Source of the DNA: Selaginella moellendorffii
Taxonomy: Eukaryota > Plantae > Lycopodiophyta
DNA: 64,000 nucleotides
Direction of reading: 5' to 3'
Assembly: GCF_000143415.4 (NCBI RefSeq)
Contig: NW_003314279.1
Location: 1,742,493-1,806,492, forward strand
This document shows, piece after piece, positions 1 through 64,000 of this stretch. Made by a program: the position numbers and the translations under genes. How positions within the stretch are numbered: the first letter of the stretch is position 1; each line of letters starts with the position of its first letter. The notes under the pieces were generated by a model. That model saw nothing but the letters and a program-made list of their open reading frames with translations. It did not search any database and was not told the DNA's origin.

Positions 1-243
1 ATCGCGCTCATTCTCTGGCAACGCCGCGATCATGTCCACGAGCTTTGGCGCTCGGGCAAGGCCGTAGCGGCGGCAAGCAGCGGATTTGAGCGCATTGAGA
101 TCGACGTCCTCACCGCTGCGGCATCCTTCCACCATAGCCCCTACAATCTCCGCAATTGCCCGTACCCTGGCCTCGTCCTCGCTCAGCCGCTGCTGGACAA
201 CGCCTCCCCGTCCCGGTGTCAATTTCCTGCGCTCCACTGCCAT
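1..243 (-). CDS. ELP3: Elongator complex protein 3 (radical-SAM/KAT, ELO3/HAG3), N-terminal coding part; gene continues beyond the window
   Basis: ATG at 243..241 reads [81 protein letters not shown]. This matches the plant ELP3 N-terminus as I recall it (EEARVRAI.EIV...[28 protein letters not shown]). It is GC-rich and open to the window edge. Confidence 0.93.
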
Positions 244-252
244 TTGCCGCTA

Positions 253-275
253 AAACCCTAACCCAAGAACCCTAA
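253..275. promoter_or_regulatory. Telo-box motifs (AAACCCTAA, AACCCTAA) just upstream of the ELP3 ATG
   Basis: AAACCCTAA at 253-261 and AACCCTAA at 268-275. Telo-boxes are typical of plant housekeeping and translation-related promoters and 5'UTRs. Confidence 0.6.
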
Positions 276-1766
276 AAGAAAAAGTTGAAATATATTTTTG
301 ACCAGCCATCGCTCCATTCTAGCCCTAAATTCAAACCTGTTAATTATTTCTTGTTTTGGCTTTAAAAATTAAATTATTTTGAATAAAGTTTTGTCAATTT
401 GAATTTTTGGTTTGCTTAAGCAAACCTGTATGGTAGTGAATATACCTAGAATATTCTTGGATATTCTAGGATATTCTACCATCTAACAGTTGTTATTTAT
501 TTAGATTAATTTTGTATTTATAATTTATAAATTTTTTTAAGCACTTTCTACCATCTAATGGATAATATGAAATCTTGGACAATTTAATTACAAAATTTAA
601 AGTATTAATATTAATTATTAATACTGATATTATGAGGTCCAAGTGTACAGTTATAATGCCATATACTAATATTAGCACAGTGGGATTTTGATAGCCGTCA
701 TATTAGTCTTAATTTAGACTATTTACTCTTGTTTATAAGCTAGAGTTAAACTAATTCATATTATTTCTATATTCCATTTCTATATTTCATGCATTCACAT
801 TAGTGGAGTTAAAGGGCAATTTTGATTACCTCTAAGAAATGCTTGGATTTAGGCTTTTAGTTTAAATCTAGCATTTATATCATTTAGATTTTATTTTCTT
901 TGTAACTTTTTCAATTTCTTCTCTTTTACTTTTTTTTCTTTTCATTTATCTTTATGGGAGAGAAGCAACTTTCTACTTTTTTGACTCTAAAGCAGCAATT
1001 GGCATAATTGTTCAATGTTATATAGTTGTAGTTGAATAATCAAACTCAGTTGATGGTAGTATTTATAGCTTGTGGGAAAGCAGCTCTTCCTGCTTTTACT
1101 CACATTTAATAAAGTTTTTTCATAGGAATCTTAGGGATGATATGTATCATTGATTTGATCACTTTACAGTGATTGCCACCTATCATTCTTAAAATGATGT
1201 TTGGCATTTGTATGAGCTTCCTATGTGTTTCTAAGGGATAGCATTGCAATAGGACAATGGTTTAAGTGTAACCACTCATGCTAATTGGAGCTTTCTCTTG
1301 AATGTTTTCAAACATGCATTTACATGTGTTGATAATTATGATGATACCTTCCAATAATTATATTGTTTTTATCAATGGCCACATGAATTAGTAATGCAAT
1401 TTAGCATTTGCTTCTGGAGTTTCTTGTTTCATGTGGAGTTAAATATATTGGAACAGAGCAAGTTAGGAATGCTGTGGCTATAACAAGTGTATGCATGAGT
1501 CCTATAAAATCTTGACAAAGTGTTGTGTTGATAATACTCTTTACTTGGTATAATATTGCAAAACATTGCCTCTTCCACTTCTTGCTACATGTTCTTCAAC
1601 TCCACTTCTTATTGATCATGGCCATGATATCCACTATTGGGCATGTGATGAGGTTGATCACACATATCAGTGTTGTTAGCATTTTCTAGATTAGCATCCT
1701 CCATTTCTTAGGTGGAATCCTTAGCGTCAACAACATTTTATTAGTGTTGTTACAATGGAAGGTTTA

Positions 1767-2363
1767 TGTAAACAATAAAAGAGAACGACTTAAGAGACAA
1801 TCTATAAGAGTTCAAATATACAAGGAAAGGGCTTATGAAAAAGAGTGCGCCTGTTTTTCCAATTGGTTAAAGGTTTTGGGATACTTAAAGTTAAACATCA
1901 TTAGGTTTGAGTAGTACTAGTTTGGGTGACTTCCCAGAAAGTTTAAATTTAGGAGTTTACATTTGGTATTAGAGAGGTTTTGAGTCTAACTTTGTTGGTT
2001 AACTAAGGGAATCACACAATATGTTAAAATTGATATTTGATAGGTTTAGTTTGCCTTTGGCTGGGCTCAACTCGAGGGGTAGGGTGTTAAAAGAGCAAGG
2101 CTCTTAAGAGAGCTATAGCTTTTAGCTTTTTTTCACGAGGGCATGAACTTGTAAAGAAGCGTGATGGATTGTAAACAACTAAAGAAAATAACTAAAGAGA
2201 TAATTCATAAGGGTTTAAATATAGAGAGAAAAGACCTATAAAAAAGAGTGCATCCCCTTTTCCAATTAATTAAAGGTTTTGGGATACTTAAAGTTAAATG
2301 TCTTTGAGTTTGAGTAGTACTAGGTTGGGTGATCTCCCGAAAGTCCAAATTTAAGATCTTATA
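1767..2363 (+). mobile_element. Cassandra TRIM, full-length and decayed (5S-derived LTRs)
   Basis: LTRs at 1767-1961 and 2170-2363, each with a 5S-like AGTAGTACTAG.TTGGGTGA..TCCC..AAAGT core. PBS TGGTATTAGAG at 1964. TSD GTTTA/ATTTA (4/5). Collinear with the younger copy at 44494. Confidence 0.88.
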
Positions 2364-2662
2364 ATTTAAATATTGAGATTCTTCTAAAAAATAAGAAGTC
2401 AAGAGAATAGTCGAGGGTCTTTATGTAAATAAGTCAATGATCTTTTTATCCTTCTTTCTCAAGTACCATCAAGAGGTTCACTTAGCACTACAAGAAACTA
2501 AATTTTTCATTCTACTTTAGTCACTTAACTATGCCTTTAACCAATTAGAGGAGTCTCTCACATAACCTCTATAAGTCCTCATCCCAACTTAGGGCACTTA
2601 CTAACCCTATATGCGTTCTTATGACCCTAATACTCTTTCTATCTTTTGCCACTAAATTGCCT

Positions 2663-2950
2663 TATTACAGCCAGAGAAAACTCAGACTCCTACTCTTACT
2701 CCTATTCTTACTCCTACTTCCACTCCGACTCCTACTCCCACTCCTACTCCTACTCCTACTCCTACTCCCTTGTTACAGCCATGGGCATCTTGAGAGAGGG
2801 AGAGGGAATATTTTGATTTTCAAAATATTCTAAATGGTTGTATAAAAACCATAAATATTAAAGGTTTTGCACTTTGTGTCTTAAGATAAAGCATGGAGAG
2901 AGAGAGCTTAGGACGTAAGCAAAACCACAAAGAATGAGGTGCTATACCTT
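2663..2950 (+). repeat. ~290 bp direct repeat (partner at 9021-9290) containing a (CTCCTA)n microsatellite; probable LTR 5' part
   Basis: T(G/A)TTACA(G/A)CC..., (CTCCTA)n and GGGCATCTT.AGAGAGGGAGAGGGAATA...AAATGGTTGTATAAAAACC are shared with 9021-9290. Confidence 0.7.
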
Positions 2951-4329
2951 AATATGGTGAATCTAGCATGACATTTGTCTTCTTTCTTTCTAAAGCATTT
3001 CTTGATTGATAGAGAAGATCCATGGGATTTGGAGTGGCAATCTAGGCTAGAAGTGGTAGGATTACCCCTATGGAGAGATCTTTGAGTGTTGGAGTGAGAT
3101 TTCATTTTCTCGAAGTTATGGTGAGCAATGCGAGTTTCCAGTGTTCTCATTTGTTTTTGACCTATTTGAGGGGCTCTTTCTTTAGGTATGTAGATCTCAA
3201 GCTCTTCTTTCCAATGAGAATAGACACTTATGATTTGGTGGAGAGATGAAAGAGTTTTAGTGATTTTTCTTTCAGTTTTTATTCCTCTGCCTACATGCAT
3301 TTGTTTTCACCCTAAGCTTGAATCTTGGGAAAAGATTGTACCAATTTGTTTGATGAGCTCCTAAATCTTGCTAATAGTTTGTTTGTTTGGGGAGTGGTTT
3401 GTTGGAGGCCAATTTGTTGGGAGCCTTGATATATATGCATTTTTCTTTCAGTGTGCAAACACTATTCAGTATGGAAGCTTTGCAAGGTGAGAATTCTCTC
3501 CATTTTGTGCATCCTTATAAGATCTTGTTTTTGATTGGTCTTAAGATATGGATAGAGTTGCCCATCATCCAAATTTGTGCATTTCCATCGTTTTTTGCTA
3601 ATCACGTTTTAGTTTCTTTCTTCTTACTCTGCTCTTCCTTTTAAGTCATCATTTCAATATTTTTCATGGAGTTTTGAGCTAGATCTGAGTCATTTTTTCT
3701 AGCACCATATGATAAATGAAGTTGCATGCTTCTTTAGCACATAAAGTTTTTACCTTTTTTGCAATTTCTTGCATCAAGATTATAGATCCCTTTATGATCT
3801 CTTATTTCCATGTTGCATCATCTAATTTGGTATCTAATTTCGTGAGATCTTATTATTCTTCATTAGCTTTCATCCTTGTTTAAGTGTGATTATTATTCTT
3901 AAGAGTTTTTCTCCCATCTTGCACTCTGTTTTTGCAAATCTTTGTGTGAGAATGATTTAGCTTTTTAGGTTGATATTGAGCCACTTTCCAGGTGATTCTA
4001 AGAGTTCTTAGCAGAAAAGCACAACATTTGTTTCTTTTAGAGATATTTTGACATTTTCATGCCTTTTAGAGTTTTATTTTGGAATTTGCAACATTTATGA
4101 CCATTTATTTTGGTTGTGAGCTTTTCTTAGGGTGTCTGGGGATGATTCAACTTGCTAGAGAGTGCATCACATCATAGCATTTACCATGTTTAGGCATTTG
4201 TAGTGATTCAAACATTTTATGCTAGTGACAACACGTTTACAATCACCTAAAGGATCAATTTGGAAGGCACCAATCTCCACTCTTAAAGGCAAGTTTTCAC
4301 ATTTAAGGCAAGACTTTAATTTCCATAAA

Positions 4330-6160
4330 TTAATATCAGATGAGGAGGATTCATTGAATCCAACAAATACCTGGACTAGGGATTTGTAGCAGCTAATAGA
4401 GACGGCTAATCCAGTCTATATCCTACAGCAGAGTGTGGATTTACCTCTCTTCACACTAAGAGCTTCGTCAGCACGAAGTCATATAGTAGAATTTAAGGTC
4501 TTTTGTGACTTAAATAGAATCACGACAGATGCAGGCAAAGGTGCAACCACTTTCTTTGATCGATGTATGGACAAGCTTAGGTTTGGGTAGAGTCACTCTT
4601 GGATATAGAGCGGGAATGATATACAAAGGTGAAGAGACTCTTCCTTAGGATATTTAGATAGGAGAAAGATCTCCAACAATTTCACACCGAGTTGTTTTCT
4701 TTTTGGCAAGCACAACATGAGTTTGTTATTGAGTATATTTGGCGGTTCAAGAAGCATTAGAAGCTATGCCTCACTCAAACCCCAGGCCTAATAGAGACAA
4801 TCGTGGTTACCACCTTTGTCCAGGGGCTGAAGCCACTCATCTAGTGGAAACTTCTCAAGGGTAAGCATATCGAGTGTTATTCAGCTTTTGAGCATGCCGA
4901 GAAGGTTGAGAAAGAGCTTTGCCTCACTCTAAGTGTCTTCTAAGTTGCCTAGTCTCCATCTAGCCACATCCTCAAGCATTTGATTGCAATAGTTTCTCAC
5001 CAACCTCCACCCAGAGTTGCGGAAGAGAGATTGCCACTAGTATTGGAATCTGCTGTTACTGAATTTCACTAGTACAAAAACCTCCTTGAGTGTCAATAAC
5101 AAGCTCTCTTACAATTGCAACAGCAACAAACTACCATTCTTGAGGAACTTAAATTATTGAGATTTGAGCAAATAAAGACAACATTAAGATGACTCTGTCG
5201 TTGGTGTACCCATTGTGAGGCTAGAACACACTCGATAGAATAGTGCTATCGCCTCCATCTAGAGCTTTAACCTCCAAGGAGCCAATGTGTCTAGGAGCAT
5301 CCACTTGCTAGTAACTCTGCACTTCAACCACCTCTAGATGGATATCAATAGCAGCTCTAGCAGCAAGCAATTGAAGTGCCCCATCGACAAGCAAAGGAAA
5401 AGAACCAGCTCTCCACATCAACACCATCAGCAATGAGACCCTTACAGTTGTGATTTGAGCTCAAAAGAAACGTCATCTAACATCCCTGAACATCAATAGA
5501 GAGCATGACTCAACTGTTTAACAAGTACTAGGTCCAACCATCACATGCAAGTTGCCTTTTAAGTTGGTATTTGTTGGCTCCCCTATAGTTGATGTTGGAC
5601 CTTCTTAGCTTGACAACACATCTTCTCCAGGCTTGGCTAATACATCTTCAATGACTCCTACCACATCTTCATCTCTTCTGACATATGTCATGTAGCAGCT
5701 ATTGCATAGCTTAGTCACCCTTTTACTTGGACACCTTTTATGATCAGTCTTAGGAATTGGATAGCAGCTAAAAACTTTTGCATGTTCTAGCAAACCTCTT
5801 CTTCATGCTGGAGAGGAGATCCACATCGTGGATACCACAACAACATAAGATTTAGGAGCTTTTATGGCATCAGTCACTTTGGGAAATATTGTCATAGTAG
5901 AAGCACTCTTGGATTTAGAATCAGGGAGTAATGCCATCTCCTTGGCATTGGCAAAGTCTGCTGGGTTCTAGATCAAGGACAACATAGCCATCATCCTCAA
6001 AACCTTTGCAAACCATACCGTGATCCCTATGGGTATATGTTGCAAAGTGTCTATATCAATCCTAGGGATCTCATTATTGGTGGATTTTGTGGTGATGGAC
6101 TTCCAATATATGAACTCCCACTCCCTAACCAATCTTATCATCTTGGGATGCACATAGCAC
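4330..6160 (+). pseudogene. Decayed Ty3/gypsy gag (CCHC knuckle) and aspartic protease; no RT seen downstream
   Basis: CTHCEARTHSIE*C at 5205-5246 fits C-X2-C-X4-H-X4-C. From 5858: AFMASVTLGNIVIVEALLDLESGSNAIS...LLVDFVVMDF...LIILGCT, a retropepsin-like sequence. The left boundary is approximate. Confidence 0.65.
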
Positions 6161-9020
6161 CTCTAAGCAGATGTTGAGACATACTAAAAGAAGGGAATAA
6201 TGCAAATTAGTGGTCATATCAAGACTGCCAAACTGTACAACACTCATGGCCACTCCTTGCAAAAGACAAGTCCAACTCCAACCCCTACTGCTACTTCTTC
6301 CAAGTCTCCAAGACGTCTAACATTTCCAGTTGAGCTTGTTGTTGTCTTCCTCGAGCTCCTTGACAATCCATCACTACTAAAAATGGGGGTATTTAGCATC
6401 CACACTTTTTCTACATCCAATGCTACTACTGAACCATCCATGGCCATTTGCACTAGTGTTATACAATCCCCATCATAATAAGAACTTGCTTCTTTTCTTA
6501 AGGCATGGGCACTTCTAGTGGTTCAAGAGGCGTTAAAGAGGCTCTTATCCAGCCATATATCAGCTATATGCTCTTCTCCTTGCTCCATTCTGTAACGCAT
6601 GCTCACAAAAGGTGGTCATCTTTCCCGGGTGCCACCAACAGCAACCAACTCCTCAGCCTCTTTATTTGAGGACCAAGCTTCTTGGATCAATAGTAGTAGT
6701 TGAGTTTCTAGTCAAGCTTGGAGCTAGGGATAATGTGAAAACAGCAAGTGATGATGTGCCAGATGGGAGTGACGACACTTCTAGCATTCCAACAATCGTG
6801 GCCATGACTTTCAGTGATCAAGAGACTCTAGGAAACTCAAAGACATTAGTGGCACAATCTCCTCCAGTCAAAGCACTTGAACACCTTGGATCTTACAAGT
6901 TCCAGAATGTGGCATTTTCCCTTGCGGAGGAGATCCCAACTACTCAATGTCCTTTATTTAGACCTGCATCATGTTGTTTACTCTTGTCTACTAGCTTTTC
7001 CTTTCCAGGACACACTCACAAATCCATGTACTTTATCATGGATCCCTACAAGCTTGATAGACAACACTCTTGCAACTACTCAATCCACTATCTCAACTCC
7101 AAGTCCTTTTCCTCACCAACAAGGACCGTCACACAAGGATCTAAGACCCTTGTAGCACCATTTGGACATGGTGCATGCTAGTTAGGGAGTAGAAGGTGGT
7201 GCAGCCCTCAAAGGTTGTAGAAACACTGCTCCAATCTCTGTTTTTGACTTTGGCCACACTCAAGAGTCTTTGTATAGCTTCCTTGACATTCAGCAAAGTT
7301 TTCTTCAGTCTACAGTAGCTCCATATCACTTTGGAGTCACTACTCAGCTACTTCGACATGGCATTGCAAAGTTGCATAGCTTCGGGTTTCATTATGTTTC
7401 AGCTCCGATTCTCAGCATGATGTTATCAAGTATGGAACCTTCACAGATACCATTCTCATCATGATGGTCCAATCTGTTCATAGTTGCAAAGCACATTTGA
7501 TTTTGTGGTAGCTTTCCCAATCATCAACACTCTATTTACCCACTAAACTTCTACAAGCACTCAGTGTGACTTTCTCCTCTTCAACAGCATAAAAAATTCC
7601 CCATCCAAGAGTAGCTAGCACAGCAAAACACCATGCTCCAAGTCTCATATCAATATCTCTTGTGGTCCCGAATTCTCTCGACACCACAAGTTTTGGATCA
7701 TCATGCCTGACATCACCTCAACTTTCCATGGAATCCAAGGCATTCTCTAGGATTCCCTTCACCCTCCAAAGGGGAGCTCCTTCATGACAACACTCAAAAA
7801 AAGCTCAACTCACTACCTTCTTCACTAACAGTGAATTCTCTCCTCTCTTTGGGTTTCTAGCTTTCTTTTCTTTTTCTCTTTGTTTTTACTTGTTTCTTAT
7901 GTCCTTCCAGGTCATATCCTCTTGCCGACACAAGCTCAAGCTTGGATTCCAGCCTCAAGGTGGCCTTAACTCCACTCGTCCAAAAGCTCGTCTTTCAGCC
8001 TTTCACCTTGGTTCCTAGGTTCTTGTCTCTATCACTTTTGGGAAGACATCCTCCTCTTCATTTCCATCCACTTACATTCACAAATCATTACTCTATTCAC
8101 TTTTATAATTATTGCATTCCATCATTACAAATACCCACTCTCTGTTTTTCATTATTTCCACACCATGCATATATGGTACTTAGGATCTTCCAACATCACT
8201 CTATTGAGAATACTTTCAGCAATACAATGCAATAAAAATCAAACTTTTTGGACATTTGAGACAAAAGATACAACTTGAACCATCACAATATGAGACTTGC
8301 AGCAAATCTAAGGACATTCCAACTCTTTTCTTTAGTTGGTTGAGCCTGCATAGAACATGCATCTAGACACTCATCAGTGGAGCAGACAAATCTCCTCACT
8401 CCACATGCTTCCAACTGCGTTTGGCCATAGAAGTCACTTCATCTCGGGTTGCAACACACTTTACACCAAATCCTAATATTAGCTATTACTTCCAGTTGTG
8501 ACATCAGACCATGCATGGTCCTCTTCTCTATCATCCACCACAATATGGCTTCCATTCCATCCATTCCATTAGCTCTTGGGCCACAATTTTTATCTCTTTT
8601 CACACATACCCTCACTATGCAATGCATTCACTCTACTTCACATTCTTCCTTGGAACTTTGGGGGTGATTTGGGCATGTTTGAGGGACTTTTCAGAGGTGT
8701 GGGGACCTATGAAGCTAGAGTCTAGGTTCATGCCTTATTTTTCCTTTGTTTTTCTTTTTTTTCTTTGTTTTTGTCTCTTTGTCACTTTTCCTGACTTGAG
8801 TATCTAGTTCTGGCTTAGAGTTTTTCTTATGTGGTTTTTCCTCTAACTCAGAACTCCACACTCCATTTCCCTTTTCAATTTTTCAGTTTTCTCTTTTTTT
8901 TCCTTTGTCTTTTTTTGTTTCTACCACTTGCAATAGTTACTAGCTCTTGGCATTAGACTTCTTCAACTTCATTATGGATTCTCGCCACATCAGAGCTTGT
9001 GGTGATCCACTGTGGTCACC

Positions 9021-9290
9021 TGTTACAACCAAAGAGACAACTCCCACTCTAACTCCTACTCCTACTCTTGTTTCTACTCCTACTCCTACTCCCTTATTGC
9101 AGCTTTGGGCATCTTAAGAGAGGGAGAGGGAATATTCTTATTCTTGAAATATTCTAAATGGTTGTATAAAAACCACACGAGGGCAAAATATCAAAAGTTC
9201 TGTGCTTTGTGTCTTAAGTTAGAGCATGGAGAGAGAGGTTAAGACATGAATACAGCCATAGAGAGGAGGAAGATTGAGGTGTCATACATC
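9021..9290 (+). repeat. Second copy of the 2663-2950 direct repeat
   Basis: Starts TGTTACAACC, followed by (CTCCTA)n and the same downstream block. Confidence 0.7.
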
Positions 9291-9448
9291 AACAACCCTA
9301 ACACCACAACCCAGCCACTTAATACTCTCTCCACCTTCCACCACTAAGATGCCCCAACCATGTGGCTAGAGTGAGGTTCCAATGAGCTACCCACACTTGA
9401 TAGCTCGGGGGAGGTAGATGTAAGCTCTTGAGTTTGAAGGGGGACCCT

Positions 9449-11809
9449 ATTCCAGTTGTTTGGTACCAAGTTGAAGTTTAGTACAGCTTACCATCCTCAA
9501 ACCGATGGGCAGACCGAACGCATGAATGCTCAAGTTGAGGATTATTTGCGGTACTATGTCGCGGCGGACCAACGCGACTGGGTTGAGCATTTGGATACGG
9601 CAGAAATATGTTATAACAACACATTTCATAGTGCTATAGGCTGTTCTCCATGGGAGATATTGCAAGGGAATGCTCGTGGGGTTCCTCAACAGATCGTTGT
9701 CCCGAAACCAATGACCGAAGTGTTGGTCCCAGCCGTGGAAACTTATGTGGAGCAGCTACGCCAAGGTTGGTCTAAAGCTACCGAGGCGATGGGCAAAGCT
9801 CAGGATAGGTATCGACATGATAAGGATCAGCATCGTCGGGATGTATCCTATCTAGTGGGAGATCAGGTGTGGCTATCTTCCCGAAACTTGAACATCAAAG
9901 GTTCTTTGTCTCGGAAGCTCTTCCCGAGATATGTTGGACCCTATCGGGTGTTGGCACAAGTTGGTGATGTATCCTATAAGTTGGATCTTCCGGATGAGTT
10001 GTCCCATGTACATGATGTGTTTCATGTCAGTTTATTGGCACCATATCGTGTTAATGCGGATCGCTCTATGGACATTCGTCCCCCTCCGGAAGTTGTGGAT
10101 GGTGATATGGAGTATGAGGTCGAGGCGATTCTCTTGTTCTCTTGCTCGTGGTGGTCGTTCCAAGGAATATTTAGTTAAGTGGAAAGGTTACCCGACTTGT
10201 GAATCAACTTGGGAACCTCTTAGTAATCTTACCCATGCTCGTGAGCTTGTCACGGAGTATGAGAATTGTAATAAAGACTAGCTTTTGTAATAAATCTTGC
10301 AAATTAATAAAGTAAAATATTTCTATCACTCAAGTGTCGTTTCTCTCGATCAATTGTACTTGGGTCAGTTTTGGCAGGTTGACTTCGGCACTTCGGTGCC
10401 TGGGTCCAATCCATAACCACGGGGATACCTATTCTAGACTGATCACAAGTCCCCGCCTCTCTCTTGATGACTCCTTTTCAAAACAAAAAAAAAAGGGGCG
10501 TGGTCGTGTAAACAACTTAATCTGCCAGTTTATAATAGTTGTCTAAATCTTCCCGACGGGGTTGATTTCTTGCTCAGGGGCAGTTGGGCCTCTGGCCTTC
10601 TCCCTATATCCCTGCGGGCAGGGATGTATCATTCCTTTGTAAGCTGAGTGGTACTCAGAGCAGCAAGGGTGGCTAACTCCGTTGGTCATTTCCTTGTCGG
10701 CGACGGCCGGAGGGTGTCTGAGTCTTAACGTCTTTGGACGTAGAGGAGAGGTCATTCCATAACTCATTTAAGTCGGTGTGTTTCCCACATAGTGTGCTTT
10801 CCGTTAACTTTCAGAGTTGTTTCCTTGACGGTTTGCTAGACTCGGGTATGCATCGACGAGGACGTCGATCTTCTCCAAGGGGGGGAGAGTGTCGCGAATG
10901 TGACTTCGGGTATCGAAAGATACTTGTCGGCTAGTCCTTATGGACACTCTTTCCTTACTGCCATGACGGCAGGAGGTCGGTACAGTTGGTTCCCTTTATC
11001 GTTCCCACTTGAGCTAGTTGAGAAACTGGTCAATGACCGTGCACTTAAATTGGATAAACATAAGGTAGGAACCCTATGTGTTTCTTGCTGAGCATACTCG
11101 GCCTGGTTTGAGAAACTCGTATCATTGGCTTGCACTTGCTGGTATCAAGAACCCCCGTGATATTGCGACTAGTCCCTCAATATTCACTAGATGATAGCTT
11201 ACCGTGTTTGCCAAACACCCTCGCTATCACGCCTTTTGTGTTGGTCTCATTTTGGTCCCAAATGCTATTTATGGAAAGTGTCTAGATTAGCTCATTTGGC
11301 ATATCTACGGAATGTAGAGATCGGCCTGAACACAATGGTGTTTGTCCCGTGTCCAAATTCGCAATCTAAGGACATTCCATACTTAATAAGTTTCGGACTT
11401 GTCCTAGAGACTAACTCCTGGTACTAAGGGAGGCTTGGGGTGAAAGCCCAAAGCGTATGTCCCTCAAGGGGGGGGGGGGGCTATGGGGGGTTCCAAATGT
11501 ATAGTAGGGATAGTGGTTGGAATGCATGTCTGACCACCTGAGACATTAGTTTGGCTCCCGCTGGGCTGTGTCGCTCCTTGTTCTGCGTCCGGCTTGGGTC
11601 TAAGCCCAAGCTCCACGCTGCTCTAGTCAGTGGAGTACCCTCCTTCTCGCGTTAGGCCACCGGTATGCCAAAATTGTGCCAGACTCCGTCTGACACCATT
11701 TTGCGTGCAGGTGCTGGATACGGGGAGCTGGTGCTCGTGGGATTGTACCGGACCCTCGTTTCGTAGCGCAACGGGCTTGGAGTTCGGCTCCAAATTCAAG
11801 TGCGCTACA
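9449..11809 (+). mobile_element. 5'-truncated Ty3/gypsy chromovirus: integrase C-half, chromodomain, 3'UTR, PPT and 3' LTR (autonomous relative of family B)
   Basis: ORF 9456-10178 has STAYHPQTDGQTER...RYVGPY...VFHVSLL...EYEVEAIL. After a frameshift, EYLVKWKGYPTCESTWEP (chromodomain) ends at 10281. PPT AAGGGGGGGAGAG precedes the LTR TGTCGCG at 10890, which ends GCGCTACA at 11809. Confidence 0.9.
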
Positions 11810-13603
11810 TTACTGGCCCTTTTCCATCTACCACATCATGCACAAGTTCACGCATGAACTCGAGTGGAGAGCCATGTCCTCTCAACACGCTACTCCTTGA
11901 GGATAGGTCCATACCTAGGACTTTGCAATTCCAATATAAGTGGTGATATACTTGGCCACCAATAAAAGGCAGACTAAGGAACAGCTCCAATACCAAATTG
12001 TAAGCGACAAATTTTTTCCATTCTACTTTAGTCACTTAACCGCACTTTCAACCACTTAGAGGAGTCTCATTCACAACCTTCATAAGTCCCTCTCAGGACT
12101 TGGGGCTTGCTAGCCCCGAGAATGGCATCCATGCCACTCAACCTTTGCACTTGGTCCAAGTGCTCCATGTGTCCGGTCCCATGACCAACACCCCAAAGCA
12201 CCACCAACATACTAGCCCGTTACGCTAGGCCATGCCCAATCACCTTGGTCACATCGGTGGTCCAACACCACTTGCATTGCAATCCCGTCTCTTCAAGGCT
12301 GGGCCATCCGTCCATGAGTGGTCATCCCAAATCCACTCCCTAGCATCCTTAGGATGCCTGCAGATATGGGGAATAACCTTTCCCAATATCTCCTTTCTGG
12401 TCCCCACCAAGTCCCTTTCTGTCCTTGGCCTTGTTCGCCAACACTGCCACTAGATCAAGGCCCACAGACCCGACCACTAAGTCCCACGGTCCTTTGGGAC
12501 TTCCTCACCGCACGACTGTATCCTTGGTCACTACACCAGAGGACTACTCCTCTTCCTTTCCACAGTCTGGGCCTTTGGGACAACATTTTGGAACACCGTG
12601 GCCTTACGCAAGCCTTGTGGGTACTCTCCCTGCCTTTTGCCTTTGGGTGCTCTAGCCATGGGCTTAAAGCGAGGTTCCATTGAGCCATGCCTGGTATCCA
12701 AGTAGGTAGTGCCACCCACACTTGGACTGGGAACATCGGCCAGTCGATCTCCCGGGGGAACTAGAGCCAGCTCTTGAACACTTCACCAAGCTACCCTGCT
12801 TGTCGGTCTGTGTTCACTCTAGTCTTGGACTTCCCAGTGGGCAGCTCATCACCCAACACTGGGTACAGCCTTCCTGGGCCAAACTGGCCTTTCCTGGCCA
12901 AACTGGCTCCACTGCAGTCCTCCCCCCTTACTATACTTTTGGAGCTCACCAAACCCCCCAAGGTTTGGGAGACGAATGCTTTGGGCTTTCACCCCCTTAG
13001 ACTCAAACTCGGACTCAGAGTCGGACTCGGATTCGGACTCGGACTCGGACTCGGACTCGGGCTTGGGCTCGGTCTTGGCCTCAGCCTCGGCCTCGGTCTC
13101 AGTTCCAATCTCGGTCTCGGTCTCGGTCTCGGTCCCGGTCTCGATCTCGACCTTGGACTCCATCTCGGGTCCTTCTCGGACTCCATCTCGGGTCCATCTC
13201 GGACTCCATCTTGGACTTCGTCTCGGTCCATCTCGGACTCCATCTCGGGTCCATCTCGGATTCCATCTCGGGTCCATCTCAGACTCCATCTCGGAATCCA
13301 TCTCGGGTCCACCTCGGACTCCATCTCGGACTCCATCTCGGACTCCGTCTCGGTCCATCTCGGACACTTCCACGTGTCATGTGTTAGTTCTTTTGGGTCC
13401 CTTTTTAGAGCCTCGCTTATTGCTCACTTCGTGCTCATTCCTCGAGCACTTTGTTGGGAGTTCCATTCCCGCTCTCGACCTTGAGTGGAGACTGAAAAAG
13501 GGTCTAACAATATTGACCTTTTGCTGTTATGGCAATAAGGAAAGAATATCCGAAAGGACTAACTAGCAGGTAACTTTTGATACCTATAGCTACATTTGCG
13601 ACA
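11810..13603 (-). mobile_element. Minus-strand LTR element remnant ('family C'): 5' LTR 13603-11999, Met-type PBS and start of the interior
   Basis: The reverse complement starts TGTCGCAAATG (B-like U3) at 13603 and ends CTTACA at 11999, followed by ATTTGGTATTGGAGC (PBS). It contains GAGTCC/GAGATG arrays at ~13000-13365. Confidence 0.8.
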
Positions 13604-14958
13604 CTGCTTTTGGTGTAGATTTTGTCTCCCAAATGGACATGTTTGGGTCCAGTGACCTTGCAAATGCATGGGTACATTTTGACCATATGGAACATGTATC
13701 AAGTTGGACAACCATAGGAGCTCATGTGTTTGATCCAAGATAATTTTTATTCTTATTATATTGAAATGGTTGTAATATTTGTGTTATCACAGGCTATATT
13801 GTAACTTGACAGTTGCAACAATAGAGTTTAAAGTACAAGACCAAACAGCCCAAGAAATATTTTGGAAGTCCCTCACCGACATTGTAGTAAAGTAGACTAG
13901 TAAGCCTACAAACTTTCACGATTTCATGGTAGATGGGGCTAGTGCAAACTAGAATAGTAACTAAGTAGCTTTTGGGAATGGTCAGCCATTGGAAGGTTAA
14001 ACATTACTATCTTAGTTTCAATCAATATTTAAGGAGTTGTACAAATAATGGCAGGTTTCACCCTCTGAAGAAGAAAGAAGTATAAAGCAAAAGCAAATGA
14101 GATTGGAATATGGTGGTGTGATGATGGTCATATGGACATAAGTTTTCTACCACAACTTGAGTTGTGGTTAAGGTGGTGGGAAGTTAGGATGTTCTAGTGC
14201 GGACATCACTCTTTTCAAGTTGGTTTCTATTTTTTATTCTCATTTTATTGCTTGTTAATATTACTTTTTCTATTAGGATCAACCACTTGAGGACTTCACA
14301 TACACCCCAACTGTGAATCTCTCTAAAAGTGAGCACTAGAGCTAGCATTCCTTTAAGGCAAAAAAAGGGAAGATAAGTCTATATAAATCCTGTCTATCAA
14401 ATTTGATATACACTATAGAGCAATCTTCAAAAGTGTTAACACTCGGGGAAGAAATATATGTGGGAACAAGGCCTTTTGTTAAAATGTTACATGATAGGAT
14501 GAAAAAATTAACTCCACCTGCCCAAACAATGGCAATTACAATTGAGGAAGTGGTCCACAACACATCTATGGAGTACACACCCTGGGCTTTTATTAGTGAT
14601 ATGAAGACTATCTACTCAAAACATCATTTTTTCTTTGCTAGTGAAGATGTTGGCATGGATGTTAGAGCAAAAACCTCTCATAAGCCTGATATTGAATACT
14701 ATTCTACTCTAAGACAACACCTTTGGATCGAGCCACTTCAAATGGGTGATGGAGAGAGTGCATCACAACAAGTTGCAATCGCTTATCAATGGGTTTATTG
14801 CTGTCTAATTGAATTCAAATAGTTATTTTGTCTATACTAGTTTATGATATTTTATGTTGCCTTTGAAGTGTTACCTTTCTATTAGACAAAATATAATGAT
14901 ATGAGTTTTATATTGGGTCTTATGAAGGTGAGTTGAAAAATGATTACTGTAATCTAGA

Positions 14959-15152
14959 TGTAAACTCCTGAGTTTGGACTTCTCAAGAGGTCACCCAGCC
15001 CAGTACTATGCAAACCCAAGGACACTTAACTCAAAGTATCCCAAAACCCTTAACCAATTGGAAAAGGAGATGCACTCTTGTTCATGGGACTTTTCCCTCT
15101 ATATTTGAACCCTATGGATCGTCTCTTGAGTTGTTCCCTTTGGTTGCTTATA
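14959..15152 (-). mobile_element. Cassandra solo LTR
   Basis: 194 bp reverse complement of the Cassandra LTR including the 5S-like core. Perfect TSD CTAGA (14954-14958 / 15153-15157). Confidence 0.92.
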
Positions 15153-15249
15153 CTAGAGCTGAAGCAATGGGCAATCAACAATATAAGATGTGTAGGGATG
15201 ATTTCAAAGGGCAAGTGTTAAGTCTGGATTGATGGTGACAAGTTTGCTT

Positions 15250-15755
15250 CTATTCCAACCCCATGTTTCTATGAGGAACAAAAGTAAGTAAGATTTTTGA
15301 GATGGTGTTGGCTATATTATTGCAACACTAATGCCAACCATATAAAGCGGCTTGAAGACACTATACTGACTAAACCTAATGCAATACCTAAAAAATGGCT
15401 GGTTGCTAATAGGGTTGCACTCACCTTAGATGAGATTGAAAACTTGCTTTCAATCTTGAGAGAAGAGTTGGAGACATGAGTGACAAAACTAGAACTGTTC
15501 CCATAGAGATGCACAAAAGGCCAACAAGAAAAGGTAAGGTAATTAAATTTATTGATACTACCTCCAAGTAGAAGTAGCGTAAAATATACTTGGCTCAAAT
15601 GCTTGAGTGTGAGATTCTCTCCACGAAGTACATCACTACACTTGAAAATGAGTACATGGTCAAAATAGAAGGTGAAGAGTACACAATTGCCATTCAAGAC
15701 TTCCCTTCTTACACATATCCAAACTTTACAAAACGTGAGGAATATGAGAAGGCAT
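15250..15755 (+). pseudogene. Possible decayed SWIM-zinc-finger gene fragment (transposon-like)
   Basis: YMVKIEGEEYTIAIQDFPSYTYPNF near 15655-15730 resembles a SWIM start (Y.V.I...PSCTCPDF) if both TGY codons mutated to TAY. It is cut by an LTR at ~15757. Confidence 0.3.
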
Positions 15756-15756
15756 A

Positions 15757-16815
15757 TGTGTGAGAGACAAAATCCCTAGGCCCCAAAGTGGAGCCGGAAG
15801 GGGGCCACATGGTAGTGGCCAAAGCGAAAGCCAAACGAGCATAACACATTTGGACTAAAAGCTTTGGTTAATTGAGAAACGGGTCTTCATGTGTGCACTT
15901 GGATAGAAGAGTATAAGAACTAAATTCCTAAATGTTATTAGTCAAATATAATTGACTTGGTTAGAGAAACTCATTTATTGGCTTGCTAGTGTTGGGAACC
16001 CCTATAATATTGAGCTTGGTCCCTTAATATTCACTAAATGATAGCTTACCATGTCGACCAAGACATTTTCACTATCATGCCCCTTATGTCGGTTCCATTT
16101 GGTCTCATTAGCTATTTATGGAAAGTGTCTAGATTTGTTAATTTAGCATATCTATGGAATATAGAAATTGTCCTAAACACAATGGTGGTTGTCCTATATC
16201 TAAATTCACAATCTAGCACCATTTTATATTTAATAAGTTTCAAATTTGTCCAACCCAAAGTGTATGGCCTATGGGGGTTCTAAATGTATAGTAGGGATAG
16301 TAGGGTAGGTTAGGCATGGCCAACTAACCTAAGGTATAGTATAACTCTTGCTTGCATGCTTATCTTTGCATTTGTCTTGAGTCTAAGCTCAAGTTCCATA
16401 CTATGTTAGCCAGTGAAGTACCCATATTCTAGCATTATACCACCAATATATTGAAATAGTGCCAAACTTTATTTGGCTTTGTTTATGTGTTGGCCTTGGA
16501 ATTGGGATGCTAAATGCTCTAGGACTGTTCCTATGTCACTCCTACTCCTGTCCATTCACTCCTTGGGCTGTATGCTCGAGAATTGTTTCATGCTCCAATT
16601 CCATCACTCCTTGGCTCTATGTTTAAAAATTTGGCTTTGTTCTTTCATTTAATGGCCCAAGGTTTTGAAACTTAGTTTCCACTCCGCTGTCCTCGGATAT
16701 GTGGTATATGTCACGTGGCATGTGACACATGGCATATGGAGGGTTTAGGTTCCACTTCATGGTTATCCTATAATAAATCATCATAGGATAAAGGGTGAAA
16801 ACCATATGAGCTACA
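15757..16815 (+). mobile_element. Family B 5' LTR (variant U3). Its interior continues in pieces at 16816-17006, 22327-23075, 25697-26363 and 46100-47172
   Basis: Ends GAGCTACA at 16815, followed by PBS TGGTATCAAAG. The body is homologous to LTRs 27727 and 37716, and the interior pieces are collinear with 32719-34860. The start position is approximate. Confidence 0.75.
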
Positions 16816-18146
16816 TTTGGTATCAAAGTATGAGTATCAACAAGTACTATTTAATGAGATTGAGCAATGAGTTTCATTGCATATGTAGAGATGTAAACAA
16901 TGATTCAAGTGGGTACATGTTTGTTTGCTATAACTTCACATTCATTTATTTTTGGTTACCTTTTCATACTAGATAGTATAAGCTTGTGCTTAGGCTCATA
17001 AGATGGTGTAAGGAACCAACTCCTCGAGGTGTCGTAGGCTAAAGGATCCCTAAAAGCATGACTGAAATGATAAAAAGTTTATCGGATGAGATCGAGTCCA
17101 AAATCGAGTCCGAGACTAACTCTGAGACCGAGTTCGAGACCTAGTCTAAATCAAGTCTAAGATCGACTCCGAGACCGAGTTCCAGACCAAGTCCGAGACT
17201 GAGTTTGAGACCCAAGTTTGAGATTCAAGATAGGGTCCGAGACCGAGTCTAAGATCAAGTCTGAGACAAAGTCCGAGGTTGGGTCTGAGATTGAGTCTAA
17301 GATCAAGTTTGAGACTAAGTTCGAGACTGAGTTCGAGACCGAGTCCGTGGTCGAATTTGAGATCGAGTCTAAATACTAATATAGGTCGTGGGGTGAAAGC
17401 CCAAAGCATGTGTCTCCTTGGGGGGGGGGGGCATAGAGGGTTCCAAAAATATAATAGGGATAGTGAGGTCCAAAGACCAGACTTGAAAGAACTCTTTAGT
17501 AGTGTTTCCAAACTGACTTAAGGTTGAAATTGGGGCTTAGGGACCTTGAGTGAGAGTGAGTATGGACTAGCGTGATGTTGGAGGGACTAGTTTTGAAGGA
17601 ACTCTTCAGTGGTGCTTCTAAACTGACTTGAGGTTAAAATTGAGGCTTAGGGGCCTTAGGTGGGAGTGAGCATGGACTGTAGAGAGTTCTAAAAATATGT
17701 TCATTTAATGGCCCAAGGTTTTGAAACTTAGTTTCCACTCTGCTGTCCTTGGATATGTGGTATATGTCACATGGCATGTGACACATGGCATATGGAGGGT
17801 TTAGGTTCCGCTTCATGGTTATCCTATAATAAATCATCATAGGATAAAAGGTGAAAACCATATGTGCTACATTTGGTATCAAAGTATGAGTCTCAACAAG
17901 TACTATCTAATGAGATTGGGCAATGAGTCTTATTGCATATGTAGAGATGTAAACAATGATTCGAGTGGGTATATGTTTGTTTGCTATAACTTTATATTCA
18001 TTTATTGGGTATTGATTTTGGTTACCTTTTCATACTAGATAATATAAGCTTGTGCTTAGGCTCATAGGATGGTGTAAGGAACTCATAGGCTAAAGGATCC
18101 CCAAAAGCATGACCGAAATGATAAAGAGTTTATCATATGAGACCGA

Positions 18147-18319
18147 TATAAGCTTCTGAATTTGGACTTCCTGGGAGGGCACCCAAGGACACTTAACCCC
18201 AAATATCCCAAGACCCTTAACCGATTGGAAAAGGGGGTGCACTCTTGTTCATGGGCCCTTTCCCTCTATATTTGAACCTCATGGATTGTCTTTTGAGTCG
18301 TTCTCTTTGGTTGCTTACA
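18147..18319 (-). mobile_element. Cassandra solo LTR with a small internal deletion, inserted in a family A LTR
   Basis: Perfect TSD ACCGA (18142-18146 / 18320-18324). It lacks the segment between two ACCCA repeats of the 5S core. Confidence 0.9.
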
Positions 18320-20137
18320 ACCGAGTCCATGATCAAGTCCAAAATTGACTCTAAAACCGAGTTCAAGACTAAGTCCGAGATCGAGTCCAAGATTGAGTCT
18401 GAGACCGAGTTCAAGACTGAGTCTAAGATCGGGTTTGAGACCGAGTCCGAGATTGAGTTTGAGGTAGAGTCCAAGGTCTTGTCCGAGATTGAGTCTGAGA
18501 TTGAGTCCGAGACCAAAGTCTGAGGTTGAGTCTGAGATTGAGTCCGAGATTGAGTCCGTGACTGAGTTCGAATACTAATATAGGTCATGGGGTGAAAGCC
18601 CAAAGTGTGTGTCTTTTGTGGCCAGCAAGCAAGTACATGGGGGAGTCAAGTGAAATGGGAAAAACCCACTGATAAAAAAGTCAAGTCTGCTAGTAGCGTG
18701 GGAAATAACATATGCTTTAATTGCAGTGAAGCAAGACATTTTTCGTGGGAATGTCCCTACCTGAAGAAGGCTAGAGTCAATATGGCCATTAAGTTGGGTG
18801 AAATTTAAATTGAGGTATGTGATTTAGTCCCTAGCTCAAAATTACTTATTACATTAGCAACTTTGGTAGAGAGTTGTTCACAACATCTACTAGCCCTCTG
18901 AGGGAAGCTTGGAGGTAGCTTTGTTAAGATCATTATTTACATGAGTGTGTTAAATAATTTTGTGGCTATAGACATAGTTCAACAAGCTGAACTAATAGTG
19001 CAGCTGCTAGGTGAACCAAGGACTATAGGTTTGTTCAAGGTAGCTAAAGCACCGATGATGTACTTTAACAAACAAGAGTCGAAATAAGGACATGGAAAGT
19101 AGACATGGATTTCACTGTGTTGAATATGGCAGGATTTGACGTGATCTTTGGGATGGATTAGTTCAATCTGTTTGTGGTAGTTTTGCATGGACAAGGTAGG
19201 AACATGTGGTACTGTCGAATGCTTGAGGAGAATAATCCAGGGTGGAGGCTTAGGATCTAAAAGTAGGTAAAGTAAGGCCAAAAACTCCTACTTAAACTTA
19301 GTGTTCGAGAGGACAACTCACTAAAGGAACCAATGTAGCATTTTTGTGTTTACTCTCGAAGGGGAGTGGAACAGAAGAAATATTGTTAGTGATCTAGTGG
19401 GTGTTAAACCAATTTTGAGATACTATGCTAGAGGAGTTATCAACTAGGTTACCCCCCACACGACTGATTGATTGAGTTAGTTGAGGGTGCTAAGACAATG
19501 GTTCGTCCCCCCTATTGGTTGAATGAAAAGGAATTTGAGGAGCTCGAAAGAGAAGACAAGTTGTGCAGAATACAATGGACCCATCTATTATAAACAGAGG
19601 AAGATATATGTTCCACAAGAGGAGTTAAGGAAAGTAGTCTTAAAAGAGTGTTATTGTGGACCTCTTGTGGGACACAGTGGAGTGCTCAAGATGATGGGTT
19701 TACTCAAGAGAAAGTATCACTAACCAGACATAGCTAAGGATGTCTAGGACTATGTAAAGATATGTCTAACATATTACCAAGTCAAAACCATGACTAATGC
19801 TAGTGGGTCTTGTTACAAAGCCTCCCAATTCCAGATCGTCCATGGAAATGTCTTACAATGGACTTCATCACAGGACTCCCCCCAAGTAAGGGGTTTAATG
19901 CAATATTTATGGTGATGGACCAGTTTTCGAAGATGGCACATTTCATACTCACCACAATGAAAGTGGATGCGGAAGGTGTGGTAAAGCTGTTCTTTGAACA
20001 AGTGGTTTGAGTGTGGGGAATGCTAGAAGAAATTTTCTCAGATCAAAATAAGATTTTCACCAGTAGGTTCAGGAGAACTCTCTTAGAACAGTATTGCACC
20101 AAGTTGAAATTCAGCATAGTTTATCACCCACAAACAA

Positions 20138-20185
20138 GTATTGGGTATTAATTCCAAGTTTGATGGCAATACCACTTCTCAACAA
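20138..20185 (+). other. Intron-like insert 1 in the integrase of the family A copy at 17007
   Basis: YHPQT A|GTATTGGG...CTTCTCAACAA|AT GGA CAA ACG. 48 nt long; the acceptor has decayed from AG to AA. Confidence 0.7.
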
Positions 20186-20601
20186 ATGGACAAACGAAAA
20201 GGGTGAATATCAGCTAGAGGATTATTGTGATACTATGTTTCTGGAAACCAGACTAATTAGGTAAGTCATTTGGAATTTGCAAAAATATGCTATAATAACT
20301 CACCACATTTAAGTATTGGGGTGAGTCCATGGGAAGTTATCAATGGACGAGCTATTGAAGGTTTTGTGGAACTTAGCGCGGCCAAATATCATGGAAAGTT
20401 ACTTGCAATGGAGGCATTCATGGCGGAAATACTCAACATTTGAAATCTAGTGAGGGATTCCTTGGAATGGGCTCAATAAAGGCAAAATAAATATATAAAC
20501 TAAAAGCGCTAGAATGTAGAGTTCCAATCTAGGAATAAGGTATGGCTGAACACCAAGAGCCTAAGGCTACCAAGAGGGATCAACCGAAAGTTGACCCAAA
20601 G

Positions 20602-20652
20602 GTAAAATGAATGTATTCCTAAAAATGAATTGATATTAAGTTCTTTAAGCAA
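20602..20652 (+). other. Intron-like insert 2 in the integrase of the family A copy at 17007
   Basis: CAA AG|GTAAAATG...TTAAGCAA|G TTC GTG GGG. 51 nt long; the acceptor has decayed from CAG to CAA. Confidence 0.72.
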
Positions 20653-21928
20653 GTTCGTGGGGCTTTATGAGATTGAGGCTCGAATTGGTAAAGTGGCTTA
20701 TTGCCTCCGGCTTCTTTGGGAGATGGGGAAGATGCACTATGTGTTCCACGTGAACTTACTCAAGCTATACTTTGATTATCCACTTCACAAGGACCAAATA
20801 AAACCTTTACTTGAGGTGATTCAAGGGGAAAAGGAATACAAAGTCGAGGCCATCCTCAATGCACACAAGAGCGAATGACAAGGATGTGAGGTGAGGGAGT
20901 TCTATATGAAGTGGAAAGGATTTCTACACTGTGAAGCAACATGGGAACTGAAGGAAAACTTAGCAAATGCGTAAGATCTAGTGGAGGAATTTTTGCAAGG
21001 TCAAACTCTATGTACTTAGACAAAATTTAATTAAAGAATCAATTTGAGAAATTGAGCAATGTCATATGTTAGGACCCAAAGGCGTGCTGAAAGTAAGCTA
21101 ATTAGCATGCTAGCTAGATTGACTAGGTGAAAAAAACTACACCCGACTCTTTGCAGGGATGTTGAATTCATAAATGTATTGTATGAAGGTTTTGTTCGAG
21201 TCCCAACCCTCTAGTAAAGCAAGGCTGGGTTCAAGTCCCAACTCTATACTAGGGTGTGGTGAGGTGAGGGGTATAGAGACACTTATATTCTATTGTCATG
21301 GGCTCTTGACTAGGGAGGCTAATTTAGGCATACTGCTAAGTGGAGGGGATGCCTCTGGAGACATGGTCAACAAATCGTAGAATTAAAAAGAGACATTCAA
21401 TGTGGGCGTCAAACTTCTTATATAGGTGAGGGAGTTGTAAGGAACCAACTCCCCGAGGTGTTGTAGGCTAAAGGATCCCCGAAAGCACGACCAAAATGAT
21501 AAAAAGTTTATCGGATGAGACCGAGTCCAAAATCAAGTCTGAGACTGACTTAGAGACTGAGTTCGAGACCAAGTCCGAGATCTGAGATCAGGTCTAAGAC
21601 CGAGTCCGAGGTCGGGTCCACGATCGAGCCTGGGATCAAGTCTGAGATCGAGTTTGAGCCCGAGTCTAAGGTCAAGTCCAAGATTGAGTCCAAGACTGAG
21701 TCCAAATACTGTGAGGTACAGGAACCAGTCTTGAAGAAACTCTTCAGTAGTGCTTCCAAACTGACTTGAAGTTGAAACTAAGATTTAGGGGCCTTAGGTA
21801 GGAGTGAACATAGACTTGGGTGGTGCCGAAGGTGCCACCCGAGGAAGTGATTCAGAGTAGCTGCCACTCCTGAAAGGGACATTGACTACAGTGCTCCCAG
21901 CTTATGTAGAGTGACGCCCCAATTAAGT

Positions 21929-22028
21929 NNNNNNNNNNNNNNNNNNNNNNNNNNNNNNNNNNNNNNNNNNNNNNNNNNNNNNNNNNNNNNNNNNNNNNNN
22001 NNNNNNNNNNNNNNNNNNNNNNNNNNNN
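21929..22028. other. Assembly gap (100 N)
   Basis: Run of N. Confidence 1.
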
Positions 22029-23083
22029 GGATGTTAGAAACCTGAAGGCTTGGTGTGCTTAGTTACTTGTGCTTGTGGGGAGTGTAGCCAAACCTTAAGT
22101 TTAATGTAACCTGGGAGGTGGATTATGAAAGAATTTGAGAATCTGTGGATGGATGGTTAATACTTCATTATTTGCACAGTGAGTTGCTGAAACTAAATAG
22201 GACAAAGTAGGAACTAGAACAATAGGTAGGAACTTTGGCAAGGGAATTTAATTAAGGCTAAGGTTGTGGCTGGATAGATGAAGTAAGCTAGAAAATTAAA
22301 AAGAAAAATTTATAACTTAGAGATGGATGTGAAATGTACCATTTGCACAAGTCACTTAGGCTTATGAGTGAGGCACATTAGCAACTCAAGGTTACACTTT
22401 GAGTTGGCAAAATTAATGTTAGCATATCGGTGGTTACATGAGTTATTCCATGTTACCATGGGTAAAAGTAAACTTTCCATGGGTTACTATAAGTGGCAAA
22501 TAAGTTGGTTTGTAGCTATTTAGCATGACACTAGTGGATCCTTCCTAAGCATGATTATAAGTGGATCAATAAAGACTGTAGGGATTAGCCTGTTGATTCA
22601 AGTAATCATTACCATGCTCTCTCATAAACTTTTTATAGACTGAGGTAGTGCTAATGCAAGTTTGAGGTTTAGTCAAGTTGAGTCCGAAAAGAGAGTTGTC
22701 AGAGACGAAGGATCAAACATGTAAATCATTTTCTCTTCTTTGAGATATGATTTGGCAATGAAGTGTGATTTTATTACTTGTGTTCACATTATGGAATCAA
22801 GAGTCCCTACCTTGATGTATACTGATTATGATAGTTTTACAAGTGGTGAGTCATGGAATGGATAGTGGTGAAGTGCTAAATTATTTTATCTAGACTTGTT
22901 ATTAAAAATTTGAGTTACAATGCTCATTTTTTTTCTACGGAACCTTGCTATTGCTCCTTGGATAACTTAGTGTTAGATTAGTTATAAGTTTGTTCAAAAA
23001 GAGAGTGGCATAAACTTGTCCATATTGTGAACGAAGTTAGCGGTGTTGAGTGTTGCAAATCTCTATTGATAGGGTATATACTA

Positions 23084-25688
23084 CATAATTACCAATTAAC
23101 AGGTTTAGGTGAAAATTTACCATTAGTAACGCATTCGTAACATTGCATTCATAACACACATTCAGGTTCAAGTCACGTTCAAAATGAACTCTTTTAAAGA
23201 TTCTAAATCTTTCCATGAATTTAAATTAAGTTTACCATTAAGCTAGGTTTATCATCTATTATGCATTCACGTAGAGGAGGCAAGAGGAAAAAACCTTTAT
23301 GGGAGCTTCATGATTGAAGGTCAAGCATATGCAAATAGCAAAGGAAGCAAACAATAGATCTGCCACTATTGCAACAAAGGACTCGGTGGTAGCTGAAAAG
23401 GCTAAAAGCACACCTTGGGCATGTGCAAGGAGAGGGAATCCAACCTTGTGAAGCTGTTGCTCACTTGCTGAAACTAGAGTTCAAGATGATGTTTGAGAAG
23501 GACTATGGTTTGGTAGTTGCCCAGATAGGGCAATCAGCACAAGTGACAGCAAATGCCAGTGCTTCAACATTTGCCTAGACTGGGCAACCATCACAACAAG
23601 CTCGAATGATACCTAGTGCCAGTGCTACCCAGGGTGATTCTTCTAGCATAGCTAGTATGGCTGGAGCATCTAGTAGCTTTGTGCAATGTACAGCTGGCTC
23701 TACTGGTGTTCATGTTTCACATCTTATGCCTACGAGTGCCCAATTGACAACAAGTGCCCAGAGAGGCCATTTGCAGCAAAAAACAATACAAAGCTCATTC
23801 TTAAATGAGAGATATAAAGCTTGTGATGTAGCTCTTTGATGCTTCGCCTATGCTAATGCATTGCCTTTCAACCTTGTTCGATCGCTGTTCTTGAAAGATT
23901 TGCTTCATGTGGTTGGAGTGGTTGGAACGGGATATGCTTCAGTCATGATGAAGTATGAAGCCTTGCATATGTAACATCTGAATAATGAGTGCATGAGCTT
24001 GCATGATCAAATGCAGCTACTGAGAGACAGATGGAAGAGTATGGTTGCACTATTATCTCTAATGGCTGGCAGTGCGGAAGAGGGAAAGCCATTATCAACT
24101 TCATTGCTGCCAGTATTCATGGCTGTGTCTTCCTGACACAAAGAGTGGGAAGTGGCTGTATGATCAACTAAAGCCTGTCCTTAAAGATGTTGGACCAGAA
24201 AATGTTGTGTAGTTTGTTACTGACAATACTGGGAACTGCGTCAAAATGGGAAAGTATGTGACTGAAGACTTTCCCCATATCGTGTATGGACGATGTGTTT
24301 GTCATGTTCTAGATTTGCTGCTAGAAGACATTGGGAAGTTGGACTGGATCACTCCCCTAGTGAGAGGTTGTCAAATGCTTGTCTCATTCTTCTACCGGAG
24401 TCCCAAGCTTCTTGCTGCTTTTCAACAGCTTGCACCTAGAGATCTTGTTCATCCTACTTCTACTCGTTTTGCTTATAACTTTCTAGTTATAAGCTAATTT
24501 CTTGAAGAAAAGATGATACAATGCATGCAGCAATTTGTGGTGAGTGATGACTGGTATGCACAATGGAATAAAGTTCCAAGAGCTGATGAAGTTGCTACTT
24601 TAATCAAGAACTCAGGTTTTTGGATGGAATGTCAGCAATTGCTTGTGCTAATGGGTCCTATTCTCAAAGTACTACGAGTTTCTAATAAGGCAGGAGCAAC
24701 TATGGGACTTGTCTTTGAGCTGATGGATCGCATGCAAGAAAGCTTGAAGAAACTGGCTACTGAAGGTGTCATTGATTGTGATAGAGTCTCAACCATCTTG
24801 AACTTCATCTACAACAACTCTGAGGTAGAGGCTGGGCAGGACGTTGAGGCTGAGGATGAGCTACTCGAGGATGGCCTGATGGAAGGGTAGTCCGCATCTT
24901 CAAGTAAGAATTGCTGGGTGATGATGCACAACAAGCTGCAGAGTGTTGGTTGTTGTTTGCATCCTCTATGGATGGATGATCCTGAATTTGCTGAGGCAAA
25001 GAGAGATTTCCATGACTATGTTGAACTCATTGCTCCCAGTGACTTGGAAAAGCAGAGGAAGCTGACTTTGCAGTATATACGATTCCAGGAACATGTATCA
25101 AGTGATATGTGCCAGGCATTGGCTAGAGATCGAGCTATGCACTTGAAGGGTGTACAGTGGTGGAGTGAATATAGTTCTCAACTTCCTGAGTTACAGCAGC
25201 TGGCACTACGAGTTCTTAGTCGGCTTGTGTCTGTCTCTACTGCAGAGAGAAATTAGAGTGTGTATGACATTGTTCAGTCAAAGAGAAGGATGTGTCTCAA
25301 GCCTGAGAACAACCAATTTGAGGCTGATGAGAACTATAGAAGACTGAGGCATGCAGCTTATGGAAGTTGATATTGATGACATCAACTTGGAAGCTCAATG
25401 CAAAGACTGCTTGACATATAGGAGCACATGGAGGAATTTGAGGAGTTCTTAGACTCCATGGAGGAAGAGGAATGACAAAGCTCAGCTATGATTTGGTGTG
25501 TTTCTTTTGTTTTGTGTTTGGTTTGGAGTGGATTTCTTTGTTCAAGTTTCAAGTTTTAAAGATTTCTTTCCACTTTATTTAGGGTTTTTCAAGTTCGGTT
25601 GGTCTGAAACCAAATATCGCATTTGGATGAAAATTTGCTGTTCGTAACATATACATATGCAACATTCCAAAGTTTGGTAGTAACTATG
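23084..25688 (+). mobile_element. hAT DNA transposon with transposase pseudogene (~23260-25475), inserted in the family B interior
   Basis: BED finger (ICHYCNK...HLG...IQPC); DUF659-type FVTDN..NC and CVCHVLDLLLEDIGK; TRFAYNF; hAT dimerisation WWSEY...PELQQLALRVLS...STAERN. Short TIRs CATAATTAC / GTAACTATG. The TSD is degenerate, and host sequence resumes on both sides. Confidence 0.88.
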
Positions 25689-27726
25689 GTATAACATTTA
25701 TGTTGCATTTTGTCGGATCGACTTAACACTTGATACTTATATAAACTTTTGAAGTAATGACAAAGGTGTTGCTCGTGATGTTGCTCAATTGATGATCAAG
25801 TTATTGTGATACTTATATCATATCAAATATGTTTACAAATTTGCTTAGTTAAACAATAATCAACCCTAAAGTGGTTGATAGTGAAGCTAATTTACTTGCA
25901 AATAATAACATTGAAGTAGCTTTGACTTAATTCTAATCTTAAATTGGTACTTTGGTTTTTTAAGAATTGCTTATTAAGGTTTTGGAAAGGGTTATAACAT
26001 TCACATGCTATGGCTTGTTAGTGAATCTATTAGCACTTGGAGTAGATTATTGAATGGAAAAGGTGTGTAACTAAGTTGCTAACACTTGTGCTAATGGAGG
26101 TGGAATTAATTATATTTAGTGATGAAGAACTTTTGTTAAAACTTGATTTTCTATATCATTTTTTTTATTAGTGTTTTGGCATCATATTAGATTTTGAATG
26201 TGATTGACGAAGAATGTTAGTGCAATGTGAATATCCAAAGATATGGTTTTCATGATTGGGTCTTGGGTATTCATTTGCATTTTATGGATATCAGTGTCGG
26301 ATGTAGAATATATGGGCATGATGTTTAATATTTAAACATGTTGTTGGATCATGAGAACCTATGTGTAAGTTACAAAGTTTTCCTTTCCAATTTGCAAGCT
26401 TACCTTGTCTATCCGATTAACACTTCCTTGGCTTTAATTAAGTTCCCTTGCCAAGGTTCCCACCTATTATGCTAACTCCTATTTAGTCTTACTTGGTTTC
26501 AACTACTCTTCTAAATCCCAAGCCTTAGGTGCAATATTTGCTTCAGGACACCAGGGAGAAACACCGTGGCTTAATGGCTCGGTATGGGTACCTTTACTCC
26601 CCCACTTCCATCCCAAAGGGAACGCCCAGGCCCCTAGGAAAGGCAAGGACCAATGAGCTACAAAGTACTCAAGTGGGGCACCACTTCATATGAGTAGGGA
26701 GCACCATAGTCGGTTTCCCTTTTGGGAGTAGGAGCTACTCTTGAGCACTTCCTTGGGTGGCCCCTCCAACACCACCTAAGTCTATGCTCACACCCACCCA
26801 AGGCCCTTAAACCTTAGTCTCAACCTCAAGTCAGTTTAGAAGCACCACTGGAGAATTCCTTCAAGACTAGTTCCTAAACCTCACTATCCCTACTATACTT
26901 TTGGAACCCCATGCAGGCCCCCCCCCCAGAGACACACAGTTTGTGCTTTCACCCCATGACCTATATTAGTATTTAAATTCAGTCTTGGTCTCAGACTCGA
27001 TCTTGGACTTGATCTTGGATATGACCTCGAACTCAGTCTCAAACTCGATCTCCAACTCGATATTGGACCCAATCTTGGACTCTATCTCGGACTCGACCTC
27101 TAACTCAATCTCAGACCCAATCTCGGATTTCGGACTCAATCTCAAATTCGGTCTTCGACTTGGTCTCGAACTCAATCTCAAAGTTGCTCTTGGACTCAAT
27201 CTTTGACTCGGTCCCATCCAATGAACTCTTTATCATTTTGGTCATGTTTTTGGGAATCCTTTAGCATACGACACCTCGGGGAGTTGGTTCCTTACAACTC
27301 CACCACCCATAGAAGAAGTTCAATGCCCACATTGAACATCTCTTTTTAATCCTATGACTAATTGACTATGTCTCCAAGGGCATCCCCCCACTTAACAGTG
27401 TGCCTAAGTTAGCCTCCCCGGCCAAGAGCCCATGACAATAGAATATAGGTGTCTCTATGCCCCTCACTTCACCACACCTTAGTATGGGGCTAGGACTTCA
27501 ACCCAGCCTTGCTTTACTAGGGGGTTGGGACTCAAACCCAACCTCCATAGAATATGTCTAGGGATTTGACATCCCCGTAGGGAGTTGGGCATAGTTTCCT
27601 ATACCTAGTCAACTTAGCTAAACCATGCTAATTAGTTTACCTTTGGCACACCTTTGGGTCCCAACATATGCCATTGCTTAATTTCACAAATTGATACTTT
27701 AATTGAACTTTGCATAAGTACATAAA

Positions 27727-30700
27727 TGTCACGAATATGACTTTGGGTATCGAAAGTTACCTGTCAACTAGTCCTTACGGACACTCTTTCTTTACTGCCA
27801 TGATGGCAGGAGGTCGGTATTGCTAATTCCCTTTATCAGTCCCTCTTGTTCAAATGTTAGTTTACTGGGCTTAGCATTTGTACTTACCAAAATGGACATA
27901 AAGTAGGAACTCCTATGTGTTTCTAGTTGAGCATACTCGGCCTGACTCTTAGTTCTCTTTTGCTCTGTCTTGCACTGGCTTGACAAAAACCCTCACGTAT
28001 TGAGATTGATCCCTCAATATCGCTAGATGATAGCTTACTGTGTTTGCCAAACACCCTCGCTCATGCCCTTTATGTTAGTCTCATTTCGGTCCCAAATGCT
28101 ATTTATGGAAAATGTCTAGATTTGCTCATATGCATATCTATAGAATGTAGAGATTGTCTTGAACACAATGGTGTTTGTCCTGTGTCCAAATTCACAATCT
28201 AGTGCCATTCCATATTTAGTAAGTTTCAAGCTTGTCCCAGAGACTAACTCCTGATACTAAGGGAGGCTTGGGGTGAAAGCCCAAAGCGTGTGTTCCTCAA
28301 GGGGGGGAGGAGGCGGGGGGGGGGGGGGGCCGGATGTGGGGGGTTCCAAATGTCTAGTAGGGATAGTGGGTAGGTTGGGCATGGCTGACCAACTTAAGGC
28401 ATAGTCTAGTTCCTACTTGTGTGCCTGTCCTTGTTCTGTGTCCGACTTGGGTCTAAGCCCAAGTTCCACACCATGCTAGCTGGTGGAGTACCCATATCCT
28501 TGCATACCCATATTCTAAAGTTGTAAGGAACCAACTCCCCGAGGTGTTGTATGCTAAAGGATCCCCAAAAACATGACCGAAATGACAAAGAGTTCATTGG
28601 ATGGGGCCGAGTCTGAAATCGAGTCCAAGACCGACTCTAAGACCAAGTTCGAGATAGAGTCTGGGATCGAGTCCGAGGCCAACTCGGAGACCGAGTGCGA
28701 GACTGAGTTTGAGACAGAGTCTGAGATCCCAGATCGGGTCCAAGACCGAGCCCGAGGTCAAGTCCAAAGTCGAGTCTGAGATTGAGTTCGAGACTGAGTC
28801 CGAAGTCGAGTCCGAGATTGAGTCTGAGACCAAGTTTGAGTACTAATACAGGTCAAGGGGTGAAAGCCCAAAGCGTGCATCTCCCAAAGGGGGGGGTTGC
28901 AGGGGGCTCCAAAAGTATAGTAGGGATAGTGAGGTCCAAGAACCAATCTTCAAGGAACTCTCCAGTGGTGCTTCCAAACTAACTTGAGGTTGAGACTGGG
29001 GCTGAGGGGCCTTGGGTGGGAGTGAGCATGGACTCGGGTGGTGCCGAAGGGGCCACCCAAGGAAATGCTCAAGAGCAGTTCCCACTCCCAAAAGGGAAAC
29101 CGACTGCAGTGCTCCTAGCTCATGTATAGTGGTGCCCCATTTGAGTACCTTGTGGCTCATTGGTCCTTGCCCTTTCTAGGGGCTTGGGCCTTCCCTTCGG
29201 TATAGAAGTGGGGGGGTAGAGGTACGCATACTGAGTTGTTAGGCCACAGTGTTTCGCCCCGGTGTCCCGAAGCAAGTGTTGCACCCAAGGCTTGGAATTT
29301 AGAGGATCCCATGATCAAGTCTTGTTGTACTAAAGGATGTTAGGAACTTGAAGGCTTGGTGTGCTTGGCTACTTATGCCTGCAGGGAGTGTGGCTGACCC
29401 TTAAGTCCAGTCCAACCCGGGGAGGGGGATTGGGAGAGATTTGGGAATCCGTGGGTGGATGGCTAATGCTCCGTTGCTTGTGCAGTGAGTAGCTGAAGCC
29501 AAGTAGGACCAAGTAGGAGCTGGTATAATAGGGGGGAATCTTGGCGAGGGAACTTAGCAAAATCTAAGGCAATGTGGTCAGATAGACGAGGCAAGTTGGC
29601 AAATTGGAAAGGAAAAATTTGTGACTTACAATTTAGTATCAGAGTTTTTTCCTCAATTCTAGTGAGGGATAGAAGCGGATTGCTGGGAGATGGCAAAGGC
29701 AGGGCATAAACAAACCAAGGCAGAGATAGAACCTTCGCCAGAGTTGGATCCTCCAGTCAAACAAAAGGCTATGGATGAGGAATCTTTGCATGAGGAGGAC
29801 TCCAGTGAAAAAACTTCCAAATAGGAGTCTGGTGGTGAGGTTTGGTTGTCCAAGGCTCGATTGGATGTCCTAGAAGGACAATTGGCATAGATCAATACCT
29901 TGTTAGAGACTCTTGTATGCAAGCTAAAGCTTGACGAGAAGTGGAAGAAAAAGCAAAAGACTGCAGATGCTGGCAGCGCAGAAGGTGTGGACCCTTCGGT
30001 AGGGACTGAGGTAGAACCAAACAAGGTTGAACAAACCAAAGTGGAATCAGTCCCTCAAGCAGTTCCCAAGTACAAACCAAAGCCCCCACCGGTCTTCAAG
30101 AGAGTAAACGACTATAAGGTGGTGGAGGATTGGTACGATATGGAGGACTACTTCCGAGCGTTGTGGTTACCAAGCTTGTAGAAGGTTCTATATGCAAAAC
30201 CATACTTGGCAGATAATACCAAATCTTGGTGGAGAATGACGGAGGCTAACGAAGGACCGGTGGCCACTTGGGAAATGATGAAGGTGAGGATCCATGCGAC
30301 ATACGTTCCTCCGAATGCTACTCTACACCTAGGGATGAGCTGAGTAGGTTGAAGCAGACTGGAACCATTCAAGAGTATGTGAATGGATTTACAAATTCAA
30401 AAATACTAGTCAAATACTAGGCAAAAAGGATACTAGTCATGGATATGGGTGATATGGATGCGTTCCATGCCTTCATATCAGGCTTGCAAACCTAGGCTCG
30501 TGGCAAGGTGATGCGTTGGAACCCGACCAATTACAAAGAAGCGTTGGATGCGGCTATCAAAGTGCATTTCAACGATAACCTGCAAAAGGGGAACACGACG
30601 GGGTCGGGGTCCACGTTTAGCAAAGGGGCCAAACCAAGGGAAACATATAGCAAAGGGAAATTCAAGAAGAGTTTCTTTAAGAATGAGTCCTTGGGGTTCC

Positions 30701-33700
30701 GGAAAAGCAGATTCGGTGGCCAGCAAGCGAGTACGTGGGGGAGTCAAGCAAAAAAAGACAAACCCACGGATAAAAAGGGCAAGTCAATTAGCAGCGTGGG
30801 AAACAACATATGCTACAACTGCGGTGAAGTGGGACATTTCTTGAGGGAATGTCCCTACCCAAAGAAGGCTAGAGCCAATATGGCCATTAAGTTGGGTGAA
30901 ATCCAAATTGAGGTACATGATCCAGTCCCTAATTCAAAGTTATTCATTACACGAGCAACTTTGGTAGAGAGTCGTTCGTGACATCTACTAACCCTCCGAG
31001 GGAAGATCGGAGGTAGCTTTATTAAGATCCTTATTGACACGAGTGTTTCGGATAATTTTGTGGCTGCAGACATAATCCGGCAAGCCGGACTAATGGTGCA
31101 GCAGCTGGGTGAACCAAGGACTATAAAGTTTGTTTAAGGCAACCAAAACACCGTTGAGGTACTTTGACAAGCGAGAGTCAAAGTAGGGACATGGAAAATA
31201 GACATAGATTTCACTGTGTTGGACATGGTGGGATTTGACGTAATCTTTGGGATGGATTGGTTCAATCGATTCATGGTAGCCCTGCATGGACAAGGTAGGA
31301 ACCTTGTGGTACTAGCGAATGCACAAGGAAGAAGATCCAAAGTGTAAGCCTAGGATCTAAAGGTAGGGCAATGCAAGGCCAAAGATTCCTACCTAAACCT
31401 GGTGTCCATAAAAGAACAACTCACTAAAGGAACCAAAGTAGCATTTTTGTGCTTACTCTCGGTGAAGAGTGACAAAAAGACGGGAATGGAAGAAGTACCT
31501 TTAGTGATCCAACGGGTGTTGGACCAATTCCAAGATACCATGCCAGAGGAGCTACCGGCGGGGTTGCCCCCCACACGACCGATAGAATATAAAATTGAGC
31601 TGGTCGAGGGTGCTAAGGTGGTAGTTCATCCCCCTTATCGTTTGAATGAAAACGAACTCGAGGAGCTCAAGCACCAACTAAAGGAGTTGGTGGACAAAGG
31701 GTATGTTAGGTTGAGCAAGTCGTCATATGAGGCACTAGTGTTATTTGTGTAAAAGAAAGATGGATCTATGCACATGTGCATAAACTACCGGTTGCTCAAA
31801 GAAGAAGAAGTATTCAAAAAAGAACAAGTACCCTTTGCCAAGGATTGAGGACCTATTCGATAGGTTGGGAAAGGCAAAATACTTCTTGAAGATTGACCTA
31901 AAGTTTCTAGTGGTGCTTCCAAACTGACTTGAGGTTGAGACTGGGGCCGAGGGGCCTTGGGTGGGAGTGAGCATGGACTCGGGTGGTGCCGGAGGGGCCA
32001 CCCAAGGAAGTGCTCAAGAGCAGCTCCCACTCCCGGAAGGGAAATCGACTGCGGTGCTCTCGGCTCATGTGGAGTGGTGCCCCACTTGAGTACCTTGTGG
32101 ATCATTGGTCCTCGCCCTTCCTAGGGGCTTGGGCCTTCCCTTCGGGATAGAAGTGGGGGGGGGGGTAGAGGTACCCATACTGGGTTAGTGAGTAGCTGAA
32201 GCCAAGTAGGACCAAGTAGGAGCTGGTACAATAGGTAGGAACTTTGGCAAGGGAACTTAACAAAAGCCAAGGCAGTGTGGTCGGATAAATGAGGTAAGCT
32301 GGCAAATTGGAAAGGAAAAATTTATGGCTTACATTAGGCCACCGGTATGCCGAAATAGTGCTAAACTCCGTTTGGCTCCATTTTGCATGCTGGTCTTGGC
32401 ATTGAGATGCTGGTTGCTCCAGGACTATTCCAAATCGCTCCGGGCTCCTATCCCTTTGCTCCTTGGGCTGTATGCTCGAGAGTAGCTCCGTGGTCCAGTT
32501 CCGTCACTCCTTGGCTCCAAGCTTGGGAGTTTGGCACTGTTCTTTTGTTTAGTAGCTCAAGGCCCTGAACCTTGGGTTCCGCACCACTGTCCTTTGGACA
32601 CGTGGCATATGACACGTGGTATGTGTCATGTGGCATAAAGAGGGTTTAGGTTCCGCTTTGTGGTGTTATCCTATGGTAAATCACCATAGGATAAAGGGTT
32701 AAAACCACGTGTGTTACATTTGGTATTAGAGAAAGAGTCTCCACAAGTAATATCCAATGAGATTGGGCAACTAGTCTCATTGCATACATAGAGATGAAAA
32801 CGATGATCCGAGTGGATACACATTTGTATACGTACACGGTGTAAAGGCTTCGCATTGGTACCTTGAGTATGGATTTGGTTACCTTGTTATACCTTATGAT
32901 GTGAGATTGCTCTTGGGCTCATAGGATGGATTTAAGCTGTACCATTTTTGCACGAGTTTATGCTTGGGCTCATAAGTGAGGCACATTAGCAACTCGAGGA
33001 TATACTTTGAGTTGGCAAGATTAATGTTAGCCTATCGGTGGTTCCATAAGTTGTTCTATGTACCGTGGGTGAAAATAAACTTTCCCTGAGTTTGCTATGA
33101 GTGGCAAAGAGGCTGGTCTGTAGCTGTTTAGCACAACACTAGTGGAACCTTCCTCATGATTATAATGATCAATCAAGATTGTAGGGATTAGTATATTGGT
33201 TCAAGTAGTCATTGTCGTGCTCTCTCATAAACGTTTCTTGGATTGAACTAAAGGCAGTGTGAATGCAAGCCTGAGGTTTGGTCAAAGATGAGACCGAAAA
33301 GAGAGTCGTCAGGGGCGAAGGATCAAATACATAAATATTTTCTCTTCTTGGAAAGATGATTTGCAACGAGGTGTGACTCATTACTCATATTCATATTATG
33401 CAATCAAGAGTCCCTACCTTGATGCATTGATGCATGTTGGAAATGATGGTCTTGTAAATGATGAGTCATAGGATGGATAGCGGTGAAGCGCTAAACCATT
33501 TTATCTAGGCTTGCTATTAAAGACTTGGGTTAAAATACTCAATTCTTTTCTAGAAACCTTGCTAATTCTCCTTGAGTAGCTTGGTGTTGGATTAGTGTTG
33601 AGTTTAGTTAGATAAAGAGTGGCATGAACTTGTCCATGTTGTGAACAAAAGTTAGTGATGTTCAGTGTTGTAAATCTCTATCGGTGGAGTGTGGTGTTTA

Positions 33701-36700
33701 TGTTGCTTTTTGTCAAATTGAGTTGGCACTTGATGCTCACATAAACCTTTGAAGTAATGACATTGGCATTGCTCATGGTGTTGCTCAATTGATGATCAAG
33801 CCATTGTGATTTTATATCATATCCATGTGATAATGAGTAATGTGTTTACGAAGTTGTTTGGTTAGACGATGATTAACCCCAAAGTGGTTGATGGTGAAGT
33901 TAGTCTACTTGCATGAAGTATCATTGTAGTATCTTTGACTGGATTCTCAATGGTGGTCCATTATCTAAGCTTAAGTTGATTCTTTGTTTTCTTGAGGGTT
34001 TGCCCATAAGGTGTTGAAAAGGGTTATAGCATTCAGTTGCTATAACTTGTTGATTTGTTCATTAACACTTAGAGTAGATTATTGGATGGAGAAGGTGTAT
34101 AATTGAGGCATTAACATCGCTAGCACTTGTGTTAGTGGAAGTGGCATTGTTATTCGAGTGATGAGGAATTTTCCTTAAAATTTGATTTTCCATGTCATTT
34201 TTCTTGTTAGTGTTTTGACCTCACATTGGATCTTGAAAGTGATTGAAGAAGAGTGTCAGTGCAATATGGATATCTGAAGGTATGGTATTCGTGATCAAGC
34301 CTCGGATGTTCATTTTACATTTTGTGGATATCAATGTTGGATGTTGGAAAAATGGGCATGATATTCAATGCTTAAGCATACTATGGGGCTTGAGAATTTG
34401 TGTTGAGGTGAATTTATGTGAAGTAGTAGATAGGAGGAAGTTGGTTGAGTCTTGAAAGTTTGTATTCCTGGACTGAGAGTCATTCTTTATCTAGGATGGA
34501 AATTTTCCATAAATTTTCTACAAATTTTTTTAGGCTTTTCCAATGGCTGATTTATTGATCACTTTGCTCAAAAACCATTCCATTTTGTAAGCCAATACAA
34601 ACTAGTGAAAGGGTTAAAGTTGACTTCGGTTGGCTTAAACCTTAGTAGGTAGTTTGTGTAATGCAACCCGAAAGCGATGCTAACTTTTGGGGCTAAGGCA
34701 ATTAAGTTGGATAGAGTCTGGAGTTGGTGTAAAAAAGTGGCCGTTGCATTTTTCTAGAAAGGTGACCTTTGTGCCTTTCTTCTATAGCATTGTGCTTGGT
34801 GGCAGGTTGCACCTTGCATTTCGTTAAGACTCTATGAAAGTAATGAGCTCTCAGTGATTTTGACTTGGTCTTGGTGGTCTTGCACCTTGGCTAAAGATAG
34901 TGATATCCAACTTAGTTGTTTGAGTTTGAAATGTTAGTACCCGTATTATAACTTTGTCTATAAGGAGTTGTGTACTGATATGAGTCCATCTCATAGTCTT
35001 CACTTTGGTTTTAGCTGATGTTGATCATGCATAGTTAGCCTCTTCAAAGCATGCTCAGAGTTAGTGGCTAAATGCATTGGTGAGCTTGTTGCGGTTGAGT
35101 TGGATTTGAGTGGTCATTTGGTTTGTGCTTGTCCATGAATCTTTACTCTATGCCTAAGGTATTATGTTCATATTGGACAAGTATATGACTCAATGGTATG
35201 AGTTTAGTGTTTGAGTCTCGTGAAAGCAAGTTGAAGAGTGATTGTTAGTTGCTTGCAACGAGTGATTACTTGTAGACTTGTCAAAGGCTTTTGACACTTG
35301 CTTCACTTGATGATGATTTAGTAGTGATAGGCTTGCTTTACCAGATAGTGTTGTAGAGGATCATGTTGTTAGACTTACATGGGTTTTCCATGTTGGCATG
35401 TCGACTCTACCTTTGTAAATATCGTTTGGTTGCATTTAGTTTGTAGTGTTGGATTTCATTGAGTCTTGGATGTGGTCATTCACTCCTTGAAGAAGTGTTA
35501 TCTGTAACTGAGTATTGTTAGAGGATTAGTCTCGGATACTGACAAAAGTATTTTCAACTTTGATTAGCTTGGTTGCTGGAGAGATTTGAGTGGTGATTCA
35601 CTCTTGCTTTCTTCTAGCTTTGTTATGGTGTTAATGGCATTGAAGTGATGCTTTGTCAGTGACATTATTGATGTTGAGACTCGAGTAAAATGAGATGTCT
35701 TTCCATAAGATTGATGTCGAGTTTCATTAGTCTTGATGAAGATAGTGTTGATGATTTGGCTGTAGCTTTGTGTTATTGGCATTCATGCATTTGCTAGTTA
35801 GCAACTATGTTGACATTCAAACGAACTAAGTGGCAAGTTGAGTTAGTTGCGTTCTAGACGAGATTATTTAGTAGGGGTGGAACTTTAGCTTTTCCTTGAA
35901 AAGTGGTTTAATCATGGACTATGCTAGCTTTACGAGAGAAAAGTTAGTGATTGATATTAGAATGTTTGAATCCTTATTGGATTTAAGTTGGAATATATTA
36001 ATCATTAATGATTTCTCTTGTGCTTGTTATGAAGTGAGTTACGTCTCACTAAAGATGGATTCATGAAGGATCATTTAGTGATCACTTGTCGAGCATAACT
36101 TCGTTATGTTTAGCTTTTGGATTAATGCAAACATGCTCTTCATTAGCTTTGCATTATAGAGTTTAACTTATAGATGTGTTAGGGAGGATATTGTGGGTGG
36201 TGCCATGATTTCTTCCTTGGTATTGAAGTTGGTTCATAAAAGACTCGTGATCATTATAATGCAAGACTTGGCTATAGACCTCTTTGAGCTTTTGGTTCTT
36301 TGAGTTTTGTGCTCATTGTTCCATTTGCTAGAAGTTATTAGGGAAAGCATTTTGGCTCCTAGCTTCGATGTTGAAGTTAGTATTTGCATCTAACAATCAT
36401 TGGTGATGATTGACTATCATCTTGGATACTTGATTATCCTTGTCAAGAGGGTTTGTTTGATTATTGTTGATATAAAATGATTCACTATTCTTCGAGATGG
36501 TGGGTTACTCCTTTGATGATGATTCTGCATATCTCTTTTTGATGGGATAATTGATAATCTTTCATGATGGTTAGTTGTTCTCTTTGATAGCTTATGGCTT
36601 TTCGTAATACCACATGTTTTTTGTGGGTTGCTCTAGATTTGTCTCTTGGGTTTGAGACATCAGTAGAATGTTGCTAATGTTTGCTTGAGCAACTTTGGTT

Positions 36701-38773
36701 CCTTGGTATTATCAACCGAAATCTATTTAGATTGGCTAGTGCGATAGTTGGCATGAATGAATGTTTGTTAGTTTTACCACATTCAATCTATTTTTTTGAT
36801 TATTGCTTGCATTAGTTTTGATAAATTTGGATGTTATTTCTTTTGGGTAATACATTCACGAGTATTGTGCTTGCCAGTCAATAATACTTTGTGTTCTTTG
36901 AGTTATCTTTCGTAAGTTGTTTGGCTTTTTATTTATAATCTTTGATAGTTAAGCTTTATCATTAAGTTTACTTGATGATACACTTACTATTGAATTTTGC
37001 TAGATAGTGACTCCTATGTGTTCCACTGCTAGTGTTCTTGGTGGTTCTTATACTGTCATACTGGTTTATTGGATGATAACTTACTTGGAATATTTTTGTG
37101 TTCTAATCTAAGATTTAATCATTGATAATTAAGTCTCTAAGATATCATTGTCTATGAGTTTGATATTGTCCATCTATTAATCTTTGAGTTTGGGCCAGTA
37201 ATGGGCAAACTGGTTTCAGCACTTCGTGTGCATGGTGAAATTTCTAGTCATGGGTAGCTACTATCGACTGGTCACATAACCTACCTCTCTGTTGATGTTC
37301 TTTATTCTGTTTAAAGGAATATGACCATGTAAACAACTTTAACTGTTTGTTTACAGTAGTCTATCTAAACCTTACCGACGGGTTTGGTTTCTTTCTCATG
37401 AGGGTTGAGGCCTCTGGCTTCTCTCTCTATGCCACCTATGGGCAGGGGTGTATCACACTTTTTAAGTTGGGTGACACCCAGAGCAGCAAGGTTGGCTAAC
37501 TCCGTTGGTCATTTCCTTGTCGGTGATGGCCAGAAGGTGTCTAAGGTAGTAGCGCATCTGCGTTAGACAAAAAGGTTGCCTCCTAACTCATTTAAGTTGG
37601 TGCATTTCTCACATAGTGTGAGTACCGTGAACTTTTTCTAGAGTTGTTTCCTTGGCGGTATTCTAAACTAGAGTATGCATCGACAAGGACATCGATCTTC
37701 CCTAGGGGGGGAGAGTGTTGCAAATGTGACTTCGGGTATCAAAAGTTACCTCTTGGCTAGTCCTTACGAACACTCTTTCCTTACTGCCATGATGGCAGGA
37801 GGTCAGTATTGCTAGTTTCCTTTATCAATCCCTCTTGTTCAAGTGTTAGTTTACTAGGCTTCGCATCTGTACTTAGCAAAATGGATATAAGGTAGGAACT
37901 CCTATGTGTTTTTAGCTGAGCATACTCGGCCTGACTCTTAGTTCTCTTTTGCTCTGTCTTGCACTAGCTTGACAAAAACCCTTGCGTATTGAGATTGGTC
38001 CCTCAATATCACTAGATGATAGCTTATTGTGTCTGCCAAACACCCTCGCTATCATGCCTTTTGTGTTAGTCTCATTTCAGTCCCAAATGCTATTTATGGA
38101 AAGTGTCTAGATTTCGCAATCTAGTGCCATTCCATATTTAATAAGTTTCGAGCTTGTCCCAGAGACTAACTCTTAATACTAAGGGAGGAGTGTGTGTTCC
38201 TCGGGGGGGGGGGGGGCACTATGGGGGGTTCCAAATATATAGTAGGGATAGTGGGTAGGTTGGGCATGGTCGACCAACTTGAGGCATAGACTAGCTCCCG
38301 CTTCGTGCCTGTCCTTGTTCTACATCTGGCTTGGGTCTAAGCCCAAGTTCCACACCATGTTAGTTGGTGGAGTACCCATATCCTTGCGTTGGGCCACCGG
38401 TATGCTGAAATAGTGCCAAGCTCTGTTTGGCTCTGTTTTGCGTGCTAGTCTTGGCATTGGGATGCTTGTTGCTCCAGGACTGTTCCAAGTTGCTCCGGGC
38501 TCCTGTCCCTTCGCTCCTTGGGCTGTATGTTTGGGAGTAACTCTATGGTCCGGTTCTGTCACTCCTTGGCTCCAAGCTTGGGAGTTTGGCACCGTTCCTT
38601 TGTTCAATGACTCAAGGCCCTGAACCTCGGGTTCCACACCACTGTCCTTTGGACATGTGGCATATGACATGTGGCATGTGTCATATGCCATAAAGAGGGT
38701 TTAGGTTCCACTTCATGGTGTTATCTTATGGTAAATCACCATAAGATAAAGGGTTAAAACCACGTACGCTATA
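27727..38773 (+). mobile_element. Family B non-autonomous LTR element, full-length
   Basis: 5' LTR 27727-32718 (split by a family A copy), PBS TGGTATTAGAG at 32721, ORF-less 5 kb interior, PPT AGGGGGGGAGAG, 3' LTR 37716-38773. Perfect TSD ATAAA (27722-27726 / 38774-38778). Confidence 0.9.
28522..32333 (+). mobile_element. Family A chromovirus: 5' LTR, gag, protease and RT start, then a deletion into the 3' LTR
   Basis: LTR 28522-29630 (TG..CA), PBS T(A)GTATCAGAG. Motifs: [44 protein letters not shown]. It jumps into LTR sequence at ~31903 and ends CTTACA at 32333. No clean TSD. Confidence 0.87.
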
Positions 38774-40164
38774 ATAAAGTTCTACCTTGCAAAAATTCCT
38801 CCACTAGGTCTCTCTAGAGTCTAATAATGTTAATATAGGAATCTTCCTCAACTTCCCTTTGAGGTGGACAAATGCTACCTTGCATTCCATTGTCCATACC
38901 ATCTTCCTTTTTCCTTTTTAGTTTGTTAAGGGCAAGGCTACACTTGAATAGTGTTTGATAAACTTTCGATAGTAGTTGCATAGCCCCAAGAATGCCCTCA
39001 ACTCATGTATATTCAATGGTCACTCTCATTCTTAGATCGCTTGGACTTTCTCAGGGTCCACCTTGAGCCCATCTTTGCCCACCACATGCCCGAGAATCTT
39101 TACCTCTTGTCAAGCAAAGTCACATTTGCTCTCTTTAGCATACAACTTGTGTTCTTTTAGTTTCTCAAACACCTTTATCCGTGATCCAGATACGATACAA
39201 AAATATGGTTCATTAGTGCTGAAAACATTGCTTACTTATTGCACAACAAAGGGCATCACTAGAAACTCAAAGCTCCTATATCTTATTTGACAGGTTGTCT
39301 TCTAGACATCTTCCTCTGCTACCCTAATCTGGTAATATCTTGACCTTAGGTCAATCTTCGAGCCCCCCCTGGGAGACACAGACACACGCGCTTTGGGCTT
39401 TCACCCCACAACCTGTATTAGTATTCGAACTCAATTTCAAACTTGATCTCAGACCCAATCTCGGACTCGGTCTCAGATTTGAGCTCGAACTCTGTATAAG
39501 CAACCAAAAAGAATGACTCGAGAAACGATCCATAAGGGTTCAAATATAGAGGGAAAGGGCCCATGAACAAGAGTGCACCCCCATTTTCCAATCAGTTAAG
39601 GGTCATGGGATATTTGGTGTTAAGCGTCTTTGGGTTTGAATAGTACTAGGCTGGGTGTCAGGAATCCCCCAATTCTTGCCACATTCCTAACTTTTGCCAG
39701 ATTCCTGACCTGCAGACCACATTCCTGACTCTCGAGACACTTCTCTATTCCTGATTCTCGAGACACTTCCCTATTCCTGACTCTCGAGACACTTCCCTAT
39801 TCCTGACTCTTGAGACACTTCCTTATTCCTGACTCTTGAGCCACATTTCTGATGATGATGTGGCACCTCCTCAACCTCAACTATATTTGGGCCGTCCTCG
39901 ATCCAAGAGTGGAGCTTCATCAACCTATAGTATATATAGGTTAGCCTTGTTCCATTTCTTCACAATCTGAATCAACACCAGTCTAAGGCCTTTCCTTCAT
40001 TATTCACTAGCTTTTCTTTTTGTCTTTTGCATTTTCCAGTCTTGATCTTGTTGGGGGTCTTGACAGTTTGATTCAGATTGTGTTTTTTCGTTTTTCTCTT
40101 TAGCTCGTTTTGATTGTTTGACTGCTTTTGCCTTTTTTCCCCCTTTTTTCTTTCTTCTTTTATA

Positions 40165-41136
40165 ATGGAGTCTCCAAGCCATCTTGATTTCTTTGCTGAA
40201 GTCCTTGCAAAAATCCAGTCTAAGAATATCAAGCTAAAGGCAACCCTTCTTTGCATGCAACAGGAGCTTGCTTCACTTTCGGCTCAAGGATCCAGCAAAG
40301 TTTCTGAACTGAAGGTGAGTTTCCCGGCAAAATTTTCAAGGAAGCGTTTGGAGCTTCACGGATTCCTGAACCAGATGGAGCTGATCTTCGCACTTCAACA
40401 TCGGCAGAACCCCTCTCTTGAGTCTCAAATCGGTGCAATTGGGACGTTGCTCGAAGGTGCAGCTTTGTTATGGTTTTCTCCTCTCCTGGAGAAGAGCATG
40501 AAAGGGGTCATAGTTCCAGAGCTGATGGATCTTCAATTGTTCAAAGAGAAGCTCGAAGCATGTTTTGGCGAGACGGATCAGGTTCGGGCTGCCACCACAA
40601 AGATGAGACATCTCTCCCAAGGGTCTCATCCTGCCTCGATCTATGCTGCAGAGTTCCAATTCCTTGCCTTGGACACTCAGTGGGATGAGCGGGCCCTGAT
40701 TGATCAATTTCGTTTCGGCCTCAACAACGGTGTCAAGGATTTGTTACTCACCATGGAGGATCCCACAGACTTGTCAGACGCCATCAACAAAGCTGTTCGA
40801 TGCGACAATTGTCTCTTTGAACGTCGTCAGGAAAGTCACCGCGCCGCCGTTTTCCCGTCCCAGACTTAGGAATCCCAGCTTGAGTCTTCAAGGCATACTC
40901 CTGAACCTACTGCTTTGGTCCCGATGGATATTTTTGGTACTCCTCGTCTCATCAGAGGGAAGTTGAGTCCTGCTAAGAAGCAACATCGCATATCTCATAA
41001 TCTTTGCCTCTACTGTGCTGACCCTAATCACAAAGCAGTTGTGTGTCCCAAGAAGCCTCCCCGATTGCTCGAGTTCACTCTGCCGCAAAGTCCACCTCTG
41101 TTGCAATCGGGAAACGACCCTGTCCAAACAGAGTAG
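40165..41136 (+). pseudogene. gag (sushi/PEG10-like capsid and CCHC knuckle) with one premature stop at 40867
   Basis: FPAKFS...FLNQMELIF...LLEGAALLWF...SIYAAEFQ.LA...WDERALIDQFRFGL; CLYCADPNHKAVVC; ends SGNDPVQTE*. Confidence 0.88.
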
Positions 41137-44100
41137 GAGCTGTTTGTTTGGACTCCCCGAATAAAAATCACTTTTCTTCAAGCTCCTCACTACCTTTCAT
41201 CAAAGCCACCACCAATTCCCGCAACTTCCGCATCCCATGTCTCCTTTTTTTCACCGGACAATTAGGACTCAAGGCTCTAGCACTACTGGACTTGGGTGCA
41301 ACTTCCTGCTTCATGGACACGGACTTTGCTGCCCGACATCACGTTCCTCTTTCTCCTACCATATGGGATCTGAGGGTTGAAGGTATCGGCGGGCATTTTG
41401 TGTCTCCATCTTCTGGACTTAGGGAAAAGTTGCCCGTTCGAGTACACATCAGGTCCACTGTCACTGATATCGCCTTCAACATCATCAACAGCAAGTCCTC
41501 CTCTGTGGTGCTTGGCCTCCCTTGGTTCCAACTACATCAGCCTCAAATCTGTTGGTAGGAATTACAGCTCATCTCTCCCACATCACCATCTCCCACAGCT
41601 TCCCCTATTGTTCATCCAGTCCGAATCAGGAAAAGTTCCCTAAACTCAAATCGGGGTTCTATTCCTGACTTTACAAAGTTTTCACCCTCTTCTTTTCCCT
41701 TTCTTCCATCTTTCACTAGACAGTATCCTCATCTCATCATTCCATTCAGTCGTACACTTCCTCCTATCTCCACAATCACTATGAAAGAACTTCTTCATGA
41801 AGAACTTATTTTCCTTTTTGCTTTGCATGTTTCTCCTGTCAGTCTTCCTAAGAAGTTTCATGATTTTGGGGATGTGTTTGACAAGAAAAAAGCTAGTGTA
41901 CTGCCTGTTCATCGGCCTTATGACTGTCCCATTGATTTACAGGAAGGAGCATCACCTCCGTGGGGGCCTATCTACGGGTTATCCCCGTCCGAGCTTAAGG
42001 CCCTCAAAGAATACGTGGATGAGAACCTTGCCTCGGGGTACATTCAGCATTCGCAGTCCCCGGCTGGAGCGCCTGTCTTCTTTGTCAAGAAGAAGGATGG
42101 GATTTTGCGGCTAGTCATCGACTACCGAGGTTTGAACAAGGTGACTATTCGAAACTATTATCCACTGCCCCTGATCTCGGACCTGTTGGAACGCCTCGGC
42201 GGTGCCCACTTCTTCACCAAGATCGACCTCCATGGAGCATACAACCTGATCCGGATCCAACCTGGTGATGAATGGAAGACTACGTTTCGAACCCGCTATG
42301 GCTACTTTGAGTACACTGTCATGTCATTTGGCTTGACAAATGCTCCAGCAATTTTCCAACACATAGCAAATGACATCTTTTGGGAGTTTCTTGATCAGAT
42401 GGTGATCATCTACCTTGATGACATCCTCATCTACTCAAAAACTCAGGAGGAGCATGACGAGCATGTGCAGAAGGTGTTGGCAAAGCTGCGGGAACATAGC
42501 CTATACACGAAGCTTGAGAAATGTTCTTTCGATCAAGAGTCTGTGGAGTTCCTTGGGTTCATTGTCACTCCTGAGGGTATTACGATGGATCCTGCCAAAG
42601 TCAAGACTATTCTCGAATGGGAGCCTCCACAATCAATGTCGGACGTTCAGGTTTTCCTTGGCTTCGCCAACTTCTACCGCAAATTCATTGATCACTACTC
42701 TGATATTGTCCTTCCTCTCACGCATCTCACTCACAAGGATGTTCCCTTCTCTTGGTCTGCTGCTACCCAGCAGGCCTTCGACACACTCAAGGCGGCCTTC
42801 AGTTCTGCTCTTGTCTTGATCCACGCTAATCCCTCACAACCTTTCTTCATCGAGGCTAATGCCTTCGACTTTGCCATCGGTGCTGTGCTGTCTCAACTTG
42901 GAGCAGATCAAGAATTTCATCTGGTCGCCTTCCATTCTCAGAAATTCCAGCCTGCAGAGATCAATTACAAAATCCACGACAAGGAGCTCCTTGCAATCGT
43001 GGATTCTTTTGGAGAGTGGCATCGTTTCTTAGAGGGGGCAGGCCATCAAACAACAGTCTGAACGGATCACAAAAATCTTGAGTATTTTGCCACTTCCCAA
43101 GTTTTGAGCCGTCGTCAAGCAAGGTGGGCACAATTCTTGAGTCGGTTTGACTTTGTTATCAAGTACAGACCTGGAAAGTTTCAAGGCCTTCCTGATGCTC
43201 TTTCAAGGTGGTCCTATCTCAATCTCAGGCCTGGTAATCTTGCCTTTGATCAACAGGATCAAGTTATCCTTGGTCTTGATCGGCTTCAAGTTATGGCAAT
43301 TTCCCTAGCCCCTCAGGACTCCTCCTTGATGGATGCAATCAGAAACGATCTTCAATCTGATGACCTCGCCAGCGACATTTTCCCCCATCTTCAGGCTAGA
43401 CACCCAGTGACTCCTGATTGCCGGCAATTTTACGAGTTCGAGTTCTTAGATGGCTTGTTGTACCGTGGGGAGCAGCTTTACGTTCTTGAAGGTGATGCTC
43501 GAAGGTTGGTCCTAATGGCGGGCCACGATAGCCCGACTGCTGGTCACTTCGGCATTGCAAAAACCTATGAGCTGGTTGCACGGGACTTTTGGTGGCCTCA
43601 CATGGACGACTACATCAAAGCTTTTGTTACCTCCTGTGACACTTGCGCCCAGAATAGGGTACCTCGCCACCTTCCTTCAGGTTTGCTTCGTTCCCTCTCG
43701 GTCCCTCCAAGTCCTTGGGAATCCATCTCCATGGATTTCTTGAGTGATCTTCCAAATTCTTGAGGCTTCAATAACATTTTAGTCGTAGTGGATCGCTTCA
43801 CAAAGATGGCGCACTTCTTGCCATGTACCAAGGAGTTTTTGGGCAAGGACATGGCAAAATTGGTATTCAGAGAAACTTTCCGACTTCATGAGATTCCTGT
43901 AGATGTGGTTTCGGATCGAGGACCTCAGTTCATCTCTCATTTCTGGCAACGGTTTCTGCAACTGCTTGGAGTGAAGGCCAACCTCTCTTCGGCGTATCAT
44001 CCTCAAACTGATGGATAGTCCGAGCGAACGATTCAGACGTTGGAACAATTCCTGAGGTGCTTCATCAACTATCATCAGGATGACTGGTTCGATATCCTTC

Positions 44101-45485
44101 CCCTTGTTGAGTTCTCCTATAACAACTCTGTTCACTCCTCTCTTTGAGTTTCCCCCTTCTTTGCGAACTTTGGCCGAAATCCCCGATTCAATCTCTCACT
44201 TCCTTCTCCATCTGAATCCTCTCATTCTAATCCTCACTCTGAGACATTTGTCTCCAGCCTCCAAGAAATCCACAACTCCATCTCCTTCCACCTCCATCGT
44301 GCTCAGGAATCTCACAAAACATTTGCCAATGTCCATCGTCAGGATTGTCCCCCTGGGGATAAGGTCTGGCTCCTCAGGCGAAATATCTCCACCACTAGAC
44401 CATGTCCCAAACTCAATTTCAAACGCTTCGGGTCTTTCCCTATCACTGCTATCATTAATCCTGTCACTTATTGCCTTGCACTTCCCTCCTCATTATAAGC
44501 AACCAAAGGGAACAACTCGAGAGACGATCCATAGGGGTTCAAATATAGAGGGAAAGGGCCCACGAATAAGAGTGCACCCCCTTTTCCAATCGGTTATGGG
44601 TCTTGCGATATTTGGGGTTAAGCGTCCTTGGGTTTGAATAGTACTGGGCTGGGTGACCTCCCGAGAAGTCCAAACTTAAGAGCTTACATTTGGTATCGGA
44701 GCGGGTCTTGAGTCCGACTCTGTTGGTTGGCTAAGGGAATCACACCACATGTTGATTGACATCTGGCTGGCCCAATTTGCTCCTGCTGGGCTCGACCCGA
44801 GGGGTAGGGTGTCAAGAGAGCGGGGCTCTCAGGAGAGCTGCGGTTCTCAGCTTCCGTTCACAAGGGCATGAACTTGCAGGGAAGCGTGGTGGATTGTAAG
44901 CAACCAAAGGGAACGACTCGAGAGACGATCCATAGGGGTTCAAATATAAAGGGAAAGGGCCCATGAACAAGAGTGCACCCTTTTTTCCAATCGGTTAAGG
45001 GTCTTGGGATACTTGGGGTTAAGTGTCCTTGGGTTTGAATAGTACTGGGCTGGGTGACCTCCCGGGAAGTCCAAACTTAGGACCTGACAATCATATCAAT
45101 TTCACCCTGTTTTTCACTCCTTTCTCCTTGAGCCTTATATTCCCAGTCCTATTCCAAATCGGGTCATTCCTCCGCCTCCACCAGTGCAACTCGAGGATGG
45201 ATCTGAGTACGAGGTTTAGGACATCCTTAATTCCAATATCTCACGGTCTAAACTCTACTATCCTATTCCAAATCGGGTCATTCCTCCGCCTCCACCAGTG
45301 CAACTCGAGGATGGATCTGAGTACGAGGTTTAGGACATCCTTAATTCCAAGATCTCATGGTCTAAACTCTACTATCTAGTTGACTGGAAGGGTTATGGAC
45401 CTAAAGAACACACTTAGGAACCTACGGACAACCTGATTCATTCTTCTAACCTTTTTCAGGACTTCCACCGCTGCTATCCTTCTTG
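41109..45485 (+). pseudogene. pol (protease, RT, RNase H, integrase, chromodomain), starting in the -1 frame relative to gag
   Basis: ALLDLGATSCF; IIYLDDILIYS; FFIEANAFDFAIGAVL; GHFGIAKT...CDTC; SAYHPQTDG; EYEV*DIL...YLVDWKGYG. Interrupted by stops, a Cassandra insertion and a 114 bp duplication. Confidence 0.9.
44494..45089 (+). mobile_element. Cassandra TRIM, full-length (596 bp), inserted in the integrase
   Basis: 195 bp LTRs at 44494-44688 and 44895-45089. 5S-like segment GTTAAGCGTCCTTGGG...AGTACTGGGCTGGGTGACCTCCCGAGAAGTCC at 44617-44671. PBS TGGTATCGGAGC. TSD CTCAT/ATCAT. Removal restores LPSSYQFHPVFH. Confidence 0.95.
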
Positions 45486-46280
45486 TCCCAGTCCTCATTC
45501 TTTTTCTCCATCTCCCGTCCCTCACCGCCCATCTCATCCTCCTCCTCGTTCTCATTCATGTCCTCATTCCACTCGTTCTTGAGGAGGGGGTGCTGTCAGG
45601 AATCCCCCAATTCTTGCCACATTCCTAACTCTCGCCGGATTCCTGACTTGCAGACCATATTCCTGACTCTCGAGACACTTCCCTATTCCTGACTCTCCAT
45701 TTCCCGTATGATTCCTGAGTCTCAAGCCACATTCCTGATGATGATGTGGCGCCTCCTCAACCTCAACTATATTTGGGCCGTCCTCGATCCAAGAGTGGTG
45801 GAGCTTCATCAACCTATAGTATATATAGGTTAGCTTTGTTCCATTTTTCCACAATTTGAATCAACACCAGTCTAAGGCCTTTTTTTCGTTATTAACTAGC
45901 TTTTCTCTTTGTCTTTTGCATTTTCTAGTCTTGATCTTGTTGGGGGTCTTGACACTGGGTGACCTCTCAGAAATCCAAACTCAGGAGTTTACACTCTGTC
46001 TCGGACCCGATCTCGGATCTTGGACTCGGTCTCGAACTTGGTCTTGGAGTTGGCCTCAAACTTGGTCTCTCAAACTTAGTCCCATCTAATGAACTCTTTG
46101 TTGATCATTTTATTCATAAACCATTCCGTTTTTGTAAGCCAATACAAACTAATGAAGGAGTTGGAATTGACTTTTGTTAGTTTAAACCTTAGTAAATAGT
46201 TTGTATAATGTAACCCAAAAGGGATATTAACTTTTGGGGCTAAGGCAATTGCATTGAATAGAGTCTGGAGTTGGTGTAGA

Positions 46281-47052
46281 TGTAGTGCACCCTATCTCTC
46301 TCCCTTTAAACTAACTAGAAAAAGGGCAATTGTTTTATGAGAGAACCTTTAGTGGCTATTTTATACCCATTTATCCCTCAAAATTCCAAAGATCTATAGT
46401 GATAATATATTCAAATTTCATCCCATGATCATATGCACTATACTCACCCCCCCTTTAAAGATATCAATATCCTTTTAGCCCACCCTTCTATTACCCATAC
46501 GAATCCAGCCACTCTGGGCATGTCCAGTCGGGTGTCCCCCCGAGCATGGTGTGGGAGGACGGATCACATGCATCGGGACTATATCTGGGTAACCCTTACT
46601 AAGCCAAGAGGAACCAACACCTCCATTTCTACACTAAATTTACCAATTCTTTTATTGTGTAGACTAGCTATTCCATATTAGGTAACTAGTCATTCAACTA
46701 TACCGCAGTCCCACAATGGATACTTTCATTTGTGAATGCTCCACCAAGAGGAAGGATGTACACATGAATACCTAATATGTATAATTTCAAATTTAGGGGT
46801 AAGAATATATCTTGCTCAAAGATATATTATATTTTTAAGTAGCCACAAATCAATGGGAATTAAATCCATGCCATTTGCTCTAATACTACATGCAGCACAC
46901 TCTATTTCTCTCTCCTTAAGCCAACTAAAAAATGGGCAATTGCTTGATGAGAAAGCCTCTAATGGTTATTTTATCCCCATTTATCCCCCAAAGTTCTAAG
47001 GATCCATAGTGATAGTATATCCAAATCTCATCCCATAATCACATGTGCTATA
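46281..47052 (-). mobile_element. TRIM (772 bp, 162 bp LTRs), not Cassandra
   Basis: Direct repeats at 46281-46442 and 46891-47052 with inverted ends (TGTAGTGCA..TGCACTATA). Minus-strand PBS TAGTATTAGAGC at ~46877-46888 and PPT AAAGGGGGGGTGAG next to 46443. TSD GTAGA/GTAAA. Confidence 0.85.
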
Positions 47053-47374
47053 GTAAAAAAGTGGCTCTTATGCTTTTCTAGAACAGTGACTTTTGTGCCT
47101 TTCTTCTATAATGATATGCTTGATGGCAAGCTGTAATTTGCATTTAATTACACTTTATGAGAGTAGTGAGCTAACACAAGGATATGGGTACTCCACCAAC
47201 TAACATAGTATGGAACTTGGGGTTAGACCCAAGCCGGATGCAAAACAAGAACAAGCACACAAGCGGGAGCTAGACTATGCCTTAGGTTGGTCAGCCATAC
47301 CCGACCTACCCACTATTCCTTGGTCTAAAACACTTTTCATAAATAAACCCTTTCTATTTCAAGACAATCACTTT

Positions 47375-50300
47375 CCAGAGATTGTCTTGAACACAATGGT
47401 GTTCGTCTCATGTTCAAATTTGCAATCTAGGGATATTCAATATTTAGTAAGTTTTGTCCTGGCATGGCTGACTAACCTGAGGTATAGTTTAGCTCCTACT
47501 TGCATACCTATCCTTGTTCTACGTCTGGCTTGGGTCTAACCCCAAGTTCCATACCATGCTGGTTGGTGGAGTACCCATATCCTCACATTAGGCCACTAGT
47601 ATATTGAAATATTGCCAGACTTTGTTTGGCTCTGTTTTGTGTGCTGGTCCTAGCATTGGGATGCTAGATGCTCTAGAACTGTTCCAATTCACTCCGTGTT
47701 CTTGTCCCTTCACTTTTTGGGCTGTATGCTCAAAAGTTGCTCCGTGGTCCAATTTCGTGGCTCCTTGGCTCCATACTTAGGAGTTTAGCTCTGTACCTTC
47801 ATTTAATGGCCAAAAGCTTTGAAACTTAGGTTTCACACTGCTGTCCTTTGAATGTGGCATGTGGCACATGGCATATAATATGTGGCATATGGAAGGTTTA
47901 GGTTCCACTTTGTGGTTATTCTATGGTAAATCACCGTAGGGTAAAGGGTAAAAACCATATGTGCTACATTTGGTATCAAAGCTATATATCTCAACGAGTA
48001 CCATCCAATGAGATTGGGCAACTTGTCTCATTGCATACGTAGAGATGAAAATAATGATCTGAGTGGGTACACATTTGGGTGCTAAAATTTCACATTTGTT
48101 CCTTGGGTATGGATTTTGGTTACCTTTTTGTACCATATTGTATGAGCTTGCACTTGGGCTCATAAGATGGATTTATAAGGGGCTCATAAGAAGGATTGAT
48201 CTGTTCTATTTACATGAGTTTGCACTTGAGCTCGTAAGTGAGACACATTAGCAACTCAAGGTTACACTTTGAGTTGGTAGGATTAATGTTAGCCTATCAA
48301 TGGTTCTATGTACCATGGGTGAAAATAAACCTTCCCTGGGTTTGCTATGAGTGGCAAATAGGCTAGTCTGTAGTTGTTTAGCACAACACTAGTGGATCCC
48401 TTATAGATATGATTATAAGTGGATCAATCAAGACTGTAGGGATTAATTTATTGATTCAAGTAGTCATTGCCGTGCTCTTTCATAAACTTTTCTTGGATTG
48501 GACTGAAGGCAGTGCAAAAACAAACTTGAGGTGTAGTCAAAGTTAAGATCGAAAAGAGAGTATTTAGGGATGAAAGATCAAATACGTAAATCATTTTCTC
48601 TTTTTGGAGAGATGATTTGCAATAAGGTGTTAACTCATTGCTCGTATTCACATCATGCAATTAAGAGTCCCTACCTTAATACATGTTGGAAATGATAGTC
48701 TTATAAATAGTGAGTTATGGGATGGATAGCAGTGAAGCGTTAAACCATTTTATCTAGGCTTATTATTGAAGGCTTGGGTTACAATGCTCAATTCTTTTCT
48801 AAGGAACCTTACTATTGCTTCTTGAGTAGTTTAGTGTTGGTTAATTTTGAGTTTGGTCAGAAAAGAGTGGCATGAGCTTGTTTATGTTGTAAACAAAAGT
48901 TAGTGGTGTTAGGTGTTGTAAGTCTCTATTGGTGTGGTGTGGCATTTATATTGCATTTTGTCAAATTGAGTTGACATTTGATACTTATGTAAACCTTTAA
49001 AGTGATGATATGGGCGTTGCTTATAGTGTTGCTCAATTAATGATTAAGTCATTTTGATTTCTATATCATATCTATGTGATAGTGAATAATGTATTTACGA
49101 AGTTGTTTGGTTAAATGATGATCAACCTCAAAGTGGTTGATAGTGAAGTTAGTCTACTTGCACGTAATAACATTGTAGTAACTTTGATTGGATTCTCAAG
49201 GGTAAACCATTATGCTAAGTTTAAATTAATAACTTAATTATTGAGGGTTGCTTATTAAAGTGTTGGAAAGGGGGTTAGCATTCACTTGCTATGGTTTATT
49301 GATTTATCTGTTAGCACTTGGAGTAGATTGTTTGATGGAAAAAGCATGAGGCTAAGGCATTGACATTATTAACACTTGTGTTAGTGGAAGTAGTAATGTT
49401 ATTTCGAGTGATGAGGAATTTTCTTTAAACCTTGATTTTTTATGTTAGTTTCTTTGTTAGTGTTTTAGCTTCACATTAGATCTTGAAAGTGGTTGAAGAA
49501 GAGTGTTAATGCAATGTGGATATCTAAATATATGGTCTTTGTGATCAAGCCTTGGATGTGCATTTTACATTTTGGCAGATGTTAATATTGGATGTCGAAT
49601 ATATAGGCAAAGATGTTTTATGTTTAGACATACTGTTGGTCATGAGAATTTGTGTTGAGGTGAACTTATGTGAAATTGTTGGTAGGAGGAAGTTGGTTGA
49701 GTCTTGAAAGTTTGTGTTCTTAAACTAAGAGTCATTCTTTCTTTAGGATGGAACATTTTCCATAAATTTTCTTAGACTTTTCCAATGGCTGATCTGTTAA
49801 TCACTTTGCTCAAAAACCATTATGTTTTTATAGGCCAGTATAAACTAGTGAAGAGGTTGAAGTTGACTTCAGTTAGCTTAAACCTTAGTAAGTAGTTTGT
49901 ATAATGCAACTTGAAAGGGATGCTAGCTTTTGGGGCTAAGACAATTGAGTTGGATAGAATCTAGAGTTGGTGTAGAAAAGTGGTTGTTACACTTTTCAAA
50001 GAAGGGTGATCCTTGTGCCTTTCTTCAGTAGCATTATGCTTGGTGGCAGGTTGCACCTTGCATTTCATTAAACTCTATAAGAGTAGTGAGCTCTCATTAA
50101 TTTTGACTTGGTCTTGGTAGCCTTACACCTTAACTGAGGATAGTGATGTCCAACTTAGTTGTTTGAGGTTGAGATATTAGTACATATACTATAGCCTTTT
50201 TTTTTGTGAGGAGATTATGTACCAATATGAGTTCTACACCTTAGTTGAGGATAGTGATGTCCCACTTATTTGTTTGAGGTTGAGATATTGGTACCTGTAC

Positions 50301-51693
50301 TATAGCCTTTTTTTTGTGAAGAGGTTGTGTACCAATATGAATTCATTATAGTCTTCACTTTAGCTTCGGCTAAGTGTTTATCATGCATAGCTAGCCTCTT
50401 CGAGGTATCCTCAGAGCTATTGTCTAAAAGAGCTATTGGCTAAACATATTAGTGTGCTTATTGCGGTTGAGTTGGATTCGAGTGGTCATTTAATTCATGT
50501 TTGTCTATGAACCTGTAAGCTCCTAAGTTTGGACTTCCTGGGAGGTCACCCAGCCCAGTACTATTCGAACCCAAGGACGCTTAACCCCAAGTACGTGGTG
50601 ATTTGCTGAGTGGTGAGTGGTGATTTGCTCTTATTTTCTATTAGCTTTGTTATGGTGTTGATGGCATTGAAGTGATGTCTTGTTATTGACATTGTTGATA
50701 TTAAAATTTAAGTAAGATCAAATGTCTTTCCATATGATTGATATTGAGTTTCATTAGTATTGATGTAGATAGTGTTGATGATTTGGTTGTACCTTTGTGT
50801 TATTAACATCCGTGCATTCACTAGTTAGCAACTATATTGATGTTCAAATGAACTGAGTGGCAAGTTGAATTAATTGTGTTATAGGCGAGATTGCTTAGTC
50901 AAAGTTGAGTTTTGAGCTTTTCCTTGAAAAGTGATTTAGTTATGAACTATGCTAGCTTTATATAAGGAAGAGTTAATGATCGATATTGAAATGTTTGAGT
51001 CTTTATTGGATTTGAGTTCGGGATATATTGATCATTGATGATTCTTTTCATGCTTATTATAAATTGAGTTACATCTTGTTATAAATGGATTCATAGAGGA
51101 TCATTTAGTGATCATTGGTGGAACATAGCTCCATTGTGTTGGGTCTTTTGGATGGATGAAAATATGCTTTTTATTAGCTTAGCATTGTGAGTTTAGTTTT
51201 TGAATGTATTGAGGAGGATATTGTGGGTTGTACCATGATTTCTTCTTTAGCATTGAAGTTAATTCATGCAAGACTCATTATTCATTATTATGCAAGACAT
51301 GGCTATAGAGTTGTTTGAACTTTTGGTTCTTTGAGTTTTTATGTTTATTGTTCCATTTGTTAGAAGTTATTGGGGAATTCATGTTGGCTCATAGCTTTCA
51401 TGTTAAAGTTAGTATTTGCATCTCGCAATCATTAGCGATGATTGACTATCATATCGAATAGTTGATTATCCTTGTGAAAAATTTTGCTTCATTGTTGTTG
51501 TTATAAACTGATTTGCTGTTCTTCAGAATGGTGGATTCTTTTTTCGACAATGATTATGCATCTCTCTATTGATGGGATGATTAATGATCTTTCATGATAG
51601 TTAGTTGTTCTCCTTGATGGTTTATAGCTTTTTGCATTACCACATATTCCTTGTGGTTTGCCTTGGATTAGTCTTTTGGGTTTGAGACATCAG
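47375..51693 (+). mobile_element. Family B non-autonomous element, partial (LTR 3' part, PBS and interior)
   Basis: LTR ends GTGCTACA at 47968, PBS TGGTATCAAAGC. The interior is collinear with 32719-36663 and is cut by family A at 51694. Confidence 0.85.
50514..50593 (-). mobile_element. Truncated Cassandra LTR (5S-like end only)
   Basis: TGTAAGCTCCTAAGTTTGGACTTCCTGGGAGGTCACCCAGCCCAGTACTATTCGAACCCAAGGACGCTTAAC. It coincides with a ~440 bp deletion of the host relative to 35140-35585. Confidence 0.85.
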
Positions 51694-54600
51694 AGTAGGG
51701 AACTAACTCCCCAAGGTGTCATAATCTAAAGGATCCTTGAAAGCATAATCGAATTGATATAGAGTTCATTAGATGGGACCGATTCTGAGATTGAGTCCAA
51801 GACCGACTCTGAGAGCGAGTTTGAGATAGAGTCCAAGATCAAGTCCGAGGCTAACTCCGATATTGAGTTCGAGACCGAGTCAAAGACAGAGTTCGAAACC
51901 AAGTTTGAGATCCGAGATCGGGTCTGAGACCGAGTCCGAGGTCGAGTCCAAAATGGGGTCTGAGATCAAGCCCTAAACTAAGTCTAAGGTTAGGTCCGAG
52001 ATCAAGTCTGAGGTCCTCACCCTTCCTAAGGGATTAGGCCTTCCCTTTGGGATGGAAATGGGGGAGTAAAAGTACCCATATTGGGCCATTATGCCATCAT
52101 GTTTCCCCCTAGTATCCTGAAGCAAATGTTGCACCCAAGGCTTGGGATTTAGAGGGTCTATGATCAAGTCTTATTATAACAAAGGATGTTAGGAACCTGG
52201 AGGCTTGGTGTGCTTGGCTACTTATGCCTGCAGGGAGTGTAACCGAACCTTAAGTCTAGTGTAACTCTGGGAGGGGGATTGGGAAAGATTTGGGGAATTT
52301 GTGGATGGATGGCTAACGCTCCATTGCTCATGCAGTGAGTAGCTAAAACCAAATAGGACCCAGTAGGAGTTGGTACAATAGGCGAGAACCTTGGCAAGGG
52401 AACTTAACTAAGGCCAAAGCAGTGTTGGTTGGATAGACAAAGTAAGCTAGCAAATTAAAAAGGAAAAATTTGTGGCTTACAATTTGGTATCAAAGCCGTT
52501 TCCTCAGTTTTAGCGAAGGATAAAGGTAAATTGTTGGGAGATGGAAAAAGCAAGGCCTAAAAAAATCCAAGTGAAGACAAAACTTCCTCCAGAGTTGGAG
52601 CCTCTAGTCAAACAAGAACCTATAGATGAGGAATCCTTGCATGAGGAGGACTCCAGTGAGGAAACTTCCAAACAGGAATCTAGTGGTGAGGTTTGGTCGT
52701 CCAAGGCTTGATTGGACATTCTAGAAGGACAACTAGCACAAACCAATGTCCTGCTAGAATCCTCGTACGCAAACTAAAGTATGATGAGAAGCGGAAGAAA
52801 AAGCAAAAGACTGTAAATGCTGGCAGTGCAGAAGACATGGACTCTTTGGTGAGGACTGAGGTGGAACCGAACAAAGTCCAACAAACCGAAGTGGAATCAA
52901 TCCCCCAGGCAATTCCCAAGTACAAACCAAAGCCCTCACCAATCTTCAAGGGAGTGAACAATTATAAAGTGGTGGAGGATTGGTTTTATAATATGGAGGA
53001 TTACTTCCGAGCGTTGCGGTTACCAAGCTCGGAGAAGGTCCCATGTGCAAAACTATACTTGGTAGATAATGCTAAGTCTTGGTGAAGAACAACATAGGCC
53101 AACAAAGAACCGATCTGTGTAACCTACGTTCTGCCAAATGCTACTTTACACCTAAGGGATGAGCTGAGTAGACTGAAGTAAGCGGGAACCATTCAAAAGT
53201 ATGCGAATGCGTTTATGGCAAAGAGGATTTTTGTCACAAACATAGGAGACATAGATGCATTCCATACCTTCATATCAAGCTTGCAAACCTAGACTCGAGG
53301 TGAGGTGATGCGTTGGAACCCGACCAACTACAAGGAAGCGTTGGATGTAGCTATCAAGGTGCATTTCAATGATAACCTGTGAAAGGGGAACACAACACCA
53401 TATTTAGCAAAGGGGCTAAACCAAGGGGGATATATGGAAAAGGGAAATTCAAAAGGAGTTTCTTTAAGAATGAGTCTTCAAGGTTCCAAAAAGATAGATC
53501 CAATGGCCAACAAGAAAGTACGTGGGGGAGTCAAACAAAAAAGGACAAACCCATGGATAAGAAAGTTAAGTCTACTAGTAATGTGGGAAACAACATATAC
53601 TTCAACTACGGTGAAGCGGGACACTTTTTGAAGGAACATCCCTACTTGAAAAAGGCCAGAGCCAATATAACCATTAAGTCTGGTGAAATCCAAATTGAGG
53701 TATGTGATCCAGTCTCTGGCTCAAAATTACTCATTACACGAGCAACTTTGGTAGAGAGTTGGTACAATAGGTGAAAACCTTGGCAAGGGAACTTAACTAA
53801 GACCAAAGTAGTGTTGGTCAGATAGACAAAGTAAGCTAGCAAATTGAAAAGGAAAACTTTGTGGCTTACAATTTCATATCAAAGCCGTTTCCTCAACTTT
53901 AGTGAAGGATAAAGGTAAATTGTTGGGAGATGGAAAAAGCAGGACGTAAAAAAATCCAGGTGGAGACAAAACTTCCTCTAGAGTTGGAGCCTATGGTCAA
54001 ACAAGAACCTATAGATGAGGAATCCTTGCATGAGGAAGACTCCAGTGAGGAAACTTCCAAACAGGAATTTGGTGGTGAGGTTTGGTCATCCAAGGCTCGA
54101 TTGGACGTTCTAGAAGGACAACTAGCATAGACCAATACCCTACTAGAAACCTCATACGCAAGCTAAAGTATGATGAGAAGCAAGAGAAAAAGCAAAAGAC
54201 TGTAAATGCTGACAGTGCAGAAGGCATGGAATCTTTGATGGGGACTGAGGCGGAACTGAACAAAGTCCAATAAACCGAAGTGGAATCAATCCCCTAGGCA
54301 ATTCCCAAGTACAAACCAAAGCCCCCACCGGTCTTCAAGGGAGTAAACGATTATAAAGTGGTGGAGGATTGGTTTTATAATATGGAGGATTACTTCTGAG
54401 CGTTGCGGTTACCAAGCTCAGAGAAAGTCCCATGTGCAAAACCATACTTGGTAGATAATGCTAAGTTTTGGTGGAGAATAACATAGGCCAACGAAGGACC
54501 GGTGGCCACTTGGGAAATGATGAAAGTGAGGATCTGTGCAACTTACGTTTTGCCGAATGCTACTTTACACCTAAAGGATGAGCTGAGTAGGCTGAAGTAG

Positions 54601-57600
54601 GCGGGAACCATTCAAGAGTATGTGAATGCATTCATGGCAAAGAGGATTTTTGTCACAGACATGGGAGACATGGATGCATTCCATGCCTTCATATCTTGCT
54701 TGCAAACCTGAGCTCAAGTTGAGGTGATGCATTAGAACCCGACCAACTATAAGGAAGCGTTAGATGCAACTATCAAGGTGCATTTCAATGATAACCTACA
54801 AAATGGGAACACAACGGGGTTGAGGTCCACATTTAGCAAAGGGGCCAAACCAAGGGGGATATATGGAAAAGGGAAATTCAAAAGGAATTTCTCTAATAAT
54901 GAGTCTTCGAGGTTCCAAAAAGGTATATCCAATGGTCAATAAGCAAGTACGTGGGGGAGTCAAGCGAAAAGGGACAAAACCATGGATAAGAAAGTTAAGT
55001 CTACTATTAGTGTAGGAAACAACATATGCTTCAACTACGGTGAAGCGGGACACTTTTTGAGGGAATGTCCCTACCCGAAAAAGGTCAAAGCCAATATAGC
55101 CATTAAGTCGGGTAAAATCCAAATTGAGTTATGTGATCTAGTCTTTAGCTCAAAGTTACTTATTACATGAGCAACTTTGGTGGAGAGTCATTCACGACAT
55201 CTACTAGCCCTTCGAGGGAAACTCGAATGTAGCTTTGTTAAAATCTTTATTGACACAGGTGCTTCGGATAATTTTGTGGCTGCAGACATAATTTGGCAAG
55301 CCTGACTAATGGTGCAGCAGCTAGGTGAACTAAGGACTATAAAGTGCATTCAAAGTAGCCAAAGCACCGATGAGGTACTTCGACAAGCAAGAATCAAAGT
55401 AGGGACCTGGAAAGTAGAAATGGATTTCACCTTGTTGGACATGGCAGGATTTGATATAATTTTCGGAATGGATTGGTTCAATCAATTCATAGTATCCCTA
55501 CATAGACAAAGTAGAAACCTTGTGGTACTAGCAAATGCCCGGGGAGAATAATCTAGGGTGGAGACCCAAGATCTAAAGGTAGGGCAATATAAGGCTAAAG
55601 ACTCCTACTTGAACCTGGTGTCCATAAAAGGATAACTCACTAAAAGAACTAAGGTAGCACTTTTGTGCTTACTCTCGGTGAGGAGTGACAAAAAAACGGG
55701 AACAGAAGAAGTACCTTTAGTGATCTAGCGGGTGTTGGACCAATTCCAAGAAACCATGCCAAAGGAGCTACCAGCAGAGTTACCCCCCACACAATCGATA
55801 GAATATAAAATTGAGCTAGTAGAAGGTGCTAAGGTGGTGGTTCATCCCCCCGATCATTTGAATGAAATGGAACTCGAGGAGCTCAAGCACCAACTAGAAG
55901 AGTTGGTGGATAAAGGGTATGTTAAGTTGAGCAAGTTGCCATATAGGCATTGGTATTATTTTTGAAAAAGAAATATGGATCTATAAGTATATGCATAGAC
56001 TATCAATTACTCAACAAGTATACAAAGAAGAACAAATACCCTTTACCAAGGATTGAGGACTTGTTCAATAAGTTAGGAAATGCAAAATACTTCTCGAGGA
56101 TTAACCTAAAGTCAGGATATTACTAAATCAGGGAAGTAGAGGAAGATGTCGAGAAGACAACCTGTTGAACAAGGTATGAGAGCTTTGTGTTTTTGGTGAT
56201 GCCTTTTAGGCTGTGCAATGCGCCAGTAACATTTTCGGCGCTAATGAACCACATATTTATACCTTATCTACATCATTTCGTGGTTGTCTATATTGAGAAC
56301 ATCCTAATTTATAGCGAGACGCTAAAGGAGTATACTGAACACTTAACAAAGGTGTTTGAGAAACTAGGGGAATACAAGTTATATGCTAAAGAGAGCAAAT
56401 GTGACTTTGCTCAACAAAAGGTAAAGTTTCTCAGGCATGTGGTGGGCAAGGACGAGTTTAAGGTGGACCTTGAAAAGGTCCAAGCAATCTAGGAATGGGA
56501 GCAATCATCGAATGTACACGAGTTGAGGGTGTTCTTGGGGCTATGCAACTATTACTGAAAGTTTATCAAACATTATTCGAGAGTAGTTGTGCCTTTAACG
56601 GACCAAACAAGAAAAAGGGAAAATAGTATGGACAGCGGAATGCGAGGTGACATTTGTCCACCTCAAAGGGAAGTTGAGGAAGACTCCCGTGTTAGCATTA
56701 CCAAACTTTGGTAAAGACTTTGAGGTAGAAATGGACACTTCAAACTTTGCATTGGGTGTAGTTTTGAAACAAGACAACCATTTAATGATGTTCTTCTCGA
56801 AGAAGTTGGACAGGGCTTAGCAAAAGTGGCCTACCCATGAGAAGTAATTATTTGCCATGGTCAAGGCACTCAAGAAGTGGCGACATTACCTTGGGAGGCA
56901 GTTCAAAATTTATATAGATAATATAGCAACAAAACACTTCTTGTCGCAACCCAACCTAAGAGGAAAACAAGGTCGGTGGGCCAATACTTTGGCCGAGTTC
57001 AATTGCGAGATTCTGTATAAACTTGGAAAGAGCAACATTGTGGTAGATGCTCTAAGTCGAAAGGCAAGCTTGAAGTTGGTGATATCTAGCACGACAGCAA
57101 CCTTTTGGGATGATGTGCGAGCAACATATGAAAATGATGGTTTTGCACAAGAAGTGTTACTAAGGAACCAAAAGGCGTGAAATGCTCACTAAAGAGGTGA
57201 GTTGCCAACGGAATATAAAACAAATTATGTGGAACACAATACACTCATCTATTACAAAAAAACAAAGGTGTAAGTTCCAAAAAAGGAACTAAAGAAGGTA
57301 GCTTTAAAAGAGTGTCATAATAGACCTCTTGTGGGACATGGTAGAATGCCCAAGACAATGGGCTTACTCAAGAGGAAATATCACTGGCTAAACATGGCTA
57401 AGGACGTCCAAAACTATGTAAAGATATGTCTAATATGTCAGTAGGTCAAAGTCATGACTAAGGCTAGTGGGGGCTTGTTACAAAGCATTCCCATTCCAGA
57501 TCGACCGTGGAAATGTCTTACAATGGGACTTCCCCGAAACGAGGGGTTTGATGTGATATTCGTGGTGGTGGACCAATTTTCGAAGATGGCACATTTCATA

Positions 57601-57787
57601 CCCACAATGGAAGTAAATGCAAAAGGCATGGTGAAGCTGTTCTTTAAACAAGTGGTTTGAGTGCGAGGAAGGCCAAAAGAGATTATCTCAGATCGAAATA
57701 AAATCTTCACTATTAGGTTCTAGAGAACTCTCCTAAAACAATATTGCACCAAGTTGAAATTCAGCATAACTTATCACCCATATATAA

Positions 57788-57834
57788 GTATTGGGTATTA
57801 AGTCAAGTTTGATGGCAATAACACTTCTTGATAG
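57788..57834 (+). other. Putative spliceosomal intron 1 (47 nt, GT..AG) in the integrase core
   Basis: TAT CAC CCA TAT ATA A|GTATTGGGTATTAA...CACTTCTTGATAG|AT GGA CAA ATG GAA AGG GTG AAT. Removal gives YHPYINGQMERVN, the HPQT(D/N)GQTER motif. Confidence 0.75.
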
Positions 57835-58252
57835 ATGGACAAATGGAAAGGGTGAATAGACAACTAAAGGATTATCTACGATGCTATGTCTCTGGAGATC
57901 AAACCGATTGGGTAAATCATTTAGGACTTGCGGAAATGTGCTATAACAACTCACCACATTCGAGTATTGGGGTGAGTCCATAGGAAGTCATTAATGGGCA
58001 AGTTATTGAAGGTCCTGTAGAACTCGGCATGGCCAAGTATCATGGGGAGTTACCCATGGTGAAGGCATTCACGGCGAAAAGACTCAACATCTAGAATTTA
58101 GTGAGGGATTCCTTAGAACCGGCTTAACAAAGGTAAACTAAGTATGCAAACTAGAAGCGTCAGGATGTAAAGTTCCAACCTGGGGAGAAGGTGTGGCTGA
58201 ACACCAAGAACCTAAGGCTACCAAGTGGGATCAGCTAGCAGTTGACCCAAAG

Positions 58253-58304
58253 GTAAAAATGCATATATTCTTGTAAATGAATTGATCTTGAGTTCCTTAA
58301 GCAG
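58253..58304 (+). other. Putative spliceosomal intron 2 (52 nt, GT..AG) just before the integrase GPY motif
   Basis: TTG ACC CAA AG|GTAAAAATGC...GTTCCTTAAGCAG|G TTT GTA GGA CCT TAC. Removal gives LTQRFVGPY. Consensus AG|GTAA donor, GCAG|G acceptor, AT-rich body. Confidence 0.82.
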
Positions 58305-60287
58305 GTTTGTAGGACCTTACAAGATTGAGGCACAAATTGGTAAAATGGCTTACTGCCCCCAACTTCCTCAAGAGATGGGAAAGATGCACTTAATGTTCCA
58401 TGTGAATTTACTCAAATCGTATTTTGAGGATCCGCTTTGCAAGGACCAAGTAAAACCTTTACCTGAGGTTATCCAAGAGGAAGAGGAATACGAAGTCGAG
58501 GCCATCATCAATGCAAGCAAGAGCAAGTTACAAAGACGTGAAATGAGAGAGTTCTATATGAAGTGAAAAGGATTTCCACACTGCGAAGCAACATAGGAAC
58601 CGGAGGAGAACTTAGCAAACGTGTAAGACCTAGTGGAGGAATTTTTGCAAAGTAGAACTCTATATACTTATGCAAAGTTCAATTAAAGTATCAATTTATG
58701 AAATTGAGTAATGGCATATATTAGAACCCGAAGATATGCCAAAGATAAGCTAATTAGCATGGGTTAGCTAGGTCGACCAAGCGTAGTGAACTACTCCAAC
58801 TCCCGGCAAAGATGTCGAATCTGTAAATGTATTCTATAGAGGTTGGGTTTGAGTCTCAACCCCACTAGTAAAGTAAGGCTAGGTTCAAGTCCCAACCCTA
58901 TACTAGGGCATGGTGAGGTGAGGGGTATAAAGACACTTATATTCCGTTGTTATGGGCTCTTGGCCGGGGAGGATAATTTAAGCACATTGCTAAGTGGGGG
59001 GATGCCCCTAGAGACATGGTCAACAAGTCGTAGGATTAAAAAGAGATGTTCAATGTGGGCATTAAACTTCTTCTATGGGTGGTGGAGTTGTAAGGAACCA
59101 ACTCCTAGAGAAGCTTGAGTAGGTTTTGAGCTCATGAACTCATGAGTTGAGCTCACAACTTCTCAAACACAAGAAAAAAATTGGTTCGTTCTAAACCAAC
59201 ATCTTTTCATTTTTCAAATTTTGATTTAATCTATATTTCCAAGTAAATTCGACCAATAAAATACAAATATAAATATAGATCCAAACACTAAAAGTAATCT
59301 AGAAACACTTCTCAAGATTTGCAATTGTAAGGCTTGCCTGATGGATGTGATGGTCGACCTTAGGATCTTGGTTTAGTTCCTGCATAAAAATGTAATAAAT
59401 GTGCTTGTAGGCTAAATATACCTCTCCCCTGTTCTCCCTCTATGTAAAATTTAGACAAGTACAGGATGGATTTTCGTAGATTCTGATAGTGTAGCTCATA
59501 GCTTTTGACGACTCAGTCATAACAACAAACTCCTTTACCAGGCACTGATGTAATTTATCCTTGTGATTGTGCATTTCAATGCCTTTGCCAGCTTGATTTT
59601 CTCTTGTGCATCTTTTAAAATGGAAGACCTATATTGTACAGCCTTCTCATTTCTAGCTAGTCGTGTATGCCAGTCTAGTGTTGACATTGGTGGCATAGCA
59701 GTATCAATAGCAACATTTGAGGAAGTCTTCAGCTTGAAACCAGCTCTCTCCAGATTTTCAATCTCTTCTTTCAAAAGATTGTAACTTCACTCAACTGGCC
59801 ACTCCTTTGGCACAGAATCTAGCTTCGAGATAATTGAGTTATGGATCCTATTTGTATGAGAACATCAATCCCACAACAGTAAATCCAACTTGATTGGCGA
59901 CCCTTTACCCCTACTCAACAACCCCAGAAACATGGTACTACTGAAGAACTTGAACCTGAGCACACAAATGCAAGACAACTCCCAATCATTTCATAGCAAC
60001 CCACATTGCTCTTGGCACTGACTCTTTAAATTGCCTAGTTGATACGAGAAACTAGCTCACGAGCAATAATCTTCTCAACCTCTGGCACTGGATTTACTTG
60101 TATAACAATTGACACTTCCTCCACTCTATGTTCCTTAGTTCTTCTCCAATGTCATGGAACAGAATGATAGTCAAACTCTGGATGGTGAGAGTTAGAAGGA
60201 GTGATGTTAGGCCCATCAAATGTTTATTGACACTTCATACAAATTGTCATCATGTCCCCAAGTGGTTCATAACTTGATGTATAGAAG

Positions 60288-60967
60288 NNNNNNNNNNNNN
60301 NNNNNNNNNNNNNNNNNNNNNNNNNNNNNNNNNNNNNNNNNNNNNNNNNNNNNNNNNNNNNNNNNNNNNNNNNNNNNNNNNNNNNNNNNNNNNNNNNNNN
60401 NNNNNNNNNNNNNNNNNNNNNNNNNNNNNNNNNNNNNNNNNNNNNNNNNNNNNNNNNNNNNNNNNNNNNNNNNNNNNNNNNNNNNNNNNNNNNNNNNNNN
60501 NNNNNNNNNNNNNNNNNNNNNNNNNNNNNNNNNNNNNNNNNNNNNNNNNNNNNNNNNNNNNNNNNNNNNNNNNNNNNNNNNNNNNNNNNNNNNNNNNNNN
60601 NNNNNNNNNNNNNNNNNNNNNNNNNNNNNNNNNNNNNNNNNNNNNNNNNNNNNNNNNNNNNNNNNNNNNNNNNNNNNNNNNNNNNNNNNNNNNNNNNNNN
60701 NNNNNNNNNNNNNNNNNNNNNNNNNNNNNNNNNNNNNNNNNNNNNNNNNNNNNNNNNNNNNNNNNNNNNNNNNNNNNNNNNNNNNNNNNNNNNNNNNNNN
60801 NNNNNNNNNNNNNNNNNNNNNNNNNNNNNNNNNNNNNNNNNNNNNNNNNNNNNNNNNNNNNNNNNNNNNNNNNNNNNNNNNNNNNNNNNNNNNNNNNNNN
60901 NNNNNNNNNNNNNNNNNNNNNNNNNNNNNNNNNNNNNNNNNNNNNNNNNNNNNNNNNNNNNNNNNNN
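60288..60967. other. Assembly gap
   Basis: Run of N. Confidence 1.
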
Positions 60968-61397
60968 NTTTCAACAGTATTATTCTTCTCACAATCAACT
61001 ATACAATTAATATCTAAGGCATTGATTGTCTCCTTGGAAAGAACACGTGAAATCTATATTCACAATGAATTTGTCCAATAAATATATCCAAGTACTGTTA
61101 AAAAATTGACATAACACTAGAATCTAGAAAGCAATTACCATTAAAGAGAATGAGATCATGACCATTGATCATGACTGTTAATTTTTAGGGTTTTACTGCT
61201 AGGGTTTGAGCAAGGAAGGGCAAGAGAAAAACGCTTGAATCTCGCAATATGCTTCAAGATGCTTCTCAATCAAGACACTAGATGCTCTTCAAGACACTAG
61301 AAACTCCTCAATCAAAGTATGTGTCTCTCTACTACTTTTCCATCTCCCCATCTTTTGCTCCTAGTTCGCAAGTAACTTGCACCTCATAGCTACTTCA

Positions 61398-61860
61398 TGC
61401 TGGAATGATCGGTTCGGTAGTGAATTGATCTTCCTAGTACATTAGATTCTGGGGTTTTTTTTTTTCTTGTCATTGCCTTGGTGCTATAAGATCAGTTCAG
61501 CAATGAGCAGATCTTCCCAATGCCAAGGGAACTGCTTATTTTTTTCATTTTTTTGTTCCCTTGGCACTGAGAAGATCGGTTTGGCAACGAACTAATCTTC
61601 CAATGCCAAGGGAATTGCTTCTTTTTTTTCCTTTTTTGTTCCCTTGGCACTGAAAAGATCAGTCCGGCGATAAATTGATCTTCCAGTGCCAAGGGAACTG
61701 CTTCTTTTCTTCTTTCTTTTTTTATTCCCTTAGCACTAGAAGATTAGTTCGCTGTTGAACTGATCTTCTCAGCACTATTCCTTTTCTTTCTTTTTTTTAC
61801 TTTTCTTGGCACTGGAAGATTGGTTTGCAACCAAACCAATCTTCATAGCACCAAGGGAGC
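61398..61860. repeat. Array of six imperfect ~45-60 bp palindromes separated by T-rich linkers
   Basis: Unit consensus TTCCCTTGGCACTGGAAGATC.GTT..N..AA.TGATCTTCCAGTGCCAAGGGAA at ~61398, 61475, 61556, 61639, 61725 and 61805; period ~80-85 bp. Confidence 0.85.
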
Positions 61861-64000
61861 TACTTCTTTTCTTCTTCAAAACTCTTTTTTAATGTTTACT
61901 CAAGTTTATTTGTCATTTTCATGTAGATATATAAATCATGCCACAACAGAAGAAGCATGCCAGTCAACCTCAATAGACCTGTTCTCTAGGAAAACGACTA
62001 GATCTTTGTGCTAGATTTACTAGGGACACCTCACAAGTTCAAAATGCTGCTTCAGAGGAAGACCATGGTGGGAGCAATGGTGTTCAGATCCAAGTAATGG
62101 TTGATCCTGATCTAGGTGTTAGCATGCAAGAGCTAGATAGTTCTAGAGAGCGTGGAAATGTAGAACCTATATATAGCACAGGAGAAGCTGCTAGTGGTAG
62201 TGCCATAGGTGGTGGGGCAAAACTTAGTGGTAGAAATGAGGCATCTGGTGCTATAGGTGGTGGGGCAGATCTTGGTGGTGGAAATGGTGGACATGCTGTT
62301 GCTCCTGAAGGTCATAGAAATGAGGTGGTAACTATGCTAGAGGCTAACATGATCTTGAATGAGCAAGCACGCGAGACTATTGTCCAGGCTCAAGAACAAA
62401 CTATTAGCAGGGTGTTAGGTGAAATGGCTTGGAAAGGATCCCAACATCTTCATATTCCACTTTGCCATCTTAAGCAAAGTCATTAGGTGTGCTCAGCCTA
62501 CGAACTCAACATGGCTATTTATACCTTTTTCACAGAGGTTGGATTCGGGCACACTACTAGATCATTTATTGTGTTGTCATCATTCCCCGAAACTACACAT
62601 GGTTACTCCTGAGATCGAGTAGACTTGGGATCAAATATGGCAGAGGAAATCTCAAGAGTTTGATACTTTGATGGTGTGCCACAAGGAGACACAAGCCTTT
62701 GTAGGCCGGATGTTCTTCATTATTGATAGAAACCACCAGTGGCTAGCATTTTGGAGGTGTATCCAAGAGAAGCTCTAGGACGATGACTAGTGACATATTT
62801 GTTCTCCAGTGACACTTGTGGAGCCACAGGATCAAACCCAAACAATGAGGCTCAACTTGGCCTGTCACAAGATCAACATGTAAAAATCTTTTACTAGTAA
62901 CCTTTGTTCTCACCAACTATGTTACAGGCTTAATCAGTTTGCATTCTAAGCACATACCTTGGTCCATGGTATCGAGCACCTTCGATATGTTGGCATGCTT
63001 TCTCTCGAGGAAATTCAGATATTGTATAGTCATGAGGTTATGGAAGCAATTCAAGCAAAGCTTGTAGCACGTAAAGGCCAAAAGTTGCTTACTTGGTATC
63101 AACTGCCTATGGATTTTTTAGTTGCATTCTAGGCAAAGGTATCTTTTTCTTGCATGACGTACAAATGCATTCTTTCTATCCCTCCCCACTGCTATAGAGG
63201 ATGACCTCCAAGAGTTATCTTCATCAGCTTCACATAAGCAAGTATGAAAAAAACATATATTAACTTTAATATTTCCCAATTTTTAACATTATTCAGGTTC
63301 ACCCTCTTTCTCCTATGGGAAGTGTTGGCAACGTGGAAATAGTTATTGGGGACTACTTTTAACTTTCCAACAACGTGAGCTGAGAGTCTTCTGTGTTCCA
63401 TCGATGGATGCGAGGATTGGGAATGAACAATACTTTCGGCATCGACCTTGCATTCTTCAACTTATCTGATGGGTTACCACTTTTACAAGGTGACACTCCA
63501 TCCTGGAACATCTCAACCAGACCATATTTCTCAAGCGGTGGATGTGGCATCCAAGGTGTTGCGATATAAGGGCATTATGTTAGTCATTCTTCCATGTTCT
63601 TTATTTTGGGGAGGCCTTATTGCAACGATAGCGGAGAATGATAACTCTAGATTGGTTGAGTTTGCATTAGGCTGCCTACTCTCAAACATCCCGATCGAAA
63701 CAAAAGGAGTAGGTGGTCGAATCCAAAAGGTTTGCATTTCCTTATTTTACATATCTTAAATCAATTGCCTCTTTTCATTGTAAGTTTTAGCATGGAACTA
63801 CCATGCTCTCTGCTGCTACTCTTGCTGTCAAAGTATTACACGAGCTGATGAGCATGTAGGTTTGGCATTACTAGGATATGATAGCTCAACAGATATCATC
63901 CCAAATGTCATTAATGAGAACCATTATATAGAGTTCCCTGGCTATTGACACCGTTCCCCAAAGGCCATGCAAATCCTCCTAGAGTTGTTTTGTCCTCCTA

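Follow-up and report, generated by a model that had tools for sequence, protein, structure and literature searches.

Retroelements are expected to shed introns at every replication cycle. According to the accessible portion of PMC12786077, yeast Ty elements engineered to carry a laboratory intron lose it upon transposition, the principle of a classic assay, and plant LTR elements are generally intron-free, with Ogre and EVADE as the named exceptions; intron retention therefore needs an extra step. Within a 64,000-nucleotide stretch of the Selaginella moellendorffii genome (the window), two inserts of about 50 nt lie inside the integrase gene of a Ty3/gypsy retrotransposon, which raises the question of whether they are introns and, if so, how they have stayed in its genomic copies.

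Anatomy and insertion sites of the element

The window is made up of nested, decayed transposons, and its DNA has CG at 0.40 and CAG/CTG at 0.67 of expectation, a depletion that is the pattern of land-plant methylation, and a six-frame scan of selected pieces found no host gene from which intron sizes could be taken. The insert family is represented by four pieces (copies A, B and C, and piece D), with integrase in A and B only. Copy A (17007..22321, + strand) is an internally deleted, decayed Ty3/gypsy chromovirus comprising a partial 5′ LTR, the end of gag, protease, integrase with chromodomain, and a 3′ LTR. Its last integrase exon (20653..21030, +) spans the SH3/GPY-F region and the chromodomain, whose cage positions Y, W and F are kept; PMC6317226, in the text available, reports such cage residues solely from non-seed plants, which points to a non-seed plant as the probable host. 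A polypurine tract (21424..21434, +) precedes the 3′ LTR (21436..22321, +), which contains an N gap and whose first 134 nt are 89.6% identical to the start of the 5′ LTR, which marks copy A as old. The first picture of this copy needed correcting on several points: reverse transcriptase (RT) and RNase H are missing, as is most of gag, the left junction is duplicated, and the 3′ LTR terminates in GA instead of CA.

The initial annotation gave copy A its own target-site duplication, and GATGG is indeed found on both sides (17002..17006 and 22322..22326, both +); a homologous host repeat near 32925 with a single GATGG represents the empty site. A further GATGG at 18068-18072 arose when the left junction was duplicated in tandem (16644-17095 / 17700-18146, 94.5%), an event that is younger than the insertion and leaves two GATGG-TGTAAGG junctions. 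Copy B sits elsewhere within this host repeat and, together with the empty site, this makes A and B independent insertions and not products of segmental duplication, the objection that the initial annotation had raised against its own reading.

Copy B (about 51695..59105, +) is more complete, running gag-PR-RT-RH-IN-chromodomain and then into a polypurine tract and 17 nt of 3′ LTR. Its 5′ LTR reaches 52481 and is followed by a primer-binding site of the TGGTATCA type (52483..52497, +), which we take to correspond to tRNA-Met. Pfam matches comprise Retrotrans_gag, RVP_2, RVT_1, Integrase_H2C2, rve, SH3_Tf2-1 and Chromo, several of them under the curated cut-off because the sequence is decayed, and RNase H was detected by tblastn. 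The gag-PR-RT-RH-IN order with a C-terminal chromodomain is that of a Ty3/gypsy chromovirus, and the hallmarks of an LTR element are present in A (target-site duplication, polypurine tract, LTRs) and in B (primer-binding site, polypurine tract). Over 1,918 columns of the integrase and 3′ region the two copies are 80.6% identical. In a quick RT tree (116 rows, built without a labelled Galadriel reference), B fell in an open group whose 21 rows are proteins without names and which lies away from the named seed-plant hits; relatives reached at most 57% identity in the RT search and at most 47% in a HMMER search, and sequence-cluster names were uninformative.

Several further features of the window were recorded. 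Inside copy B, the LTR end, primer-binding site and gag are tandemly duplicated (52363-53759 / 53751-55188, 88%). Copy C (from about 28521) covers the element from its LTR as far as the beginning of RT, and its gag holds a 27-nt in-frame insert at about 30390-30420 that is not in B, has no evident GT..AG ends and is probably a local duplication; piece D (26357-27724, minus strand) consists of a 3′ end and LTR. Arrays of a degenerate 12-nt unit occupy the LTRs of the family (17090-17370, 18310-18570, 21520-21710, 28590-28860 and 51760-52010) and recur on the minus strand near 13000 (12970-13370). A dispersed repeat of 100–200 nt occurs in both orientations (1765-1961, 2168-2364, 14958-15112, 18181-18278, 44492-44688 and 44893-45089), one copy of it inside copy A. 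The host repeat of copy A also received a decayed hAT transposase (23300-25300, +; DUF659 and hAT dimerisation) in which no intron was seen by eye. Another Ty3/gypsy element (40114-44500, +), which has decayed little and keeps long open reading frames for gag, RT and RNase H, has an insert-free integrase and may be Tcn1-like; fragments at 13600-15750 resemble a decayed Mutator-type transposase by eye, the tested pieces having no Pfam match.

Position and intron-like features of the inserts

In copy A, insert 1 is a phase-1 sequence of 48 nt (20138..20185, +; GT..CAA) that interrupts HPQT-D-GQTE within the codon of its Asp position, and insert 2, in phase 2 and 51 nt long (20602..20652, +; GT..CAA), falls within the Arg codon preceding FVG-Y (R-FVGPY). 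Their counterparts in copy B (57788..57834, +, 47 nt, GT..TAG; and 58253..58304, +, 52 nt, AG/GT..CAG/GT) occupy identical codon positions and differ from those of A by one 1-nt indel each; all are AT-rich. This arrangement, including the lengths of 48 and 51 nt in A and the 1-nt indels, had been described in the initial annotation and is borne out by alignment and by tblastn with an insert-free integrase of another Ty3/gypsy family (9438..10175, +; 31–39% identical over the matched parts), which left alignment gaps in A of precisely 16 and 17 residues and, in B, changed frame at the same two sites. Read through without splicing, insert 1 brings an in-frame stop a few codons before the Glu of GQTE, which we take to be the catalytic Glu of integrase, and insert 2 opens with an in-frame TAA.

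The site of insert 1 is otherwise continuous among relatives. The motif HP(Q/E)(T/S)-x-GQ runs uninterrupted in 47 matches among 120 RT hits, with Asp at x in 42 of the 47, and a looser contiguous form was found in 122 of 150 integrase hits, with Asp in 108 of the 122; among the 28 hits lacking it, 17 had context and none of these showed a 16-residue insert, while 11 had no context. The remainder of the copy B pol is collinear with three homologs and holds no comparable insert. An Ogre-type regulatory intron between gag-pro and RT was considered and set aside, PR-RT-RH of B being collinear with the same homologs.

Both inserts of copy B have GT..AG ends whose removal restores the codon. Only 21 of 7,261 windows of 47 or 52 nt in the B pol have such ends at fixed positions by chance (0.3%), and with about five sliding registers for each insert we estimate the chance of both being GT..AG at roughly 2 in 10,000. 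Both inserts of copy A end in CAA; a single transition separates either TAG or CAA from CAG. The earlier suggestion that the CAA acceptors reflect CAG>CAA decay agrees with the depletion of CAG/CTG in the window and with the TAG and CAG ends of B, and the CAA ends fit CHG decay. The inserts are richer in T than the flanking exons (33–37% against 22–27%), and YTRAY, a short and hence weak motif, lies 23–26 nt before the 3′ end in four of four inserts. Lengths of 47–52 nt are short for seed-plant introns. The inserts are not more diverged than the exons (13–18% against 17–20%), and of the seven indels between A and B, two lie inside inserts where 0.5 would be expected; this enrichment falls short of significance (p=0.09). 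The exons of copy A also contain 1-nt indels.

Family-wide evidence and alternative explanations

Contigs from three DNA runs of one sample, which may be the source of the assembly, were matched at 80% likeness; such contigs show presence and not absence, rare variants being dropped. Those matching B numbered 6,407, 7,105 and 3,185 and those matching A 1,467, 1,520 and 773, figures that are not copy numbers, and the insert family is highly repeated. Copies A and B both have an A directly before the GT of insert 1, whereas G occupies this position (20137) in 92, 73 and 91% of depth in the three runs, so that the split codon in other copies is the conserved Asp. One letter is missing at 20154 in 97–99% of depth; in the family, insert 1 is therefore 47 nt long and frameshifting. 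Insert 2 appeared with four or five A's in 17 and 24 contigs of run X1 (loose ends), a variation in length as would be seen for a length-neutral intron. The listing covers 40 of 70 rows; for the 10 A>G rows of run X1 beyond it there are 15 candidate A-versus-G places that include both acceptors (20185 and 20652), besides one explained by B.

Of the ten joints over copy A, none takes out an insert. Over copy B, among the 24 pieces listed, ten bridge insert 1 and three bridge insert 2, without any gap as long as an insert (the largest is 16); among 15 of 42 joints listed, one skips 51 nt at an offset of about 20 nt from insert 2, the letters between being unread. The bridging contigs carry the inserts, which upholds the earlier view that these are a family trait, and from the LTR anatomy and the independent sites we infer that the inserts survived reverse transcription. 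Elsewhere, the junction motif with a 35–65 nt GT..AG gap was found at no locus in viral contigs and at one in metagenome contigs, a chance match in a long importin-like open reading frame unmatched to the window; the insert-1 pattern gave none in viral contigs, and a word-index search with exon 2 gave no match.

Taken together, the sequence features make it likely that the inserts are short spliceosomal GT-AG introns gained inside a chromovirus integrase gene, and we consider it probable that they are introns which the family kept by preferential copying of its unspliced RNA. A different account, which we regard as unlikely, sees the inserts as footprints or fillers of repair that inactivated the integrase of one master copy, whose descendants then spread non-autonomously with the integrase of an insert-free relative. 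Short direct repeats do flank both inserts (AGGT at insert 2; GACAG, pieced together, at insert 1), as described for gained introns and for repair-type insertions in the available text of PMC3443670; the window contains insert-free integrases, and copy A is itself deleted and non-autonomous. Selection on the exons after the inserts is likewise short of significance between A and B: 56 of 142 differences fall at third positions (p=0.07) and 41 of 102 are synonymous (a share of 0.40 against 0.34 expected, p=0.11), alongside clear selection in gag between copies C and B (p=1e-4). Repair would, however, have to have struck twice, each time leaving GT..AG ends, which alone have the estimated chance given above, together with a branch-like motif and a precisely restored codon. 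The exons downstream, moreover, were open in the A/B ancestor, since their stops are private to each copy: A and B share an identical stop at one of 252 codons of exons 2–3, compared with 2–10 per 126–128 codons in 3′ untranslated frames, a comparison that does not give the duration of selection. Among the joints listed there is also no insert-free copy at 80% likeness or more, and the insert-free integrases of the window are those only 31–39% identical.

Somewhat less probable still is that the inserts are real introns passively retained through weak splicing, the RNA remaining mostly unspliced and being both translated and packaged, without distinct pools. The very short inserts and their non-ideal donors (GTATTG and GTAAAA) would suit such a scheme, and intron-retaining RNA dominates in EVD in the consulted part of PMC5580714. 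In so highly repeated a family, however, weak splicing should have left some insert-free copies, and the joints listed, from contigs that drop rare variants, include none.

Movement of the element as DNA, by Ginger-like cut-and-paste or segmental duplication, would have spared the introns from reverse transcription, and Ginger transposases are gypsy-like integrases with one to four introns in the accessible sections of PMC2836005; we hold this to be very improbable, given the LTRs, primer-binding site, polypurine tract, gag, PR, RT and RNase H, the differing insertion sites and the empty site, and, weakly, the greater likeness of the LTR starts within A (89.6%) than of LTRs between copies (81.8%, over different stretches). 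Assignment to the Ginger DNA transposons was set aside on the same grounds, RT, RNase H, LTRs and a primer-binding site being present. We give even less credence to the idea that introner-type mobile mini-elements inserted themselves into the retrotransposon: direct repeats are present at the flanks and introners occur in land plants (PMC12130899, in the part available), but the two inserts are mutually unrelated, lack terminal inverted repeats and a stable fold (z −0.62 to 0.59; folding and repeat scans gave nothing above chance), and match nothing else in the window, and only 0–1% of contigs continue into unlike sequence. Introners are known by many near-identical copies scattered over unrelated positions and often bearing terminal repeats, and no such copies were found within the window and contigs; an introner origin would in any case concern only how the inserts arose and is compatible with their splicing. 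Even jointly, movement as DNA and introners seem to us highly improbable.

Known systems and a proposed two-RNA model

Intron retention is already known in Ogre, BARE1, EVD and Penelope-like elements, and integrase introns are known in Ginger. One close parallel is Ogre (Ty3/gypsy, Tat; pea and Medicago): in the accessible text of PMC6317226, some of its transcripts have the intron spliced out, which permits translation of the full polyprotein, and the intron is kept in genomic copies, as we suppose for the present family. In Ogre, however, a single intron of about 274 bp separates gag-pro from RT-RH-INT, whereas here two inserts of about 50 nt lie inside a chromovirus integrase, one of them within the catalytic core. 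BARE1 and EVD/Copia share a facultative GT-AG intron retained in the genomic RNA, and separate translated and packaged RNA pools are described for BARE (PMC3735527); these are Ty1/copia elements with the intron at the gag-protease junction, and their splicing removes Pol to give Gag only, whereas here it would complete Pol. Penelope-like elements retain introns after retrotransposition (PMC8557442) but are non-LTR elements with another mode of replication and introns mostly in the 5′ UTR, and Ginger elements, with GT-AG introns in their gypsy-like integrase, are DNA transposons that move by cut-and-paste, are bounded by terminal inverted repeats and lack RT. These comparisons draw on the accessible portions of the sources.

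Plant chromoviruses with a class I chromodomain (Galadriel-like or Tcn1, of non-seed plants) resemble the family in their gag-PR-RT-RH-IN-chromodomain order, their TGGTATCA primer-binding site, 5-bp target-site duplication and aromatic cage positions, and differ in that integrase introns go unmentioned in the portions of the literature consulted. The available sections of PMC2864245, PMC5718144, PMC7998251 and PMC7730604 contain nothing on integrase introns, and a search of partly accessible literature, with subscription journals, Repbase and supplements outside its coverage, returned no LTR retrotransposon with introns inside integrase.

We lean, by a modest degree, towards a specific form of the intron reading, in which a high-copy chromovirus has two obligate integrase introns of about 50 nt, splicing gates the integrase and only unspliced RNA gives rise to new copies. 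The introns may have been gained at AG/GT-type sites, where short direct repeats flank both inserts, and one element would give rise to two RNA pools. Private breaks aside, a single frame runs from gag to insert 1. Unspliced RNA would be translated into Gag-PR-RT-RH with a dead integrase stump ending just before the catalytic Glu, and this truncated product would lower the ratio of integrase to Gag; the doubly spliced RNA would be translated into the full Gag-Pol with a working integrase. Packaging and reverse transcription of the unspliced RNA would keep the inserts in the genomic copies.

If this is true, the family would be a case in which an LTR retrotransposon depends on introns within a catalytic gene, needing two splicing events for its integrase, and would record recent intron gain at AG/GT-type sites. 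Annotation based on open reading frames would wrongly call such families dead. The element would also provide a natural experiment on the means by which messenger and genomic RNA are kept apart in a retrotransposon.

Follow-up and report, generated by a model that had tools for sequence, protein, structure and literature searches.

Two probable spliceosomal introns in the integrase gene of a chromovirus-type LTR retrotransposon family

The window (the whole 64,000-nt stretch of DNA analysed here) contains decayed LTR elements nested in one another. One of them, copy A, lies on the + strand from about 51695 to 59105 and consists of an LTR, a primer-binding site (PBS), gag, protease (PR), reverse transcriptase (RT), RNase H (RH), integrase (IN), a chromodomain, a polypurine tract (PPT) and an LTR stub. 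Its 5′ LTR (51695..52481, start approximate) ends in TACA and can be aligned (72-82%) with those at 21436, 28522 and, on the − strand, 27296. The letters immediately 3′ of the LTR end (52484..52497) form a PBS of the TGGTATCA type, which we take to be that of tRNA-iMet. The gag region (52541..55188), labelled by sequence reading and tblastn, is decayed and carries a 1.4-kb tandem duplication detected by self-BLAST (52363-53759 and 53751-55188, 88%). Decayed PR and RT follow at 55237..56615, as located by tblastn with the intronless relative L008. RNase H, the integrase zinc finger and most of the integrase core, ending in YHP, occupy 56629..57787 in a single frame with eight stops. The rest of the coding region is split by two short inserts, termed intron 1 and intron 2 below. 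Between them lies a middle exon (57835..58252) encoding the catalytic Glu, the end of the core and the first half of an SH3-like domain, with six stops in copy A including one at 58152. The last exon (58305..58656) encodes the GPY motif of a Tf2-type SH3 domain (Pfam SH3_Tf2-1, E 9e-12) and a group I-type chromodomain, and the PPT with a 17-nt stub of the truncated 3′ LTR lies at 59077..59105. In tblastn comparison with L008, no further intron-sized insert was found in PR, RT, RNase H or the front of the integrase. An assembly gap of N (60288-60968) follows some 1.2 kb beyond the truncated LTR.

Copy A is a decayed Ty3/gypsy chromovirus, with LTRs, PBS, PPT and the domain order PR-RT-RH-IN of Ty3/gypsy elements and with the chromodomain at the integrase C-terminus that marks chromoviruses. 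The chromo box was read from the translation and from alignment to the chromodomain region of L008 rather than from a Pfam scan, and is of the group I type. A FastTree phylogeny of 121 RH-IN sequences (119 of 121 matches kept, plus two window elements) grouped copy A with the P0002/P0003 family and with proteins that we take, from their motifs, to be Galadriel-like (support 0.856). Copy A is therefore likely a Galadriel/Galahad-like element. Other repeats surround it in the window. A better-preserved intronless chromovirus, presumably Tcn1-like by its motifs, occupies 39650-45940 with long gag and pol ORFs and is interrupted near 44493-45091 by LTRs of another element. A 4-kb T-rich repeat family (32328-36663 and 47582-51693, copies 80% identical) adjoins family-A LTRs, shows no tblastx likeness to copy A, and may be a non-coding element or a site into which elements preferentially insert. 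An inverted repeat of 400 nt (71%) lies at 47179-47583.

In the window, C-to-T decay is higher in CG (0.29-0.46) and CHG (0.24-0.33) contexts than in CHH (0.14-0.16), and CHG is depleted (0.62). Judged by the methylation contexts of land plants, this pattern indicates a land plant. Introns of about 50 nt are near the lower size limit of land plants, and the size of the two introns prompted us to consider a fungal host, which was rejected on the depletion of CHG as well as CG and on the C-to-T decay. The group I chromo box has been described in mosses and lycophytes and as absent from seed plants (PMC3350952), so that its occurrence in copy A points to a likely non-seed plant host.

Intron 1 lies at 57788-57834 (+ strand, 47 nt, GTATTG..TAG, phase 1) and intron 2 at 58253-58304 (+ strand, 52 nt, GTAAAA..GCAG, AG|GT..CAG|GT, phase 2), exactly as in the original prediction. 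Also borne out was its claim that cutting at GT/AG restores the frame with no residue gained or lost. The flanks are colinear with intronless relatives, and removing insert 1 gives a distance of 35 codons from the second catalytic Asp (57691) to the Glu (57846), as in the D,D(35)E motif. Each insert breaks the frame and brings in-frame stops. Intron 1 is located four codons upstream of the catalytic Glu and, if retained, leads to a stop four codons in; retained intron 2 gives an immediate stop, upstream of the GPY/chromodomain part. The further claim that both inserts are AT-rich holds clearly for insert 2 (29% GC; GC was equally low in 13 of 1195 exon windows of the same length) and mildly for insert 1 (34% GC; 136 of 1210). 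Insert 1 can be placed in a single register, which is GT..AG, and insert 2 in five equivalent registers, one of which is GT..AG. Given their size and sites, the chance of GT..AG at both is roughly 5e-5. This figure weighs against the explanation that they are ordinary insertions of DNA into a dead source copy that were never removed by splicing, with insert-free molecules stemming from older subfamilies, an explanation that we consider very improbable. Neither insert shows a TIR, a hairpin or similarity to the other, and within the 64-kb window the inserts have no other site. Folding z-scores of 0.16 to 0.88 give no sign of self-splicing or MITE-like structures. Taken together with the molecules described below, we regard it as very probable that the two inserts are spliceosomal introns.

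Eight of the 23 runs of the same species label were covered (X1-X7 and X10). Among these, X1 is raw RNA-seq, covered for about 12% of the run with five reads placed, and X4, X5, X7 and X10 are RNA by guess. Together with a second genomic copy, their contigs show the inserts in other members of the family. Copy B, from the integrase to the start of the 3′ LTR (19545..21452, + strand), is 80.6% identical to copy A and has intron 1 at 20138..20185 (48 nt) and intron 2 at 20602..20652 (51 nt), both on the + strand, each with a GT donor and an acceptor decayed to AA. Across four variants intron 1 is 46, 47 or 48 nt long, its GT donor is intact in copies A and B and in X4 and X10, and the exon between the introns is free of gaps in the X10, X5 and X4 pieces. 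The splice signals in contigs of other copies are stronger than in the decayed window copy. In the X4 contig, intron 1 has the donor CAG|GT, a branch-like ACTAAC and the acceptor CAG; the ACTAAC motif occurs in this copy of intron 1 only. Such branch-like and consensus signals are not what ordinary insertions would be expected to carry. A direct repeat of 4 nt, AGGT, borders intron 2 of copy A (58249-58308), and CAG borders intron 1 in the X4 copy (window 57784-57838). These short repeats fit proto-splice sites, target duplication or repair microhomology, and are too short to discriminate among them. A 66-nt segment of 23% GC that adjoins the 3′ side of the chromodomain (58657-58722) could be taken for a third intron; this was rejected, as the third copy has GG instead of AG at the candidate acceptor and the X4 contig enters the segment; it is taken as 3′ UTR.

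Relatives outside the family are continuous at the two sites. An integrase fragment of a related family (9444..10260, + strand), used as an intronless control, is 37% identical to the middle exon and uninterrupted at both sites, and the window element at 41559-45468 likewise has no insert at either. The nearest relatives were 80 metagenome loci fetched with P0003, itself 43% identical to copy A; by a motif test, in which some loci end early, 68 of the 80 are continuous at site 1 and 63 at site 2. In two sets of 150 and 120 protein matches, site 1 was continuous in 111 and 76, lacked the motif in 34 and 33, and was in another state in 5 and 11, and no protein among these matches ended in a way that would suggest a retained intron 1. 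The best identity among protein matches was 43% in one search and at most 45% in another, and two further protein searches gave no match. In viral contigs the same introns were found neither by pattern scan (0) nor by protein scan; a 17-nt junction motif matched five viral contigs, which we take as chance. Since the relatives are intronless, the insert-free state is ancestral, a point that ordinary insertions would share. These alignments indicate that both inserts are a trait of the family, gained once and missing from its intronless relatives.

One contig from X10 (1291 nt, depth 59.2), a run that is RNA by guess, lacks exactly insert 2. It jumps from 58235 to 58315, and the 27 letters that bridge the jump are exon sequence, which makes the net loss 52 nt; at the joint it reads CCCAAAG|GTTC, in which the junction CCCAAAG|GTT of the original prediction is present. 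The same contig retains intron 1 in the 46-nt form also found in X5. X10 gave three contigs on 5.4 kb, with depth almost entirely at the integrase end. For intron 1, one 150-nt X1 read appears to cover 57742-57780 and 57833-57938, with five of its letters unassigned, and to skip 47 nt net; it lies under the listing threshold and was reconstructed by arithmetic as the only fit to the depth bins and read count. Against this, three molecules, the X4, X5 and X10 contigs, retain intron 1, which leaves one inferred skipping read among four informative molecules. For intron 2, one contig lacks the insert and six pieces from X1, X4, X5 and X7 enter it. For each intron, retained forms outnumber removed ones, and splicing looks inefficient. 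A molecule without both introns was not seen in runs X1-X7 and X10, among which X3 and X6 gave no match and X2 one uninformative read. At 58277, inside intron 2, an X1 read and the X5 and X7 contigs break off, and beyond it both contigs carry one and the same unrelated sequence, which has no counterpart in the window; this break is likely that of one rearranged, transcribed copy.

A molecule lacking an insert may derive from an insert-free genomic copy instead of from splicing. That RNA support consists of one contig and one read thus also accommodates ordinary insertions. Yet the X10 contig without insert 2 has, among the differences listed, four to an X5 contig over about 310 shared bases, and the X5 pieces retain insert 2, which is at odds with an older insert-free subfamily. 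A further reading is leaky retention without sorting, in which both RNAs would be packaged alike, intronless copies would arise steadily, and the X10 contig would be a genomic copy that had lost intron 2 through reverse transcription. This is consistent with a contig that, with no reported branch, lacks intron 2 yet retains intron 1, and with the near-identical X5 and X7 pieces that retain intron 2. Complete intronless copies should then out-replicate the others, yet the two window copies, about 19% apart, both retain both introns, and we consider leaky retention improbable.

The stops in the family are pertinent to whether splicing is still of use. Copy A has an in-frame stop at 58152-58154, between the core and the SH3/chromodomain part, and copy B also has a stop there (20501 region). 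Among the differences listed for the X10 contig (40 of 190) there is none at 58152-58154. The stop may therefore be family-wide, and if it is, splicing of intron 2 is useless without read-through. Were the stop fixed, either the integrase would be truncated or made by read-through, or the source would be defective. On the other hand, the residue at this place in the intronless paralog is Gln, a decay-prone codon, and copies A and B have four stops in common in 439 codons, so that parallel decay at 58152 is possible.

Selection on the family was assessed from the same copies. Between A and B the inserts differ by 12.8% and 17.6% and the exons by 18-19%; the splice donors of both copies are intact, and the acceptors of copy B are AA. 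Differences between A and B by codon position (0.16-0.20, 0.14-0.15 and 0.22-0.23) are near neutral, as in post-insertion decay. In the X10 lineage, the 12 listed positions at which X10 departs from a letter common to A and B comprise six synonymous and six non-synonymous changes. With insert divergence no higher than that of exons and near-neutral codon rates, selection is not shown.

These features would suit a family whose introns are spliceable but now irrelevant, a defective source copy having been spread by the integrase of an intronless relative, with unspliced RNA copied as the majority form. Besides the possible family-wide stop and the lack of a selection signal between A and B or in X10, every copy seen is decayed, and intronless related families are present in the same window. 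Nevertheless, exact GT..AG ends at both sites, with no residue lost, imply that at some stage splicing made a required protein whole. The X10 contig has sense codons at five of the six middle-exon stop places of copy A, and the number of stops common to A and B is at the level of decay hot spots and does not require inheritance. We therefore judge a defective source of this kind to be unlikely, although more plausible than leaky retention.

The reading that we prefer, to which we give a probability of roughly 0.6, is that one chromovirus-type family gained the two introns, that its full integrase needs host splicing, and that it is probably the unspliced RNA that gets copied. In such a family, unspliced RNA would yield Gag, PR, RT, RNase H and an integrase ending before the catalytic Glu. 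Removal of intron 1 alone would give a complete core with a stop before the GPY/chromodomain part, and removal of both introns the whole enzyme including the GPY/SH3 end and the chromodomain. Inefficient splicing would keep integrase scarce and leave unspliced RNA as the main template for reverse transcription, with a small spliced pool supplying integrase. Persistence of the introns would follow if unspliced RNA is the copied form, by the logic proposed for Ogre and BARE. Some bias against copying spliced RNA would be required, without which intronless copies would take over; as spliced and unspliced RNA share the same 5′ end, there is no evident reason for a packaging bias. A stronger version, which we put forward tentatively and with less than even odds, is that the element is autonomous: its packaged genome would encode a dead integrase, the mini-introns would hand control to the host spliceosome, and exclusion of spliced RNA would let the introns be inherited in each RNA cycle. 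If this is true, integration and, separately, chromodomain targeting would both be under control of the spliceosome.

Loss of introns through an RNA intermediate is the classic proof of retrotransposition. Among plants, Ogre and EVADE are singled out as notable exceptions to such loss in a review of 2025 (PMC12786077). The share of intronless members among the genomic copies of the present family would gauge how far spliced RNA is excluded from replication, a natural assay that can be counted. Both intron gains could be dated by comparison with intronless relatives; they concern a reverse-transcribed molecule and bear on the origin of introns. Annotation based on ORFs would mis-call such elements as dead.

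In the open-access literature searched, we found no report of introns inside the integrase of an LTR retrotransposon. Gypsy-type integrase coding sequences with one to four GT-AG introns are described in Ginger1 and GIN (PMC2836005, PMC3424704), but these are DNA transposons or host genes without an RNA stage, whereas copy A has LTRs, PBS, PPT and RT. A Ginger DNA transposon was rejected for copy A on the presence of RT, RNase H and LTRs. Penelope-like elements retain introns after retrotransposition, those characterised being in the 5′ UTR or terminal repeat (10.1101/2021.04.23.441226); they belong to another class than the LTR family of copy A. Galadriel and its sister Galahad, the latter of non-seed plants (PMC2864245, PMC3350952), are like copy A in the order Gag-PR-RT-RH-IN-chromodomain and in a group I-type chromo box. 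Neither paper mentions an intron for these elements, and the nearest relatives of copy A that we retrieved have no introns and share only about 43% identity with it.

The closest parallel in behaviour is Ogre (Ty3/gypsy, Tat; pea and Medicago), in which an intron of the polyprotein is partly spliced, enables translation of the downstream domains and is retained genomically (PMC6317226). As in Ogre, partial splicing in the family of copy A would enable a downstream polyprotein, here at another place in pol. Ogre, a non-chromovirus, has its intron between GAG-PROT and RT and an extra 5′ ORF, whereas in copy A PR and RT are colinear with those of an intronless relative and a chromodomain is present. 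In BARE1 (Ty1/copia, barley), a 104-nt intron in the ORF survives as the packaged RNA is unspliced, and the RNA pools for translation and replication are separate (PMC3735527). A bias against copying spliced RNA is shown by BARE1 to be possible. In BARE1 and EVADE, it is the unspliced RNA that carries the intact ORF, and splicing shortens this to Gag (PMC12786077). The family of copy A is the opposite: its unspliced RNA is broken, and splicing restores the frame.
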